Shown here: piece after piece, positions 1 to 64,000 of the stretch
Numbering within the stretch: the first letter of the stretch is position 1
Layout of the letters: each line of letters starts with the position of its first letter
Notes under the pieces: generated by a model
Database searches by the model: none
The model's input: the letters and a program-made list of their open reading frames with translations, nothing else
Told to the model about the DNA's origin: nothing
Position numbers and translations under genes: made by a program
IMG/VR virus record: IMGVR_UViG_3300035502_000498
Reading direction: 5' to 3' (one strand)
Source of the DNA: an uncultured virus (IMG/VR IMGVR_UViG_3300035502_000498)
Taxonomy: Duplodnaviria; Heunggongvirae; Uroviricota; Caudoviricetes
Length of the DNA: 64,000 bases

Positions 1-22
1 AACTCATAAAGTAACTGCCAGA

Positions 23-994
23 ATGGAAGCAGTTAGAAAGAGAAGAGCAAAATTAGAAGATGCTTCTGATTGGTCTTTTAATGCTAGTGATATGGCTATG
101 AGTGGAGCTCCAACTTTCACTTACAATAAACCAGTTGTTCTTGATGATATAGGTGGAATGGGACTTGAGTCAATTGATACAGTTCCTGAATTCAATGTGA
201 TGTCACCAGATATTGAAGCAGCTGTTGGTCAAAATGATGGATTTTTCATGTTGCTCTTCACTGGTGAACCAGACAACGAATATGGTTTCCATGCAGAATT
301 CAGAGACGATACAATGATCTATGGTTATGCAAATAGCTTAGATGAGTTAAAATCTCAAGTTGAATTGCTAGCTAAATACATAATTTTACCATCAGATATT
401 CCTTATGATGAATTCCAAGCAGATCTAGATGGAATCAAAGCAAATGAAGACGACGAAACAATGGATATGAGTGATGCTGGTGCAGATATGGGTTCTATGG
501 ATGCTGGAGCAGACATGAGTGGTTCAGCAGATATGGGTTCAACCCAAGATATGTCTGGAGATGGTACAATGAGTGAAGACAAAAAGCTATTAGAAAGAAA
601 TATGTCTTATACTAGATTTCAAAATACGTTAGAAGACTTAAAAGATTGCTATAACAATATAGAAGATATTTCATATATGAGTGCTGATGAATTAAGAGCA
701 AGGAAAAAACTAATTGAACTCTGTCAAGAAATTGCACAAGATGCTGAATATTTTCTACAAATTGAACCAGAAGACAAAGAATATGAATCTGCAATGAATG
801 AAGATTCTCAATATTATACCTTTAGTATTCCAGCTCAACTTACAGTATCGGTTATGGCAGATTCAGAAGAACTAGCAAAAGATATATTAAGACAAAATTC
901 ATTTATAGGTTTGATGGACAAAGCTATTGTATTTGCAAGAGGAGATGCCGAAGTTAATGAGATTGAGCTTGATGACCCAGATAATGCAATCTAA
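23..994 (+). CDS. Acidic hypothetical protein, possible virion/head protein (may begin before the window)
   Basis: 323-aa D/E-rich ORF with low-complexity DMGS/DAGAD repeats; followed by a terminator-like hairpin. Confidence 0.6.
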   Translation: MEAVRKRRAKLEDASDWSFNASDMAMSGAPTFTYNKPVVLDDIGGMGLESIDTVPEFNVMSPDIEAAVGQNDGFFMLLFTGEPDNEYGFHAEFRDDTMIYGYANSLDELKSQVELLAKYIILPSDIPYDEFQADLDGIKANEDDETMDMSDAGADMGSMDAGADMSGSADMGSTQDMSGDGTMSEDKKLLERNMSYTRFQNTLEDLKDCYNNIEDISYMSADELRARKKLIELCQEIAQDAEYFLQIEPEDKEYESAMNEDSQYYTFSIPAQLTVSVMADSEELAKDILRQNSFIGLMDKAIVFARGDAEVNEIELDDPDNAI

Positions 995-1032
995 TTAGGG
1001 TGAATAGCTCAACTACTATAACAATGCATAGA

Positions 1033-1063
1033 AAATTGCTCCATTATTCAATGGAGCAATTTT
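1033..1063 (+). terminator. Intrinsic terminator-like hairpin
   Basis: AAATTGCTCCATT-attc-AATGGAGCAATTT inverted repeat. Confidence 0.6.
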
Positions 1064-1106
1064 AGTATTTAAGATTGTGGATGATAGTTAATAGAGGAGA
1101 AAGCTC

Positions 1107-1721
1107 ATGTTATTACCAAGTAAGAAGGATATTGCAAAACGATTAGGAAAGAGACCTGAAGATGTTAAGGTTGGAATCTGGACTAGTATTTTAGATGTGT
1201 GTCATCCAGGACACATGACTGCTATGAGAGAAGCAAAAGATCAAGTTGATTTTCTAATTGTTGGTGTAGTAGATGATCCAACTAAAGATCGTGCATGGAA
1301 GAATAAGCCTGTACAATCTCTATTAGAAAGATATATAAGTGCAGCATCTTGTCGTTACGTCGATTGTGTGATACCTCTTTCAGATGAAAAAGATTTGAGA
1401 GATTGTCTTCTGCTTCTTCGTCCAGATAAACGTTTCGTTGGTATAGAATATAAAGATACTGTTTTCACAGGAAGTGATATAGAAGGAATAGAGATTGTTT
1501 ATCTTGAAAGATCACATTCATTCTCTTCTTCAGACTTAAGACAACGTGTATTGGATGCAGGAGAAATAAAGCACAATCCAAATTCAGTATCTATAAGTGA
1601 TATAAAGAATATAGCAGAATATTGGACAGTACCAAGATGTTTAGATGATGAAGCAATAGTGATCAAGAACACACCAGAGTCAGACCCAGATTTAGAAGAT
1701 GTAGGAAAGCAGGACTACTAA
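1107..1721 (+). CDS. Cytidylyltransferase, TagD/glycerol-3-phosphate cytidylyltransferase-like
   Basis: HxGH motif (CHPGH), LIVGV, KPVQSLLER, YVD and terminal RSHSFSSSDLR motif; GAGGAG RBS. Confidence 0.85.
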   Translation: MLLPSKKDIAKRLGKRPEDVKVGIWTSILDVCHPGHMTAMREAKDQVDFLIVGVVDDPTKDRAWKNKPVQSLLERYISAASCRYVDCVIPLSDEKDLRDCLLLLRPDKRFVGIEYKDTVFTGSDIEGIEIVYLERSHSFSSSDLRQRVLDAGEIKHNPNSVSISDIKNIAEYWTVPRCLDDEAIVIKNTPESDPDLEDVGKQDY

Positions 1722-1912
1722 TGATTAGAAAGAATAAGTTTGGCACATATACTGTATATTGCGATTCATGCAGTGATTTTGTAGATACAATAGAAGATAA
1801 TCCAGCAGATGCATGGAGAGAAGCAACTTTAGAAGGATGGGTAAGAATTTTCAATGAAGATTACTCTTCACATTATTGTCCAGAATGCTGGGAGAAGAGA
1901 GGTACGAATTAA
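1721..1912 (+). CDS. Small zinc-ribbon protein
   Basis: CDSC...HYCPEC; stop/start overlap with neighbours. Confidence 0.6.
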   Translation: MIRKNKFGTYTVYCDSCSDFVDTIEDNPADAWREATLEGWVRIFNEDYSSHYCPECWEKRGTN

Positions 1913-2139
1913 TGTATATCAGTTCAATTTCACGTTCATTTTCTCCATGGTTCAGACAAGTGATTACACATGGGAAATTCAAAGACAACGAAATCAATAT
2001 AGCAACAAACTACATCAATAATGAGATGTCTTTTAAATCTATAGAAATATGGAACAAAGACGGATTTCGTAAGTGTGGAAAAGAGAAGATCAATGGGAAG
2101 TTACTAAAGTTATATGATATGTTGCTTCCAAGGAGATAA
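1912..2139 (+). CDS. Hypothetical protein
   Basis: ATG overlaps upstream TAA, AGAGG RBS; start refined from ORF track. Confidence 0.5.
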   Translation: MYISSISRSFSPWFRQVITHGKFKDNEINIATNYINNEMSFKSIEIWNKDGFRKCGKEKINGKLLKLYDMLLPRR

Positions 2140-2142
2140 TGA

Positions 2143-3558
2143 ATGAAAACAAAAGATTTAGTTGTTGCTTTTGGTGCTTTAGGTGCACCAATTCATTTAG
2201 ACGAAAATGCTTCAAGGTTTAATGGTGCAAGTCATTATCCAGCAATATTAAAAGCACTTTTGAGAAATCCAAACATCAAGCATGTTGTTATTATGGGTGC
2301 TATGGGTTCATCAACAGAAAAAGAAGAACTCTGGAAGTCTATAGACCCAGAAGGGAAAATAATCTATCCATTGCCAATGGTTCATAAAATAGCACAGGCT
2401 GTGTGGGGTAAAGATGCAAAGTTTCCTTCTTTTCGAGCACCATATCCAGATGGTTCCAGAGAAATGCTTCCCTATAAGCTTACCAGAAACTTTCAAGATT
2501 TATATGCAAGATATTGCCTAGAGAAAGTTCCAAAGATTGATTTTGGTTTATTCTTTATTACTCAAGGTGCAGCAGGAACAAATATTGCAGGAGTAGTTAG
2601 AAAGAAAACAAATCCAGAAGAGTTCAGAGTGCAACTTCCTTCAGTAGCAGAGAAATGTGGTCCATTCTTACACGCTATCAACATCTTGAACTTTCCATGG
2701 TTTATGCTTTCTTCCGATTATAGGTTGGTTGCATCAATGCCAAGACACGATTGCATAAACTTACCAAAAGCAGTTATGGATCAATGGCATGCTACCACAG
2801 AATGGGAAACTTGTGATTCTTATTCAAATGGCGTGAATCTCACCAAGAAAATACTCACCTCTGATTATGGTGCAATTGAAAGACTCAATCTTGTAGATTC
2901 AACTTATGTAGATCCAGCCAATGATAGACCTATTAAGTTCTCTGTGGTTGCAAATCAATCTGTTCATAGAAATAGTATGGATTGTCAAAGATTTCAACAA
3001 CTTAAAACGTGGATACTTGATGATTCAAGAGGAAGAGATTTCGATATTTATGGAGAATGGTCACCAGCATATATTACAGGAATGAAAGATGGCTCTTCCA
3101 AAGAAGAGCATAATAAGCTCATAGAATACAACAAGAAGTATTTGAATTATGCAGATATACCAAAAGAAGATATAATCTACCCTCAATTCAAAGGAAGAGT
3201 TGATGCTTCTGTTGTTGATGAAGTATTCCAAAATACAAGATACACTGTTTGCTTCCCTGTAATTTCTGGATATCTTACATGGAAGTATTTAGAATCCCTC
3301 ATGAATGGAACTTTACCTTTCATTCCACCATTCTATGATGAACAGTTCAATGCAATTCCAGAAGACTGTCTTCTTAGAGTTTCCGATCCAAACGAAATGT
3401 ATCAGAAGATCGAATGGTTTGAACAACATCCAGATAAGAGAATTGAAGTAGTCAGATATTATCAGAAACTGTGGCTTCAACCTTGCCTAGATGGTTCTTA
3501 CATGTATCCACATATAAATAGATTCTTGGAAAAATACAATATAGATTGCAGACTCTGA
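2143..3558 (+). CDS. GT-B glycosyltransferase, T4 DNA beta-glucosyltransferase-like (paralog 1)
   Basis: C-terminal LTWKYLESLMNGTLPFIPPFYDEQ...LRVSDPNEMYQKIEWFEQHPDKR parallels the T4 BGT C-terminal region; near a dCMP-modifying TS homolog. Confidence 0.7.
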   Translation: MKTKDLVVAFGALGAPIHLDENASRFNGASHYPAILKALLRNPNIKHVVIMGAMGSSTEKEELWKSIDPEGKIIYPLPMVHKIAQAVWGKDAKFPSFRAPYPDGSREMLPYKLTRNFQDLYARYCLEKVPKIDFGLFFITQGAAGTNIAGVVRKKTNPEEFRVQLPSVAEKCGPFLHAINILNFPWFMLSSDYRLVASMPRHDCINLPKAVMDQWHATTEWETCDSYSNGVNLTKKILTSDYGAIERLNLVDSTYVDPANDRPIKFSVVANQSVHRNSMDCQRFQQLKTWILDDSRGRDFDIYGEWSPAYITGMKDGSSKEEHNKLIEYNKKYLNYADIPKEDIIYPQFKGRVDASVVDEVFQNTRYTVCFPVISGYLTWKYLESLMNGTLPFIPPFYDEQFNAIPEDCLLRVSDPNEMYQKIEWFEQHPDKRIEVVRYYQKLWLQPCLDGSYMYPHINRFLEKYNIDCRL

Positions 3559-3600
3559 TTCTTGCATTAGATTGATCTGGTTAATGAATAGGAGGTTCGC

Positions 3601-4176
3601 TTGGACTATAGAGAACTACGAATCAAGTATGCTCCACTAATAAATAAGTTTCTGAGAAAGTATTCACATTTATATAGAGAAGATCTTGAGCAAGAAGCAT
3701 CTATTGCTTTATACAAGGCATACAGAGATTGGAATCCAGAGCATAAGTCAAAGGCATCTTTTCTAACTTTTGCATATAGATATGTTAGAAATCAATGTTA
3801 CTTGTACATGAGAGATAAAGCATGCATAATTAGAACTCCACGATCTATATTTGAAGAAGGAGAACATATTGATTGTCTTAGCTTAGATCAGGAAATGAAA
3901 ACAGGAATCCCTCTTGATGCACTTTGTGGACAGGAAGATCCATTCGAGCAAGACTATGATAAATTCTTAGCTATATGGAATAAGTTGGATAAACTTGTTC
4001 TCAAAGGAATCATAAGTGCAAGAGATTTGAAGTTTCTTCATTTAAGATATGAAGAACAGTATGATTACAAATCTATAGGTTCAATGTACAATTGCAGTGC
4101 TCAGAGAGTTGCTCAGGTAGTTGACAGAACTATTCAAAGAATAAGACCATATTTTCTGGATCGCAAGCCAATTTAA
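3601..4176 (+). CDS. Sigma-70 family RNA polymerase sigma factor
   Basis: Region 2 (EDLEQEASIALYKAYRDWNP...SFLTFAYRYVRN) and region 4 HTH (YKSIGSMYNCSAQRVAQV); AGGAGG RBS, TTG start. Confidence 0.85.
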   Translation: MDYRELRIKYAPLINKFLRKYSHLYREDLEQEASIALYKAYRDWNPEHKSKASFLTFAYRYVRNQCYLYMRDKACIIRTPRSIFEEGEHIDCLSLDQEMKTGIPLDALCGQEDPFEQDYDKFLAIWNKLDKLVLKGIISARDLKFLHLRYEEQYDYKSIGSMYNCSAQRVAQVVDRTIQRIRPYFLDRKPI

Positions 4177-4182
4177 GTATTC

Positions 4183-5574
4183 ATGAAAGATGGGAAATTA
4201 GTAGTTGCATTTGGCGTGCTTGGGAGCGTGCTTCATCTAGATGAAGCAAACGTTAATCGTGCTAATGGTTCAAGCCAGTACCCACCTGTATTGAAGTTGT
4301 TGCTGTCTTCTTCAGAAATAGCACATGTTGTTCTTCATTGTAGAGTTTCAGACAGATCTGTTCCATATCTTAAAGATATAGATCCAGAAGGAAAGATTAT
4401 ATATCCTTCTCCAAAGGTTCTGCAGATTGGTGAGCATATTTGGAAAGATCACCAGTTTTATTCTGCAAGAAAGCCAGATAAGTCTGAGAAAGTAGAATTC
4501 TGGCAATCAAGAGAGTATTGTGATTTATATGTTCAATACTGTAACCAATATTTGCCAAAGATTGATGCAGGTTTCTTTTTCGTTGCTCCAGGTCTTATTG
4601 ATGTTAATATTCCATTTTGCATAAAGAAAAGAAATAGTTCAGATTATAAGTTGCAACTTCCACAGACCCATAAATGCACAGCACCATATCTTCATCTCAT
4701 GAATATACAGAATTTTCCATGGTATTGGATATCTACGGATGATAGATTAATTACACGTAAATACAGAGAAGACATGTTTAATATGCCACAGAAGATTCTT
4801 GGTCAGTGGAATACAGAATACAAATGGCTCTGTGCACCTAGTTACTCAGATGTTGATTCTCGTATAGAAAGAATTCTCAAAGTAACCTATAATGAAATCC
4901 AGAAATTAAATCTGGTTGGACTCAAAGATGAAGATTTTGCAGATCCAGCATCTGAACGAAACACTAAGATGATTGTGGTTGCAAATCAAACTACATACAG
5001 CAATGATCCAACATGTCAAAGATTTAAAGAACTCAAGAAGTGGATTCTTGACTTTGAAGAAAGAACTTCTGTTTCGACAAAAATTATAGGTGATTGGGAC
5101 AATAGTTTCAAATGCAACTTCAGAAGTAAAGTTGCAAAAGAGATGCAACAGTTTAATCTCAGAAAAGATATAAAGATTGAAGATCAGTATTATCCTCAGT
5201 TTATTGGGAAAGTTAAGCCAAAGGAATTAGATGAATATTTCAGAGAAGCACGATATACTCTGTGTTTACCTGTAATACAAGGATACTGCACATGGAAATA
5301 TTTGGAAGCAATTTCTAATGGGGTTCTCCCATTTATTCCACCATTTTATGATGAACAATTCAATGCAATTCCAAAGGATTCTCCAATTAGAGTAAACTCT
5401 CCAGCGGAATTTCATGCCAAGATTGAGTATTTTGAACAACATCCTGAATCACGTATTAAGCTAGTGAAATATTTGCAAAACACTTGCTGTAAACCATATA
5501 CCAATGGTTCATTCATGAAAGAGCAATTGAATCAGTGTTTTGTCGAACAGAATTTGATATTACCATTTTCATAA
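4183..5574 (+). CDS. GT-B glycosyltransferase, T4 DNA beta-glucosyltransferase-like (paralog 2)
   Basis: Full-length paralog of 2143-3558 (LVVAFG.LG..HLDE; IDPEGKIIYP; TWKYLE...LPFIPPFYDEQFNAIP). Confidence 0.7.
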   Translation: MKDGKLVVAFGVLGSVLHLDEANVNRANGSSQYPPVLKLLLSSSEIAHVVLHCRVSDRSVPYLKDIDPEGKIIYPSPKVLQIGEHIWKDHQFYSARKPDKSEKVEFWQSREYCDLYVQYCNQYLPKIDAGFFFVAPGLIDVNIPFCIKKRNSSDYKLQLPQTHKCTAPYLHLMNIQNFPWYWISTDDRLITRKYREDMFNMPQKILGQWNTEYKWLCAPSYSDVDSRIERILKVTYNEIQKLNLVGLKDEDFADPASERNTKMIVVANQTTYSNDPTCQRFKELKKWILDFEERTSVSTKIIGDWDNSFKCNFRSKVAKEMQQFNLRKDIKIEDQYYPQFIGKVKPKELDEYFREARYTLCLPVIQGYCTWKYLEAISNGVLPFIPPFYDEQFNAIPKDSPIRVNSPAEFHAKIEYFEQHPESRIKLVKYLQNTCCKPYTNGSFMKEQLNQCFVEQNLILPFS

Positions 5575-5591
5575 GAAAGGAAAGTACACAG

Positions 5592-6125
5592 ATGAAAATA
5601 ATACAAGCCCCAGAAGACTATATTGCATCTGAACAAGAGATTCCTTGTTTTATGGCTGGTTGTTTGCAAAGAAGTGAATGGCAAGAAGAATTTTTAAGCG
5701 AATTATCTCAATATGATTTGGATAAGTTGGTTGTATATAATCCAAAGAGAGCTTACTTTGATTCAAAGGATTTGGTTCTTCAACAGAACCAGATTGAATG
5801 GGAATTCAAATATCTCAATATGTATTTGAATAGACCTTACATCTTTTCTTTGTATTTTGATGAAAGTGTTTCAGATCAGCCAATGCACTTTTATGAACTT
5901 GGAAGATATCTTTCACTTATGCAAAGTGAAAATGCTTTGAGCTCTGCTGTGGTTTCAGTTCATCCATTGTTTCATAGAAGATTAGATATTCTCATGCAAG
6001 TTCAATTAGTTGCAGGTTTAGAACTAATGCCAATATTGTGCACTCCTACTCATCATGCACAAAAAGTACGAATAAGATATCGTATTTTAGAAGCAGAGCA
6101 GAAAAGAAGGAATCTATTTCAGTAG
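5592..6125 (+). CDS. Nucleoside 2-deoxyribosyltransferase-like / nucleotide N-glycosidase
   Basis: FMAG...WQ...YNPKR...QIEWE...FYELG motif set; start refined to ATG 5592 after AAGGA. Confidence 0.75.
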   Translation: MKIIQAPEDYIASEQEIPCFMAGCLQRSEWQEEFLSELSQYDLDKLVVYNPKRAYFDSKDLVLQQNQIEWEFKYLNMYLNRPYIFSLYFDESVSDQPMHFYELGRYLSLMQSENALSSAVVSVHPLFHRRLDILMQVQLVAGLELMPILCTPTHHAQKVRIRYRILEAEQKRRNLFQ

Positions 6126-6204
6126 TGACAGTATGAAAAGAACTATTCAAAGACTGTCTGTTTTCAATTCATAATTTCTTTTGTTAGATAAGAAAGGCAA
6201 TTAA

Positions 6205-6858
6205 ATGACACTCGATTTAGATATTACACCAGAACTTCTGGTTACAATGTACAATAAACAATACAAACTCCAATGTTATATGAAGGAGAAGAGAGGACTC
6301 ACAATTCCTCCTCCTCCAGATTCAGACAGTATAGATCATGAACACGTTCTTGCTGCTATCTATTTCTTCTCATGCATGAATATAGAATGGGCAGAACTTC
6401 AGGAAGTGTATAATCGTTATCTTGATTCAGATAACGAAGAAGACAAAGATCTTCTTAGAGAAGAGGCTCTTCTTGAGCTTATAGATGTTTTTCACTTTGC
6501 ACTCACCATATTCATATTTCTTGGTCTTAAAGAAGACTTGGTGTCAAAATTAGTGCACTTCAAATTGGGTGCACTTAATTCTTTTGCAGAAACAGTTGGA
6601 TCTTCAGTTTCAGCTATATCTGAGATTCTTCAGATTCTTCCATACAAAACATGGAAGGATGCAGCTCGTATTCAAGTTTTGACTCCAGAATACCAAAAGA
6701 TCTTGCTATCAAAACTTGGGATTGTATATAACAATATCTTAGACTTTGCTCTATACAACTTAGATTCTTCTTATGAAGAATTCATAGCAGCATATCTCCA
6801 AAAGAATGCTTTGAATTTTAAGAGACAAGAGGACAAATCTCTAGGATATATCAATTAG
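6205..6858 (+). CDS. All-alpha dimeric dUTPase/dCTPase-like NTP pyrophosphatase
   Basis: EWAEL...EALLELIDVFHF, PYKTWK and YLQKNALNFKRQE motifs (dUTPase_2 / T4 gp56-like). Confidence 0.75.
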   Translation: MTLDLDITPELLVTMYNKQYKLQCYMKEKRGLTIPPPPDSDSIDHEHVLAAIYFFSCMNIEWAELQEVYNRYLDSDNEEDKDLLREEALLELIDVFHFALTIFIFLGLKEDLVSKLVHFKLGALNSFAETVGSSVSAISEILQILPYKTWKDAARIQVLTPEYQKILLSKLGIVYNNILDFALYNLDSSYEEFIAAYLQKNALNFKRQEDKSLGYIN

Positions 6859-6877
6859 GACAGAACAGGAGAAAATA

Positions 6878-7573
6878 ATGAAGTATATACATGCAGAAAA
6901 TACAAATGATGCTTTTATCCAAGCATTCAAACTTCTTAAGAAAGAAGGAACTGTAACACAACCAAGAGATCAGAAGGTTTTGGAATTAAGAGACTGCTTA
7001 ATTGAGATAGAAGACATATCTGATCCAATATGCACCTTACCTGAATGTCCAACCAAAAAGTCCTACGTTGATGCTGAATTAGATTGGTATTTATCTGGAG
7101 ATCTCAGAGTAGAAACTATTGCTCAGCATTCGAAGTTCTGGACAAAACTTGCTAATCCAAATGGAACATTAAATAGTCAGTATGGATTTCTAACAATGAT
7201 TCAGCAGTGGAATGGAAAGTCCCAATTTCAATGGTGTTTAGAATCTTTGCAAAAAGATCCAGATACACGTCAAGCTATTATGAACTATAATCAACCTATT
7301 CATAAGTTCGAAGGAAATAAAGATTTTGTGTGCACCATCAATCAGAATTTCAGACTTTCTTATGATAAGAAAAAGGTGGAAACTCAGGTGAGCATGAGAT
7401 CAAATGATTTGTACTTAGGTACGAGAAATGACTTACCATGGTTTGCATATGTTCAAAAAGAGATGGCAAATCAATTAGGAAAAGAGATTGGACTATACAC
7501 TCATTTCGCTTATAATCTTCATATTTACGAAAATAGATGGAATGTTATGGAAGAAATTTGTCAGAAATACTAA
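6878..7573 (+). CDS. Thymidylate synthase homolog, dCMP hydroxymethylase-like (T4 gp42 type)
   Basis: ELDWY, NSQYG, DTRQA, catalytic DFVCT, MRSNDLYLGTRND (Asp at the base-specificity position), NLHIYE. Confidence 0.85.
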   Translation: MKYIHAENTNDAFIQAFKLLKKEGTVTQPRDQKVLELRDCLIEIEDISDPICTLPECPTKKSYVDAELDWYLSGDLRVETIAQHSKFWTKLANPNGTLNSQYGFLTMIQQWNGKSQFQWCLESLQKDPDTRQAIMNYNQPIHKFEGNKDFVCTINQNFRLSYDKKKVETQVSMRSNDLYLGTRNDLPWFAYVQKEMANQLGKEIGLYTHFAYNLHIYENRWNVMEEICQKY

Positions 7574-7614
7574 ATTACATTATTAAAAACCACTCCTAGA
7601 GAGTGATCTTACAC

Positions 7615-7645
7615 AGGGATTAGATTCATTTCTAATCCCTTTATA
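7615..7645 (+). terminator. Intrinsic terminator
   Basis: AGGGATTAGA-ttcatt-TCTAATCCCT followed by T-rich tail. Confidence 0.6.
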
Positions 7646-7688
7646 TTTTGTTGTAAGATCACTAATAATTGAATAGGAGAAATTGGTT

Positions 7689-8681
7689 ATGAAAAATTCA
7701 AACCTTTATTATGTGTATGCATATTTGGATCCACGCAAAGAAGGATTCTTTCAATATGGTCCATACAAGTTTAGACATGAGCCTTTTTACATAGGAAAAG
7801 GCAAAGGCTCAAGAATGTATCATCATTTAAAAGAAGCTCGTGCAAATGATTTAAGAATGAATCCTCATAAAGTGTATAGAATTCAGAACATATTAGAAGA
7901 AGGACTTCTTCCTTTGATTGTTAGACTGGCTTTTTATAAGGCAGAGAAAGATGCGTATTCTTCAGAACGAGAATTGGTTCATATAATTGGAAGAAGCTGC
8001 AGTAAAACTGGACCTTTGACCAATATCCAAGAAGGCGGAGATGGAGGAGACACTCGTTCTTTTCTGTCTGATAAAAGAAAAGAAGAAATGCTCAGTAAGT
8101 ATCGAAAAACTCTAGCGAAAAAGAAAGAACTTGGTCTTTATGTGCCTCCTGCTGTTCTGTTTGGAAAAGCTAATCCTATGTATGGAAAAGGTGGTTGTGT
8201 TGGAATATGGAAAGCCAAAGTTGCATCTGGTGAATGGACACAAGAACAGTATCAAGAAAAGTTTGACTCATGGGTAGCTAAGACCTCGCACTCTTTGTCT
8301 AAAGAATCCAAAGAAAAGCTGAGTATATCTTTAAGAGAATACTATAAAACGCATAAGGGAAAGCAAAGATTTGGCTCATCGAATTCTTTCTATGGCAAAC
8401 ATCATTCAGAAGAAACTAAAAGACTTCTTTCAGAAAAGAGAAAAGGAATTCCCTTATCTCTAGAGCATAGAAAAGCCATGTCAAGAGCACTCAAGGGTCG
8501 GAAATTATCTGAGGAAGCAAGGGAAAAATTATTAGGCAAAAATAATCCAATGTATGGTCGTTCTTTTAAAGACGTATGGAAAGCCAAAGTTGTATCTGGT
8601 GAATGGACTCAGGAACAGTACGATGCTAGAATGCGTTTATTTAAAGATAGACTATCTAAAGCTCATCAGAAAAGAATTTAA
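7689..8681 (+). CDS. Free-standing GIY-YIG (LEM-3-like) homing endonuclease with NUMOD3 motifs
   Basis: YYVYAYLDPR...PFYIGKGKGSR, GPLTNIQEGGDG, FYGKHHSEETKRLLS and NPMYG motifs. Confidence 0.85.
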   Translation: MKNSNLYYVYAYLDPRKEGFFQYGPYKFRHEPFYIGKGKGSRMYHHLKEARANDLRMNPHKVYRIQNILEEGLLPLIVRLAFYKAEKDAYSSERELVHIIGRSCSKTGPLTNIQEGGDGGDTRSFLSDKRKEEMLSKYRKTLAKKKELGLYVPPAVLFGKANPMYGKGGCVGIWKAKVASGEWTQEQYQEKFDSWVAKTSHSLSKESKEKLSISLREYYKTHKGKQRFGSSNSFYGKHHSEETKRLLSEKRKGIPLSLEHRKAMSRALKGRKLSEEAREKLLGKNNPMYGRSFKDVWKAKVVSGEWTQEQYDARMRLFKDRLSKAHQKRI

Positions 8682-8723
8682 ATCGGTAACAGAACCATTA
8701 CCATAAATAGGAGCTATAGCATA

Positions 8724-9347
8724 ATGTCATATTTGTCTCAAATAGAGAACTACACTCAAAACGCAGAAGACTATCCTAAATTACTACAATGGAAGACAGA
8801 GTCTCCCCAAAATGATCTTAATTGCATAGGAGCTCCGGAAGCTTATGAAGTAATCCTGAGCTTTTGCAATGAAACAGGCATAGATAAAGATAGAGTATTT
8901 GCATTATCTTCTTTGATGCTTGCTTTAATTCCCTTGATAAATAGTCCAAAGATAGTTGCAGATTATTCAAAAGATTTCAATGGGATTTATGATTTTCAGT
9001 TAACTGTGGACGATTATGTGAAGGTTCTTAAAAATAAGAAACCAACTTCAAAACCAAGAAGAGATCCAAAGAAAAAGTATCTCCCAGAATACAAGGAAAT
9101 TAAAGTTCTTTATATCTTTGGTTTGGAATATGATCCAAAAACTAAACTATGGAAGTTAAGATATAAGCTTTATCCTCAAAGAGCATATTGGGGATTCAGA
9201 TATGAAGAAAAATACAGATCTTTTGAAGAATTGCTGGAATTCGCTGCAAAAGATTTGGTTCATTACTACAGAGAAGAGCAAGTCGACATTAGCATTCCAG
9301 ATGATCCAGAGGAAGAAGACATTCCTCAATGTGAGGAAGATTTATAG
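8724..9347 (+). CDS. Hypothetical protein
   Basis: 207-aa ORF with AGGAG RBS. Confidence 0.6.
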   Translation: MSYLSQIENYTQNAEDYPKLLQWKTESPQNDLNCIGAPEAYEVILSFCNETGIDKDRVFALSSLMLALIPLINSPKIVADYSKDFNGIYDFQLTVDDYVKVLKNKKPTSKPRRDPKKKYLPEYKEIKVLYIFGLEYDPKTKLWKLRYKLYPQRAYWGFRYEEKYRSFEELLEFAAKDLVHYYREEQVDISIPDDPEEEDIPQCEEDL

Positions 9348-9350
9348 TTT

Positions 9351-9470
9351 CCAGAATTGTTAAGTTTTTATAAGTTCTGAAATTATATCAAATTTATTAT
9401 CTTTCGTTATTTTCTATTTTATTCAGAAATAGGGTATTTACTTTTATTTCGTTCTGATAAATAATTAAGA
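9351..9470 (+). promoter_or_regulatory. Repeated early-promoter-like element, copy 1
   Basis: TTAAGTT-N3-ATAAGTT followed by AGGGTATTTACTTTTATTTCGTT..TAAATAATTAAG; similar blocks at 13028, 24163 and 29650. Confidence 0.7.
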
Positions 9471-9561
9471 TGCAAACAACTTAATCTCAGAAACATAGGT
9501 CGGATCCGAACCTCTGAGGAGTTGAAAATCAAAGTAGAACAAAAGATAAGAGGAAATTCAG

Positions 9562-9714
9562 ATGAAACAAGTTAACAGAAAAATGAGCACAACAGAAAAA
9601 GTTGCAAGATTTGTAGGTTGGAGTCTAAGACAAGTTGTATTGTCTATTCCAGGATTATTAATCAGTTATGGCGTTGTATATTCTTTATATAGATATGTAT
9701 TTATTGGATACTAG
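9562..9714 (+). CDS. Small membrane protein (50 aa, not in ORF track)
   Basis: GAGGA RBS; MKQVNRKMSTTEKVARFVGWSLRQVVLSIPGLLISYGVVYSLYRYVFIGY. Confidence 0.6.
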   Translation: MKQVNRKMSTTEKVARFVGWSLRQVVLSIPGLLISYGVVYSLYRYVFIGY

Positions 9715-9740
9715 AGGAATTGACAGAAAGGAAGTAAACT

Positions 9741-9902
9741 ATGTTTGATGTTAAAGATATTATTCGATACAATTCAGGTTTTCTCGCAATATTATTCCTG
9801 AAAGCAAAAGGTACAAGCTGGTACTTGGGTGTTCCTTGCTATAGAGACCAGATAAGTGCAAATCTAGCAGGTCAAAAATTGTTAAGAATGTTGGGCAAAT
9901 AA
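9741..9902 (+). CDS. Small protein (53 aa), paralog of the N-terminus of 9918-10229
   Basis: DIIRYNSGFL..WYLGVPCYRDQISANLAGQK vs DIIRYDTGFL..WYAPVPCTRAQIESNLQGQK. Confidence 0.65.
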   Translation: MFDVKDIIRYNSGFLAILFLKAKGTSWYLGVPCYRDQISANLAGQKLLRMLGK

Positions 9903-9917
9903 AGAGGCATAGAAATT

Positions 9918-10229
9918 ATGGCAGATTGTGAAATAGTAGATATTATTAGGTATGATACAGGCTTTTTAATGATTGTCAAATTTAGATATCGAGATACAAC
10001 TTGGTATGCACCAGTTCCATGTACCAGAGCTCAGATTGAGTCAAATCTTCAAGGACAGAAAGCACTTTCTTTAGAAGAAAATCAAACTTCTTCAGAAGGA
10101 AGTTCTGTTATAGGCTGGATTGCACTCATATTTTTAGCTCTTGTTGTAGTGAAAGGCATAGAATTCACATTAGGAGCTCTTGTAATAATCGCTGCATTGT
10201 ATGGTTCAATTAAGAGTTTAAGAATATAA
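9918..10229 (+). CDS. Hypothetical membrane protein
   Basis: Two C-terminal hydrophobic segments. Confidence 0.65.
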   Translation: MADCEIVDIIRYDTGFLMIVKFRYRDTTWYAPVPCTRAQIESNLQGQKALSLEENQTSSEGSSVIGWIALIFLALVVVKGIEFTLGALVIIAALYGSIKSLRI

Positions 10230-10241
10230 GGAGAAAATACT

Positions 10242-10592
10242 ATGTCATTAGAAAGTGAATATGTTCATAAAGCGTTAGAGCCAATATTTGAGTTTGCTCG
10301 TTTAGATGGTGGAACAGAAGTCAGAAATGCTGGTTCAGATGAGAAGTTTGCTCATTTTCATTGGAAAGGTGTGCATTTTAAGTTTCAAAGAAATCTTCCA
10401 AAGACCAAAACAGAATTGAGACCCATGATTGCTTTTTCAAAAGAGGAATCAAAACTATCAGAAAAGGATTTATCAGATTTATTGAAGATTTTGAAGCAGA
10501 AGCCACAGAGAGCTCTTGCACCCACAGTTTATGAAGCATTAATAAACCAGTGGGAAATTCTTAATGAAAGAGATGCAGACTACATAGATTAG
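10242..10592 (+). CDS. Hypothetical protein
   Basis: AAGGAG RBS, 116 aa. Confidence 0.6.
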   Translation: MSLESEYVHKALEPIFEFARLDGGTEVRNAGSDEKFAHFHWKGVHFKFQRNLPKTKTELRPMIAFSKEESKLSEKDLSDLLKILKQKPQRALAPTVYEALINQWEILNERDADYID

Positions 10593-10603
10593 GAGAAATC
10601 GCA

Positions 10604-10978
10604 ATGGTAGTATATACTTCATATTTTGGAATGGCAAGAAGATTTCCAAAAGAAAAATTCATCAAGACAGCAGTTTGCTATAGTGTGCCTCCAGGAATAG
10701 GAATATGGAACAGCGTGGTTCCCGATGCAGATTTAGTCTTTGGCTTGAAACGTGGAGAAATCACCAAAGAATATTATGAACAACAATACTATCAAATGCT
10801 TCTTGATCGTAAAGATCAAATAGCAAATAATATTCCTTTCTTAAAGAATGGAGAACAAGATGCGGTTCTTCTTTGCTATGAGAAACCAGAAGACTGGTGT
10901 CATAGACACATACTTGCAAGATTTCTCAATGAACAGTTTGGTCTAGATGTTACAGAATATAAGTTCGAAGACAAATAG
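10604..10978 (+). CDS. DUF488-like protein
   Basis: YTSYF at the N-terminus and VLLCYEKPEDWCHRHILA motif. Confidence 0.75.
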   Translation: MVVYTSYFGMARRFPKEKFIKTAVCYSVPPGIGIWNSVVPDADLVFGLKRGEITKEYYEQQYYQMLLDRKDQIANNIPFLKNGEQDAVLLCYEKPEDWCHRHILARFLNEQFGLDVTEYKFEDK

Positions 10979-11010
10979 TAAATTTAGATTATGACAAAGG
11001 AGAAAGCGTA

Positions 11011-11379
11011 ATGGATATTATAACAGGATACATACAGAAATTCATGTCAGAAGCACAAGAATCAATAGATGAATTAGCAGGAGAACTCGATAAAATCAAA
11101 GATGCTATAAATGCAAGTACAGAAGATGCATTTGAATTTGAAGTTAGCTTTATCGCTCATGGAGAAACTGGAAGCTTTGATGATCCACATTTTGTAGAAG
11201 ATGAAGTAACTGGAATTCTTGATATATGGAAAGAAGGAAATTCTTGGGCATGGGAATCATCAAATCCACATGTTTTTGTTTTAGATGGAAGAGGCTCTGG
11301 TTTTGCTTCTTTGGAAGAATGTTTGAAGTCTATCCATAATTGGGCAGAAGACTTTGAAGATTTTGAAGTTTCAATCTAG
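11011..11379 (+). CDS. Acidic hypothetical protein
   Basis: AAGGAG RBS, D/E-rich. Confidence 0.6.
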   Translation: MDIITGYIQKFMSEAQESIDELAGELDKIKDAINASTEDAFEFEVSFIAHGETGSFDDPHFVEDEVTGILDIWKEGNSWAWESSNPHVFVLDGRGSGFASLEECLKSIHNWAEDFEDFEVSI

Positions 11380-11482
11380 TTTGTATCAATTACAGAATTT
11401 AGAATATTAAGAGCGAATATGTTTTTCCATGTTTCATATTCGCTTTTGAATTATATACATGCAATAGAAAGGAGAAATTCAG

Positions 11483-12469
11483 ATGATTGGAGAGGTAAAT
11501 AGATTTAACCTTGTAATCCTGTTGGATCTTAACTGGGCAGGGATGAGGTCGGTATTTCGCTTCGTAGATTTTGCTGTAAACACTAGTCAGGGTAGGATTT
11601 TAACAGGTTCGTTATTCGGTGTTTTGCAACTTATAGAATCCTTATCAACAAATTATCCATTTGCACAAATAATAGTGTGTGATGATGGATCACCAGCTGA
11701 GAGAAAGAAATTATTTGAAGGATATAAAGCATCAAGAGTTCCAACTGCAGATAATCCTATTAAACCAGAAGTATCTGCATGGAGAAATCTTAAACCAGAA
11801 TTATTTAGAATGCTTGGAGGGATTCCTAATCTAACTGTATTAAGGCATCCAGAAAAAGAAGCAGATGATCTTATGGCAAAACTTGCATACCTTAATCTTC
11901 AAGCAGGAAAAGATGTAGTAATATTTACTTCAGATAAAGATTTGATGCAACTTATGGCTGCGGGAGCAAATATTGCCAAAGAAGTATCCGATGGTGAACT
12001 TGTTCTTTTAACTGAAGACTATGTTTTAAATCATGATAAACTTGGAGTCGAACCTAAATATATTCCATATTTACGTCCATGGTCTGGAGACCCTTCGGAT
12101 GATATTCCAGCAGCTGCTTCAAGAGTATCAAAAGAAATCAAAGCAAGAGTTGCTCAAGGTTGGTACGATTCAGGAAATAAAGAGCTAACAGAAGAAACAC
12201 TTACACATATATTAGATAATATCAAAGATGTAAATGTCACTCCAAAAACAAGACAAAAGTTTATCGATGGAATACAACAAGCGAATTTAAACTTTAAACT
12301 CATGGATCTAACCAGATATGAAACAGAATCAATAGAAGGTGTCCAAGTAGTTCCTTTATCTTTTAATAGAGAGACAGTTCTCTATTATGGACTCAAGAAA
12401 TATTTGGGTTGGAGAGAAGGATATAGCATGTCTGCAATTAATCCAGATTCTATTCTATCTTCGCTTTAA
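11483..12469 (+). CDS. 5'-3' exonuclease / flap endonuclease (T4 RNase H, PolI N-terminal-like)
   Basis: LLDLN, CDDG, RKKLFEGYKASR, EADDLM, TSDKDLMQL, GDPSDDIP motifs. Confidence 0.9.
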   Translation: MIGEVNRFNLVILLDLNWAGMRSVFRFVDFAVNTSQGRILTGSLFGVLQLIESLSTNYPFAQIIVCDDGSPAERKKLFEGYKASRVPTADNPIKPEVSAWRNLKPELFRMLGGIPNLTVLRHPEKEADDLMAKLAYLNLQAGKDVVIFTSDKDLMQLMAAGANIAKEVSDGELVLLTEDYVLNHDKLGVEPKYIPYLRPWSGDPSDDIPAAASRVSKEIKARVAQGWYDSGNKELTEETLTHILDNIKDVNVTPKTRQKFIDGIQQANLNFKLMDLTRYETESIEGVQVVPLSFNRETVLYYGLKKYLGWREGYSMSAINPDSILSSL

Positions 12470-12644
12470 AATAATTATGTAAGACGTAATTCACAATTAA
12501 ATTATATACACATATTAAAGAACGAATTAAAATCTGAATTTCTTAAAGATTCCCTTCTGGGAATCTTTTCTTTTCTCCAAGAGGAATTTCAATTTTCAAA
12601 TCTTATATACATGTGTTACATAATAGTAAAAGGAGATTGGGACA

Positions 12645-12959
12645 ATGAATATTCTTAGTGTATTTACGTTAAAAAGCAGTGCAAAAGAAGTATTTTCTAG
12701 AGATACTTTGGAATCATTTCTAGATTTTGCAAAAGACAAGATTGTGTCTTATGTTAAAGACAAAGATCTAGCAGGAGCAGAAAAGAAAGCAAAAGTAGAT
12801 GCTTCTTGTGAAGAATGGATCAAAACTCACTTACATTCAAACAATTCTATATTGAATTGGTGTATTGATAATATTATAGTTGCTTTGATTCCTACAGCTA
12901 CTCAAGCAATTTATGATTATCTAGAAGATTTTATTAAAGGACTTACCCAAAAAGCATAG
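12645..12959 (+). CDS. Hypothetical protein
   Basis: AAGGAG RBS; followed by hairpin at 12984-13013. Confidence 0.6.
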   Translation: MNILSVFTLKSSAKEVFSRDTLESFLDFAKDKIVSYVKDKDLAGAEKKAKVDASCEEWIKTHLHSNNSILNWCIDNIIVALIPTATQAIYDYLEDFIKGLTQKA

Positions 12960-13027
12960 GCATTCACTGCCTGTCATACAGCATATGGTACAGTTTCCCG
13001 AGAAACTGTACCATTCTCCATTTTATG

Positions 13028-13175
13028 TTAAGTTATATTAAGTTTCTTTAAGTTTTATTAAGTTCCTTAGCCCCTATGTTTTCTCTTATTTCCCAGAATT
13101 TTTCAGAACGTTTTAGAATATTTTAGAATAAAACACTTTACTTTTATTCTCATCTGAAAAATAATTAAGTCATAA
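13028..13175 (+). promoter_or_regulatory. Repeated early-promoter-like element, copy 2 (four TTAAGTT boxes at 10-bp period)
   Basis: TTAAGTT-ata-TTAAGTT-tct-TTAAGTT-tta-TTAAGTT, then TTTACTTTTATT...AAATAATTAAGTCAT. Confidence 0.65.
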
Positions 13176-13239
13176 GTTTAGTTCGATAGAATTCAGATTA
13201 CAACATAGAAAGAAAAACAAAAAGAAAGGCAGGTCAAAA

Positions 13240-13803
13240 ATGGCTACAATGACAAAAATGGACATGATCAAGGAATTAGTGAAAGAAAACAAAGTTTCAG
13301 AAATGAGAAAAGAAAAAGACAATGAATTCAGCTTAGCTGCAAGATTGTACAGAACTCTATCTGAAGAAAGAGTAAAAGAATTATACAAAACTCATTTCAA
13401 ATCTACAGCTAAAGCAATTGAAGAAGTTACTAAGAAAGTAGAGAAAGTTGCAAAAGCTGAAAAGAAAGCAAAAGCAGAAAAGAAATCTTCCGAAGTTAAG
13501 AAAGCACCTAAAGCCGAAGTTAAAAAAGAAGTAGATCCTATGTATTTACCAGCAGTAGATGCAGATGGAAATCAATACAAGAAAGCTTGGGTCTTAGATG
13601 AATTAAATGCTAGAGGATTTTCAGGGTTTAAAACTCCAGCTAAAGATTACAGAACATTGGAAGGAAAGAAAAATATCCTTATTTACTCTAGAATCAATAA
13701 CACTTTAGTTGCAAGAGATATCAAGACTAAGAATTTAATTAAGAAAACAGTTTGTATTTGTCCTTTCATTGTGAAGGCATTTATCAATAAATACTCTGTA
13801 TAA
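13240..13803 (+). CDS. Lys-rich hypothetical (possible early) protein
   Basis: Basic KAEKK repeats; directly downstream of the repeated promoter-like element. Confidence 0.65.
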   Translation: MATMTKMDMIKELVKENKVSEMRKEKDNEFSLAARLYRTLSEERVKELYKTHFKSTAKAIEEVTKKVEKVAKAEKKAKAEKKSSEVKKAPKAEVKKEVDPMYLPAVDADGNQYKKAWVLDELNARGFSGFKTPAKDYRTLEGKKNILIYSRINNTLVARDIKTKNLIKKTVCICPFIVKAFINKYSV

Positions 13804-13916
13804 ACCCTCAACAATACCCCATTAATATGATATAATTGACTTTGAATTTGAATCATTCAAAGTCAATTTCTTTGCAAGAGAATTTCATTCTATATTCAAA
13901 AGGAGGAAAGATAGTT

Positions 13917-14543
13917 ATGGTAGAACACAGACCAAGTCCAGAATATTTTATGGATGCAGCCTTCAAAGCAGCTCAGAATTCAACCTGTGCAAGACGAAGA
14001 GTTGGTGCAGTAATTGCAGACCCTTCATCTACGATTGTGTCTTTAGGCTGGAATCATAGTTCCAATGGGATAAGTTGCGAAGCAAAATTCTTCAGCCAAT
14101 ATATTCAGGATAAATACCCAGATACAGCAGAAGTAAAGATGTTTCTAAAGGCACTCCAAGAAGATCCATTAACTGCTCATGGCTATGAGAAATATCTTAG
14201 CTCAGAGTTATCTTCCGTTTGGAAGAGTTTTCAGCTATGGACAAAGACTCCTGAGTTCAAAGAACTTCATAAGAATTGGCAGAATACAGAAATACACTCT
14301 GAACTTTCTGCAATCTTAAATGCTTATAAACTTGGAAGAACTCCATCAAACAGTGTTCTGTACAGTTCAAGATCTCCATGTATAGCTTGTGCTCATGCAA
14401 TCATTGAATCAAAGTTTATAGATAAAGTATATTATACTCAATTATCTCTTGCGGGAGAAGGAGGAATTCCAATTCTTGAACAAGCAGGAATCAAAGTAGA
14501 ACACATGGATCCAACTCCATTCGAAGAAATATACTATACATAA
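13917..14543 (+). CDS. dCMP deaminase-like protein
   Basis: STCARRRVGAVI, LGWN, HSE, SPCIAC zinc motifs; start refined after AGGAGG. Confidence 0.85.
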   Translation: MVEHRPSPEYFMDAAFKAAQNSTCARRRVGAVIADPSSTIVSLGWNHSSNGISCEAKFFSQYIQDKYPDTAEVKMFLKALQEDPLTAHGYEKYLSSELSSVWKSFQLWTKTPEFKELHKNWQNTEIHSELSAILNAYKLGRTPSNSVLYSSRSPCIACAHAIIESKFIDKVYYTQLSLAGEGGIPILEQAGIKVEHMDPTPFEEIYYT

Positions 14544-14557
14544 GAGGAGTCAAAACA

Positions 14558-14794
14558 ATGAATGAAGATTTATCCTATATCAAATATGATGCAGTTCAAG
14601 CAGGAATAGATGCATCAAACCTGTATGAGTTTATAGATGATCTAACTTTTCATAATATTCAAAAGAAAGTTTCTTTTAGAAACGGAAACTTTTATTATGC
14701 TCAAGTCTATTATGATAAAGATTCATCTTCTCTTCCTTCTTATATAACTACATCAAATGAAGAAGAATTCATGCAAGAACTATGCAGATGTTAA
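14558..14794 (+). CDS. Hypothetical protein
   Basis: GAGGAG RBS. Confidence 0.55.
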   Translation: MNEDLSYIKYDAVQAGIDASNLYEFIDDLTFHNIQKKVSFRNGNFYYAQVYYDKDSSSLPSYITTSNEEEFMQELCRC

Positions 14795-14877
14795 AGAAAT
14801 TCATATTTTATTTCAGATTTATTCAATTTAGAATTTCATAGAATATAACACAAAGTAAAAGACATCAAAAGAAGGAG

Positions 14878-15531
14878 ATGAAAGGGATGAAGAAAGATTC
14901 CTCACAAGACCTCATTGGAGAAGTTATAGAAGTACGAGATCCAGATCCATATCATTATATATCAAGAAAAACCAAACTATTAATATATGATATTCAAGAT
15001 GCCTATATGGTATTCAAAACTCAATCAGGTTCTTTATTTCTAAAAGAATACTCAGATTATGGTACAAAAGAAGATTATTTATCCAAACTTCGTTCCCAAG
15101 TTCTTTCAAAAGAAGAATCTTCTTTTTCATCTTCTTCCCTAAATAAAGGAGATTACTTTATTTCAATTACAACTGCAGAAATTGATTCTTTAAGATATTA
15201 CAATAAAGATGGAAAAGAAATAATTTCTCCCTATGAAGATCCAGATAATGAAGCCATTCTTATCAAAGAACTCGAATTAAAAGACTTCTATTATAAACCA
15301 GAAGAATATTTAAATATCAGATATAAATATTGCAAAGAAATAGATGGAAAGGTTCTTTCTCTCATCGACCCAAATACTGGATATAAAGTTCGCAATATTA
15401 CAAATATGGAATCAGGGCAAGATTATATAGATATGAATGATATTGATCTCAATAACGATATTCCATTCGATTCCACTCCTGCAAGGTCAGAACCCAATGC
15501 CCAAATTTTCCTTTACCGAAAAATTTTCTAA
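14878..15531 (+). CDS. Hypothetical protein
   Basis: 217-aa ORF. Confidence 0.55.
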   Translation: MKGMKKDSSQDLIGEVIEVRDPDPYHYISRKTKLLIYDIQDAYMVFKTQSGSLFLKEYSDYGTKEDYLSKLRSQVLSKEESSFSSSSLNKGDYFISITTAEIDSLRYYNKDGKEIISPYEDPDNEAILIKELELKDFYYKPEEYLNIRYKYCKEIDGKVLSLIDPNTGYKVRNITNMESGQDYIDMNDIDLNNDIPFDSTPARSEPNAQIFLYRKIF

Positions 15532-15540
15532 GACGTATCC

Positions 15541-15819
15541 CTAAAAATCATATCCCTCATGCGTACCCGCATGACCAAAATCATCACTTCTTCCTGAGTT
15601 TCCTTCCAAAAGACTCAGGATTTTCTTTATTTTCTCTTCCGTCCTTCTTCCTCTTTGTACTTGCTCTAGGTTTTTACCATAATTCATTAGTCCAATGAAT
15701 GTATTAAACAAAACAAGATCAGATGTTGAATAACTATTACTATTGTTATTACTTGAAGATCCAGAAGAATCAAATCCTCCATTCATAAGCATGTTAAAGA
15801 AAGTTTCAATCATAATCAC
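15541..15819 (-). CDS. Hypothetical protein (only convincing minus-strand gene)
   Basis: Fills a gap with no + strand ORF; similar in style to 53949-54164. Confidence 0.5.
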   Translation of the reverse strand: MIMIETFFNMLMNGGFDSSGSSSNNNSNSYSTSDLVLFNTFIGLMNYGKNLEQVQRGRRTEEKIKKILSLLEGNSGRSDDFGHAGTHEGYDF

Positions 15820-15895
15820 TAATATTATAAAGAACTCTTTTGACAGAATTTTATCTGTTGTTAAGACAGAGAAAAGAGAGGAGATTTAAGTAATT

Positions 15896-16117
15896 ATGGC
15901 AAAGTCTTATCCATTTACATATAAACTATCAGATCTAGTTTGGATCAAGCTTCTTAATACCAAAGGAAGAATAGTTGCAATTCATCTTGATAATATAGGC
16001 TTAACCTATAAAGTAAGACATTTCCAGGAAGATGATATAAAATTCACTTATTTTGAAGAAAGTGAATTAGAATCTTATACAGAAGACAAAGAATCTTTAA
16101 CTGGATTTTCAGCTTGA
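15896..16117 (+). CDS. Small SH3-like hypothetical protein
   Basis: GAGGAG RBS; YKLSDLV..KGRIVAI..YKV..FEESEL pattern. Confidence 0.55.
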   Translation: MAKSYPFTYKLSDLVWIKLLNTKGRIVAIHLDNIGLTYKVRHFQEDDIKFTYFEESELESYTEDKESLTGFSA

Positions 16118-16133
16118 AATTATAATGGAAGTA

Positions 16134-16337
16134 TTTTTATTTCTTTTTCTTAAGAAAAAGAAATAAAAACCAGAATTACATATTATATACACCCAATATT
16201 GTACATATAAGGACACTAAATACTCAGCAGGATCTTCCAACTATCACTCAGAAAACATACTCTAAAAGATCCTGCTTTTTCTTGCAGATTTTTATCCAAG
16301 GAGTTTTCTTTTTATCTTTTAAAAGATAAAAAGAAAA
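16134..16337. repeat. Two perfect AT-rich palindromes (36 bp and 34 bp) flanking a hairpin
   Basis: 16134-16169 TTTTTATTTCTTTTTCTT/AAGAAAAAGAAATAAAAA; 16304-16337 TTTTCTTTTTATCTTTT/AAAAGATAAAAAGAAAA. Confidence 0.9.
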
Positions 16338-16588
16338 TCCGAAGTCCCTTCTGTTTCGTTCTATATTCTCTAAAATGGCATTTTAAAATTCTCTTCTCCA
16401 GAATATATGTGGATAAAAGGATTCAGCGAAAGGACTAGTGCCCCTAAGATTTCCCAGAACCCTATCCACCACAGGATTATTTGATATTTTCCCTTAGTGC
16501 AAGAAGTGGCAATTCCAAAAATCGCACTTTCTAGGACGTTCTGTTTTCTTCCAGTCATGTTTTCTGCCATTTTAGAATTAGAATTTTC

Positions 16589-16837
16589 ATGAACACAAGA
16601 CCAAATCCTTATGACCTCTCAAAGAAGGAATTGGAAGTTCTCACCAAATTTTGTTTATCTGCACCAGATATTGCAAAAGAACTTGTTCTCTCTTTGAGCA
16701 CAGTAAAAACACATATATGCCATATATTGAGAAAAACAAAGACTTTCTCTCGAGCAGGTGCATTAATTGCAGTCTTAAAAGAAGGAACTCTCACTTTCGA
16801 TGATATAGAGCTTCCTCAGAATTATATTAATCTGTAA
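16589..16837 (+). CDS. LuxR/GerE-type HTH transcriptional regulator
   Basis: LSKKELEVL...DIAKELVLSLSTVKTHICHILRKT...SR. Confidence 0.85.
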   Translation: MNTRPNPYDLSKKELEVLTKFCLSAPDIAKELVLSLSTVKTHICHILRKTKTFSRAGALIAVLKEGTLTFDDIELPQNYINL

Positions 16838-16869
16838 TTAGTACTCAGATAGAAAGGACTTAAGACCTT

Positions 16870-19215
16870 ATGTCAGAATATAAAGTTCCATACACTTTCA
16901 TTGCGGGAACTCGAGCAAAAGCTTCTCAAGTCAATAAGAACTTTGAATATCTTACAGATTCCGTAACCGAATTGGATAATTCAAAGGCAGCACGTGGAGG
17001 AGATCCTACAATCAACTTTAGTGTGGCAGAACCTGTTAATGCTCAGCATGCAGTTACAAAAAGATATGTAGATGCTGCAATCCAAGATATAGATGGAAGC
17101 TCTGGTTCCGGAGTTGGAAAATCAATGTTCGAAGTTTTCCATACATTGTCTACAAAAACTCCACCTGGAGCCTTCAGTCTCCGAAATGGAGAAGTTATTT
17201 ATAAGGCAGACGAAGACTATCCATCTTTTTGGCAAGCACTTGAAGAACAAGGTACTGGAATAATATCTGACTTGACAGATGAAGTTCTTTCAGAAACATC
17301 AAAAGATGATAGTTATGCTGCTTCTTTTAGCAATATCACTTCTATAGAGAATTCAGAAACAAATGGAAGAGCATTCTCTCCTTATAGCTGGATAACAGCA
17401 ATGAATGCACCAACTGCAACCGAACCTATCATTGCAGAATTGGAACTTCCAAAGACAATTACATGTAAATACTTCAAGTTGAATAGCCATGTAATTGATA
17501 CATATAATTCTTATGGAACTGCAGATGCAAAGAAAGCAGTCAAGGTTGGTTCTATTTCTTTAAGACAACCAGATGGGAATTGGGTTTCTTCAGTTATTAT
17601 CAACGAAACAGATATTCCTACTTCAAATGAAAGATACTTTGAAAATACCAAACCAGAATTGGAATTCAATGCAATCCGTTTGATTATTGCAGAAAACTTT
17701 GGTTCAAATAAAACAGATGTATCTGTATATCCAGTTGATCCTGATTCAACTGCAGTAAGAGTTGTTCCTGAAGAACAATGGCAATGGGAAGTTGATACTT
17801 ATGGAGAAACAGGTTCTTTTGTTATTGATTATGATGAAAAGTCAATCAAACTTCCAAAAATAACAAGATTCTTAACTGGAGTATCTGATCTATGGCAAGT
17901 AGGTATGGCAGAATATACTCCAATCTCAAACTATAATGGAAAATGGAAAGATGCAGATTCTTCAGATGAAACTTCAACCGAAGAAAGTTCAATAGTTCCA
18001 TTAAATGCAGTATCTACAGGTTTATGGATCCAAGTATATAATGCAGTTGCAGAAGATGCACTTTCCAATACAAGATATATTCCATTTGGAACTTTATTTG
18101 AAGAGAGACTATTCAGATTTGTTCCTGATGAAACTTCTGGATGGTTTGTATCAGATGGTACATGGAAGGATGGAAATTACTTTGAAGATGCAATGACCGA
18201 ACTTCTTAATCAATATGCAAAAGCAGTAACTCCTTCTGGAAAGAACTATAAGCTTGCTCCGAATGGAATGAGATTTGTTGAAGATTCTTTATATACATCT
18301 ACATATAATTCTTATGGAGAAGTTCCTTATTATGTTCTTGATGTTGCGAACTATAAATTCAAAACTCCAATGTCAGATAACTATGAAAGAGCAACTCACA
18401 CAATAGACAACACTGGAGATTTACTTTTGGACTCTGCTTCTAAATTATCAGGTGGACTAACAAGCACTTCCAGCGAAGAACTATATGGGGTATCTGCAAA
18501 AGTTCAACCTAAATCTTCATATAAGCTTTTATGCGTATTCCTTGGAAATGAAGTTCCTCAATCTTCAAGTGTTGATATAATCAAAAGAATCAAAGATGTT
18601 GAATCAGATGTATCCACTATTCAAGAGAATGAAACTTCGACTCAATCTCAAATAGATTCACTTAAAGAAAAAGATACTTCTCTTGAAGGTGGAATAAAAA
18701 GCAATTCTGCTTCCATTACTTCAATTGAATCCAAAATAGAATCTTTGGAAGCCACTGATTCAGCTCTAACTCAATCAATAAATGAAATCAAAGACACAGA
18801 CTCTTTAATCAATTCTCAGTTAAGTTCAGTCCTTGATGATATTGATGAATTAGAACAATCAGTTCAAGATGTTACAGACCTAGCATCTTCTCTAGATGTA
18901 AACTTATCAACTGCAGAAGAAAAGATATCTTCCTTGGAAACTTCAGTTGATTCAATAAAATCTGTCTTAACCGAAGCAGAAAAGAATATTTCTTCTCTTG
19001 AAGAATCTGTTGCTTCCTTAAAAGAAGACAACACAACAAATAAGTCAGACATCTCAGAATTGAAAAATGTAGTTGCATCCAAGGTTGATTCCAGCCAAGT
19101 GGACACTCAACTAGATGAGAGATTAAGCACTCTTTCTTTTAAGATTATGACTCAAGAAGAGTATGATGCTCTTGAATCGAAAGATGAAAATACAATGTAC
19201 ATAATTAAAGGATAG
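16870..19215 (+). CDS. Tail fibre-related protein with coiled-coil C-terminus
   Basis: N-terminal PYTFIAGTRAKASQVNKNF, AVTKRYVD, collar-like segments, heptad region, terminal MTQEEYDALESKDENTMYII motif. Confidence 0.7.
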   Translation: MSEYKVPYTFIAGTRAKASQVNKNFEYLTDSVTELDNSKAARGGDPTINFSVAEPVNAQHAVTKRYVDAAIQDIDGSSGSGVGKSMFEVFHTLSTKTPPGAFSLRNGEVIYKADEDYPSFWQALEEQGTGIISDLTDEVLSETSKDDSYAASFSNITSIENSETNGRAFSPYSWITAMNAPTATEPIIAELELPKTITCKYFKLNSHVIDTYNSYGTADAKKAVKVGSISLRQPDGNWVSSVIINETDIPTSNERYFENTKPELEFNAIRLIIAENFGSNKTDVSVYPVDPDSTAVRVVPEEQWQWEVDTYGETGSFVIDYDEKSIKLPKITRFLTGVSDLWQVGMAEYTPISNYNGKWKDADSSDETSTEESSIVPLNAVSTGLWIQVYNAVAEDALSNTRYIPFGTLFEERLFRFVPDETSGWFVSDGTWKDGNYFEDAMTELLNQYAKAVTPSGKNYKLAPNGMRFVEDSLYTSTYNSYGEVPYYVLDVANYKFKTPMSDNYERATHTIDNTGDLLLDSASKLSGGLTSTSSEELYGVSAKVQPKSSYKLLCVFLGNEVPQSSSVDIIKRIKDVESDVSTIQENETSTQSQIDSLKEKDTSLEGGIKSNSASITSIESKIESLEATDSALTQSINEIKDTDSLINSQLSSVLDDIDELEQSVQDVTDLASSLDVNLSTAEEKISSLETSVDSIKSVLTEAEKNISSLEESVASLKEDNTTNKSDISELKNVVASKVDSSQVDTQLDERLSTLSFKIMTQEEYDALESKDENTMYIIKG

Positions 19216-19218
19216 TAA

Positions 19219-19350
19219 ATGACATCATTATTTTTGAACGAATTGAACAATATATACGTGGGAGATGTGGAAGTTTCTAGAATATACTTAGGTTCAGAAG
19301 TCATTTATGAACCAACCCCATTATCAGAAGATTCTTCTGATGAAACCTAG
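19219..19350 (+). CDS. Small tail-fibre-associated beta protein (43 aa, not in ORF track)
   Basis: NIYVGDVEVSRIYLGSEVIY motif directly after the fibre gene. Confidence 0.6.
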   Translation: MTSLFLNELNNIYVGDVEVSRIYLGSEVIYEPTPLSEDSSDET

Positions 19351-19458
19351 ACTCTTTTATTGACACAAAGAACACTAAACACTGTGCTGTGGTTTCCTTT
19401 CTACCACAGCATTTCTTTTGGATTCTTTCTATAAATTGTTCTGTAGGAGGAATCAGAT

Positions 19459-19833
19459 ATGGCATTTCTTAAAGATGTTGAATTAACAATCAGAGATGAT
19501 GGATGGATAGTTAACACAGAAAATCTTATATATTCAGATTATAATACAACCGTTTCTATTCCTTCTCATGAATTAAGCGATGGTCCAACTTTGAACTGGT
19601 TTACAAAGCTGTTTATATCTCCAAAAGAATATAGATGTGGATTCAAAGCTGCATTCGTTCATGATTATATGTGCAGACACAAATCTCTATATTCAAGAAA
19701 AGTGTCTTCTTTAATGCTCAGAGATATTTGGATTTCATGTGGACTTAATTCATTCAAAGGTGCAATTTTATGTTTCTGTGTAGATTTATATCAATTGGTG
19801 AAATATGGGAAGACTTGGGGCACTGCCTTATAG
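19459..19833 (+). CDS. DUF1353 family protein
   Basis: SDGPT...AAFVHDYMC...SRK motif; AGGAGG RBS. Confidence 0.7.
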   Translation: MAFLKDVELTIRDDGWIVNTENLIYSDYNTTVSIPSHELSDGPTLNWFTKLFISPKEYRCGFKAAFVHDYMCRHKSLYSRKVSSLMLRDIWISCGLNSFKGAILCFCVDLYQLVKYGKTWGTAL

Positions 19834-20034
19834 AAATATAGAACAAGAAATAGAAAGCATCAAGGATCTGAAGCAGAAGTTTCTATCAAGGAAAACTTCC
19901 AAGAATGCAGATGCTATCAATTATTGGGTTCGTTATATGAATCAAGCAATCAGAGAACGAAGAGAAGAACTTCGTTCTCCCTCTCTGTTCTTCTTTTTCT
20001 TTTGATTTTGGAATTTCTTCATACAGAAGGAGAA

Positions 20035-20454
20035 ATGAAAATGAAGATCTGGGACAAACACAAAGTCTATAATGTTTTGGCAACATTGTTAGGTGCACCT
20101 TGCACATCTATAGGAAATAAAACTGTATCTGGTTTGTTTCTTATTTTCATAACTGCAAATATTCTGACAAAGTATTCAGCTTCATATTTGTTTTCAGGTA
20201 TGCTTCATTTGTCTTTGGATCAGAAGATTGCCCTGTGGGTGATTTCGTCCATGATAATGTTCTTTGTTGCTTATATTGCTTGCAATATTATTTCTGCCAT
20301 AACTTTAATCATATTGTACGTATGCTCCAGTGATTTCAAAGAATATCATGAACATACCTTTTGGAAGGATTGTGAGAATGTTGGAGTCTTTTTCACCTTG
20401 TTTCTGGCTCTTTGCATTTCCTTCTTTTGGAACATCAAACACACTTTCTTCTAA
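20035..20454 (+). CDS. Membrane protein
   Basis: Several hydrophobic segments; start refined after AAGGAG. Confidence 0.6.
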   Translation: MKMKIWDKHKVYNVLATLLGAPCTSIGNKTVSGLFLIFITANILTKYSASYLFSGMLHLSLDQKIALWVISSMIMFFVAYIACNIISAITLIILYVCSSDFKEYHEHTFWKDCENVGVFFTLFLALCISFFWNIKHTFF

Positions 20455-20503
20455 TTCAGAATTTCATTGAATGAAACAGAACATGCAAAAGAAAGGTATA
20501 ATT

Positions 20504-20836
20504 ATGTTGCCAGCTCAATTAGAAACATATATGAGAATTATTGCAATGGAAACTCCCATGTTCCCATCCATCAAAGAATGTGCTCTTGCAAAGAGTCCAA
20601 TAACCAATAAACACTTTATCAAAGCAACAACCAAACAAGATAGAATTTTTGGAATCAGTTATGTATTTGGAACTTCCACCTATGAAATCTGGTCAAGCGT
20701 CGGGGAGTTCAGAGATTTTGAAGATCAACTTCATATAAGTTTTGATTCATTAACAGCTCTTCTTCTCTTCCTTAATAAAGCAGATATGGATGAAGTCCTT
20801 ATTAAAATGACTCCAGAATTAGATGATATCAAATAA
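20504..20836 (+). CDS. Hypothetical protein
   Basis: AAAGGT RBS; start refined. Confidence 0.55.
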   Translation: MLPAQLETYMRIIAMETPMFPSIKECALAKSPITNKHFIKATTKQDRIFGISYVFGTSTYEIWSSVGEFRDFEDQLHISFDSLTALLLFLNKADMDEVLIKMTPELDDIK

Positions 20837-20852
20837 GAAAAGAGGAATATAA

Positions 20853-21383
20853 ATGGCAAAGAAAACAGATAAGAAAACAGTGAGTAATCTATCTCTATTC
20901 ATTGGAACCATCTTAGACTTAATAGAAACAGATGAACTTTTGGATATGAAGAAAGCAGTTTCAGTATGCTCAAGAATAGATAAGTTCCTATATGATGTAG
21001 ATCGTCAACTTAAAAAGAAGGGTAATGACGAGTATTATCAATTAGACTTCAGCAGTGCAGATATGCAAGCTCTTGCAGTTGCTGCAGAAAAGCAAGTCAC
21101 CAAATTAAGACCAAAATGCACATATCGTTCAATGAGAAAAGCACTTGATAAAATGACCATAGAAGATGTTGGTATTCCATTAACAGATTATCGTAAATGG
21201 ACAGATGATACATGTCAACTCTTCTTCGTGATTGGTTCATTGCATAGGCTTCAATGCGTTGCAAGTTACCAAGCAACAATATTGGATATTCTTGAAAAAG
21301 AAGATGAAGATGGCAAGATTGAAAATGTTATGCTTAAAACTCTCAGAGAAGTTCTTAAGAAGGATAGTCCAAATATTTGGTAA
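20853..21383 (+). CDS. Hypothetical protein
   Basis: GAGGA RBS, 176 aa. Confidence 0.6.
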   Translation: MAKKTDKKTVSNLSLFIGTILDLIETDELLDMKKAVSVCSRIDKFLYDVDRQLKKKGNDEYYQLDFSSADMQALAVAAEKQVTKLRPKCTYRSMRKALDKMTIEDVGIPLTDYRKWTDDTCQLFFVIGSLHRLQCVASYQATILDILEKEDEDGKIENVMLKTLREVLKKDSPNIW

Positions 21384-21416
21384 ATAAATTTAGATTCTTA
21401 ATATGGAGGAATCAAC

Positions 21417-21797
21417 ATGATAAGTATTATAGATGGGAATATATTAGAAACAGATTGCAAAGTAATTGTTTTTCCAATTGGAGAAAATACTGAAGACTCA
21501 AGCATATTCTCCATGCCTATTAAAAACGAAGATTGTCCTGTTTATCCATTCTATCTTTTTGTCTTAGCGAAAGATAATGAATTGGATATGCTTGGATTCT
21601 ATAAGGCTTTGGTCCAACTCAAGAGCGTATTGGAAGCCAACTACATCTATAGCATTGCAATATCTTATGATTTCACCAAAGATTTGGATTTTGAAAGTCA
21701 AGAATCAGTATTCAGAATCATTGAAGAACTTTTTGCTGGTTCGTTGATTCATGTGAAACTATATAGATCCGAAGAAGGAACTTCAGATAATGAATAA
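21417..21797 (+). CDS. Degenerate macro-domain-like protein
   Basis: MISIIDGNILETDCKVIV start and SIAI...VFRIIEELF...VKLY end; core shortened. Confidence 0.45.
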   Translation: MISIIDGNILETDCKVIVFPIGENTEDSSIFSMPIKNEDCPVYPFYLFVLAKDNELDMLGFYKALVQLKSVLEANYIYSIAISYDFTKDLDFESQESVFRIIEELFAGSLIHVKLYRSEEGTSDNE

Positions 21798-22026
21798 TCT
21801 CATTAATAGAATTTCAGAAATTAAAGCTGCGGATGTGCGTATTGCTTTTTCATCAAATCCCTACTTAGATAACTTATTACACGCATCCACTTCTTCCCCT
21901 TATGCATCTTTCATTCGATACACTCTTCAGAAGAAGCATTTGAATCAGGTTCAATCCGAACTTGAACAAACTCTCATTCAAGTTCATGAAAATCTTAAGA
22001 CCAAACCTTCCCATTCTTTGCTATAA
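21790..22026 (+). CDS. Hypothetical protein
   Basis: Overlapping start, 78 aa. Confidence 0.45.
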   Translation: MNNLINRISEIKAADVRIAFSSNPYLDNLLHASTSSPYASFIRYTLQKKHLNQVQSELEQTLIQVHENLKTKPSHSLL

Positions 22027-22115
22027 TCTCCAAATTCTCGTCTCAGTCTCTTGTGTTTTCAACATCGGAATTCACACTAAATTTTGGTGTGTAGTTAAAG
22101 AAATGGAGATAGAAT

Positions 22116-23984
22116 ATGCACATTACAAATGTTAAAGTCCCAAGAGAGTGGACAAAACTTTCAGCTCTTATCCATTCAGGAAGAACCAAGTTCGAGTTTG
22201 AATTGGATAAAAACTATTATATCCACAATATATCAGAATATGTTCTTTGTCTTGCGCAATCAGATGAATTTCCAACAGATTCAACAGAAGTTTCAAAATT
22301 ATATAGCGGAAAATCTGCTGGTTATGTCAAGTCTGAAGGCAAAGACCTATATGTAAGAAATAATCTTCCAGATATTTATTCATTCCCTAAGACAATTGCT
22401 ATTGTTCTTTCAGATGATGTAACTGCTGATACAGCACTTCCTGTTGGAGATTATAAAGAAGCACCAAGTCTAAGAGGTGCTTATGTATTCAAAGCTTCAG
22501 TAGAATCAGAAGCAGATCTTCCTGAAACTGCAGAAGTTGGTGATGTCTATGATATTAAAGCAACTGGTATGAACGTTGCATGGACAGGTTCAGAATGGGA
22601 TGACTTGGGTCAAAAAGTTGTTGAAGTTGATTTGACTCCATACGCATTAAAAGACGATGTCAATTCAGAAGTAACTTCTTTAAAAGAAGCAGATGCTCAA
22701 CTTGAAATAAAAATCCAAGACAAAGCAGATACCGTTGAAGTTTATTCTGCATTGGATACAAAACTTAATAAGTCTGATCTTCCAGAAAATGTGTCTGCAT
22801 TTAATAATGATGCTGGATACTTATCTGAACACCAAGATATTTCAGGTTTGGCAACCAAAGAAGAATTAAAAGACTATGCAAAATCTGAAGCTCTTGATGC
22901 TTATGCAACAAAAGAATCATTATCAGATTATGCAAAATCTGAAGCATTGGATGCATATGCAACTACCGAAGCATTGGATGCTTCATTATTGCTTAAAGCA
23001 AATGCATCAGACTTAACTAAACTATCAGATGCATTGGATGATAAAGCAGAAACATCAGATTTGGTTACAGTTAAATCAATTGCAGATGCTTCAGATGCAG
23101 CAGTAACTTCTGCTCTATCTAGACTTGGTTTGGTAGAAGACAGACTTTCTGCTTTATCCAAAACAAACACAGAACCAGTTGCTGCAGAATCAGGAACAGC
23201 TCTTGCACTTTCAGATACCACAAAAGATTATATCGTAAGTGGGGAAATTGATCAGACTGCAACTATTACTGGTAAATCTGTAACTTTGAAATCTGCAACT
23301 CTTTCTAATAATGCTAGATTGAAAGTTTCTGCAACAGATGGAGATGTTGATGTTAAAGACTTAACTGTTTCTGGATCTTTCCCAAAAGCTTCTGGAAATT
23401 CAGTAGTTCAAATCAGCGATGCAGAGTATGTAACTATTAAAGATGCAACTATTGATGCAACTGCATATAACTTGGCAGAGATTGGTCTTAAAGCAGACAC
23501 TCTTCCTAAAGGTGTTTTGATCGATAATTGCAGATTTGAAGGAACATTATCAAATAATGCAATATTGATATTTGGTACTCAAGATGATGCAGTTATCAAT
23601 ATTAATAATTGCTATTTCCAAGATGTATCAAATGCAATACGTTTGTCGAATAGAACCAATGCTAAGAACGTAACTATCAATATCACAAATTGTACTTGTG
23701 ATAAATGGGATGCAACTCCTGCTTATGCTGGCTTGCTACTTTGCCAAGATTATACTTCAAAATCTGCAACTGAAGTAGAAGAAAACAATCTATTTGGTCC
23801 AGATAAGATTACAATCAATATTAGCAACTTCACTGGTCCGGATGGAAAGAAACTTGTTGCTCCTGAAGACCTTGCTTCTATTTGTGGAACTGCTACAGAA
23901 GATCAAGTTATTTACTTGTGGACCGATGTTGCAGGAGCAGTTGCTTATGATTCTGCTAAATATCCAAGAATCAATATTATGTAA
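22116..23984 (+). CDS. Virion fibre/adhesin-like protein with C-terminal beta-helix-like domain
   Basis: FKASVESEADLP..GDVY..WTGSEWDDLG module, VSAFNNDAGYL, YAK/YAT repeats, INI.NC.F beta-helix pattern. Confidence 0.6.
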   Translation: MHITNVKVPREWTKLSALIHSGRTKFEFELDKNYYIHNISEYVLCLAQSDEFPTDSTEVSKLYSGKSAGYVKSEGKDLYVRNNLPDIYSFPKTIAIVLSDDVTADTALPVGDYKEAPSLRGAYVFKASVESEADLPETAEVGDVYDIKATGMNVAWTGSEWDDLGQKVVEVDLTPYALKDDVNSEVTSLKEADAQLEIKIQDKADTVEVYSALDTKLNKSDLPENVSAFNNDAGYLSEHQDISGLATKEELKDYAKSEALDAYATKESLSDYAKSEALDAYATTEALDASLLLKANASDLTKLSDALDDKAETSDLVTVKSIADASDAAVTSALSRLGLVEDRLSALSKTNTEPVAAESGTALALSDTTKDYIVSGEIDQTATITGKSVTLKSATLSNNARLKVSATDGDVDVKDLTVSGSFPKASGNSVVQISDAEYVTIKDATIDATAYNLAEIGLKADTLPKGVLIDNCRFEGTLSNNAILIFGTQDDAVININNCYFQDVSNAIRLSNRTNAKNVTINITNCTCDKWDATPAYAGLLLCQDYTSKSATEVEENNLFGPDKITINISNFTGPDGKKLVAPEDLASICGTATEDQVIYLWTDVAGAVAYDSAKYPRINIM

Positions 23985-24162
23985 ATGTTTACAATTCCTT
24001 ACTTATCTATATGATAACATTCTATCTACTCCAAAAGGACTCTATACTAGAGTCCTTTTCTCTTGAAAATTAATAGTATTATGGATATTACTGCACTAAA
24101 ATACTTTCTTTTCTGTTTAATCCTATTTGAAGCATATCTGATATTCTTGATAGGATAAGATT

Positions 24163-24282
24163 TCAAGAATTATTAAGTTTTTATAAGTTCTGAAAGGATA
24201 GGATTTATACTATCTTTAAGGAAATTCTATTTTATTCTAGAACAGGGTATTTACTTTTATTTCGTTTTGTTAAATAATTAGA
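24163..24282 (+). promoter_or_regulatory. Repeated early-promoter-like element, copy 3
   Basis: TCAAGAATTATTAAGTTTTTATAAGTTCTGAAA...AGGGTATTTACTTTTATTTCGTTTTGTTAAATAATTAG. Confidence 0.7.
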
Positions 24283-24310
24283 ATGCTAAGAATAAACGAA
24301 AGGAATTCAG

Positions 24311-24679
24311 ATGACAATAGAAAAGAATACGTGTGTGAAAACAATAACAGCGAAAGAATATTGGAATGAATATTTAGCAACAGCTTTATTAAGAACTGGC
24401 TATTTGCCAGAAGATCTGTATTATATGATTACGACAAGTGAAGATCTGCAAAAATACATTACCAATACAGTAGTACGAAATTGGTACATGCAAAATGATA
24501 ATCTTCAAGATGTTGTGCAAGAAATAATCTGTACTCGTAATATAGATGATAAACATTTTTCTCAATCAAATGACACAGAAGATTTAACGGATTGTATTAA
24601 TACTGTTTTTGGTATTGAATTTTTGATTGAAGTCTTAGATGATGAAACAGCAATTATAGAACAAGAAAGGAACAAATAA
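24311..24679 (+). CDS. Hypothetical protein
   Basis: AAGGA RBS, first gene after the promoter-like element. Confidence 0.6.
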   Translation: MTIEKNTCVKTITAKEYWNEYLATALLRTGYLPEDLYYMITTSEDLQKYITNTVVRNWYMQNDNLQDVVQEIICTRNIDDKHFSQSNDTEDLTDCINTVFGIEFLIEVLDDETAIIEQERNK

Positions 24680-24838
24680 TGAGTGAACTAAATCTAAACA
24701 AGACTACCATTGATTGGAATAGCTACGAAAAGCTCCAAGAGAAATTGGCAAGAAAAGAGAAATTTACAAAATCAGAACATGATTACTATACGTATATGTA
24801 TCATGTAGAGGAATTCGAAGCATATGGAGAATTATAAG

Positions 24839-25414
24839 ATGAACGAAAAACAAATAACCACAGGATTATATGGATGGAAACATACAGACAATCTTGGAAT
24901 GTCACAAGATATGTGTGATGCAATGGTGAAATTGGTCAAGGAAGTTTCTGCAGAAAATAAGCAGTTAAGAGAAGAACTTGAAAAGCAACAATCAAAGCAA
25001 GAAAACAAAAAGTGGAAACCAAAGAGTGGAGAAACTTATTTCTATATAGATTGCATGGGAGAGGTTTCAAAACGTGAAAGTCAGGAGTCTTATTATGATA
25101 AGTGGAGAGTATCGCAAGGTAATTATTTCAAGACAAAAGAACAAGCAAAACAGCACTTGGAAAATCTCAAAACCAAAGCTGAACTCAAAGAACTTATGGA
25201 AGAATTGAATGGTGACAAGATAATTGATTGGGAAAATCCAGATCAGAAGAAATATTATATCTACTATAGCTATCCAGGAGAAATGTTGCAAACCATGTGC
25301 TTAAATGATATGAAATCAATGGATATTTATTGCCTAGATAAAGATTTCTTAAACAAAGCAATCAAGAAAATTGGTGAAAAACGTTTGATAAATATGATAA
25401 AAAGTGAGGTATAA
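24839..25414 (+). CDS. Phage hypothetical family W paralog 1
   Basis: WKPK.GE.YFY...GNYFKTKEQA...ELNGD..IDWE..YCLD..IGEKRL. Confidence 0.7.
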   Translation: MNEKQITTGLYGWKHTDNLGMSQDMCDAMVKLVKEVSAENKQLREELEKQQSKQENKKWKPKSGETYFYIDCMGEVSKRESQESYYDKWRVSQGNYFKTKEQAKQHLENLKTKAELKELMEELNGDKIIDWENPDQKKYYIYYSYPGEMLQTMCLNDMKSMDIYCLDKDFLNKAIKKIGEKRLINMIKSEV

Positions 25415-25417
25415 GCT

Positions 25418-25924
25418 ATGACTACATTAGAAGAATTAGAACAAAAACAACAAGAGCTAATAAAGCAACAAAATGAAATTGCTAAACAAATAGAAGAATT
25501 AAAAGAAAACGAAAAGAAAAAGTGGCAACCTCTACTCGGAGAATATTATTCCTACATAGATAGTAAAGGGAAAGCTCTTATTGCTATGCGTCAGAATAAT
25601 GGTGTTACCGAGTGGAGAATATGTCAAGGTAATTGTTTTGAAAGCCTAGAACAAGCAGAACAATATCGAGAAAACTTAAACACAAAATCCTTGCTCCGAG
25701 CCTTAGCAGATGAGTTGAATGGGGATGAAGTGATTGATTGGAAAGAAAATTTACCTAAATATTGTTTATACTATAATCAAGAGCTCGGTGAAGTATATAC
25801 TACACGCAATTCGGCAAACCGCACTCAAGGGGTTATTTATTGCCTAGACAGAAACTTTGGAGAAAAAGCCATTCAACGCATAGGCGAACAACGTTTAATT
25901 GACCTGATAAAAAGTGGAGTGTAA
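25418..25924 (+). CDS. Phage hypothetical family W paralog 2
   Basis: Same motif set with N-terminal coiled coil. Confidence 0.7.
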   Translation: MTTLEELEQKQQELIKQQNEIAKQIEELKENEKKKWQPLLGEYYSYIDSKGKALIAMRQNNGVTEWRICQGNCFESLEQAEQYRENLNTKSLLRALADELNGDEVIDWKENLPKYCLYYNQELGEVYTTRNSANRTQGVIYCLDRNFGEKAIQRIGEQRLIDLIKSGV

Positions 25925-25925
25925 G

Positions 25926-26312
25926 ATGAAATTTTATTGTTGTCAATGTAGCAAAGAGGTACAAGCACAACTCGTGAGTGGAGATGTAATCTATCCACAT
26001 AGACCAGATTTGTATAATCAAAAATTTTATATATGTCCAAAGTGTGGTAAATACGTAGGCACTCACAAAGGCACAATAAGACCACTTGGCTGTATTCCAA
26101 CAAATGAATTAAAAGTAGAAAGACAAAAGATACATACCAAGATGGATATTTTATGGAAAACTAAACAAATATCGAGAAATAAATTGTATAAGCTAATTTC
26201 TCAAAAACTGGGCTATAACTATCATACTGGAGAAACAAGAACTGTTCAAGAATGTTTAAAAGTATTGGATATAATAGATGAAATAAGAAAAGAAATAAAG
26301 GCAGGTGTGTAA
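25926..26312 (+). CDS. DUF3268-like zinc-finger protein
   Basis: CCQC...IYPHRPDL..FYICPKCGKYVGTH..PLG...R..IH..D.LWK. Confidence 0.75.
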   Translation: MKFYCCQCSKEVQAQLVSGDVIYPHRPDLYNQKFYICPKCGKYVGTHKGTIRPLGCIPTNELKVERQKIHTKMDILWKTKQISRNKLYKLISQKLGYNYHTGETRTVQECLKVLDIIDEIRKEIKAGV

Positions 26313-26512
26313 TGATAGGATGTCAACAGAAATATTGTAAATATTGTGTAAAACCAGTATTTTATAAAAGAACTGGAAAATTCTTTTATGGACATTGTAA
26401 AATATCCAATCAACTAATTTTTGAGTGCAATCCAGAAGAAGGTAAAAACTATGATTATTTACCTTTGTATTGCGACTCTTACACACCTAGAAAAAGAAAG
26501 ATAAACTATTAG
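26312..26512 (+). CDS. Small Cys-rich protein
   Basis: CKYC..GHC..C pattern. Confidence 0.5.
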   Translation: MIGCQQKYCKYCVKPVFYKRTGKFFYGHCKISNQLIFECNPEEGKNYDYLPLYCDSYTPRKRKINY

Positions 26513-26526
26513 AAAGGCACAAGAAA

Positions 26527-27015
26527 ATGAATATACAAGAAATAGAGGAACAGATTAAAGCACTTCAAGCAGAACTTGAAAAATTAAAAGGTAAACAAGA
26601 AAACAAAAAGTGGAAACTTGAAAGAGGTATAAAATATTATTTCGCAACTCATTTTGGAGTTGTTGGCACTGCTATCTATGAAGATTCATCAGGAGATAAA
26701 TGGTGTATTCAGCAAGGAAATTGTTTTCAAACAGAAGAACAGGCTGAACAATATCTTGAAAACTTAAAAACCAAAGCTGAATTAAGAGCTTTGGCAGATG
26801 AGTTGAATGGTGACAGGATAATTGATTGGGAACATTACAACCCAACCAAATATTCTATTATGTATGATTATGGACTAAAAACTATATCTCTAGGTACTAC
26901 TGCCACCTCTCAAGACGCTGATGTTATCTATTGCTTAGATGAAAACTTTGCTGATATAGCAAGCGAACGCATTGGTGAGAAACGGATTATAAACATGATA
27001 AAGGCAGGTGTTTAA
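26527..27015 (+). CDS. Phage hypothetical family W paralog 3
   Basis: Same motif set as 24839 and 25418. Confidence 0.7.
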   Translation: MNIQEIEEQIKALQAELEKLKGKQENKKWKLERGIKYYFATHFGVVGTAIYEDSSGDKWCIQQGNCFQTEEQAEQYLENLKTKAELRALADELNGDRIIDWEHYNPTKYSIMYDYGLKTISLGTTATSQDADVIYCLDENFADIASERIGEKRIINMIKAGV

Positions 27016-27017
27016 TA

Positions 27018-27218
27018 ATGAAGCATAGAAAGATGAGAAAAATAAAGCCTTTTCTAAGACTTAAAGCATCTGTGGAAAGAGAATTACAGCAAGCTCAAGA
27101 GAACGGAATCTCTAGATTTTCACCAGAAGCCTTTGCTTTGTTGAACCTATTTGATTTTCTTGTTGCCACCCATGCTAAGAAACTGCAGAAAGGAAGGATA
27201 CAATCATGGATACATTAG
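27018..27218 (+). CDS. Hypothetical protein
   Basis: Tightly packed small ORF. Confidence 0.45.
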   Translation: MKHRKMRKIKPFLRLKASVERELQQAQENGISRFSPEAFALLNLFDFLVATHAKKLQKGRIQSWIH

Positions 27219-27976
27219 AAGAATTAGAACAAAAGCAACAAGAATTGATAGAACAGCAAAAAGAGGTCTCCAGATTAATAAAAGAGCTCAAAGAAAAACA
27301 ACAAGAGTCATGGAAACCAAAATATGGAGAAAAATACTATTACATCACGGATAAAGGTTCTATATCTTGGACTGACTGGGAAAGCTATGCTCTAGATGAA
27401 TATAGACACAGTATTGGAAATTGTTTTAAATGCTATGACCAAGCAGGACAGAATCTTGCTTATTATGATACTAAGATTGAGCTAAAGAATCTTGCAAAAG
27501 AATTAAATGCAGATAGAACCTTTGATTGGAGAGAAATCAATCAAGCAAAATATTATATCAACTATGTTCCTATGTATAATGATTTGGTTCTTCAAAGTGT
27601 TTGGAGTGCTATGACTATAGGACAAGTTTATTGCTTGGATAGCAGTTTTCTTGACAGAGCCATTGAACGTATTGGTAAAGAACGTTTGATAGAAATGCTG
27701 AAAGCATCTATTAATGTTCAATACATACAAACAAATACAACCAGAGAAGAATTTTATACTCCAACAGAAGCTGAAGTACCTGTTGAAGAAGATTCAGATA
27801 AAGAGAAACCATATATCATTGTGGATAAAGTTACCAATATGGCAATTCCTACTCTTGAATTTACAAATGCGTTTGCTGCAAGACACTATGTAGAACGACA
27901 CCAATACAATGATGATATAGGTGAAGTATATTGGACTACAAAAGAATTGTATAATAGAAAGAGACAGAAGAAATAG
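27206..27976 (+). CDS. Phage hypothetical family W paralog 4 with C-terminal extension
   Basis: N-terminus nearly identical to 25418 (TLEELEQKQQELI); extra ~90 aa. Confidence 0.7.
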   Translation: MDTLEELEQKQQELIEQQKEVSRLIKELKEKQQESWKPKYGEKYYYITDKGSISWTDWESYALDEYRHSIGNCFKCYDQAGQNLAYYDTKIELKNLAKELNADRTFDWREINQAKYYINYVPMYNDLVLQSVWSAMTIGQVYCLDSSFLDRAIERIGKERLIEMLKASINVQYIQTNTTREEFYTPTEAEVPVEEDSDKEKPYIIVDKVTNMAIPTLEFTNAFAARHYVERHQYNDDIGEVYWTTKELYNRKRQKK

Positions 27977-28058
27977 CTGGTTATACTTGTTCAGATGGTA
28001 CAAAAATAAGACATGCAATATGTGACAAGATTTTGAAAATTATTGAGAAGGGTTTGAA

Positions 28059-28235
28059 ATGAAAACTGAAAAAGAAATAAAAGAAAAAAAAAAATTAAAC
28101 AATGCCGACATCAAATAGTTGACAATCTTTTTTTCTCCAAACAATATAGTACCACTTATATCAGCAATAGAAGCTCTTGAATGGGTATTGGGTGATTATG
28201 ATGAAACGCAGAGAAAAACTAAAAGATGTAATTGA
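28059..28235 (+). pseudogene. Small phage gene interrupted by an in-frame TAG / homopolymer slips
   Basis: MKTEKEIKEK...TAG...ISAIEALEWVLGD; A11 and T7 runs bracket an alternative open frame. Confidence 0.45.
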
Positions 28236-28982
28236 ATTCGTTCAAAGGTATAATGAGATCAGAAAAATAAAAGCATATGGGCAAGACTTAGCAATTCTTC
28301 AACGAGGTCAAGAATTGCTAAAGGAATTAAATGAATGGCTAAATGAGGAAGTGGAAGAATGAACAGAAAGCCTTTTGGGTTTAGAATCAAAGAATTTAGC
28401 GAACTATCTCCTGATGAAAGAGAAAATGAAATGATTCCTTATGAAGTTCTTTTCAGAGATGATGTAGAATGTAAGAAACGCACCGACCAAATACTAAATG
28501 ATGCATTTAGAAAAGGTTGGTTGTATAAGGAGGAACAATGAACAAAACGTACAAAGGTATGATAAACGTAGATAGATATTTTAAAGCCTATTCAGATGGT
28601 GTAGATTATGAATTTCAATCACAATTAACAGACGATTTATTAACGGAAATTCTTAGAGCAAATGAAAGAATTATTGAATTAGATGATACATTAGATGGGA
28701 TTTATAAAAAGTTATTTGAAAAGGACAATGAAAATGAATAATGATATAGACGTAAGCAAATGTGATTATTATGGTTATGAGGGTGAATGTATTATTGAAC
28801 TAAAACATTGTAGCAATTTTCTCAATTGTCTATATAGACAGTTGCAACGAAAAACGCAAGAATATGAAAAATCCAATCAAGTTCTTGAAGATATAAAGAA
28901 TTATTGCAAAGATGTCAAGTTTGATTTTGGCAGTAAACCAGTAGCCATAGATATTTTAAAAATCATTGAGAAAGGACAATAA
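28198..28982 (+). other. Run of four small overlapping hypothetical phage ORFs
   Basis: ORFs ending at 28362, 28541, 28741 and 28982 with overlapping start/stop junctions. Confidence 0.5.
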
Positions 28983-29184
28983 AAATGAATAATGATATAC
29001 CAAAAGGCATGGGAACATGTGGATATTGGGAACAAGTATTTTATCAAGATGATTATGATTCTGAAGAAGAAAAATGTTACCAATGGTGTAATTGCAAGAA
29101 CCAACCTATAGATGAAGAAGATTGCATAGAATGCGATAAATATGAATGTATGTATTAGTTGATAGAAGCAGAAAGGAAATTGAA

Positions 29185-29619
29185 ATGATTGATCTTAGTG
29201 GATTTTATCTTAGTCCCAGATTTAAAATAAGACTCTGGGACAAACCAACATCTCAAATGACAAATAATGTAATAGTAAATCCATGGCTGCCTTTATCCAT
29301 AACTGCATCATTTTATGATTATACTATTGTTTATTCAGGAGGCAGATTAAAAGATGTTGTCTTAATGCAAAATACAGGATTATTTGATAAGAATCATAAA
29401 CCTATTTATGAAGAAGATATTGTTAAAACTCTTGCTGGACCAATATTGATAAAATATTGCGATACGTGCAAACAGTTCGAGCCATTTATTTTATATGATT
29501 ATGCACCTTTCTGTTTGGCTTGTGCAGGAGACATGCAATGGAATGAACTTGTTGAAGATGAGCAAGATCTTGAAGTAATTGGAAACTTTTATGAGAATCC
29601 TGAGTTGCTACGAGAATAA
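29185..29619 (+). CDS. YopX family protein
   Basis: FKIRLWDK...LMQNTGLFDKNHKPIYEEDIV...EVIGNFYENPELL. Confidence 0.9.
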   Translation: MIDLSGFYLSPRFKIRLWDKPTSQMTNNVIVNPWLPLSITASFYDYTIVYSGGRLKDVVLMQNTGLFDKNHKPIYEEDIVKTLAGPILIKYCDTCKQFEPFILYDYAPFCLACAGDMQWNELVEDEQDLEVIGNFYENPELLRE

Positions 29620-29649
29620 TTTGTTGGAATTCATATTCAATAAAGCTAT

Positions 29650-29764
29650 TCAAGAATTATTAAGTTTCTTTAAGTTCCGAAATCATATTATATTTATTAT
29701 CTTCTGTTTTATTCTAAAACAGGGTATTTACTTTTGTTTCGTTTAGGTAAATAATTAAGTCATG
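29650..29764 (+). promoter_or_regulatory. Repeated early-promoter-like element, copy 4
   Basis: TCAAGAATTATTAAGTTTCTTTAAGTTCC...AGGGTATTTACTTTTGTTTCGTTTAGGTAAATAATTAAGTCAT. Confidence 0.7.
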
Positions 29765-29802
29765 ACAAGTATTTAGATTTTCAACTGAAAGGAGAAATCA
29801 TA

Positions 29803-29973
29803 ATGTCTATAGAAAGAGAATACAACAAACAGATAGATGAAGCACTTCAACTTGAAGCAGCTGGATTTACGAAAGCCGATATTGAAGAAATGGATAGAAG
29901 GTATACAAGAAGAAATGAAGAACCATCTATTCCACTAGAAGATTTTCTAAAGGAGATTGGCTATGAAGGTTAA
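29803..29973 (+). CDS. Antitoxin-like acidic peptide A (56 aa, not in ORF track)
   Basis: MSIEREYNKQIDEALQLEAAGFTKADIEEMDRRYTRRNEEPSIPLEDFLKEIGYEG; overlaps start of the ParE-like gene. Confidence 0.75.
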   Translation: MSIEREYNKQIDEALQLEAAGFTKADIEEMDRRYTRRNEEPSIPLEDFLKEIGYEG

Positions 29974-30238
29974 TTTAGATCCAAGTGCAAAAGAAGATTG
30001 GCTCAGTTCAATAGAACACAAGGAAGCTAGCCCAAGAACAGATGCGAATAAGTTCATTTCTTGTTTGGCTGAAACCATGCGGTCTCTAGCCTTTATGCCT
30101 TTACGACATCCAAAAGTTCCAACAAGGGATTATCACTATATAATAGATAAGACTTATGAATATAAGATATGCTACTATGTTGAAGATGAATATGTTCGCA
30201 TACTTTATGTGATTCATCCAAAAGAAAACAGATACTAA
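29963..30238 (+). CDS. RelE/ParE-family toxin-like protein
   Basis: MKVNLDPSAKEDW...LAFMPLRHP...YKICYYVEDEYVRILYVIHPK, typical ParE size and pattern. Confidence 0.75.
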   Translation: MKVNLDPSAKEDWLSSIEHKEASPRTDANKFISCLAETMRSLAFMPLRHPKVPTRDYHYIIDKTYEYKICYYVEDEYVRILYVIHPKENRY

Positions 30239-30250
30239 GGAGAACATCTT

Positions 30251-30409
30251 ATGTCAGAAGAATCTAATCAATTAGTTCAACTTGAATCAGCTGGATTTTC
30301 TCTAGCTGATATTGAGGAGCTAGATAGAAGACATTCTAGAATAGGAATTGATCGTTCTTATTCCATGGAAGAAATGTGGAAGGAGCTCACAGATGAAATC
30401 AGAAATTGA
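30251..30409 (+). CDS. Antitoxin-like acidic peptide B (52 aa, not in ORF track)
   Basis: MSEESNQLVQLESAGFSLADIEELDRRHSRIGIDRSYSMEEMWKELTDEIRN; AAGGAG RBS. Confidence 0.7.
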   Translation: MSEESNQLVQLESAGFSLADIEELDRRHSRIGIDRSYSMEEMWKELTDEIRN

Positions 30410-30557
30410 ACAGAATAAACAATTAGAAGAAGATCTTCAACTTGAAGCCGCAGGATTCACCAGAGCAGATATTGAAGAAATGGATAGAAGATCAAATGAA
30501 CCTTCTACTTCGTGGGAAGATTTTCTAAAGGAGATTGGCTATGATTTCAGAGATTAA
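30393..30557 (+). CDS. Antitoxin-like acidic peptide C
   Basis: MKSEIEQNKQLEEDLQLEAAGFTRADIEEMDRRSNEPSTSWEDFLKEIGYDFRD. Confidence 0.7.
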   Translation: MKSEIEQNKQLEEDLQLEAAGFTRADIEEMDRRSNEPSTSWEDFLKEIGYDFRD

Positions 30558-30702
30558 GAAATTAGATTCACTTGAAGTAGCTGGATTCACCCAAGAAGAA
30601 CTGGAAGAAATGGATAGACGCTATGCAAATGCACTTGCAGGAAATGAATCTTCATGGGATGAATTTATGAAGGAGATTGGCTATGAAAGCTCTAATTCAT
30701 AA
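30541..30702 (+). CDS. Antitoxin-like acidic peptide D (53 aa, not in ORF track)
   Basis: MISEIKKLDSLEVAGFTQEELEEMDRRYANALAGNESSWDEFMKEIGYESSNS. Confidence 0.7.
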   Translation: MISEIKKLDSLEVAGFTQEELEEMDRRYANALAGNESSWDEFMKEIGYESSNS

Positions 30703-31183
30703 ACTGCTAATGATTAAAGATAATGTTGAATATGGATATGAACAACTTCATGAATGGGCAAGTCCACTTAAAAGGAGGCAATCTCAGATAGAAGCATCTT
30801 CGGATACTTATGTAGAACATCTTGTGAAAATAATTATCTATGGAGAAAGTTATCCAGAAACTATAAATCATTGGACTGCAGAATTCATGGCACCATTAAA
30901 AGATTCAGTTCGTGTGAGTCTTAAGTCAACAGGAAAACCACCTGAACCATATCAACTCAATAAATGGCTACTGAAATCTGTGGAAACAAAAGAAGATCTA
31001 ACTGGTATGATCAATTATGTAATCAATCCTTGGAAATATTCAAGAACTCCTCGAGAAATAGACTCAGAAGACGTTCTTCTTAAGATTAAACAGTTTACAA
31101 GTTATGTCACAGAATTGGCTTATGAAGGAAAAATTTCTAAAGATCTAGTAGACAACTATGTTCAAGACATATTGCTAAGATAA
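30683..31183 (+). CDS. DUF29-like helical protein, paralog 1
   Basis: SQIEASSDTYVEHLVKIIIY...NHWTAEF resembles the DUF29 S..L..HLLK..Y....W..EI pattern. Confidence 0.55.
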   Translation: MKALIHKLLMIKDNVEYGYEQLHEWASPLKRRQSQIEASSDTYVEHLVKIIIYGESYPETINHWTAEFMAPLKDSVRVSLKSTGKPPEPYQLNKWLLKSVETKEDLTGMINYVINPWKYSRTPREIDSEDVLLKIKQFTSYVTELAYEGKISKDLVDNYVQDILLR

Positions 31184-31207
31184 TTCTTTATTAAAGAAAG
31201 GACTAAT

Positions 31208-31714
31208 ATGAAAGATCTAGTTCATAAAATAATGGAACAAGTTTATAATGCTCAATACCAATGTGGCAAACTATATGAATTTGCCACACCAATTGGAAAG
31301 ATTCATGCAAAAGTGAAATCTTTAGCAGAACCGATTATCATGCACATATTGAAAGTATTGTACTACGGAGAATCAAACTCAGAACTTAAAGAACATTGGA
31401 CTATAGAAATAGAAACTTTTCTGCAACAGACAATTAGTAGTACCATTAAAGGAACGAATAAGCATCCAAGTGCAGAACAACTTTATTCTTGGCTTACAGA
31501 TGAACCAATGGAAACAATAAAAGATTTTGAAGGCTTATTAAGAGTTGTTTTGGCTAAAGGAAGATCTTATCAAGGACAAGAAAAAGCTCTTTCTTCTGAA
31601 GATGCATACGAACGCACTCAGGAATTTTTGCATAAAGTCACTAAAGATTTGGCAGATTTAAATCTAACTCATTCAAGACTGGAAGAATATGTTCAGAACA
31701 TATTGCTAAGATAG
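31208..31714 (+). CDS. DUF29-like helical protein, paralog 2
   Basis: VKSLAEPIIMHILKVLYY...EHWTIEI. Confidence 0.55.
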   Translation: MKDLVHKIMEQVYNAQYQCGKLYEFATPIGKIHAKVKSLAEPIIMHILKVLYYGESNSELKEHWTIEIETFLQQTISSTIKGTNKHPSAEQLYSWLTDEPMETIKDFEGLLRVVLAKGRSYQGQEKALSSEDAYERTQEFLHKVTKDLADLNLTHSRLEEYVQNILLR

Positions 31715-31739
31715 CTCTCTATTAAAAGAAAGGCTCAAC

Positions 31740-32207
31740 ATGGAACTTAAAAGAATCATACATACACTTATGGAATTTTCTTCAGAAACAGATCAATTAA
31801 AATCCAAGATCTATTCAATGTCAGATATATTCTCAGAACATGTTTGCAAGATTGTATTCTATACCTCTGTTGATACAAGTTGGTACATATCTGTGTATAA
31901 AAGTTTGGTTCCAACTATGAAGAAAATCAAAAGTAAATCCAAGAGATTAAGTGCAGAAACAATAACTTCTTTATTGTATGATCCAAATTTCGAAGATATG
32001 GAAGATTTTGAAAGTTATTTGAATACAGAATTTGAAGCAATTACATATAACGAGGGGTTTAAGTATCTAAATCGAAGAGATATTTCTAGCGAAGAAGCCT
32101 TTTCCAGGATTAAGACTTTTTGGTCTCATGTTCTGCCATTATGTAAAGCAGGAAAACTCACTAGAGAACAATGCACACATTTCTGTCAAGAAGATCTGGA
32201 GAGGTAA
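31740..32207 (+). CDS. DUF29-like helical protein, paralog 3
   Basis: KIYSMSDIFSEHVCKIVFY...SWYISV. Confidence 0.5.
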   Translation: MELKRIIHTLMEFSSETDQLKSKIYSMSDIFSEHVCKIVFYTSVDTSWYISVYKSLVPTMKKIKSKSKRLSAETITSLLYDPNFEDMEDFESYLNTEFEAITYNEGFKYLNRRDISSEEAFSRIKTFWSHVLPLCKAGKLTREQCTHFCQEDLER

Positions 32208-32212
32208 ATAAA

Positions 32213-32689
32213 ATGGAACTTAAAAGAATCATACATACACTTATGGAAAATGTTGAATATGGATGTGATTGTCTATATGAATTTGTTACGCCAATTGGAA
32301 AAGTTCGTACAAGAGTTAAATCCTTGGCAGAACCAATTATAGATCATTTAGCAAAAGCAATTTTGTATAAAGACATTTATCCTCAGTATCTAGATCATTG
32401 GTGCAAAGAATTGTATGCATTCTTTGTTTCTTGTATGAAAGTCAAAATTCAAAGCACAAATAGATACCCAGATTCAAAACAATTAAAGTCTTGGATTTTG
32501 GAATATTATTCCGATTCAAGCGATATGGAAGGAATTAAGGCATATCTGGCAGTTAAATATGGAGATAATGCTTTTATGTCAGATGAAGAATTGTATTCCA
32601 AGTTGGTTCAAGCATTGGATCAGATTTTGCCTTCAGTTGCAGAAAGAAATATAGATTGGATTAAGATTAAGCAGATTATTTGTGATTAA
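32213..32689 (+). CDS. DUF29-like helical protein, paralog 4
   Basis: VKSLAEPIIDHLAKAILY...DHWCKEL; start refined after GAGG. Confidence 0.55.
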   Translation: MELKRIIHTLMENVEYGCDCLYEFVTPIGKVRTRVKSLAEPIIDHLAKAILYKDIYPQYLDHWCKELYAFFVSCMKVKIQSTNRYPDSKQLKSWILEYYSDSSDMEGIKAYLAVKYGDNAFMSDEELYSKLVQALDQILPSVAERNIDWIKIKQIICD

Positions 32690-32786
32690 TGTCGTATTCA
32701 ATTCTCAGAACTGTTCTATAATTATAATTCAGAATTTCTAATTATAAAGTTGAAACACACGTACATAATCAAGAAAGGAAAGAATT

Positions 32787-33302
32787 ATGGTAGAAATTAA
32801 AACAGTTCAAGCAAAGTACAACATTAGAATAGCTGCTCTGGATGGGGTTATTATTCCAGAAGATACTAAATCAGTTAACAAGTGGACTCCAATCCGACAT
32901 GGAGTTCTTCTTAATGAATATATGAAATGGTGCAAAAATCATAATGGTACAAAACAGCAATTTGCTCATTCAATCATTACAGGAATCAATGCAGGATTTT
33001 ACCCTATTCTGGAACCAAATGTATGCGATACCGATGCATACACTGCACCAACAGTTATTTCAATTATGTCTCAGATAGATTGGTGGGGTCAATCAGAGAA
33101 CAAAGTTTGGGTCACAGAAAAAGACAGCACAGAAAAGTCCTTCTATCCAAACAATCTCATGATTCTCACATCGGAGCAAAAAGCATCCGAAGCAAGACGT
33201 TCAATTGAAAAAGAAGCACAAGTTGCTCAAATGAAAACTTTCTTAAGTACTCTTCCACCAGAGTCTGTGGAAGCACTTAAGACTGCTCTTGAAACTAAAT
33301 AA
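32787..33302 (+). CDS. Hypothetical protein
   Basis: AAGGA RBS, 171 aa. Confidence 0.6.
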   Translation: MVEIKTVQAKYNIRIAALDGVIIPEDTKSVNKWTPIRHGVLLNEYMKWCKNHNGTKQQFAHSIITGINAGFYPILEPNVCDTDAYTAPTVISIMSQIDWWGQSENKVWVTEKDSTEKSFYPNNLMILTSEQKASEARRSIEKEAQVAQMKTFLSTLPPESVEALKTALETK

Positions 33303-33329
33303 AAAAAAAAACAAGAAAGGAACTATACT

Positions 33330-33833
33330 ATGAAGAAAATAATTAATAGACTAAAAACATTATGGACTCTAAGCTCATTGGATCCAAAAGAAATAGATAA
33401 TCTTATGGATATAGCTGCAAAATATTTCACTTATGAAGAGATACTTCAAGACTATTTAAAGAGAATTTATCCTTCTCTAGATAGTTTTCTTGAAGATTAT
33501 AAAGGAACTTATTTGGCATATTTGGAGCCTGCTTATTTAGATCACTTGGTTTATCTTGCTTCAGAAGAACTTGATGCAGTTGATTTTATTAAAGGCTCAG
33601 GAAAATTTCTTGCAGGTTCTTTCTTAATGCCTTCTTATAAAACTGTATTCCAATATGTTGAAGAAGTCAGAAACATGTGCAAAGAAAATCCAGAAAAAGA
33701 ATCTGTATCAACTATTTCTTTATCCGCAGATGACATGGACAGAATATCTTCAGTGATTCATCAATTAGAAGAAAGTTCAAATAAAACTGCTCAATCTTCT
33801 GCAATATTCTTTTCATCAATATTTAAGTTATAG
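33330..33833 (+). CDS. Hypothetical protein
   Basis: AAGGA RBS, 167 aa; hairpin at 33869-33902 follows. Confidence 0.6.
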   Translation: MKKIINRLKTLWTLSSLDPKEIDNLMDIAAKYFTYEEILQDYLKRIYPSLDSFLEDYKGTYLAYLEPAYLDHLVYLASEELDAVDFIKGSGKFLAGSFLMPSYKTVFQYVEEVRNMCKENPEKESVSTISLSADDMDRISSVIHQLEESSNKTAQSSAIFFSSIFKL

Positions 33834-33941
33834 AAAATATACTCCAAATCATAGCTATTATTGGTCTTAAATTAGGATGGAGCTAGTTCTTCATCCTAAT
33901 TTCTTGCTCCAGAATTAATCTTTTCATAAGGAGAATACTTC

Positions 33942-34166
33942 ATGGAAGATATGTCTATATCAGATAAACAAACCATAATGAGAACTATACAGGTTCTTAA
34001 TAGTTTTATTCAGAAAAGGAAGTATTCAAATCTTGCCAATGATATTAAACTTGTTATCACAACTCCAATAGGAGAAGAATTCGAAATCTTAACTGCTGCA
34101 GATGCTGAAGCATGTAAACTTCGAATGGAACGAATTCTAGATATGGAAAAGATGCTCTCTCGCTAG
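33942..34166 (+). CDS. Hypothetical protein
   Basis: AAGGAG RBS. Confidence 0.55.
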   Translation: MEDMSISDKQTIMRTIQVLNSFIQKRKYSNLANDIKLVITTPIGEEFEILTAADAEACKLRMERILDMEKMLSR

Positions 34167-34208
34167 CTTTAGATTAGAGTGTATTTCATACAGGAGAAGA
34201 ATTACATC

Positions 34209-35537
34209 ATGCTTTTAACAACAGACTATGCAAGCAGGAATATAGGAGATGTGTTTTTCACACTTCGTAATGATGCTACATTAAATGGAGCAGTTCCTTG
34301 TGATGGTTCAGAATATAGCGCTTCAGATTTTAGCACTATAAGCGAAGATGTCAATCCATATTCATTATGCGTTGCAGGTAGACTTCCAAATGTAGATTAT
34401 GCAACTTATAATCTTCAAGTTAAGAATAATGGATCTTGTGCATCTTTTGGCATAGATACTATAAATGGAAAATTCAAAGTTCCAACAATTAAGAACGTAT
34501 TCATAGAAGCAGGTGATACTTCTACTCTAGCTAAATACATGGCTCCAGGATTACCAAATATTACTGGTTCTGTTAAATTCACAGCTACAAATTCTACGTT
34601 GAGTACCGTGATATCTTCGAGTGGTTCCTTATCACATACGAAAGAATATGCATATGATGGAGCAATTGGTCAGATAGCTAATGCATCAGTAGGACCTTAT
34701 GCATCAGATTTAAATCTAGACGCTTCAAAATCTAGCTCAATCTATGGTGCTTCCAGCACAGTTCAACCAAAATCCCTTTTATTAAGACCAATGGTTCAAT
34801 TGGTAACTGTTTCTGGAAATACAGTTGTTGAAGGTTCTGATGGCAGTGATTCAGATACTGTAATCCCAACTTATACAATTCCTTATGTATTCGTTCCTGG
34901 AACGGAAGCAAAAGCAACCGAAGTGAATGCAAATTTCGATTATGTACTATCTATCCTTCGTGGATTTTCAATAGATGCAGCATCTGCAAAAGTAGTTCAT
35001 TTGGATGGAGATGAAATCATTACAGGACAAAAGACTTTTGTTACAAATCCAATTATATCTTCAATTGAAATCAAACCAGAATCTGGTTCACCTTATATAG
35101 ATTTCCACTATAATGGGGAAAGCTCAGATTATTCTGCAAGAATTATAGAAGGAACAAGAGGATACTTGCAATTGAATCAGAATCCACCAACAGATGATAG
35201 TTCAACGAAGATTGCAACTACGAATTGGGTAGCTGCGAAAGTCAGTGCATCATCCACATCAAAAACAACTATTCTTGCAACTCTTGCACCAAATCGCTCT
35301 GGTGCATATAGTATTAGCAGTGGTTGGACTGCACCAAAATATGGATGGGTCAGTTGGTATTCTGGCGCAAATGACAGATCAACTCGATACTTGTACATAA
35401 ATGGAGTTGAAGTTGGTTATCACAGTTCATATAAATACACAGACCCTCATAGAGTCGAATATATGGTAAGTCCTAACGATAAAGTAACATTTACAGCTGG
35501 AACAACTGCTAAGTTCTTCCCATGTAAAGGAGCATAA
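34209..35537 (+). CDS. Tail fibre protein with collar-like domain
   Basis: GAVPCDG, GLPNITGS...DASKSSSIYG.S.TVQP, VHLDGDEIITGQKTF, DDSSTKIATT.WV; start refined after AGGAG. Confidence 0.8.
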   Translation: MLLTTDYASRNIGDVFFTLRNDATLNGAVPCDGSEYSASDFSTISEDVNPYSLCVAGRLPNVDYATYNLQVKNNGSCASFGIDTINGKFKVPTIKNVFIEAGDTSTLAKYMAPGLPNITGSVKFTATNSTLSTVISSSGSLSHTKEYAYDGAIGQIANASVGPYASDLNLDASKSSSIYGASSTVQPKSLLLRPMVQLVTVSGNTVVEGSDGSDSDTVIPTYTIPYVFVPGTEAKATEVNANFDYVLSILRGFSIDAASAKVVHLDGDEIITGQKTFVTNPIISSIEIKPESGSPYIDFHYNGESSDYSARIIEGTRGYLQLNQNPPTDDSSTKIATTNWVAAKVSASSTSKTTILATLAPNRSGAYSISSGWTAPKYGWVSWYSGANDRSTRYLYINGVEVGYHSSYKYTDPHRVEYMVSPNDKVTFTAGTTAKFFPCKGA

Positions 35538-35550
35538 GGAGAGATAAGAT

Positions 35551-36159
35551 ATGTTTTATAGAGTAAGAAATAATAAAGTTTATGACTGGGGTGATTATAA
35601 GTATGAATCTGATTGCTCGGAGCTTAAAGACTATACTTCTTCTCAATATGAAGAATTGTCTTCATATTTCACAATATCCAAAGGAGTTTTAGTTCCACCT
35701 TCAAATGAAGATGAAATTTTATTGGCTCAAGCCAAGACTTCCAAATACACAGAGATCACAGATGCTTATGATTATGCAAATCAATATTATGTAATCAACT
35801 TATATGATAATATCTATGGAAATGTTTCTTGGTTGAATACATGGACAAAGGTTATCAATCTTTGCGAAAGCAATAATAAATCTGTAATCCCAAGTGCAGT
35901 TCGATATTATAAGAAAGCAGTTGGTCAATCCAAGTTTACAAATGTAAGCATTCAAGATGTTTCTCTTGATACTCTTAAGAAACAAAAACAATTATTGGAA
36001 AATGTTCAGTTCAGTATTCTTCAACCAAAAAGAAATGAATACTATGCACAACTCGAATCTGCAACTACAATAGAAGATGTAAATCTTATAGAAGTCAATT
36101 TTGGTCTAACAATTAATGAACAAGATCAATCAGATGTTGCAGAGAAAGTAGATCTCTAA
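35551..36159 (+). CDS. Tail fibre assembly/DUF4376-like protein
   Basis: LAQAKTSKYTEI...LESATTIEDVNLI pattern; follows fibre gene. Confidence 0.55.
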   Translation: MFYRVRNNKVYDWGDYKYESDCSELKDYTSSQYEELSSYFTISKGVLVPPSNEDEILLAQAKTSKYTEITDAYDYANQYYVINLYDNIYGNVSWLNTWTKVINLCESNNKSVIPSAVRYYKKAVGQSKFTNVSIQDVSLDTLKKQKQLLENVQFSILQPKRNEYYAQLESATTIEDVNLIEVNFGLTINEQDQSDVAEKVDL

Positions 36160-36212
36160 TTCTTCTATAAATTGAAGTATAGAAAACAGTTGTTCAGGAG
36201 ATCAATTAGCAT

Positions 36213-36509
36213 ATGTCTATTATCATAAATGGAAAGAAGATTGCTGGAACTTATAAAGTTCAAGATATAGGAGTTGCCACTACATCCAGTGCAGGTTTGG
36301 TCAAGCCCGATGGAGATACTATAACAATAGATTCAGATGGGACCATCCACGGATCCAAAGCAACATCTTTGGAATGGGGAAATATAACTGGCGACATTTC
36401 AAACCAAACGGACTTGCAAGATTTTATAAGTTCTGCAGGATTAAGTGCTGAATACAACGAAGATTCTGGAGAATTGGTGTTTACATCAAGTCAAGAGGGA
36501 ACTAAATAA
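36213..36509 (+). CDS. Short tail-fibre repeat protein
   Basis: ATTSSAGLVKPDGDTITIDSDGTI and WGNITGDISNQTDLQ motifs. Confidence 0.65.
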   Translation: MSIIINGKKIAGTYKVQDIGVATTSSAGLVKPDGDTITIDSDGTIHGSKATSLEWGNITGDISNQTDLQDFISSAGLSAEYNEDSGELVFTSSQEGTK

Positions 36510-36775
36510 TGTTACTAACCACAGATTATTCTATTTTAGACCAATATAGAGATGGAAAAACTTATGCAGTATTTGAATATATCATAGCAGAATATACTTT
36601 TGCTTATGATATTAATAATGAATTATGGTCAGTTTCAGATTTAATGGAATTGAATTCAGATAGTTCAGAACAAATTACTTATTATACAGATGCAGAATTT
36701 CTATCAATATATCAAGGTTGGATGAATGATGGATACAGCATAGGAATTGAAGAAGTTAAAGAGGAGGGTGTATAA
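36509..36775 (+). CDS. Hypothetical acidic protein
   Basis: Starts MLLTTDY like 34209. Confidence 0.55.
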   Translation: MLLTTDYSILDQYRDGKTYAVFEYIIAEYTFAYDINNELWSVSDLMELNSDSSEQITYYTDAEFLSIYQGWMNDGYSIGIEEVKEEGV

Positions 36776-37485
36776 TGGCAACAGCTACAATATATTATTT
36801 TACCATAAATGGAGTTGTGTCAGGGTTTACTTCAAGCAAATGGTATTGGAACTACTTTTACTGCAGTATAGCATATACAAATTTTAAAACCGATACCGAC
36901 AGTAAAACTATGACATATTATAGAGATGCTGCAGCGTCACCTGATAAATATGGTAACACCTATATTAGCATAACTTTAACCAACGGTGATACTCTTACTA
37001 TTCCAAGTAGTTATATGGAAGTAACAACTTCAGGTACGACAACTTATGTAACTTTCGACGCCATCTCTTATATAGATGATAATCCAAATTGTGGTTTAAC
37101 ATACGAGGGTCAAACTACTGATAACACTACAGAACCTTCAACTGGGGGGGTGCTACAATGGGGTTTAAAAATACAAGGTCCAGTAAAGTTTATTACTTTA
37201 ACTATAGACAGTGCAGAATTTCCTTACGAAGAGTTTACCAATGAAAATGATATTTTAACCTACAGTGGTACCACCGCTATAACAAGTTATAATGATATAA
37301 CTGTAACTACTACCAATGGGGTATATACTGTTGATGATAAGTATATTTCGGGGGGAAACACAAATGGTGAACCAAGTACAGATGATACAAGTGTAAGTGT
37401 TGACGACTTAAGTGGTGTAGAAGCTCCAGACTTAGGAGATATAAGTATAGAAGACGCAGCTAGTATGACCATAACAACACCTTAA
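36775..37485 (+). CDS. Thr-rich putative virion protein
   Basis: GAGGAGG RBS; beta-rich T/Y composition. Confidence 0.55.
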   Translation: MATATIYYFTINGVVSGFTSSKWYWNYFYCSIAYTNFKTDTDSKTMTYYRDAAASPDKYGNTYISITLTNGDTLTIPSSYMEVTTSGTTTYVTFDAISYIDDNPNCGLTYEGQTTDNTTEPSTGGVLQWGLKIQGPVKFITLTIDSAEFPYEEFTNENDILTYSGTTAITSYNDITVTTTNGVYTVDDKYISGGNTNGEPSTDDTSVSVDDLSGVEAPDLGDISIEDAASMTITTP

Positions 37486-37520
37486 CCAAACCAACATAAA
37501 CAAATAAAAAGGAAAACAAA

Positions 37521-39440
37521 ATGGCAGATGATTTAACCATAGACTTATACCAAATGGGTGTAGACAACCCTGATACAGGACTGGTAGAAACTCAAAGTGA
37601 TAGCACAGATAGCAGTGTTTCTACTGATACCGACAAATATATCAAATCAATTAAACTCCCAGATGGTACATCTTTTAAAGTAAAAGATGACGAAAGTGCA
37701 AACAAAGATTTAAGCAATTTATCAGATGATGGTAAAAAGGTTTTAGCTGAAAATGCAGGTAGTAGTTTACCCCTGTTTTCTACTATTTTAATGGATAAAG
37801 TGCTAGACTTTAGTGAGTCTAAAGGTCTTGCTTTACAAGGAACTTATGTTTACTCAACTGCTGTACCAGAGTTAAGGTATGGCTACCCAGACTTTGTAGC
37901 AAAGTGTATAGAAGAAATGAACGCAGGTGTAGCAACTGAAACAACGTTAGGTGATAACACTGTTACAATGTATGTAAATTCTAACGGACATCAGTTTTAT
38001 AATATAAGTGATAAAGACGCTATAGACACTTGGTTTAACACTTATGGTATAGCTGACTTCTATGGTGTGGATACGGAAAATCAAAGAGTGTTTTTGCCTC
38101 GTAATAAATACTTTATGCAGTTGACGGTTGATACTACTAAAGTAAACGAAATGAATAAGGCTGGATTGCCTAATATTACTGGGTCGATAGGGGATATATG
38201 GGCGACTAATACCTTAAACTCAAGTGGGGCTTTGGCAAAAACAACGACATCAGGTACCAAAGCGTCAACAGGTTCAGCTAATACTTATACTGTTTCTGTC
38301 AACGCTTCCAATAGTAACAGTATCTACGGCAACAGCGACACAGTACAACCACCATCAAGTAACAAACTACTTTACTACGTTGTTGGCAATACAGAACAAG
38401 AAAGCTCAATCACAGATGTAATAGACGTAACAACTACAGAAAATGACACAACGCCACTAGGCACAAGTAAGTATATGCAAGGCATACAGCCTAACTTATC
38501 TTGGTTAGCAAGTAACGGTCAGTGGAATGACGGTAATATGTATTTGACTTTCTACAATTATTACGTAACACAAATAGGTCAAAAGTTTGCAAGTGGTTAT
38601 GTCAAAGATAGCACTGATGATTATGATGACTATGACTTGGTAATAAATCAATCTGATATGACGTTTAGGTTGCCGTTGTTGACTAAAGAGATATTTCCTG
38701 CGAAAACATCTGCAGAAACTGTTTTAGAAACTTTTACTACCACTACCGATGGAACTTGGGAATATTCTACGTTTACAGCGCCTGAAAGCGCTTGGTATAG
38801 TATAATATGTACAGGTATTATCACAAGTGGAGCTACAAGAGCTTGTATTATAAGCTTATATGGAACAGTTTATGGGGCACGTAATGCTGAATATGGCGCA
38901 GGTAGAGATTTTGGTGCTGGTCCAATGTGGTTTAACAAAGGTGATACAATATACGTTGGGTCAGTAGAAGTTAAAACTAGAAAACTACGCTATTGTCAAG
39001 CAAATATACCACCTTTATACTTCAAAGTATCCAACGCAGTGGTAAACGAGGAGCTGTTGGATGTAAGTGAAGTCCTAGACAAAGCAGTGTTAAAAACATC
39101 ACTTAAAGAAGCTCACGTGGTGATAGACTCTTATGTAAACGGTACAAGTGGGTATAGAATATGGGATGACGGTTACTGCGAGCAGTGGGGAACTTGGGAT
39201 AACGGTTCACTAGCAAGTGATGTTGCTACAACCATAACTTATCTAAAGACTTTTGCTAATACCAATTATGTACTTGTAGCAAATGCGTGGAGAAATAATA
39301 ACTCAGCAACTAACAGAGATGTTACTACTAATATCTACTCTGAGACTACATCAAACTTCTCTGCAGGTTGGTATAGAGCTTATGCTACGGGTACGGCACA
39401 ATATTTATCTTGGCATGCTTGTGGGTATATAAATCTTTAG
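37521..39440 (+). CDS. Tail fibre protein with C-terminal gp53-like domain
   Basis: ANKDLSNLS, GLPNITG...IYGNSDTVQP, GYRIWDDGYCEQWG...TFANTNY...SWHACGY. Confidence 0.8.
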   Translation: MADDLTIDLYQMGVDNPDTGLVETQSDSTDSSVSTDTDKYIKSIKLPDGTSFKVKDDESANKDLSNLSDDGKKVLAENAGSSLPLFSTILMDKVLDFSESKGLALQGTYVYSTAVPELRYGYPDFVAKCIEEMNAGVATETTLGDNTVTMYVNSNGHQFYNISDKDAIDTWFNTYGIADFYGVDTENQRVFLPRNKYFMQLTVDTTKVNEMNKAGLPNITGSIGDIWATNTLNSSGALAKTTTSGTKASTGSANTYTVSVNASNSNSIYGNSDTVQPPSSNKLLYYVVGNTEQESSITDVIDVTTTENDTTPLGTSKYMQGIQPNLSWLASNGQWNDGNMYLTFYNYYVTQIGQKFASGYVKDSTDDYDDYDLVINQSDMTFRLPLLTKEIFPAKTSAETVLETFTTTTDGTWEYSTFTAPESAWYSIICTGIITSGATRACIISLYGTVYGARNAEYGAGRDFGAGPMWFNKGDTIYVGSVEVKTRKLRYCQANIPPLYFKVSNAVVNEELLDVSEVLDKAVLKTSLKEAHVVIDSYVNGTSGYRIWDDGYCEQWGTWDNGSLASDVATTITYLKTFANTNYVLVANAWRNNNSATNRDVTTNIYSETTSNFSAGWYRAYATGTAQYLSWHACGYINL

Positions 39441-39477
39441 TACTATATAACCCATAGCATAGAGAAAAAGGAGAAAG

Positions 39478-40338
39478 ATGTACGTATATAAAGATGATGA
39501 AGGATATAAGTTGCCTGCAGAGGTAGTAACCAAGCATTACAAAGAACCGAATGCCAACATTTGTGGCACACTCACTTTTAAAGATGATGTAATAAGTGGT
39601 TTTGGTTCAACTAACTATTTGAAAACTGCAGAAGCTATAAACTTCAACTCTGCTAGTACTTGGGAAATAGTTGTTAAAGCAAAATGTACAGCAGAAAGTG
39701 CAAACAGAGGTTTTATATCTACAGTAGTGAGATATAGTGGTATAAATGGTTATTATACATCTTCTAACACTTTAGCATTAGAACTTTCGTCAAGTGGTAC
39801 AAGCTTTGATATTGCACAACTTATAGGTAAAAGCACAATAACTACAGACACTTGGTTTTGGGCAAAATATGAATTTACTGGAAGTGCTTACAATTTCTAT
39901 TATTCATCTAATGGTATTAATTGGAATTTGGAAAATAGTGTATCGAGCACCACAAAAGTTAAAGCTAATACAAACTTTATCCTAGGTAATGACGACCAAT
40001 TAGGAACACCAGTATCAGGTTTGTATTTTGACCTTTCTGAGTGCTATATTAAACTAAATGATGATACTGTTTGGCGAGGTATAAATGAATATGATAAAGA
40101 AAGAAATAACTACTTCGCCCTCGACTACACAAACTTGAGTGTAAACAATTTGGTGTTAAGGACTATTAAGGATAACACTGAGAGTGGTGAAACTCCAAAT
40201 GAAACTCCAAATGAAACAGAGGGTGAAGGAACTGACCTTGGTAATAGTGGTACTGATAGCAGTGGTGGTCCTAGTACCAGTGACCCAAGTACAACAGTAA
40301 CATCGCCAGTAACACCTGCCGATAAAACACTAAAGTAA
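39478..40338 (+). CDS. LamG/concanavalin-like putative virion protein
   Basis: WEIVVK...TWFWAKYEFTG...FILGN...DLSECYIK beta-sandwich pattern. Confidence 0.55.
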   Translation: MYVYKDDEGYKLPAEVVTKHYKEPNANICGTLTFKDDVISGFGSTNYLKTAEAINFNSASTWEIVVKAKCTAESANRGFISTVVRYSGINGYYTSSNTLALELSSSGTSFDIAQLIGKSTITTDTWFWAKYEFTGSAYNFYYSSNGINWNLENSVSSTTKVKANTNFILGNDDQLGTPVSGLYFDLSECYIKLNDDTVWRGINEYDKERNNYFALDYTNLSVNNLVLRTIKDNTESGETPNETPNETEGEGTDLGNSGTDSSGGPSTSDPSTTVTSPVTPADKTLK

Positions 40339-40356
40339 ACCCATAGGAGAAATACA

Positions 40357-40878
40357 ATGAATAAACTTACAAAACCATACACATCAAAACAACGTGCTGA
40401 CTTTATAGTTGAGTACAACCACAATAAAGGCTTAACTATTGAGGAAACAGACAAAGCACTGTATGCATTAGAGGCTTGGGAAAAGCTTGAGGGCGATACC
40501 GTAGTGGATAATACAGAAGATTACGAGAAGGAACAAGAGCAAAAACGCAAAGAACATATTCAGGCTCTGACCTGTACTAAACGTGATTTTGCTTTAATTT
40601 TGCAAAAATATGGCATAAGCTATAGCCAACTTAAAGAGCTTATTGCAACAAATGATAATGCTCAACTTGAATGGGATTTGTGTACAGGGTTATTGAGGTC
40701 TAATCCGCTAATTGACTTAATGGCTTCCCAACTTGGCATCACATCTGATCAGATAGATAATTTATTTTTATATGTTAATGGTGAAATAACAGAAGAAGTT
40801 CTTGCTTCTATGATTACTGAAACCGAGACAGAAGAACCAGTTGTTCAAGATAATTCAGATATTGAAATAGAAGAATAG
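40357..40878 (+). CDS. Tail-fibre-associated protein
   Basis: LTCTKRDF...AQLEWD...RSNPLI..MASQLGITSDQIDNLF motif typical of genes following fibre genes. Confidence 0.6.
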   Translation: MNKLTKPYTSKQRADFIVEYNHNKGLTIEETDKALYALEAWEKLEGDTVVDNTEDYEKEQEQKRKEHIQALTCTKRDFALILQKYGISYSQLKELIATNDNAQLEWDLCTGLLRSNPLIDLMASQLGITSDQIDNLFLYVNGEITEEVLASMITETETEEPVVQDNSDIEIEE

Positions 40879-41120
40879 CTTAACAGTGCAGACCAAGCCT
40901 CTTTATAATGCTTAAATAGGTCTGCCACTTAAAGGAGTAAAGTATGATGTTTAAAATCCTAATAATTTTCAACAGTTGTAATTTTCTTAATTTGGCTTAA
41001 TACTGTGCCCTCAGATTACTAAAATTTCTTTCTTCTCTTAAAAGATTTCTTTCTTTCACAAGAAGAAATTTCATTTTCCAGAAGCAACTTATAAGAAAAT
41101 GAAAGGTAAATCCAAAACCA

Positions 41121-41483
41121 ATGATAGAATTAGAATCACTTGAACAATACAATACGATTATTTCCCAAGCAAAGGATTTAATCGTTTTGTGCTTTTATAA
41201 TGATATGTGCACTCCTTGCAATAAAGTCACACCTCTTTTGGAAGACACGGAAGAACGTTATTCACCTTCCGTAACCTTTCTCAAGGCACATCCAAGAAAA
41301 GTCTTCCAAATCTTCGCAAAATATCAGATACCATGCGTACCCTCCGTATTGCTTATTTCAAAAGATGAATACAATAGTTCTCAAGAACCAATTGTTCGAG
41401 CAAGACTTGTTCATCAAGATATAACCAGAGACAATCTAATAGGTCTCATTTCAGAATATAAAAAGAATATTACTCTTAAATAA
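41121..41483 (+). CDS. Thioredoxin-like protein
   Basis: FYNDMCTPC...YQIPCVPS thioredoxin fold pattern. Confidence 0.75.
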   Translation: MIELESLEQYNTIISQAKDLIVLCFYNDMCTPCNKVTPLLEDTEERYSPSVTFLKAHPRKVFQIFAKYQIPCVPSVLLISKDEYNSSQEPIVRARLVHQDITRDNLIGLISEYKKNITLK

Positions 41484-41626
41484 TAACGATATAATCACAT
41501 AGAGTCCAAAATCATTTATTTTTGCATGTTTTCTGCACTACTCTTAAGGGAGCAGTGCTTCTTTTTCTCCTAATTCCCAATTCCATGATTAAATTATCAC
41601 AGATACTGTACAGGAGAGAATAATCA

Positions 41627-42568
41627 ATGACTTCAAATAAGATTCCTATTAATAGGATAGATACATTACCAGAGAAGCTTGATTCCAAAGCAGATTCTTC
41701 CCTTTCAGGAAGTTCTTTGGAATTCAGTGGATCAAAACTATCACTTAAAAACAAAGATGGAGAAGAAATATCTTCTGCTTCAATAGAAATACCTTCCTCA
41801 ATTGAAGTAGATGGAACAACCATAGATTATACAGATGATGGAAAACTTCAAAGCATTGGGTCTTTGGCAAAGAGCGGACTCATCAAATACGATTGGATTG
41901 GAACTACAGAAGAATATAACGCTGGAGTTGAATCTGGTTTGATTACTTCATCTACGGTATGCTATGTTACAGATGATGAAGAGGAAACTTTTGGATCTTC
42001 TGGTTCAGAAGTTGATTTGTCTGCATACTTGAAATCTTCAGATGCAGCAAGTACTTATTTGAAATCTTCAGATGCAGCAAGTACTTATCTAACAAAGAAT
42101 GATGCAAGTTCAACATACTTGAAATCTTCAGATGCAGCAAGTACTTATTTGAAATCTTCAGATGCAAGTACTACATATTTAACACAGAACGCTGCATCTA
42201 GCACATACGCAACCAAAGCAGAGATTCCAACTCAAACAGATTTAATGATCCAGAAGCATTCAGATTTAACTTCAGGCACAATCTCTCTTAATAAGAATGT
42301 TTCTATTTATAGAAGAACAGTTTCTTCTGCAACTACTTTTACTTTTAGTACTACTGCATTGGGTCTTAATTCAAGCACGGATACTGCTACTTTCGAATTA
42401 AAACTGAAAATGAGTTCAGTAGCTACAATAACATTCCCCTCTTCGGTTAAATGGCAGAATGCAGAAACTCCGGATTTATCCGAAACAGGAATCTATTATT
42501 TTGTATTCAGAACGGATGATGGCGGAAGTACATGGTATGGAAACTGTCAAGGAAAATGGGCAGCATAG
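41627..42568 (+). CDS. Tail-fibre-like protein with 10-aa repeats
   Basis: VDGTTI, WIGTTEEY, YLKSSDAAST repeats, C-terminal ITFPSSVKW..PDLS..YYFVFRTDDGGSTWYG. Confidence 0.7.
   Translation: MTSNKIPINRIDTLPEKLDSKADSSLSGSSLEFSGSKLSLKNKDGEEISSASIEIPSSIEVDGTTIDYTDDGKLQSIGSLAKSGLIKYDWIGTTEEYNAGVESGLITSSTVCYVTDDEEETFGSSGSEVDLSAYLKSSDAASTYLKSSDAASTYLTKNDASSTYLKSSDAASTYLKSSDASTTYLTQNAASSTYATKAEIPTQTDLMIQKHSDLTSGTISLNKNVSIYRRTVSSATTFTFSTTALGLNSSTDTATFELKLKMSSVATITFPSSVKWQNAETPDLSETGIYYFVFRTDDGGSTWYGNCQGKWAA
42026..42205 (+). repeat. Six tandem 30-nt coding repeats (2 x 3-unit higher-order repeat)
   Basis: TACTTGAAATCTTCAGATGCAGCAAGTACT units encoding YLKSSDAAST / YLTKNDASST. Confidence 0.85.
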
Positions 42569-42581
42569 GAGTTGTTAATTT

Positions 42582-44969
42582 ATGGGAATTAGAACAAGAT
42601 TTAATCCAATGGGTGGGTATAACCCTGAAGAGGATGATGAACCAGTTGCAGAGTTGACTGATTGGAGATATACTACAGAATCAAATGGTGTCAGAACACT
42701 AGATGAATATCTTGGCACAGATACAAATATTGTAGTTCCTTCAGATAAAACACAGATTAATTCACACGCTACTGCATGGGCATCCAGCTATCAAGCAAAT
42801 ATACCTTTTTGTAATAAACAAAATCTTGTTTCTGTAGATCTTAATGAAGTTCCTTTTAAAGCTAATTTGGCAGTTTACACTTTTTTTAATTCCAAGAATA
42901 TTGTTTCTGTATCAAATATTAATTCTAAAGTGACAAATATGTATGGCACTTTCTCTAACTGTTACAACCTAGCCCAAGCTCCAAACATTCCTAATAGCGT
43001 TACAAATATGGCTAGTACTTTTTCTTTTTGTAACAAGCTAACCCAAGCTCCTGTTATTCCTAACAGTGTAACAAGTATGCCTAATACTTTCTCTAACTGT
43101 TACAACCTAACCCAAGCTCCAAACATTCCTAATAGCGTTACAAATATGGCTAGTACTTTCCCTTTTTGTTACAACCTAACCCAAGCTCCAAACATTCCTA
43201 ATAGCGTAACAGATATGTCTTATACTTTCTATTTCTGTCGTAACCTAACCCAAGCTCCAAACATTCCTAATAGCGTTACAAATATGGCTGGTACTTTCGA
43301 ATCTTGCTCTAACCTAACCCAAGCTCCAAACATTCCTAATAGCGTAACAGATATGTCTTATACTTTCTATGGCTGTTACAACCTAACCCAAGCTCCTGTT
43401 ATTCCTAACAGTGTAACAAGTATGCCTAATACTTTTAGATATTGTAACAAGCTAACCCAAGCTCCTGTTATTCCTAACAGTGTAACAAGTATGACTAATA
43501 CTTTCGAATCTTGCTCTAACCTAACCCAAGCTCCAAACATTCCTAATAGCGTTACAAATATGGCTAGTACTTTCGAATCTTGCTCTAACCTAGCCCAAGC
43601 TCCTGTTATTCCTAACAGTGTAACAAGTATGCCTAATACTTTTAGATATTGTAACAAGCTAACCCAAGCTCCAAACATTCCTAATAGCGTTACAAATATG
43701 GCTGGTACTTTCGAATCTTGCTCTAACCTAACCCAAGCTCCAAACATTCCTAATAGCGTTACAAATATGGCTAGTACTTTCTATGGCTGTTACAACCTAA
43801 CCCAAGCTCCTGTTATTCCTAACAGTGTAACAAGTATGACTAATACTTTCTCTAACTGCATTAACCTTACAGGAAATATTTATATTCATTCTGAGAATAT
43901 AACTGGCGCAGCTTTATGTTTCACTAACGCAAATTTAGCTAAAAACGTTTATATCCCATACACCTATTCTAATGGAGAATACACCAAAACTTATAACACA
44001 TTTCAAAAGGCACACTATTTCAACGGTATCAATGGTGTAACAATGCTGACGTTTCAATCCAGTGTGAACTGGTCTGCACCCGATAATGCAACTATCTATT
44101 TTAATAATGGTATTGTTACTCGAAATCCAGAGTATGTATCAGGTTCAACTGTAAACTATGTTGCATATCATCCAGAATATATACCTGTTTTTGGTGCTTT
44201 GACTGATTTAGAATCAGGAAAGACTTATGATTTGAATATAACAATGTCTAAAGAAGGCGGTGTTTCTTTTGCAGTAGTTCCAGATCAATCAGATTACACA
44301 ATTACATATACTTATGGTGACAATGAGTACAGCACAACTTCAGATTCTGTCGTAGTTCTGCCAAATACGGAAGTAAAATATGTTGTTAAATGCAAAGGAT
44401 TTAAAACAATAACTGGAACATATACTGTTATCGAAAATACAACTTTACCTATAACTCTTGAAGTTGCAACAACAGAAGAAGCAGATTTGAGCTATCCATT
44501 TGATGCTGCTTCCTATTCTTCATTCACTCTAGATAATTTAGTAGATGGTTCAAATTTCGAAATAAGCAGTGCAGCTAATGCAATTATTTCGGGGTCTTCT
44601 TCGTATAATGTTAATAATGGTAAATCTATTGGATACATTGAGTTCACAACTCCTGAAGAAGAAACAGAATTATCAGTTTCTTGCTACACAAGCAGTGAAT
44701 CTAACTATGATTTTGGCGGAGCTTACATTGGCACAGCAATTTATACACCATCTAGTTATTCAGATTTGAGAAATCAGAAAACCGATGGAAATGGTTCTTG
44801 GTTATACACAGGAAGTGGTACAAACACTTCTCCAACTGAATATACTACAACTTTGCAAGCAAATACTAAATACTATTTGCAATTCTATTATATGAAAGAT
44901 GGTTCTTCAAATAAAAACGATGATAGATTCTATATTACAAACATCAAATTCTCTGCTGTTTCTGTTTAA
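42582..44969 (+). CDS. BspA-type leucine-rich-repeat protein, putative receptor-binding/adhesin
   Basis: 13 near-identical 23-aa TF..C.NL.QAP.IPNSVT.M.. repeats plus C-terminal beta domains (YTSSESNYDF, YMKDGS.NKNDD). Confidence 0.85.
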   Translation: MGIRTRFNPMGGYNPEEDDEPVAELTDWRYTTESNGVRTLDEYLGTDTNIVVPSDKTQINSHATAWASSYQANIPFCNKQNLVSVDLNEVPFKANLAVYTFFNSKNIVSVSNINSKVTNMYGTFSNCYNLAQAPNIPNSVTNMASTFSFCNKLTQAPVIPNSVTSMPNTFSNCYNLTQAPNIPNSVTNMASTFPFCYNLTQAPNIPNSVTDMSYTFYFCRNLTQAPNIPNSVTNMAGTFESCSNLTQAPNIPNSVTDMSYTFYGCYNLTQAPVIPNSVTSMPNTFRYCNKLTQAPVIPNSVTSMTNTFESCSNLTQAPNIPNSVTNMASTFESCSNLAQAPVIPNSVTSMPNTFRYCNKLTQAPNIPNSVTNMAGTFESCSNLTQAPNIPNSVTNMASTFYGCYNLTQAPVIPNSVTSMTNTFSNCINLTGNIYIHSENITGAALCFTNANLAKNVYIPYTYSNGEYTKTYNTFQKAHYFNGINGVTMLTFQSSVNWSAPDNATIYFNNGIVTRNPEYVSGSTVNYVAYHPEYIPVFGALTDLESGKTYDLNITMSKEGGVSFAVVPDQSDYTITYTYGDNEYSTTSDSVVVLPNTEVKYVVKCKGFKTITGTYTVIENTTLPITLEVATTEEADLSYPFDAASYSSFTLDNLVDGSNFEISSAANAIISGSSSYNVNNGKSIGYIEFTTPEEETELSVSCYTSSESNYDFGGAYIGTAIYTPSSYSDLRNQKTDGNGSWLYTGSGTNTSPTEYTTTLQANTKYYLQFYYMKDGSSNKNDDRFYITNIKFSAVSV
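42948..43844 (+). repeat. Thirteen tandem 69-nt LRR-coding repeats
   Basis: Conserved CCCAAGCTCC..ATTCCTAA.AG.GT.ACA core with block-wise variable segments. Confidence 0.95.
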
Positions 44970-45007
44970 TTTCATATAATGTCACCAGTATACAGGAGAA
45001 CTATTAT

Positions 45008-46024
45008 ATGAGAATAGACGTTATTGTTCCTTGCTATCATGCACAAGATCAAATTCCAAATCTTCTTGGCTCTTTGATTTCTCAGAAGATTTCAGATGAA
45101 TTAGATGTTACTCTTGTAAATGATGGAGAAGAAAACACAGATTATCAAGAAGCAGTTAAAACATTTAGTCCATTTATTTCCATCAGGGAAATCAAAATGG
45201 AAACCAATGGAGGTCCAGGAGTTGCCCGTCAATTTGGTTTCGATCATACTTCCAACCCTCTTGTAACTTTCATCGATGCAGATGACACTTTATCAGGTGC
45301 ATTTGCTCTCAAGATCTTAAGAAAACAGCTTCTTCAAGAACCATACAATGCAATATGCATAGGTTCATTCCTTGAAGAGCAAGAAAATGATCTCTATATC
45401 AATCATGAGAATGACACCGTATGGATGTTTGGAAAACTCTATAAAAGAGAATTCCTTGTTAAACATGATATCCGTTTCAATGAAACACGTGCCAATGAAG
45501 ATGCTGGTTTCAATATGATGTGCAGACTTTTGTCCAGCGATCAAGAACAAATCAAGTTCATTAAGGATATCATTTATTATTGGCAAAAGACCGAAGGTTC
45601 AACCACACGTGCCAATAATTGTGAATATTCTTATAATCAATCCTTCGTTGGATACACAGATAATATGATATGGGCAATCCAAGAAGCAGAAAAGAGAAAT
45701 CCATTCAATGGCAATATTCTCCATCAGAAAGTTGGAACTATGATTAATCTATACGAATATTATATAGAAACAGTTGCAAGAGACAAGAGATTCATAGATC
45801 AGAATTGGAATTGTTGCAGAAAGTATTATAAAGAAATCTATCGAGAAGTCAAAGATAAGATTCCGGAAGAAACTTTTATCCAAACTTACAATGATATCAT
45901 GAGAAATGCTTATATGGGAAACAAACTTCATGGAATAATTCCATGCATAGGCATTCATGATTTTCTGGCTAAATTAGAATTAGAATACACAGATTCCAAT
46001 ACAGGAGAAATAATCAATGACTAA
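45008..46024 (+). CDS. GT2 (GT-A) glycosyltransferase
   Basis: IDVIVPCY, LVNDG, NGGPGVARQFG, FIDADD, FGKLYKREFL, NEDAGFN. Confidence 0.9.
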   Translation: MRIDVIVPCYHAQDQIPNLLGSLISQKISDELDVTLVNDGEENTDYQEAVKTFSPFISIREIKMETNGGPGVARQFGFDHTSNPLVTFIDADDTLSGAFALKILRKQLLQEPYNAICIGSFLEEQENDLYINHENDTVWMFGKLYKREFLVKHDIRFNETRANEDAGFNMMCRLLSSDQEQIKFIKDIIYYWQKTEGSTTRANNCEYSYNQSFVGYTDNMIWAIQEAEKRNPFNGNILHQKVGTMINLYEYYIETVARDKRFIDQNWNCCRKYYKEIYREVKDKIPEETFIQTYNDIMRNAYMGNKLHGIIPCIGIHDFLAKLELEYTDSNTGEIIND

Positions 46025-46631
46025 ATATGGAAAACTTCAAAATGGAGCAATAATATATGCACCTAAAAATTTTATTCTAGAAGATGGTTCTACAATACTT
46101 AACTTTGATATCAATGAAAAAGCACTTTTAGAAAATGGATATAAATCAATCGAAGACGAAGGAAGACCAGAATATAATCCAAACTTCCAAACAGTAACTT
46201 CTACATGGGAAGAAAAAGAATCTTCTTTGGTTCATGTTTATGAAGTATCAACTGACACTTCAAAACTTGCTTCTTATGTTTCAGATCAAATAGCTCTTTG
46301 GTATTCATCTCAGATGGAAGTTCTTGTTCCAGTTGAAGAATATTTTGTCAAGACTTCTTGGTTCTCAACTTATTCAAATGCATATCAAGCTCTGAAGTAT
46401 GCAGAAGATAATGGCATGGAAATTTCTTCTACCACAATAGTTGTCTTAAATAAAGAAGGTCTTCTTGAAAATATCTCAATCAACAGTAGTGCAGAACTTG
46501 ATCCTTATTATCAAACAGTTATGCTCAAATACAATGAACTAACCCTTAAAAGAAATGGATACTTGGTGAAAGCACAAACTCTAAATATTCAAGAATTGGA
46601 AGAGTTCCTTAATTCTCTTGCTCAGAATTAA
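46017..46631 (+). CDS. Tail-associated hypothetical protein
   Basis: YGKLQNG.I.YAP...GYK..PEYNP..Q...WEE pattern. Confidence 0.55.
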   Translation: MTKYGKLQNGAIIYAPKNFILEDGSTILNFDINEKALLENGYKSIEDEGRPEYNPNFQTVTSTWEEKESSLVHVYEVSTDTSKLASYVSDQIALWYSSQMEVLVPVEEYFVKTSWFSTYSNAYQALKYAEDNGMEISSTTIVVLNKEGLLENISINSSAELDPYYQTVMLKYNELTLKRNGYLVKAQTLNIQELEEFLNSLAQN

Positions 46632-46639
46632 ATTATGAC

Positions 46640-47029
46640 ATGAACGTCGATGGGGTAAATAATAGTTCAATATCTTTTGGATATTCACATCCAATAAAAA
46701 CTGCTTACAAGAAACACAAACTACCCTCAGTTAAATACGGATTTTATGGAGACACTTTATCAGTTGATACAGTGTCTCTTGAGCATTTAAAACCAAAATC
46801 CAAAGGAGGAGAAAGTTGGTTGGGAAACTATGTTCTTGCTTCAAAAAGAATGAACGAAGCAAGAGGAAATGAAGATATCAGGTATTTCTTTAATCCAGAT
46901 GCAGCAAGAAGGTATCTTAAGCAGTTTATCAATGTGAAACTTCCAGAGTTGAATGGAAAGAAATACATCAAGATGGTTCTTGATACTCTAAGAAGATTGG
47001 GCATAGATCCTAGTTTTTATACGAAATAG
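46640..47029 (+). CDS. HNH endonuclease-like protein
   Basis: SLEHLKPKSKGG...NYVLASKRMNEARGN; N-terminal ..NSSISFG motif. Confidence 0.8.
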   Translation: MNVDGVNNSSISFGYSHPIKTAYKKHKLPSVKYGFYGDTLSVDTVSLEHLKPKSKGGESWLGNYVLASKRMNEARGNEDIRYFFNPDAARRYLKQFINVKLPELNGKKYIKMVLDTLRRLGIDPSFYTK

Positions 47030-47104
47030 AATCATTTTCTCCTTATATTTTCCATTCATGCAACGTCTCCTTTAAATTAAGTCATAAGAAATTCAGATTC
47101 AGAT

Positions 47105-47171
47105 AAAGGTCTCATCTGAATGGGTGAGACCTTTTAAGCAGATGGTTCATCTATTTGGACCATCTGCTTTG
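47105..47171. terminator. Two adjacent hairpins, possible bidirectional terminator
   Basis: AAAGGTCTCA..TGAGACCTTT and AAGCAGATGGT..ACCATCTGCTT. Confidence 0.55.
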
Positions 47172-47233
47172 TGTTATTGTACAGAATTTCACTTGAAAAA
47201 GGAAGATCAGTGAAAATTTTAAGAGTTGATAAT

Positions 47234-47572
47234 ATGAATAACACACCATCATCACAAAAGTCTGTATCAAAGAAAACACAAATTCAAACAGCAAAACTAT
47301 CTCAAGAAGAACTACATAAGTGTTTTCAGGAATCAAGAAATGAATATAAGAAGATGCTAGATAAAGCAGGTCCAATTCCATCTTCAGTTTTGACAATACC
47401 AAGAATCAATTCTTTGCATGCAAAGAATTCTGCAACAATATCATTTCTTTCGGATTTCCATCAAACAATTCGTGAAGATTATAAAGAAGATTTATGCATT
47501 GGAGTTAAAAGCATGCTAGAGAAGTACCTACAGAAATTGCAGGACTTCTGCTCGGAATTAAACAGATTATAA
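47234..47572 (+). CDS. Hypothetical protein
   Basis: Start refined to ATG. Confidence 0.45.
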   Translation: MNNTPSSQKSVSKKTQIQTAKLSQEELHKCFQESRNEYKKMLDKAGPIPSSVLTIPRINSLHAKNSATISFLSDFHQTIREDYKEDLCIGVKSMLEKYLQKLQDFCSELNRL

Positions 47573-47700
47573 AGGTTAATAAATATCTCAGGTTGAAAAA
47601 CCCATGGGTTGGATAATTCCAACCCATTTCTTTATCTATTTGTTATTTCTGACCGAAATTGAACATAACCGAATTTAAACTCTTGGAAAGGATGATAGAG

Positions 47701-48027
47701 ATGACAACTCATAAAGAACTTAAATCTATGCTGGATAAAAATCTTAAGGATTTATCTGCTTCACCAGTGGAGATAGAATACTTTGATAATCCTTATGTGA
47801 TTGTAAAATATGAAGAACGTGATCCATTCACAGGTGGACATACCCATGATTATTTATACATAATTTGCTCTGCAGAAGATGGAAGTATCATAGATACTAC
47901 TTCATATTATGATATACTTCTTGCAAAATGGGCTCTTGCTCAGAAAGCAATGAATAATCCAGAAGCAATAGATAATATTCTTAAAAAATTTCAACTCTAT
48001 CTTGGACTACATTATAAGGAGGAATAA
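47701..48027 (+). CDS. Hypothetical protein
   Basis: AAGGA RBS; start refined. Confidence 0.55.
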   Translation: MTTHKELKSMLDKNLKDLSASPVEIEYFDNPYVIVKYEERDPFTGGHTHDYLYIICSAEDGSIIDTTSYYDILLAKWALAQKAMNNPEAIDNILKKFQLYLGLHYKEE

Positions 48028-48031
48028 GATT

Positions 48032-49519
48032 TTGAAGTTTCATGTAAATACAGATAAAGGAAGTATTAAGTTAATAGGATCCAAGTTCACAGTTCCTATA
48101 CCAAAAGAACATAAAGAATTCTGGAATAATCTGATAGAACAAGTAGAATTATCTATGCAAAGTGAAGCAAATGAAATCACATATCTTTGGTATCAAGATG
48201 GAAAGATTCATTTTGGTGAAATAGATAATTCAGAAGAATCTACAGTAAAGAAGACTGCATTTGTTTTTGATTTAGCAGATTATACGTTGAAATCAGTTTC
48301 TGGTACAGTGCTTAAACCTGAAATGGCAAATAGTTTTAACTATAAAATACTTGATTTGGTAAAAGATTCAAATTATACATGGTTACTCAAGTTTTATGAT
48401 TTCTGGAGATCTATAGCTTTTGAACACCATAACTGCAAGAAATTTTCTTTCTTGTTTGCTTTAGGTAAGAACCAACTTCGTTCTTTGAAGGTTGCAGAGA
48501 AACTACTTCGTTCTGGATTTATACCAAGATCTTGCAGTTTTCTTTATGCACTTTTAGATAGGGCCTACCCACCTGATGAGCAATTAGAGTCTATGAGTCC
48601 ATGGGAAATTATAGGACTTCCAAAATGCGTATATAAAAGTTTTGTAGCAAACAATTCTCTTATAAACGGCTTTTGGGATTATAGCCGTTTTTCTACTTTT
48701 TCTCAGATAGAAGGCTTGGAAAGTATTTGGTCCGCAGTAGAAGAATATGATGTAATTGAAGAGTTTTGTGATTTGGTACAGCAAGGAAGATATGTCGATG
48801 CACTTGAAGATTTGATTGCAGATAAGTCTTATAACAAACGCAGATTAATCCAGTATCTCTTTATTGATCTTCCAGAGAAACAAGGTTTTGAAAATACTTC
48901 AGATGCAATAATAACTCTTCAAGACTATGCTTCAATGAGTGCTGCTTGCTATGAAAAAGTTGAAGACAAATATCCAGCATATTTAAAAACTGCGCATGAC
49001 ATAGTATTGCTTAAGTTCAATAAGTTGAAAGAGCTAGAAGAGAATGCAGAAGTTATGAAATATTATGATGGATCTTGCAATTTTGCCTCTCCTACGTTCA
49101 AGATATCAGAAGGATTTCCTATAGTAATAGCAGAACCAGAAGAAGTTATAGATATTGCAGAAGAAGGAAAGGCAATGCACCATTGTGTTGCTACTTATAT
49201 AGATCGGATTAAACAAAGTGAAGGTCATACTCGTATTTTATTCATGAGAAGTTATGACAAGGGCTCTTATTGGAGTGCCAAAATAGTTAGACATGTTACA
49301 ATAGAGATTAATGGTAACTCAATTGTCCAAGTAAGAGGAAAATACAACAGAGATCCGAATGAGATGGAATTAAGATGCTTAAATGAGTTCTGTCAAGCAA
49401 AAGACTTCAAATTTTCTGAATCTCTTGCAAGTGTCTATAGAGAAATTGTTGGACATGACATATCAGAACCATTTGATGCAGGATTAATAAGAGAAGAAAA
49501 GGAGGTAATAGCATGCTAA
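48032..49519 (+). CDS. PcfJ-like domain protein
   Basis: DYASM..KYPAYLKTAHD...EEGKAMHHCVATY..ILFMR..TIEI..IVQVRGKYNRDP; AGGAGG RBS. Confidence 0.85.
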   Translation: MKFHVNTDKGSIKLIGSKFTVPIPKEHKEFWNNLIEQVELSMQSEANEITYLWYQDGKIHFGEIDNSEESTVKKTAFVFDLADYTLKSVSGTVLKPEMANSFNYKILDLVKDSNYTWLLKFYDFWRSIAFEHHNCKKFSFLFALGKNQLRSLKVAEKLLRSGFIPRSCSFLYALLDRAYPPDEQLESMSPWEIIGLPKCVYKSFVANNSLINGFWDYSRFSTFSQIEGLESIWSAVEEYDVIEEFCDLVQQGRYVDALEDLIADKSYNKRRLIQYLFIDLPEKQGFENTSDAIITLQDYASMSAACYEKVEDKYPAYLKTAHDIVLLKFNKLKELEENAEVMKYYDGSCNFASPTFKISEGFPIVIAEPEEVIDIAEEGKAMHHCVATYIDRIKQSEGHTRILFMRSYDKGSYWSAKIVRHVTIEINGNSIVQVRGKYNRDPNEMELRCLNEFCQAKDFKFSESLASVYREIVGHDISEPFDAGLIREEKEVIAC

Positions 49520-49917
49520 GACCAAGAGAACAACAAATACACGATCTTATGAAAAAGAATAAGTCTGCGATAGAAATTGCAGATGAAACAGGATTGGCAG
49601 TTAGCTCAGTCAAGACTTATATGAGCAGAATTCATACATATCTAGCAGAAAAATCTTCAGAAGTTAAAACTGCATTAAAAGCCAGAAAAGACGATATTGT
49701 TTCTAAAGTAAAAGAAGCAATTAAACCAGAACCACAACTCAAAAGAGTTAATACTTTTGAAGAGTTTACTCGAATGATGAATGAAGTTTCTGTCAAAGGT
49801 TCTACTTTGGAAGAAAGAGTTGCAGAATTCAAAGATGCATATTGCAAGGTTTGTATTTATCCAAATCGTTGTAATGAATGTCCAACAAAAGTTCTGATGG
49901 ATAAGTACCTGTTTTAA
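49513..49917 (+). CDS. HTH DNA-binding protein with C-terminal Cys cluster
   Basis: LRPREQQI..SAIEIADETGLAVSSVKTYMSRI; CKVC..CNECP. Confidence 0.7.
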   Translation: MLRPREQQIHDLMKKNKSAIEIADETGLAVSSVKTYMSRIHTYLAEKSSEVKTALKARKDDIVSKVKEAIKPEPQLKRVNTFEEFTRMMNEVSVKGSTLEERVAEFKDAYCKVCIYPNRCNECPTKVLMDKYLF

Positions 49918-49997
49918 TAGAAGATTTTATGTTGTGTGGTTGTTTCTAACCACATAACAATACATTATACACTAAGAGTACATGGGATGGTTAAATA

Positions 49998-50234
49998 ATG
50001 ATACAAGAGAAGATTAAGAAATTAGATAAAGAAGCAACTGTTTGCTTTTTATCTGCAGATATCCAGTTTTTGATAAAGAATCTTAAAAAGAGATTGAATT
50101 CAGCAGAAGATAAGCAAGATTTAGCTCTTATTTCACAGAAAGTAAGATTAGTTCAACGCAAAGCCCAGAAGATGGAAAAGCGGCTTAAGAGGTACAGAGA
50201 CTCAGTTGAAGCTCTTGGGTTTAAACGTGTTTAG
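49998..50234 (+). CDS. Hypothetical coiled-coil protein
   Basis: 78-aa ORF. Confidence 0.5.
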   Translation: MIQEKIKKLDKEATVCFLSADIQFLIKNLKKRLNSAEDKQDLALISQKVRLVQRKAQKMEKRLKRYRDSVEALGFKRV

Positions 50235-50498
50235 TCTTAAATTTCTATAGATGAAAGAACAAAAGATGGGGTCTTATAATGATGGAGTTAATAGAGAATT
50301 TCTTCAGAGTCATGCACAAGTTAAAAGATGAGCATGAAGAAATGAGAAAGCAATTGGAATATTTGAATTCCCAGATATCCGAGTTGAAAGCACAGCAACT
50401 TTTAGCAAGCAATAAACATTCAGATAATTGAGAGTCACCTGATTATCCAGCTCTCTGTCTGGAACTTTGGAATAATTTCCATAAAGGAGATTAGTTCA

Positions 50499-50735
50499 AT
50501 GGACTGGAAATCAATAAATCATCAATTTTGGCATGGATACTCAATAAAGAACGTTGTTTGCGATGCTTGCACAGGTAAGCTAGAGATTGCTTCTCCTGAA
50601 GTCAAGGAAGAAAGAAGAGAAATTTGCGATGAATGTGAATTCAAGAATCGTTTTGGTTTTTGCAGGAAATGTGGTTGCAAAGTGTTGTGGAAAACAGCAG
50701 TAAAGAAGTCTAAATGTCCACTCAAGAAATGGTAG
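50499..50735 (+). CDS. Zinc-finger protein (DUF6171-like)
   Basis: RREICDECEF..CRKCGC..K....KCPLKKW. Confidence 0.65.
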   Translation: MDWKSINHQFWHGYSIKNVVCDACTGKLEIASPEVKEERREICDECEFKNRFGFCRKCGCKVLWKTAVKKSKCPLKKW

Positions 50736-50989
50736 ACTCCAATACTTGCACTTGCAATTGTGAGCATCTAGTACAAACAATCTTGGATATGATTCCCCTG
50801 CTTCTATATTTCCTGATTCTATTCATTTTTATTGTTATAGTTCACAGATGCAGAGGCAAGAGTATTTCTCTGTATTGGTTTGGATTATTTGCTTTATTCT
50901 TCTTTGACATTGCAACAATTGGTTTCTCTTTTGCTTATTTAGATGCACTATATCATGTATTTCATTGTAGTTGCGATGAAGAAGTATGA
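50714..50989 (+). CDS. Membrane protein
   Basis: Two hydrophobic segments. Confidence 0.5.
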   Translation: MSTQEMVDSNTCTCNCEHLVQTILDMIPLLLYFLILFIFIVIVHRCRGKSISLYWFGLFALFFFDIATIGFSFAYLDALYHVFHCSCDEEV

Positions 50990-51038
50990 TCGAAATTTAG
51001 ATTTTCATAGAACATTATGAAAATATAGGAGAAATCAA

Positions 51039-52421
51039 ATGTTAGATAGAAAATTGTTGGTAGAAGCATTGAGAATAGATAATAAAGATATTCTTCCAAA
51101 ATTTGGTTCGCCAGAGTTAAAGAAAGTAATGGAAGCAGCAACTGAATATGTGAATATAGATGATATTCTAGATTATGAAGAAGGAAAAGTCACAAGAGAA
51201 GGTGCTTTTGATTTAATGGATTTACTAGGAAGAGGTTCAGTTGGCATAGCTGATTCAGATAATCAGCCAGCTTTGAACTTTATTCTAAGCGGATCAGATA
51301 TCTATGCTCATAATATGTTCACAGATGAAGATGATGTCTTAGATGCAACTCCAGAAGCACTTGCAGAATATATTGAAGACCAGTTGGATACAAGAACGTT
51401 TGATATTGGAGAAGTTCAGGAATCTTCTTCTAAAACAGAGGAAGAAGATACTCCAACTGAAGAATATTTCTCAAATTCTGTGAAAGGTATATCTGAGTTT
51501 GAACTTTATGAGTTTGCAAGACTCCATAAATATACTGTACGTAAATATGGAGATATAAATGGAGATCCATTCTTCTGTGTATTTAAAGGAAATCAACATG
51601 TAGGAACTCTAAATCCTGAAACCAGTGTTTATTATTTCGATGATGATGTTCCTTATGAATCTATAGAAGATTACCTTAAAGCAGAAGGCTCTGCTTTTCA
51701 GAATATAAAAGAATTCAGAAGAGAACTTAACAAAAAGAAAGCAAAACTTCAAAAGAAGTTAGATAAAGGCATTTTCTATGAAAACTTTGGTCAAGATGAA
51801 GTCAGAGAGCTAAGAAACAGAATGCCAGTAGTTGGTGAAAATGACGATGTTCTTAAAATGCAAAAAGAACTAGATCGCTTCAATGAATGGTGTATGACTG
51901 TAACTCCTAAAAGGGAATCTGCAGAAGTAGCAGATGTTATGTTCTTAAAAGAACCAAATGAGTTTTCAGAAGGATCAACTGTATTAGCAGTATTTCCAGA
52001 TATCATAGAACAACCTGGGGATGAAGGAAGAGTTCTTACTTATTCTCATAACGGTCAGCATGTTTCTGTAAGTCCAGAATATTTGGATACTCTTGAAGAA
52101 GCGACCAAAGAAGAGTACACAGACTTGGCAAGAGAACTTGAAGGACAAGGCTATGTACTTAATATTCTTAATGAACAAGACTCTGTTGAAGAATCTTTAA
52201 ATGAAGATGTAGATCCTGATGATTCAGAAAGTGCAATGGATGAAATCAGAAGTAAGCTTAATTCAGCAGCAGATTCAATCAAGAGAATAGTTGAAACTGC
52301 AGAAAGTCTTAGCTCTGAAGATGTAGATTTTGATGTTCTTCAAAATATAGTAGATATGGTTGAAAAAGCTTCAGACGCTCTTGTAGAAGAAGTAAGAGCC
52401 TTATTCGAAGAGGGAGAATAA
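51039..52421 (+). CDS. Acidic multidomain protein, putative virion protein
   Basis: AGGAG RBS; D/E-rich; contains LAVFP..YSHNGQH..ATKEEY.DL.RELE..GY module. Confidence 0.65.
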   Translation: MLDRKLLVEALRIDNKDILPKFGSPELKKVMEAATEYVNIDDILDYEEGKVTREGAFDLMDLLGRGSVGIADSDNQPALNFILSGSDIYAHNMFTDEDDVLDATPEALAEYIEDQLDTRTFDIGEVQESSSKTEEEDTPTEEYFSNSVKGISEFELYEFARLHKYTVRKYGDINGDPFFCVFKGNQHVGTLNPETSVYYFDDDVPYESIEDYLKAEGSAFQNIKEFRRELNKKKAKLQKKLDKGIFYENFGQDEVRELRNRMPVVGENDDVLKMQKELDRFNEWCMTVTPKRESAEVADVMFLKEPNEFSEGSTVLAVFPDIIEQPGDEGRVLTYSHNGQHVSVSPEYLDTLEEATKEEYTDLARELEGQGYVLNILNEQDSVEESLNEDVDPDDSESAMDEIRSKLNSAADSIKRIVETAESLSSEDVDFDVLQNIVDMVEKASDALVEEVRALFEEGE

Positions 52422-52422
52422 T

Positions 52423-52641
52423 ATGCCAATAGATAAAAGACAATCTCATTCATCAATAGTTAAAGAACTTTTAGATGAGTATAAATCTTCAGGGAAGATA
52501 GGAAATACAACTCCAAGAGATATGGATCATGCAAGAGCAATTGCTAATGCCATTGCATATAAAGCTAAAGATGAAGAAGTTCTCAAGGAAATAATCGAGA
52601 TCAATCGAAGAGAAATTTTCGGAGAGTCAAGTTCTTTATGA
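52423..52641 (+). CDS. Small hypothetical protein
   Basis: MPIDK..KEL....GK..TTPR...ARAIA pattern; GGGAG RBS. Confidence 0.55.
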   Translation: MPIDKRQSHSSIVKELLDEYKSSGKIGNTTPRDMDHARAIANAIAYKAKDEEVLKEIIEINRREIFGESSSL

Positions 52642-52659
52642 ATTTAAGTTCTTATGTTA

Positions 52660-52812
52660 ACTTTGGTCCCCACCAAAGTTCTCCTCCTCATGCTAGGTTA
52701 TTGGTGGAGTTGTTATCTCTGGAAAAGCCATTAATAATGGACAGAGCTCTTTCACCTCCACTATGAGCCAAAACTCAGATTCAGCACCTCGTTAGGAATC
52801 TGAGTTTTTATT
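52660..52812 (+). ncRNA. Candidate small structured RNA ending in a terminator
   Basis: Hairpin 52660-52681, imperfect rod 52687-52767, terminator AAAACTCAGATTC/GAATCTGAGTTTT. Confidence 0.4.
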
Positions 52813-52878
52813 TTCCAAATACGAATTTCACTAAATAGGAATCCAACCTAAATTATTGCACATAAATACTTATCTTAT

Positions 52879-52954
52879 GCGGAAGTAGTTCAAGCTAGTA
52901 GAATCTTGGTGACCAATCAAGCAATGTGGGTGCAAATCCCACCTTCCTGCTCCA
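52879..52954 (+). tRNA. Degenerate tRNA-Gly-like gene (apparent ACC anticodon), possibly pseudo
   Basis: GCGGAAG acceptor with one bulge, GTGGG-TGCAAAT-CCCAC T arm, encoded CCA; anticodon loop TGACCAA lacks U33. Confidence 0.55.
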
Positions 52955-52964
52955 TTTATGTTTT

Positions 52965-53039
52965 GCAGGTGTAGCTTAATTGGTAAAGCTCCGATCTCCA
53001 AAGTCGATGTAGATGTAAGTTCGAGTCCTACCACCTGTG
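52965..53039 (+). tRNA. tRNA-Trp(CCA)
   Basis: GCAGGTG/CACCTGT acceptor, GCTT/AAGC D arm, loop CTCCAAA, TTCGAGT T loop, G discriminator; two stem mismatches. Confidence 0.8.
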
Positions 53040-53122
53040 AATGATATTCAGATAATTAAGATTTCTCTTTTTATCTTTATCAAAAATTTCTCTAACTGTA
53101 ATTATAATCGGAGGATATTCAA

Positions 53123-53863
53123 ATGTCAAGTAAACTATCAGTAGAAGCAGCTCAAAAAGTTAGAGATCTGGCAGAGAAAGCAGCACCACATCGTCTTACA
53201 ATCATGGATGATTTGTCCAAGAAAATGCGTTTCTTGCGTCAGAGTTTTGTTTTGCATTTTGTCAAAGACATAAACAAAAAGAAAGATAAAGAACTTTATG
53301 TGGCAACCAAAATAGCACAAGAGAAGATTTTTCGTAAAGTTAAAGACTATATTCATTATGAAGGTGAAGAATCTCCAAATAAGGCTTATGACGGGCTCAA
53401 TAAATTGGAGAAGGTTTTGGATGAAGTTCAAATCGCAGTTCAGTATCTTCGCTATATAGGCCACACAGATAACTTGGATAAACTTCTTGCAGATAGAAGT
53501 ATGGCCATTACATGCAGAGCTCTTGAAGCAACCAATGAAGTTCTTGCAGATGAAGAAGTAAAAGATAATATCACAAAAGTATTTGCTTCTGCAGATAAAA
53601 CACAGACTCAAATTTGTATAGAAGCAAATACAATCAAAGAAGATATCTATAATGAACTTGAAGAACACATTAAGTATGATGCCAAACATAATAAATCAGG
53701 TTTAAAATCCAATGAATTTGATAAACTTACAACTTTGGAAGCAATCAGACAGAAATCTGAAGATGCTGCAGAGAAGAAGTTGGATTCTATGAAAGATTCA
53801 ATTGGAAACACTATAGACTCTCAATTAAATGTGCAAACTGTCGCACAGACTATCGCAGGATAG
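53123..53863 (+). CDS. Hypothetical helical protein
   Basis: GGAGG RBS, 246 aa. Confidence 0.65.
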   Translation: MSSKLSVEAAQKVRDLAEKAAPHRLTIMDDLSKKMRFLRQSFVLHFVKDINKKKDKELYVATKIAQEKIFRKVKDYIHYEGEESPNKAYDGLNKLEKVLDEVQIAVQYLRYIGHTDNLDKLLADRSMAITCRALEATNEVLADEEVKDNITKVFASADKTQTQICIEANTIKEDIYNELEEHIKYDAKHNKSGLKSNEFDKLTTLEAIRQKSEDAAEKKLDSMKDSIGNTIDSQLNVQTVAQTIAG

Positions 53864-53948
53864 TTATTTTTCTTTCAGAATTCCTAGTATATGATAATCT
53901 ATCACCTCCTGTGTATTAGTTAGTAACTAATTATAGGAGGTTTTTATT

Positions 53949-54164
53949 ATGGATACAGAAGAAAACAAACAAGCTCAAGAAAAGATTAATTCAGATTCTT
54001 CGTTTGGTTATTTGTTAGCAATTATTATGGGTCTTATGTCTTTTGGAAATTCAAGTCCTAGTTTTGATATATCAAAATATGAGTTCGATTCTCTAAGAGA
54101 TAGGTATCATGAACTAGATAAACGTGTTGCTCTTATTGAAGCAAAACTTTCTTCCAAAGAATGA
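53949..54164 (+). CDS. Small protein with hydrophobic segment and coiled coil
   Basis: AGGAGG RBS inside a hairpin. Confidence 0.6.
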   Translation: MDTEENKQAQEKINSDSSFGYLLAIIMGLMSFGNSSPSFDISKYEFDSLRDRYHELDKRVALIEAKLSSKE

Positions 54165-54170
54165 ATTTAA

Positions 54171-54400
54171 GACTTTGTGAAACCGAGTAGGATGAACACT
54201 GACTTAGGCAGTTTGAATAGGAAACTGAAATCTCATCTTTGCTCAAAGATGCATTAAGTAGCAAGGCTCTGGGGACTCAGTCGGGAACGGACAGGAGAAT
54301 AAATTTTGTACAGTTCAAGTGCACGATCGCTGACTAAAAGTTCCGAAGCGATTAATAAATTAAAGAACTTAGGTTTGGGTGTTTCTCCTTAAAACACCCA
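54171..54400 (+). ncRNA. Candidate structured ncRNA upstream of tRNA-Met
   Basis: ORF-free and G+C-enriched; hairpins CAGTTT/AAACTG, CATCTTTG/CAAAGATG, ATCGCT/AGCGAT, TGGGTGTTT/AAACACCCA. Confidence 0.5.
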
Positions 54401-54403
54401 CAT

Positions 54404-54481
<78 letters not shown>

Positions 54482-54492
54482 TTATACAGAAC

Positions 54493-54956
54493 ATTGACAA
54501 ATCGATATAATAGGATAGCATGGCTGAATAATCCTTTGATCGGGATAAGGCATTGCAAGTAGAGAGGTGGAATTCCTCTTCATAAATCTGTCAAGATTGA
54601 ATGTTTGCAAATTATGGCTATATTCGGGCATAAGGCACAAATAGAGCTAAGAGAGAAGGTTGAGAAATCACCAAGATTCTCTAAGGTTGCACCCTGAATA
54701 GTTCCTGTATTTGGTTCGAGCTGAGTAATTGTGCAATATAACCATGCATATATTACGTATTCAGATCACAGTGAGATTTCGGTAACCAATCCGAACTAAC
54801 TTTAAACTCTGTACAGAGGCTTTATAACATGATGTTGAGAACAGCTGCTCCCAAAGTGTTGTAATTGGTTAGAAGCCTTTAGGTGTCTAGGGAATATAAG
54901 TGTTTAAGAGTAAAAACATAAAGCTCTTTGCTATCCTACTATATCGATTTGTCAAT
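54493..54956 (+). ncRNA. Large ornate ncRNA, ROOL-like candidate
   Basis: 28-bp terminal inverted repeat (1 mismatch) enclosing ~410 nt with many nested hairpins and no ORF; directly 3' of tRNA-fMet. Confidence 0.65.
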
Positions 54957-55008
54957 ATCTTCTATTTTGGAATTTAATCTTCCAGAACAGAAAATGGAGA
55001 GATTTTAT

Positions 55009-55251
55009 ATGTCAGAGTTAAAACAAAAGTTTGTATCCATTGCTCAAGTTGCTTTAATTGAGTTTTCTTTAAATCATCCAGGACATTGCGTTGTTGGCAA
55101 GATGATGGAAGGAATTCTTGATCTTTCAGAGGAAGAAATCTCAAAAGCATATGAAGCGCATGAAGAATTATCATCAGCAGTTGATGAATACATATTGTAT
55201 CAATTCACTGCAGGAAGAAATGGATTTAAAAAACCTTCTTGGTTGAATTAG
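55009..55251 (+). CDS. Hypothetical protein
   Basis: GGAG RBS; start refined. Confidence 0.55.
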   Translation: MSELKQKFVSIAQVALIEFSLNHPGHCVVGKMMEGILDLSEEEISKAYEAHEELSSAVDEYILYQFTAGRNGFKKPSWLN

Positions 55252-55278
55252 TTCCTTTAGTATGAGGAGAGTTAAATA

Positions 55279-55527
55279 ATGCAAGAATCTGCAGATTGGT
55301 TTTTGGAGCACATAGAGTTTATATCCAGAGATGAATCAAGTGTGAGAGCACAATTATCTTTTAAGAAACAGAAACATCAATTTCCATTACATTCACGTTG
55401 GCAAGTTTTGGAATCCTGCTTCGATATAGATAATGGTGTTTTCAGCTCTTTACATCCAGGACAGTCCTATATTCTTATGTTTGATGAAAATATGATCTGC
55501 AGAGAGTTTCGTTTTCAATTACATTAA
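55279..55527 (+). CDS. Hypothetical protein
   Basis: GAGGAG RBS. Confidence 0.55.
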   Translation: MQESADWFLEHIEFISRDESSVRAQLSFKKQKHQFPLHSRWQVLESCFDIDNGVFSSLHPGQSYILMFDENMICREFRFQLH

Positions 55528-55571
55528 TAATGCATAGGGAAATTATTGCATACAAGAAAATGGAGGTTCAC

Positions 55572-55844
55572 ATGACCGATAGATCAATTATTGTATCCAA
55601 TGAAGTAGAATTGTCTCAAAATGAAAAAGGTCAATTTATAGTTCATAGACCTGGAAGCAATCCATATCCTATTAAACCTACTTCAAGCACATACTTCATT
55701 GTGAAGATTTTAGATTTACGTTGCGATGCACAGAAGCGTAAATATGATTATGCCAATGACGTTATCCATTCTTTGCAAAAGAAGTTGGAACGTATTGAAA
55801 GCACTTTTTGGTATAAATCTTTGCATTTATTCGGACTTATATAA
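55572..55844 (+). CDS. Hypothetical protein
   Basis: GGAGG RBS; start refined. Confidence 0.55.
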   Translation: MTDRSIIVSNEVELSQNEKGQFIVHRPGSNPYPIKPTSSTYFIVKILDLRCDAQKRKYDYANDVIHSLQKKLERIESTFWYKSLHLFGLI

Positions 55845-55859
55845 GCACGGGAGTTAAAT

Positions 55860-56816
55860 ATGGACGAAATATTAGAAGCCATCATAAATATTAATACAAA
55901 TGAAGATTGGGAAGATGCAGAAGAAAGTACTGCAAGCTTCCCAAGCGAAGACTTGCCTTTGGATATATGGGACAAAGTAGATGACACCTATAAACTCAAA
56001 CCAGAACTCAAAGAAACGATCTTGGATGCATTGTCTCAATATCCAGATGCTGATCTTTTGGACATGGCTCAAAGTATTAAGATTGTTGGTTCCATTGGTA
56101 CTAATCTTTATGATGAAGATGCCGATATTGATGTCCATGTTGAACCAAAGTCTGAAGCACTTGAAGGAAAAACTCCCGAAGAACTGGAACAATTCCAACG
56201 AGATGTAATGAATTGGTTCAAAAATGAAAGAGAAGAAAAAGGTTGGTTTGTAGATCAGCACCCAATGGAAGTATATTTCTCATTGGCTCCAGTTCAAGAT
56301 TATTTTTCAGATACAGTCTATGATTTACTAACAGATGAATGGATTAAACCAGTTAAGAAATATGCAATGGACTATGACCCATTTACTGCATATGGAGATG
56401 TTCTTACCGAACTAGATGAAGTAGCAGCACCTGCAGATATTCTTCTTGGAAAGATTAAAAGAGCTCTTGACTATATAGACAGAATTCATAAAGGAAAAGG
56501 TGCAGAAGATTTAGTTCAACCTCATCTTCAAGAAATCAAAGATTCTGTCTTGGCTCTCAAAGAATGTAAAGAAAACTGGAGACTCATTCGTAGAAGAAAT
56601 TCTGTAGAACTTCCAGATGAATTACCAGATGATATTACTACTTTAGAACAGCCTGATGCATGGAAACATGATAATAACATTTTCAAACTTCTTGATGGTT
56701 CTTCTTATTTTGCAGTTGTTAATAGCTTAGCCAAGTTATTAGATGCCAATGGAGAATTAGTTGAAGATGCTCCAGAACAAGCAAGAAAGATTCTTTCTGA
56801 TTTCTATTCTAAATAA
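55860..56816 (+). CDS. Pol-beta superfamily nucleotidyltransferase
   Basis: IVGSIGTNLYDEDADIDVHV (hGS-x10-DxD), PMEVY, YDLLTDEWIKP. Confidence 0.8.
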   Translation: MDEILEAIININTNEDWEDAEESTASFPSEDLPLDIWDKVDDTYKLKPELKETILDALSQYPDADLLDMAQSIKIVGSIGTNLYDEDADIDVHVEPKSEALEGKTPEELEQFQRDVMNWFKNEREEKGWFVDQHPMEVYFSLAPVQDYFSDTVYDLLTDEWIKPVKKYAMDYDPFTAYGDVLTELDEVAAPADILLGKIKRALDYIDRIHKGKGAEDLVQPHLQEIKDSVLALKECKENWRLIRRRNSVELPDELPDDITTLEQPDAWKHDNNIFKLLDGSSYFAVVNSLAKLLDANGELVEDAPEQARKILSDFYSK

Positions 56817-56849
56817 TTTCTTTTCTTAGATTAAAAGGAGAGAATCATA

Positions 56850-57353
56850 ATGGATCTAGAAAAATTAGCAGAAGAAGCACATAAAAATACTGCAAGATAT
56901 GCAGCTGCTACTTCTCAATCAGAGTATTTTAATACTCTTCAAGAAAATCAATGTCATGAGTTATGTTCTTCAGGAAAATGCAAAGCAGATTGTTGTGGAT
57001 GTGCAAGTTTATTGGAATCTTCTTTTAAAAGACTGAAGAAGTTTATTCCAGATAACACAGAATATCATCTTGTTAAAACAAAAGAAAATGGATTTGTTTA
57101 TGTTAAGCCAGTAACTCCAAATTTCAAATGCGTTTTCTTAACAAAAGATTGTAGTTGCTCAATATACAATTCTCATCTAAGACCTGAATACTGTAAGAGA
57201 TTTGGTGAAGATGCATCAGAACCACTTTATGCTTGTACGTACATCAATGAAGAAATGAAAGAAGAGATACAAGAGTTCGCTAGATTATACTTGGCTCAAC
57301 AGGCAAGAAATGGCAATCCAGTAGCGAAACATGTATTAAAACAGCAAGACTAA
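56850..57353 (+). CDS. YkgJ-like cysteine-cluster protein
   Basis: C....CKADCC...KCVFL..CSCSIY...RPEYCKRFG. Confidence 0.75.
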   Translation: MDLEKLAEEAHKNTARYAAATSQSEYFNTLQENQCHELCSSGKCKADCCGCASLLESSFKRLKKFIPDNTEYHLVKTKENGFVYVKPVTPNFKCVFLTKDCSCSIYNSHLRPEYCKRFGEDASEPLYACTYINEEMKEEIQEFARLYLAQQARNGNPVAKHVLKQQD

Positions 57354-57465
57354 TTTCACTATCGATATTGTATTCCTTATCATTAATTGCTACTATCTAG
57401 TTCTCCGAACGAAACAGAATGTTTCAGAATTTTAATTCTTGGAAAGAATTAAAGGAGAACATTCT

Positions 57466-57711
57466 ATGATAGTAGCAAATTATTTTGCTTCAACGGAGTT
57501 TTTGAAGTTGATGGAGCAACTAGACGCTGAGGATCTGAGTCCAAAAGGTAAAGCTGCATTGGAACGTCTTAAGACGAAATTGCTTTTATTCAAATGTCCT
57601 TCTTGTGGAAAACCTCTTGGGCTGTCTCACAGTTTTTCTGCATGGAGTGAAGCATTTATGGAAGATTGGAAAGCAGAAATGGAAGAGCTCCTAGCAAGGA
57701 GGAACTCATGA
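57466..57711 (+). CDS. Small protein with CPSCG motif
   Basis: AAGGAG RBS; start refined. Confidence 0.5.
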   Translation: MIVANYFASTEFLKLMEQLDAEDLSPKGKAALERLKTKLLLFKCPSCGKPLGLSHSFSAWSEAFMEDWKAEMEELLARRNS

Positions 57712-58589
57712 GAACTTCAGCAAAACAAAAAGTATATGAGACAAGATGGTCTCATGCAGAAAAAGAAAAATCTATGCAACGTAGATTGAATAAGTATTAT
57801 ATAGATATCAATGATAGGTTAAGAAATACAAAGGAGAAAATTATGGAAACAGTTACAGACACAGAATGGACGTTACAAGATCTAAATAAGTTGAAATCAA
57901 ATAAGGACAGACCAATGAATGAGTTGCTTTTGATACTTAAAAACAAGTTCAATGCAGATCAGATCAGAGAAATGAAAGCTAAGATTATTTCTGAACTCAC
58001 AAAAGAAGGAACACCAAAAGCCAAAAGAGGATTCTCATGCAAGTTCTCAGATGAACAATTCAAAATCTTATATGAAAATCGCGAGTCTACAAGAAATGCA
58101 TTTTTGTTGAAATATCCAGAATTCAGAAAGATTGCTGCAGAATCAACAATTGGTTGGTACTTAAATTCTATTCGAGCAGAAATTAAAGGAACTCAAACTC
58201 ATTTATCTCAACACTTTTATGATTTAGTCAGATTGTGGTATAATAATTCTCATCCAGTCCCAATGCCAAAGCGTGGTGCAACTTCTGTCAGATATCTTGC
58301 ACGAGCTAGGAAAAATAATACAGAAGAAAAGGAAGTCTCTACAGAATCTTCTACCATAAAAATCGTAGAACACTTGCCAATTAAACCAGAACCAGTTCAA
58401 GAAGTAGATCCAAGTACTTTGGGCTTTTCCAAAGAAGCAAAAGTGAAATTTGGTTTAATAGTAGATGGTGTCGTTAGAGTTATTGGGGAAACTAAAGAGC
58501 ATATAGAAGGTGCAGAAATGGTATACCGACAAATAGGCTTAACCTCAAATATTCAACGAGTCAAACTCCTCGTTGAAACTCTTCAGTAG
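57708..58589 (+). CDS. Hypothetical protein
   Basis: AGGAGG RBS, ATGA overlap; start refined. Confidence 0.6.
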   Translation: MRTSAKQKVYETRWSHAEKEKSMQRRLNKYYIDINDRLRNTKEKIMETVTDTEWTLQDLNKLKSNKDRPMNELLLILKNKFNADQIREMKAKIISELTKEGTPKAKRGFSCKFSDEQFKILYENRESTRNAFLLKYPEFRKIAAESTIGWYLNSIRAEIKGTQTHLSQHFYDLVRLWYNNSHPVPMPKRGATSVRYLARARKNNTEEKEVSTESSTIKIVEHLPIKPEPVQEVDPSTLGFSKEAKVKFGLIVDGVVRVIGETKEHIEGAEMVYRQIGLTSNIQRVKLLVETLQ

Positions 58590-58882
58590 AAGAGAAAATA
58601 CCTAAAACATTCCTAACATCCGGAAGGATGTTCTCCATAGGGTTCTTCATAAGAGAACCCTTTTCTTTTGTCATCCTAAATTATAATATGAATCCAAAAT
58701 ATTTAACACCATTTTTTGCATTCCTTATAGGCTTCTGCCTTAGTTTTGCAATGTTCTGTTTGTTTGAGCTTTTATGGGCAGATGTCGAATTCTTTCCAAA
58801 TCCAGAGACTCAAGCAATAGAAAAGATTAATAATAAATAACGGAATTTAAACAATCATCTATTGTTGAAGGGAGGTATTTCC

Positions 58883-59383
58883 GTGAAAGATAATTTTTTA
58901 ACAGGTATAGTCAGTTCAGCACTTAGTGCACAAGAGCAACAATATTCCCAAGATGGTTCTTCTATAAATGAAGAGCAAGAATCTCGTTTATCTGGAATTA
59001 CAGAAAAAGATGGGTATGTTGGAGAGATGGTGAAACAAACTCTGGCTTTATTCGAAGATTCTGATAGTCCAAAAGATTATAGAAAGAAGTTCGATTCTAA
59101 ATACACAGTTGTTGTGGATTCTCTTTCTGTTAAAGTAGCAGATACAGACATGCCAACAAATATCGAATACGATTCTGTAGATTCAATCGCATCTCTTGCT
59201 GCTTATGTTTCAAATGCTGCAGAAATCGATTTGGATGTCGATAAGTTAAAAGCAACTTATGGCTCAGATAATAAAATCCATATGGAACAAGATAGTGAAT
59301 ATGGTTTGATAAAAATTGAAGTCAGCGTCACTGCTTATGAAGAAGTTGAAGCAAACACTGTTCTCAAATTACCAAGAAATTAA
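58883..59383 (+). CDS. Acidic hypothetical protein, putative virion protein
   Basis: GGGAGGT RBS, GTG start. Confidence 0.6.
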   Translation: MKDNFLTGIVSSALSAQEQQYSQDGSSINEEQESRLSGITEKDGYVGEMVKQTLALFEDSDSPKDYRKKFDSKYTVVVDSLSVKVADTDMPTNIEYDSVDSIASLAAYVSNAAEIDLDVDKLKATYGSDNKIHMEQDSEYGLIKIEVSVTAYEEVEANTVLKLPRN

Positions 59384-59598
59384 GCGTAATATTTTTCCTT
59401 AGCCAATGAAATCCTGAGCGATCAATAGTTCACTCAGGATTATTTCTATATAAGACAAAAAGAAGGAGGATTCATAAAACGACAAACATCCCGTATACTT
59501 AAATCTAAGTTTCGAAATTTGAATCTGTATAAAGAGTAATCCTCTATTATATTAGGATATACAACGTTGTATTAAGTAAAGAAATGGAGATCTCAAAT

Positions 59599-60354
59599 AT
59601 GTTAAAAAGAGAGTTAAAACGTTCTTCAAGTTATAATGAAGACGGAGCTATGCCTGAATTACTAGGCAAAGACCTTGAAAAGAATCTTGATGCAGTTGAC
59701 ACCAAGATGGAAGCAGATGAAGAAGATGTTGAACTTCAAGATGATGCAGAGGAAATTGAAGACACTGAAGTTTCCGATGAAGAACCTGCAGAAGAAGTTC
59801 CTGATCATTTAGAAACAGATTTGGAAGAACCTGAGGAAGAATTCAAAGACATCAATGAAAAAGTTGTTGTTTATCTTTACAGGGGTTTTGCAGAAATTGG
59901 TGACAATGTTCGTGTATTTGTTGAAGACACAGAAAATGAAGAACGTGATCCAGAATTAGTTGAAACTCTTCAAGACTTTATGGATGGCTATCCAGAAGTT
60001 ATGGATGTTATTAAAGATTTGGCAAAGAAATATGTTACTTCTGTAGATCTTTTTGATCCTGAAGAAGGAGAAGAAATTGCAGACGAAGAACCTGAAGAAG
60101 ACACAGAAGAACCTGAAGATTCTGAAGAAGCAGATATGGCAGATGACATTGAAGATTCAGAAGTGGTTGAGTCTTATGTTAAAGAACATAACTTAGAACA
60201 CAATCAATTCGAATCAGAATATGAAATTTATGTTCCATATACTTCTGAAGAACAAGCAGCTAAATACGAAGAAGACTTAAGAAAATTCAGAGGTGCTGAA
60301 GTATTTAGACATGCAGATATTGGCGAAATTCATGCATTTGTAAGAGTAAAGTAG
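59599..60354 (+). CDS. Highly acidic protein, putative scaffold/internal head protein
   Basis: Long D/E tracts; GGAG RBS. Confidence 0.6.
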   Translation: MLKRELKRSSSYNEDGAMPELLGKDLEKNLDAVDTKMEADEEDVELQDDAEEIEDTEVSDEEPAEEVPDHLETDLEEPEEEFKDINEKVVVYLYRGFAEIGDNVRVFVEDTENEERDPELVETLQDFMDGYPEVMDVIKDLAKKYVTSVDLFDPEEGEEIADEEPEEDTEEPEDSEEADMADDIEDSEVVESYVKEHNLEHNQFESEYEIYVPYTSEEQAAKYEEDLRKFRGAEVFRHADIGEIHAFVRVK

Positions 60355-60363
60355 GAGGAATAC

Positions 60364-61626
60364 ATGAAAGATTACGTATCTAGTTTATTTGATATAATTA
60401 AGACTTCTTCAAAATCTGAAGCTAAAAAAGTTGAATCAAATGAAAAATCTGTAAAATCAGAATCAGATAAAAGAGTTCTATCACAACCTAAAAGAAAATC
60501 TATGAAAAGTGAAAGTGCTCACACAGATGCAATTCAAGAAACTCTAGACAATGTTTTAAAGATTCAAGAAGAATTCAAATTATCTATAGTGCTTCCAATG
60601 AGAGCTAGTGATATAAAAGTAAATCCAGTTTCAGATGGTGATTTGAAGTTAGGTGATAAAGCTAATCCTCATCTAAGAGCAGTCACTAAAGTTGAAGAAG
60701 CATTAGAAAACTTAGTATCTCAATTAAAAATGCAACTTTCAGATCCACTTCCTGAAGATGATGAAACAGTGGATGTAACCATTCATTCTACCGAAGGTGA
60801 AGAAATGGAAGAAAGTGATCACTACTACAGACAAATGCATCCAGAACTTGATGGAGTTGAAGAAACTATTCAAGTAAATGGTTGGAACTATAAAAATGGA
60901 GAAATTTGGGATGATCAAGGTCTTTGCTCAATAAGCTATGACAAAGACAATGATTGTATCCATGTTGCAGAGCTTATGGATCCAGATGGTGTTGATCAAG
61001 AAACAATTGCAAATGTTCATTCAGTCGATGAGTTAGATGATGTCTTAACTCAGTTCGTTGAATTGGATGAATTAGCAATAGAAATCAAACAGGCTTTTGC
61101 AGAATACATAGAAAATCAAAGAGGCTCTGTAAATGAAGCAGAAGATGATTTGGAAGACATGGATATTGAAGGTTCAGAAGAAATTGCACCAGAACCTATT
61201 ATCATAGATGATTGGGAATATTTGGCATCAGATCCAGAATATTATGGCAACCCAACTCTTTTATATGATAAGGGTGATTTTGTTGTATTTATTCAAAAAG
61301 ATACAGACCCTGAAGAAACAGAACCATATTATGTTCAAGTTTCTATTGGAAATGCACAACCTCAAGACTATCAATCTGATGATATAGAAAATGTGTGCAT
61401 GTGGTTAGAAACAATGGAAGCTCCCGTTCCAACTGAAGATGCTGTACTTGCTTTTTCTGCTGAACCTAAAGCAGAATTGGAAGAATCTGTAAACGAAGAA
61501 GCTACGGAAGAAAAAGAGAAAATTAAACTTCCTAAAGATTTCAAAGAAGCTCCAAATGATGAAGAAATAGCAAGAACTGCAAAGAAAGTTGAATCACCAA
61601 AAGTTTCTGATACAGAAGAGAAATAA
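60364..61626 (+). CDS. Acidic multidomain protein, putative virion protein
   Basis: AGGAGG RBS; D/E-rich with SVNE linkers. Confidence 0.6.
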   Translation: MKDYVSSLFDIIKTSSKSEAKKVESNEKSVKSESDKRVLSQPKRKSMKSESAHTDAIQETLDNVLKIQEEFKLSIVLPMRASDIKVNPVSDGDLKLGDKANPHLRAVTKVEEALENLVSQLKMQLSDPLPEDDETVDVTIHSTEGEEMEESDHYYRQMHPELDGVEETIQVNGWNYKNGEIWDDQGLCSISYDKDNDCIHVAELMDPDGVDQETIANVHSVDELDDVLTQFVELDELAIEIKQAFAEYIENQRGSVNEAEDDLEDMDIEGSEEIAPEPIIIDDWEYLASDPEYYGNPTLLYDKGDFVVFIQKDTDPEETEPYYVQVSIGNAQPQDYQSDDIENVCMWLETMEAPVPTEDAVLAFSAEPKAELEESVNEEATEEKEKIKLPKDFKEAPNDEEIARTAKKVESPKVSDTEEK

Positions 61627-61641
61627 TTGAAAGGATACATT

Positions 61642-62049
61642 ATGACAGATACTATTAAAAATGATATGTATGGAAAAATCAAAAGAGCAAAAGAAATTGC
61701 TGCAAAAGCATTAGGTCAAGTTGATCTAGGTGCAAAAGTTTTGAAACCAGAAGCTCCTGCTAAAGCAAAATTAGATGTTCAAACAAAAACTTCTAAAAAT
61801 GCTACTTCAGAATCTGCAGAATCAGGAAAAGCAGAAATCAAAGGCAAACTTCTTGCTAAGTTGAAACTTAAAAAGGCAGATGCAAAGACTGAAGTTCCAG
61901 TTACAAAATCAAAACTTGTTGAAGAATCTGCTCCTGCAGGAACTACTGAAGTTAAGAAAGTTCCAGATGACAAAACCAAAGCACAAAAAGCAAAAGTTCT
62001 TGCTAAAGCAAAGAAAGCAGATGCAAAAGAAACTAAAGTTAAGGGTTAA
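61642..62049 (+). CDS. Lys/Ala-rich basic protein
   Basis: Low-complexity K/A-rich with internal duplication (LAKLKLKKADAK / LAKAKKADAK). Confidence 0.6.
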   Translation: MTDTIKNDMYGKIKRAKEIAAKALGQVDLGAKVLKPEAPAKAKLDVQTKTSKNATSESAESGKAEIKGKLLAKLKLKKADAKTEVPVTKSKLVEESAPAGTTEVKKVPDDKTKAQKAKVLAKAKKADAKETKVKG

Positions 62050-62148
62050 TTTCAAATTATACACTTATTCATGGGAATCAATCGGGTCTTGTTGCAAAAC
62101 AAGACCCCTCCTTTTGCAGAATTTCATCTCATATAAGGAGGAATAACT

Positions 62149-63753
62149 ATGAAACATATTTACACAGATTCAAAAGCAAGAGAAAGATTGCTTACTGGCA
62201 TAGATACTGTTGCAGATATAGTTAAGGCAACACTTGGACCACGTGGAAGCAATGTAATCTTGAAAACACCATATAATGCACCAACTATTGTCAATGATGG
62301 AGTATCCATTGCAAGAGAAATTGTTCTTGAAGATCCTACAGAAAATGCAGGTGCAGTACTTATGACTTCTGCAGCATCAGCTACAAATTCTGCAGTTGGG
62401 GATGGAACCACAACCACTTGTATTTTAACTCAAGGTCTTATTCAAAATGGATTCAAAGCAATAGAAAAAGACAAAGCAAATCCAATTCTCTTAAGAGAAG
62501 AACTTAAGAAATGCGCAGAAGATTTTGTCTATCCTGCATTGGACAAACAAGTAGAATCTTGTGATACCATTGAAAAACTTCAAAAAGTTGCAACAATCTC
62601 AGTTGGTGGAAATGAAGAATATGGAAAATTAATCGGAGATGCTTTATTTAAGGTTGGACCAGAAGGAATTGTAAACCTTGAAAATAATTCATTCCCAGAA
62701 ACTACTCTTTCAATGATTGATGGATACAAAATCGAACGTGGTTATATGTCTCCATATGCAATAAATGATACAGAGAAATATGTAGTTGATTATGAAAACT
62801 GTCTTGTTCTTTGTTGCTATCATAAAATCACAAAAAGAGAACATGTAGAATCTTTATTTAAGTATGCATATGATTCACAAAAATCAATACTCCTTATTGT
62901 TGAAGATATGGATGAATCCATATTTGGTGGATTGCAAGTTAATTTGATGAAACGTGTATTCAAAATCTGTCCTGTTAAATCTCCAGGATTTGGTTTTAAT
63001 GTCAGAGACTACATGAATGATATTGCCAAAATGACAGGTTGTATGGTTTATGCAGAAGATACTCGAGATATGAGCACTTTCAATCAAGATGATTTTGGTT
63101 TTGCATCAAGAGTTACTGCAAATAGAGAGTGTACTTGCATAATTAGAGATGATGAGGATTCCAGAGAAGATTTGGATGAATATATCAGATCTCTAAGAAA
63201 TCAATTAGCAGCCACCGAAAATGAACATCTAAAAGATTCCTTAAAGGAAAGAATCTCCAAACTTACGGTTGGTGTGGCAACAATTTCTGTTGGAGCAAAA
63301 TCTCAAACCGAACAGAATGAGCTCAAACTCAGAATAGAAGATGCAATCAATGCTGCAAGAGCTGCTCTTAGAGGAGGAATTGTAGCAGGTGGTGGTTGTG
63401 CTTTAGCAGCAATATCAACTAAACTTTCAAACTTGAACATGGATTTTTCATCTCATGAACAGAAACTTGCCTATAAGATAATGGAAAACGTTTTGCTTCT
63501 TCCTGAAGATCAAATTGTTGAGAATTCAGGTGGAAGTGCAGATGGACTCAAGAGAGACCTTTTAGGAAAAGAAGAATCTTCTCTATATGATTTTGGTTTT
63601 AACGGAGTTACCAGACACTATGAGAATCTTAAAGAAGCAGGTATCATAGATCCTGCTTTAGTAGTGAAATCAGCAGTAGAAAATGCAGTATCAGTTGCTT
63701 CAACAATTCTAACTACTCAAGCAACCATTATAGCAGAAGACAAAGGTGAATAA
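62149..63753 (+). CDS. groEL: Phage chaperonin GroEL (Cpn60)
   Basis: TLGPRG, NDGVSIAREI, GDGTTT, KSPGFG, GIVAGGG, GIIDPALV motifs; no C-terminal GGM tail. Confidence 0.95.
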   Translation: MKHIYTDSKARERLLTGIDTVADIVKATLGPRGSNVILKTPYNAPTIVNDGVSIAREIVLEDPTENAGAVLMTSAASATNSAVGDGTTTTCILTQGLIQNGFKAIEKDKANPILLREELKKCAEDFVYPALDKQVESCDTIEKLQKVATISVGGNEEYGKLIGDALFKVGPEGIVNLENNSFPETTLSMIDGYKIERGYMSPYAINDTEKYVVDYENCLVLCCYHKITKREHVESLFKYAYDSQKSILLIVEDMDESIFGGLQVNLMKRVFKICPVKSPGFGFNVRDYMNDIAKMTGCMVYAEDTRDMSTFNQDDFGFASRVTANRECTCIIRDDEDSREDLDEYIRSLRNQLAATENEHLKDSLKERISKLTVGVATISVGAKSQTEQNELKLRIEDAINAARAALRGGIVAGGGCALAAISTKLSNLNMDFSSHEQKLAYKIMENVLLLPEDQIVENSGGSADGLKRDLLGKEESSLYDFGFNGVTRHYENLKEAGIIDPALVVKSAVENAVSVASTILTTQATIIAEDKGE

Positions 63754-63855
63754 GATTGTTTGAATCGAATGTGCTCTAAGTTCCTATATATTATTGTAGA
63801 AATAATTCATCTCTTCAAAGAGAAGTAAACGATTTAGAGCACAGGAGATTTTATC

Positions 63856-64000
63856 TTGAGTACATATACAGTTCCATATTCATTTATAGGAGGAACAAAA
63901 GCTTCTGCAGATGAAGTAAACAAAAACTTTTCATATATAACAGAGATATTGGACAGTATGAATGCTGCACAATATCCTTTTTGTGTTAATTCTGCAAACA
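63856..64000 (+). CDS. Tail fibre-related protein, N-terminal fragment (runs off the window)
   Basis: AGGAG RBS, TTG start, STYTVPYSFIGGTKASADEVNKNFSY similar to the 16870 N-terminus. Confidence 0.7.
   Translation, partial: MSTYTVPYSFIGGTKASADEVNKNFSYITEILDSMNAAQYPFCVNSAN

Follow-up and report, generated by a model that had tools for sequence, protein, structure and literature searches.

The locus lies within a window of 64,000 nucleotides, the whole stretch of DNA analysed here, and consists of a repeated upstream element followed by a peptide gene (A), a ParE-type gene, three further peptide genes (B, C, and D), and four DUF29-like genes, in that order. The individual features are the following:

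29648..29759, + strand: repeated upstream element, ~110-130 nt, with an AT-rich tract and a sigma-70-like TTTACT-17-AATAAT at 29727-29755; putative early promoter
29803-29973, + strand: peptide A, 56 aa, candidate cognate antitoxin lacking a DNA-binding domain; the ParE gene takes its SD from the KE codons of A
29963-30238, + strand: ParE-fold toxin candidate, 91 aa, ATG start; overlaps A by 11 nt
30251-30409, + strand: peptide B, 52 aa, putative orphan antitoxin allele with the second tail type and its own SD; its end holds the SD and start of C
30393-30557, + strand: peptide C, 54 aa, putative orphan allele; its tail matches those of two homologs, P0006 (15/17) and P0008 (13/17)
30541-30702, + strand: peptide D, 53 aa, putative orphan allele, coupled to the first DUF29-like gene
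30683..31183, + strand: DUF29-like copy 1, 166 aa, helical, coupled to D
31208..31714, + strand: DUF29-like copy 2, 168 aa; Pfam DUF29 at E 0.048, below the cut-off; model pLDDT 86.7
31740..32207, + strand: DUF29-like copy 3, 155 aa
32213..32689, + strand: DUF29-like copy 4, 158 aa

The window, whose source contig measures 72,741 bp going by the protein records, has a GC content of 33.8% and long ORFs almost all on one strand, and its genes include GroEL, an exonuclease, thymidylate synthase, PcfJ, YopX, tail-tip domains, and two tRNAs; by this content it looks like a portion of a large phage. The host is probably a member of the Gastranaerophilales (Melainabacteria). DNA from window positions 22000-41900 matches 153 of 401 genomes of that order (E <= 0.001), many of them weakly, with the best matches at 65-77% identity across tail-like genes, and 8 genome loci yielded peptide homologs, 4 of them under the title Gastranaerophilales or Melainabacteria. 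No CRISPR spacers were recognised when the same 22000-41900 interval was compared with the 401 genomes (2 candidates per genome being scored), so that the host assignment draws on shared genes only; of three short near-perfect matches from the spacer search, one proved to be a stretch for ribosome binding, one a hairpin-like motif, and one a match by chance.

An earlier note on this DNA had described four acidic paralogs of 52-56 aa, and all four were found where it placed them on the + strand, with net charges of -7 to -9. They are true paralogs: in blastp among the 106 window ORFs, every one of the 6 pairs matches at E 1e-20 to 2e-5. Identity to A is 46% for B, 71% for C, and 46% for D, the copies overall being 37-71% identical with 13 invariant columns. 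B and D deviate from the ADIEEMDRR stretch of the shared motif that had been quoted for the family. AAGGAG lies 9-10 nt 5' of the ATG of each of A-D. B and C as well as C and D overlap by 17 nt each, and the overlap of D with the gene behind it is 20 nt; in every overlap AAGGAG, written by the KE codons, stands 9 nt 5' of the following ATG. The claim that each peptide's coding end doubles as ribosome-binding site and start of the next gene is exact for A, C, and D, which carry AAGGAGattggctATG; B differs at its end but keeps this SD and its spacing. Each duplicated unit was further said to bring its own translational coupling, and an SD is indeed present in the coding ends of A, B, C, and D, with the exception that B itself is uncoupled, starting 12 nt past the ParE stop behind its own SD. 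The gene that follows B, C, or D is a peptide or a DUF29-like gene and no toxin, whereas A is not an orphan.

All four window copies are intact. Their in-frame codon scores (0.12-0.19) compare with 0.16 +/- 0.06 for long window ORFs, with the other five frames all negative, and pairwise dN/dS, calculated from only ~30 synonymous sites each, is 0.26-0.90, below 1 in 6/6 pairs and lower in the core for most of them. Codon score and dN/dS together suggest that B-D are coding, as had been assumed. The same evidence bears on a reading that we consider quite improbable, in which B-D are not working antitoxins and instead are decaying relics, translational couplers, or recombination joints, or in which D partners the DUF29-like protein. 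Such a reading would fit the invariant KE codons doubling as SD in the phage, the coupling of D to a DUF29-like gene exactly like that of A to ParE, and the position of the peptide copies in host genomes (described below), which often lie where island modules meet and include at least two truncated ones (L020 and L009/L018). It is at odds with the constraint on protein sequence, with the integrity of the four copies, and with the KE pair itself, which is kept in 5 of the 9 host copies shown and is written there AAA GAA, which makes no SD; KE therefore appears to be conserved as protein, and the SD coupling to be a phage refinement.

The placement of the array behind a repeated promoter-like element also held up: a pattern derived from the four copies themselves finds 4 of them in the window (at 9437, 13137, 24250, and 29727) against 0/100 shuffles. 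Promoter-like sites in that region are not commoner than chance (19 versus 25.3). Going by its sequence, the repeated element is probably an early promoter. Its other copies lie at 9348-9479, 13107-13169 (partial), and 24161-24292, and each copy precedes a cluster of small genes without an assigned role.

The RelE/ParE-like gene that the first peptide was said to overlap in antitoxin-toxin order is present, with its ATG at 29963 and its SD inside A. Its product passes Pfam PF05016 marginally (26.1 bits against a cut-off of 23), and none of its 4 close homologs P0014-P0017 matches that family at E <= 1. In VIA, its structural model (pLDDT 73.8) is matched best by PrpT (Z 12.6), followed by ParE2 of the PaaA2-ParE2 system (Z 12.0, rmsd 2.2, 87 aligned) and, further down, M. 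tuberculosis ParE1 (11.1); the top 8 rows are ParE-type or similar toxins (Z 9.8-12.6), with YoeB, RelE, and YafQ at 9.5 or below. Foldseek agrees, its best match being ParDE (E 3.6e-4). The model points to a fold of the ParE subfamily, nearer ParE than RelE or YoeB, and the gene is a toxin candidate whose product may poison gyrase/topoisomerase or may be an RNase.

That A-D have no evident DNA-binding domain agrees with the earlier note: there is no RHH/ParD match at E <= 1 and none in NCBIfam at E <= 5, unlike the host ParDs, which do match RHH/ParD families, and inspection of 16 peptide homologs retrieved without length restriction revealed no RHH fusions. With the RHH domain absent from the peptides, no autoregulation is evident. 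We take A-D to resemble the Unstab_antitox / TIGR02574 addiction-module antitoxins, families that are not listed for them in Pfam or NCBIfam. No named family was found for the peptides in Pfam, NCBIfam, PHROG, or PADLOC (in PADLOC, 16 proteins without a match below E 0.01), and the nearest named clusters in the Atlas, DUF6290 (0.78) and RelB3_C (0.77), are leads only. The family is small, with 12 matches in a word-indexed search and 16 in an exhaustive one, two of the latter spurious. Matches set aside were those of the peptide profile to IcmE in the PDB (E 8e-4) and to P0036 and P0040, all short repeat-motif matches, and a weak one in genome G117. The 107-aa record P0027, in which an unrelated N-terminal half is fused to a phage-type peptide, is possibly an assembly chimera.

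The multimer modelling that had been proposed as a check was run for A with the window ParE and gave a score of 0.67, against 0.02 for the best of 3 controls; the score mark is reached by 116/157 solved complexes and 2/215 mismatched pairs, rates that hold roughly here, with our own alignments. Runs share at least 92% of contacts, with partner pLDDT of at least 76. In the model, residues 42-45 of A, which form the variable tail strand, pair with ParE strand 1, and the invariant EMDRR helix lies on ParE residues 70-82 in the conserved C-terminal sheet, a binding mode that is presumably ParD-like. Because solved ParDE complexes exist, this pass may mirror likeness to known structures. Complex model and ParE fold together favour the antitoxin-like identity predicted for the family and the pairing of A with ParE, and going by the model A is most likely an antitoxin cut down to its neutralising part. 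As the tail pairs through a backbone strand, the tails are possibly interchangeable.

In the paaR2-paaA2-parE2 module of prophage CP-933P from E. coli O157:H7, the antitoxin has no DNA-binding domain (PMC8630535; PDB 5CW7/5CZF), so the lack of this domain is not new. PaaA2-ParE2 shares with the window locus a phage-borne ParE-fold toxin (ParE2 being its second-best fold match) and a short upstream antitoxin without a DNA-binding domain. It differs in having one antitoxin where the window locus has four, in showing 21% identity, and in needing the PaaR2 regulator; no such gene, and no significant match to HTH/RHH families, was found among the 13 proteins scanned around the window locus (29146-34166). 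The window peptides gave no sequence match to PaaA2. By its modelled complex, A is probably an antitoxin of the PaaA2 kind that lacks such a domain; B-D are putative orphan alleles. Canonical ParDE systems (PrpAT, Caulobacter and Mesorhizobium ParDE, M. tuberculosis ParDE1/2) resemble the locus in toxin fold (Z 10.6-12.6), in their overlapping antitoxin-toxin order, and, as modelled, in a helix-plus-strand binding mode, and the locus departs from them in having no RHH, three extra antitoxin alleles, and allele mosaics in relatives.

These relatives comprise 5 ParE clusters of 62-100% identity (the alleles in relatives at 62-79%) and ~12 phage-type peptide clusters. The collection viral_contigs held no relative by peptides, ParE, DUF29-like gene, next gene, or promoter motif, and a tblastn search of GenBank phages gave no match to A or the DUF29-like gene and a single weak ParE-like match (E 0.07). 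ParE allele changes concentrate in the antitoxin-facing half: 28/39 positions vary in residues 2-40 against 20/51 in residues 41-91 (Fisher p 0.003), and within this half 16/18 modelled interface positions vary against 12/21 others (p 0.04, post hoc). Over the whole ParE, the interface is no more variable than the rest (22/37 versus 26/53, p 0.39). The allele P0014, for instance, has 19 differences from the window ParE, 16 of them within residues 2-40.

The peptides of these relatives are mosaics of the window copies. P0004 joins the front of D (25/27) to the tail of A (20/21), with a D-like end, and P0006 joins the front of A (33/33) to the tail of C (15/17). P0004, P0014, and P0048, a variant of B at 92% identity, each come from a 1,106-bp contig (JGI proteins); if these are one contig, that relative's spare slot would hold the window's cognate tail. 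Short metagenome contigs can be chimeric, although identity at the D/A crossover extends over only 15 nt. P0006 comes from a 2,737-bp contig, equal in size to that of the ParE allele P0015. The overlap between peptide end and ParE start fits for P0006 with P0013/15/16 and for P0007/8/18 with P0017/28, against a background of 1-2 of the 106 window ORFs, and the tail of P0007 is nearest B (11/21) while those of P0008 and P0018 are nearest C (13/17). B- and C-like tails thus appear to occupy the cognate slot of other ParE alleles, with gene order in the relatives deduced from equal contig sizes and overlap compatibility and not from their DNA; P0018 lies on a 174-kb contig, and none of the ParE matches is on a contig of that size. 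A scheme of one tail per toxin is made less likely by the tail types of P0007 and P0008, which both fit a single ParE allele.

The earlier note had named host RelE/ParE defence toxins as the targets of the array. Spelled out, this would mean that B-D mimic antitoxins and bind host or plasmid RelE/ParE toxins freed by host-expression shut-off, which we regard as doubtful. Targets are present, with PF05016 in 71/201 Gastranaerophilales genomes (up to 7 per genome), the array sits behind a putative early promoter, and the tails of host antitoxins share, by eye, a helix-strand-helix pattern with the peptides. Precedents by analogy are T4 Dmd, which counters RnlA/LsoA (PMC7354431), phage orphan NADAR/DarG-like enzymes, which counter DarTG (PMC11825919), and HigBAC, an anti-phage system with a RelE-family toxin (PMC11980606). 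The host ParEs themselves are merely 24-31% identical to the phage ParE over the full length, and the phage-ParE profile has weak matches in 8/401 genomes of the order (best E 7e-4). Host toxins are accompanied by their own RHH, ParD, or DUF6290 antitoxins, and in hhalign the peptide profile reaches a probability of 0.9% against 25 host RHH antitoxins, with 5/100 column shuffles as good; these 25 were hand-picked from 38 loci with duplicates removed, and the score covers this RHH group, the largest of three antitoxin groups. In the same survey, the ORF chosen at locus L029 is a non-toxin. PF05016 is found in 5/9 peptide-bearing genomes against 71/201 overall, too few for a link. Mimicry would also not require the phage's own ParE, and the closest counterparts of the B and C tails are peptides that are apparently cognate to other phage ParE alleles. 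Host targets are not supported by these comparisons.

A further oddity for an anti-host-defence weapon is that the peptide family is carried, without toxin, on host-integrated elements. Peptide homologs occur in 7/401 genomes of the order, within a cassette of varying content that also has a serine recombinase gene besides WG-repeat and FtsZ-like ones; this cassette adjoins tRNA-Ser in 5/7 loci scanned and, in G125, genes for DUF2924, ParB-methylase, DUF5681, and terminase. At least 3 host-type peptide loci are among the matches listed from a metagenome scan. No ORF in host loci L001-L011 matches the phage-ParE profile, and ParEs 15-23 kb from host copies were rejected as partners, having their own ParD-type antitoxins and lying outside the peptide cassette. 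At L094 (G125:C2:44000-60000), L001, and L003-L006, an element with terminase, DUF5681, ParB-methylase, DUF2924, and recombinase genes is integrated at tRNA-Ser(GCT), with WG-repeat proteins, extra FtsZ/tubulin-like genes, and toxin-less peptide copies as cargo. Often directly 5' of host peptide copies is a protein of 136-162 aa (L004 4576-4989 and homologs) that has no Pfam, PHROG, or PADLOC family and could be an unrecognised peptide partner.

Many host copies are tandem fusions of both tail types in a single ORF. With P0007 and with a host copy the tail of B reaches scores of 46-47, compared with at most 18 for A, C, and D, and the second tail type forms a clade with 92% support in a short alignment. 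From the fusions and the B-tail scores, the array does not look like a plain recent amplification of A and seems to draw on an older allele pool common with host mobile elements. Amplification from one captured toxin-antitoxin pair, as initially suggested, is thus too simple, the B tail being nearer copies in relatives and host elements and the relatives being mosaic.

A plainer alternative, on balance unlikely, is dosage or back-up: A-D would all bind the ParE of this very phage, duplication via the self-coupling end having raised supply, with tail diversity reflecting tolerated drift and gene conversion. Consistent with it are the invariant peptide core that contacts the conserved ParE sheet, the high identity of C to A, tail pairing through backbone contacts, the fit of both tail types to one ParE allele, and the tendency of this phage to four-copy arrays, of which the window has three (peptides A-D, the DUF29-like genes, and a set at 24824-27976). 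Dosage would not account for two tail types being retained side by side in phage and host elements, often tandem-fused, nor for ParE alleles varying mainly on the antitoxin-facing half, and toxin-less host copies would be of no use for it.

We favour, at a probability of roughly 45%, a reading of the locus as an archive of antitoxin alleles against the ParE toxins of sister phages or related elements. In this scheme the repeated promoter would drive the operon early, producing ParE, the cognate A, and three spare alleles, with coupling giving near-equal amounts of all peptides. Recombination via the conserved core would move tails from cognate to spare slots and back. Where sister phages or related elements share a Gastranaerophilales cell with the phage, B-D would neutralise the ParE alleles of these competitors, which would let it enter, or outcompete in, cells guarded by a relative's ParE pair. 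If ParE originates outside the host chromosome, toxin-less homologs on host-integrated elements would be expected. A wider version, which we hold as a tentative possibility, is a three-way race in which sister phages carry divergent ParE alleles and recombining libraries of minimal antitoxins against one another's alleles, while satellite-like integrated host elements with DUF2924-terminase genes use these same antitoxins, often with two types tandem-fused, to disarm the phage toxin. The archive of alleles, action on host toxins, dosage, and relics overlap as explanations and are not fully exclusive.

The ingredients of the locus are known, namely ParE, antitoxins that lack a DNA-binding domain, orphan antitoxins in phages, and gene amplification. 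Their combination, in which a polymorphic phage toxin is followed by type II antitoxins that are diversified, recombine, couple themselves to the next gene, and have counterparts on host elements, did not turn up in the literature searched, whose coverage is incomplete; nor did a phage ParE with several antitoxin paralogs. AdfB-type mimics are reportedly phage orphan antitoxins, and reported cases of expansion are the amplification of tifA in T4 and the pseudo-ToxI repeats that phage phiTE carries. Like B-D, Dmd, NADAR, and AdfB are antitoxins without an adjacent matching toxin; those are single genes with host-toxin targets shown by experiment, whereas the window set consists of paralogous type II binding peptides beside their own toxin, with phage alleles as best-matched targets. 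The array is akin to tifA, phiTE, and the SegB-driven amplification of phage anti-defence genes (PMC13096335) in that a phage has multiplied an antitoxin-like gene in tandem, the difference being that those copies are near-identical and raise dosage, whereas the window copies are 37-71% identical, old, and mosaic.

A review proposes toxin-antitoxin-mediated phage competition, in which propagation in a guarded host is possible only with a compatible antitoxin (PMC12548467). The window locus, on the favoured reading, shares with this model the need for a compatible antitoxin, and with the orphan-immunity arrays of polymorphic toxin systems the placing of orphan immunity alleles behind a cognate pair. 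Those known arrays concern secreted interbacterial toxins; the type II pair of the window locus is carried by a phage and would act inside the cell. If the archive reading is true, the locus would be a natural case of toxin-antitoxin-based phage-phage competition of the kind modelled in PMC12548467, and orphan type II antitoxins would act as anti-addiction modules, a role for which two papers (PMC7354431, PMC11825919) describe the evidence as limited. It would also provide a natural set of 5-6 toxin alleles and ~20 antitoxins of 50 aa, in which natural front/tail mosaics map specificity. If host toxins were the targets after all, the phage would possess a whole library of paralogous peptides that mimic antitoxins, going beyond a single mimic; if dosage were the explanation, the locus would be an unusual toxin-antitoxin layout in an uncultured Melainabacteria phage.

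The DUF29-like genes downstream of D form a second array of paralogs (25-33% identity; phrog_31822), modelled as all-helical. The DUF29 profile (PF01724) reaches 14.3 bits against a cut-off of 22.5 in 1 of the 4 copies, and the top VIA match of the model is 3FCN (Z 7.0, rmsd 3.2, 111 aligned), which we take to be a DUF29 protein, with malate synthase level at 6.7. The proteins resemble uncharacterised phage proteins (BFVD, E 0.001-0.015), with nothing usable in the Atlas and only 2 outside homologs found; a DUF29-like match in G177 was rejected as a relative, since its phage-like contig, of which 60 of 145 kb were compared, does not match window ORFs in tblastn.

The third four-copy set (24824, 25418, 26527, and 27206) has 39-48% identity, a coiled-coil start, and no named family, and sits behind a copy of the repeated upstream element. 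More paralog pairs are found at 2143-3558 / 4183-5574 (43% identity) and 9741-9902 / 9918-10229 (50%), and from these, gene duplication seems frequent in this phage. A 42-nt hairpin-like intergenic motif at 40885-40926 has 88-93% matches in several Gastranaerophilales genomes and is possibly a small regulatory RNA element, and positions 42582-44969 encode a 795-aa surface-protein-like product with ~14 or more tandem repeats of 69 nt (23 aa).
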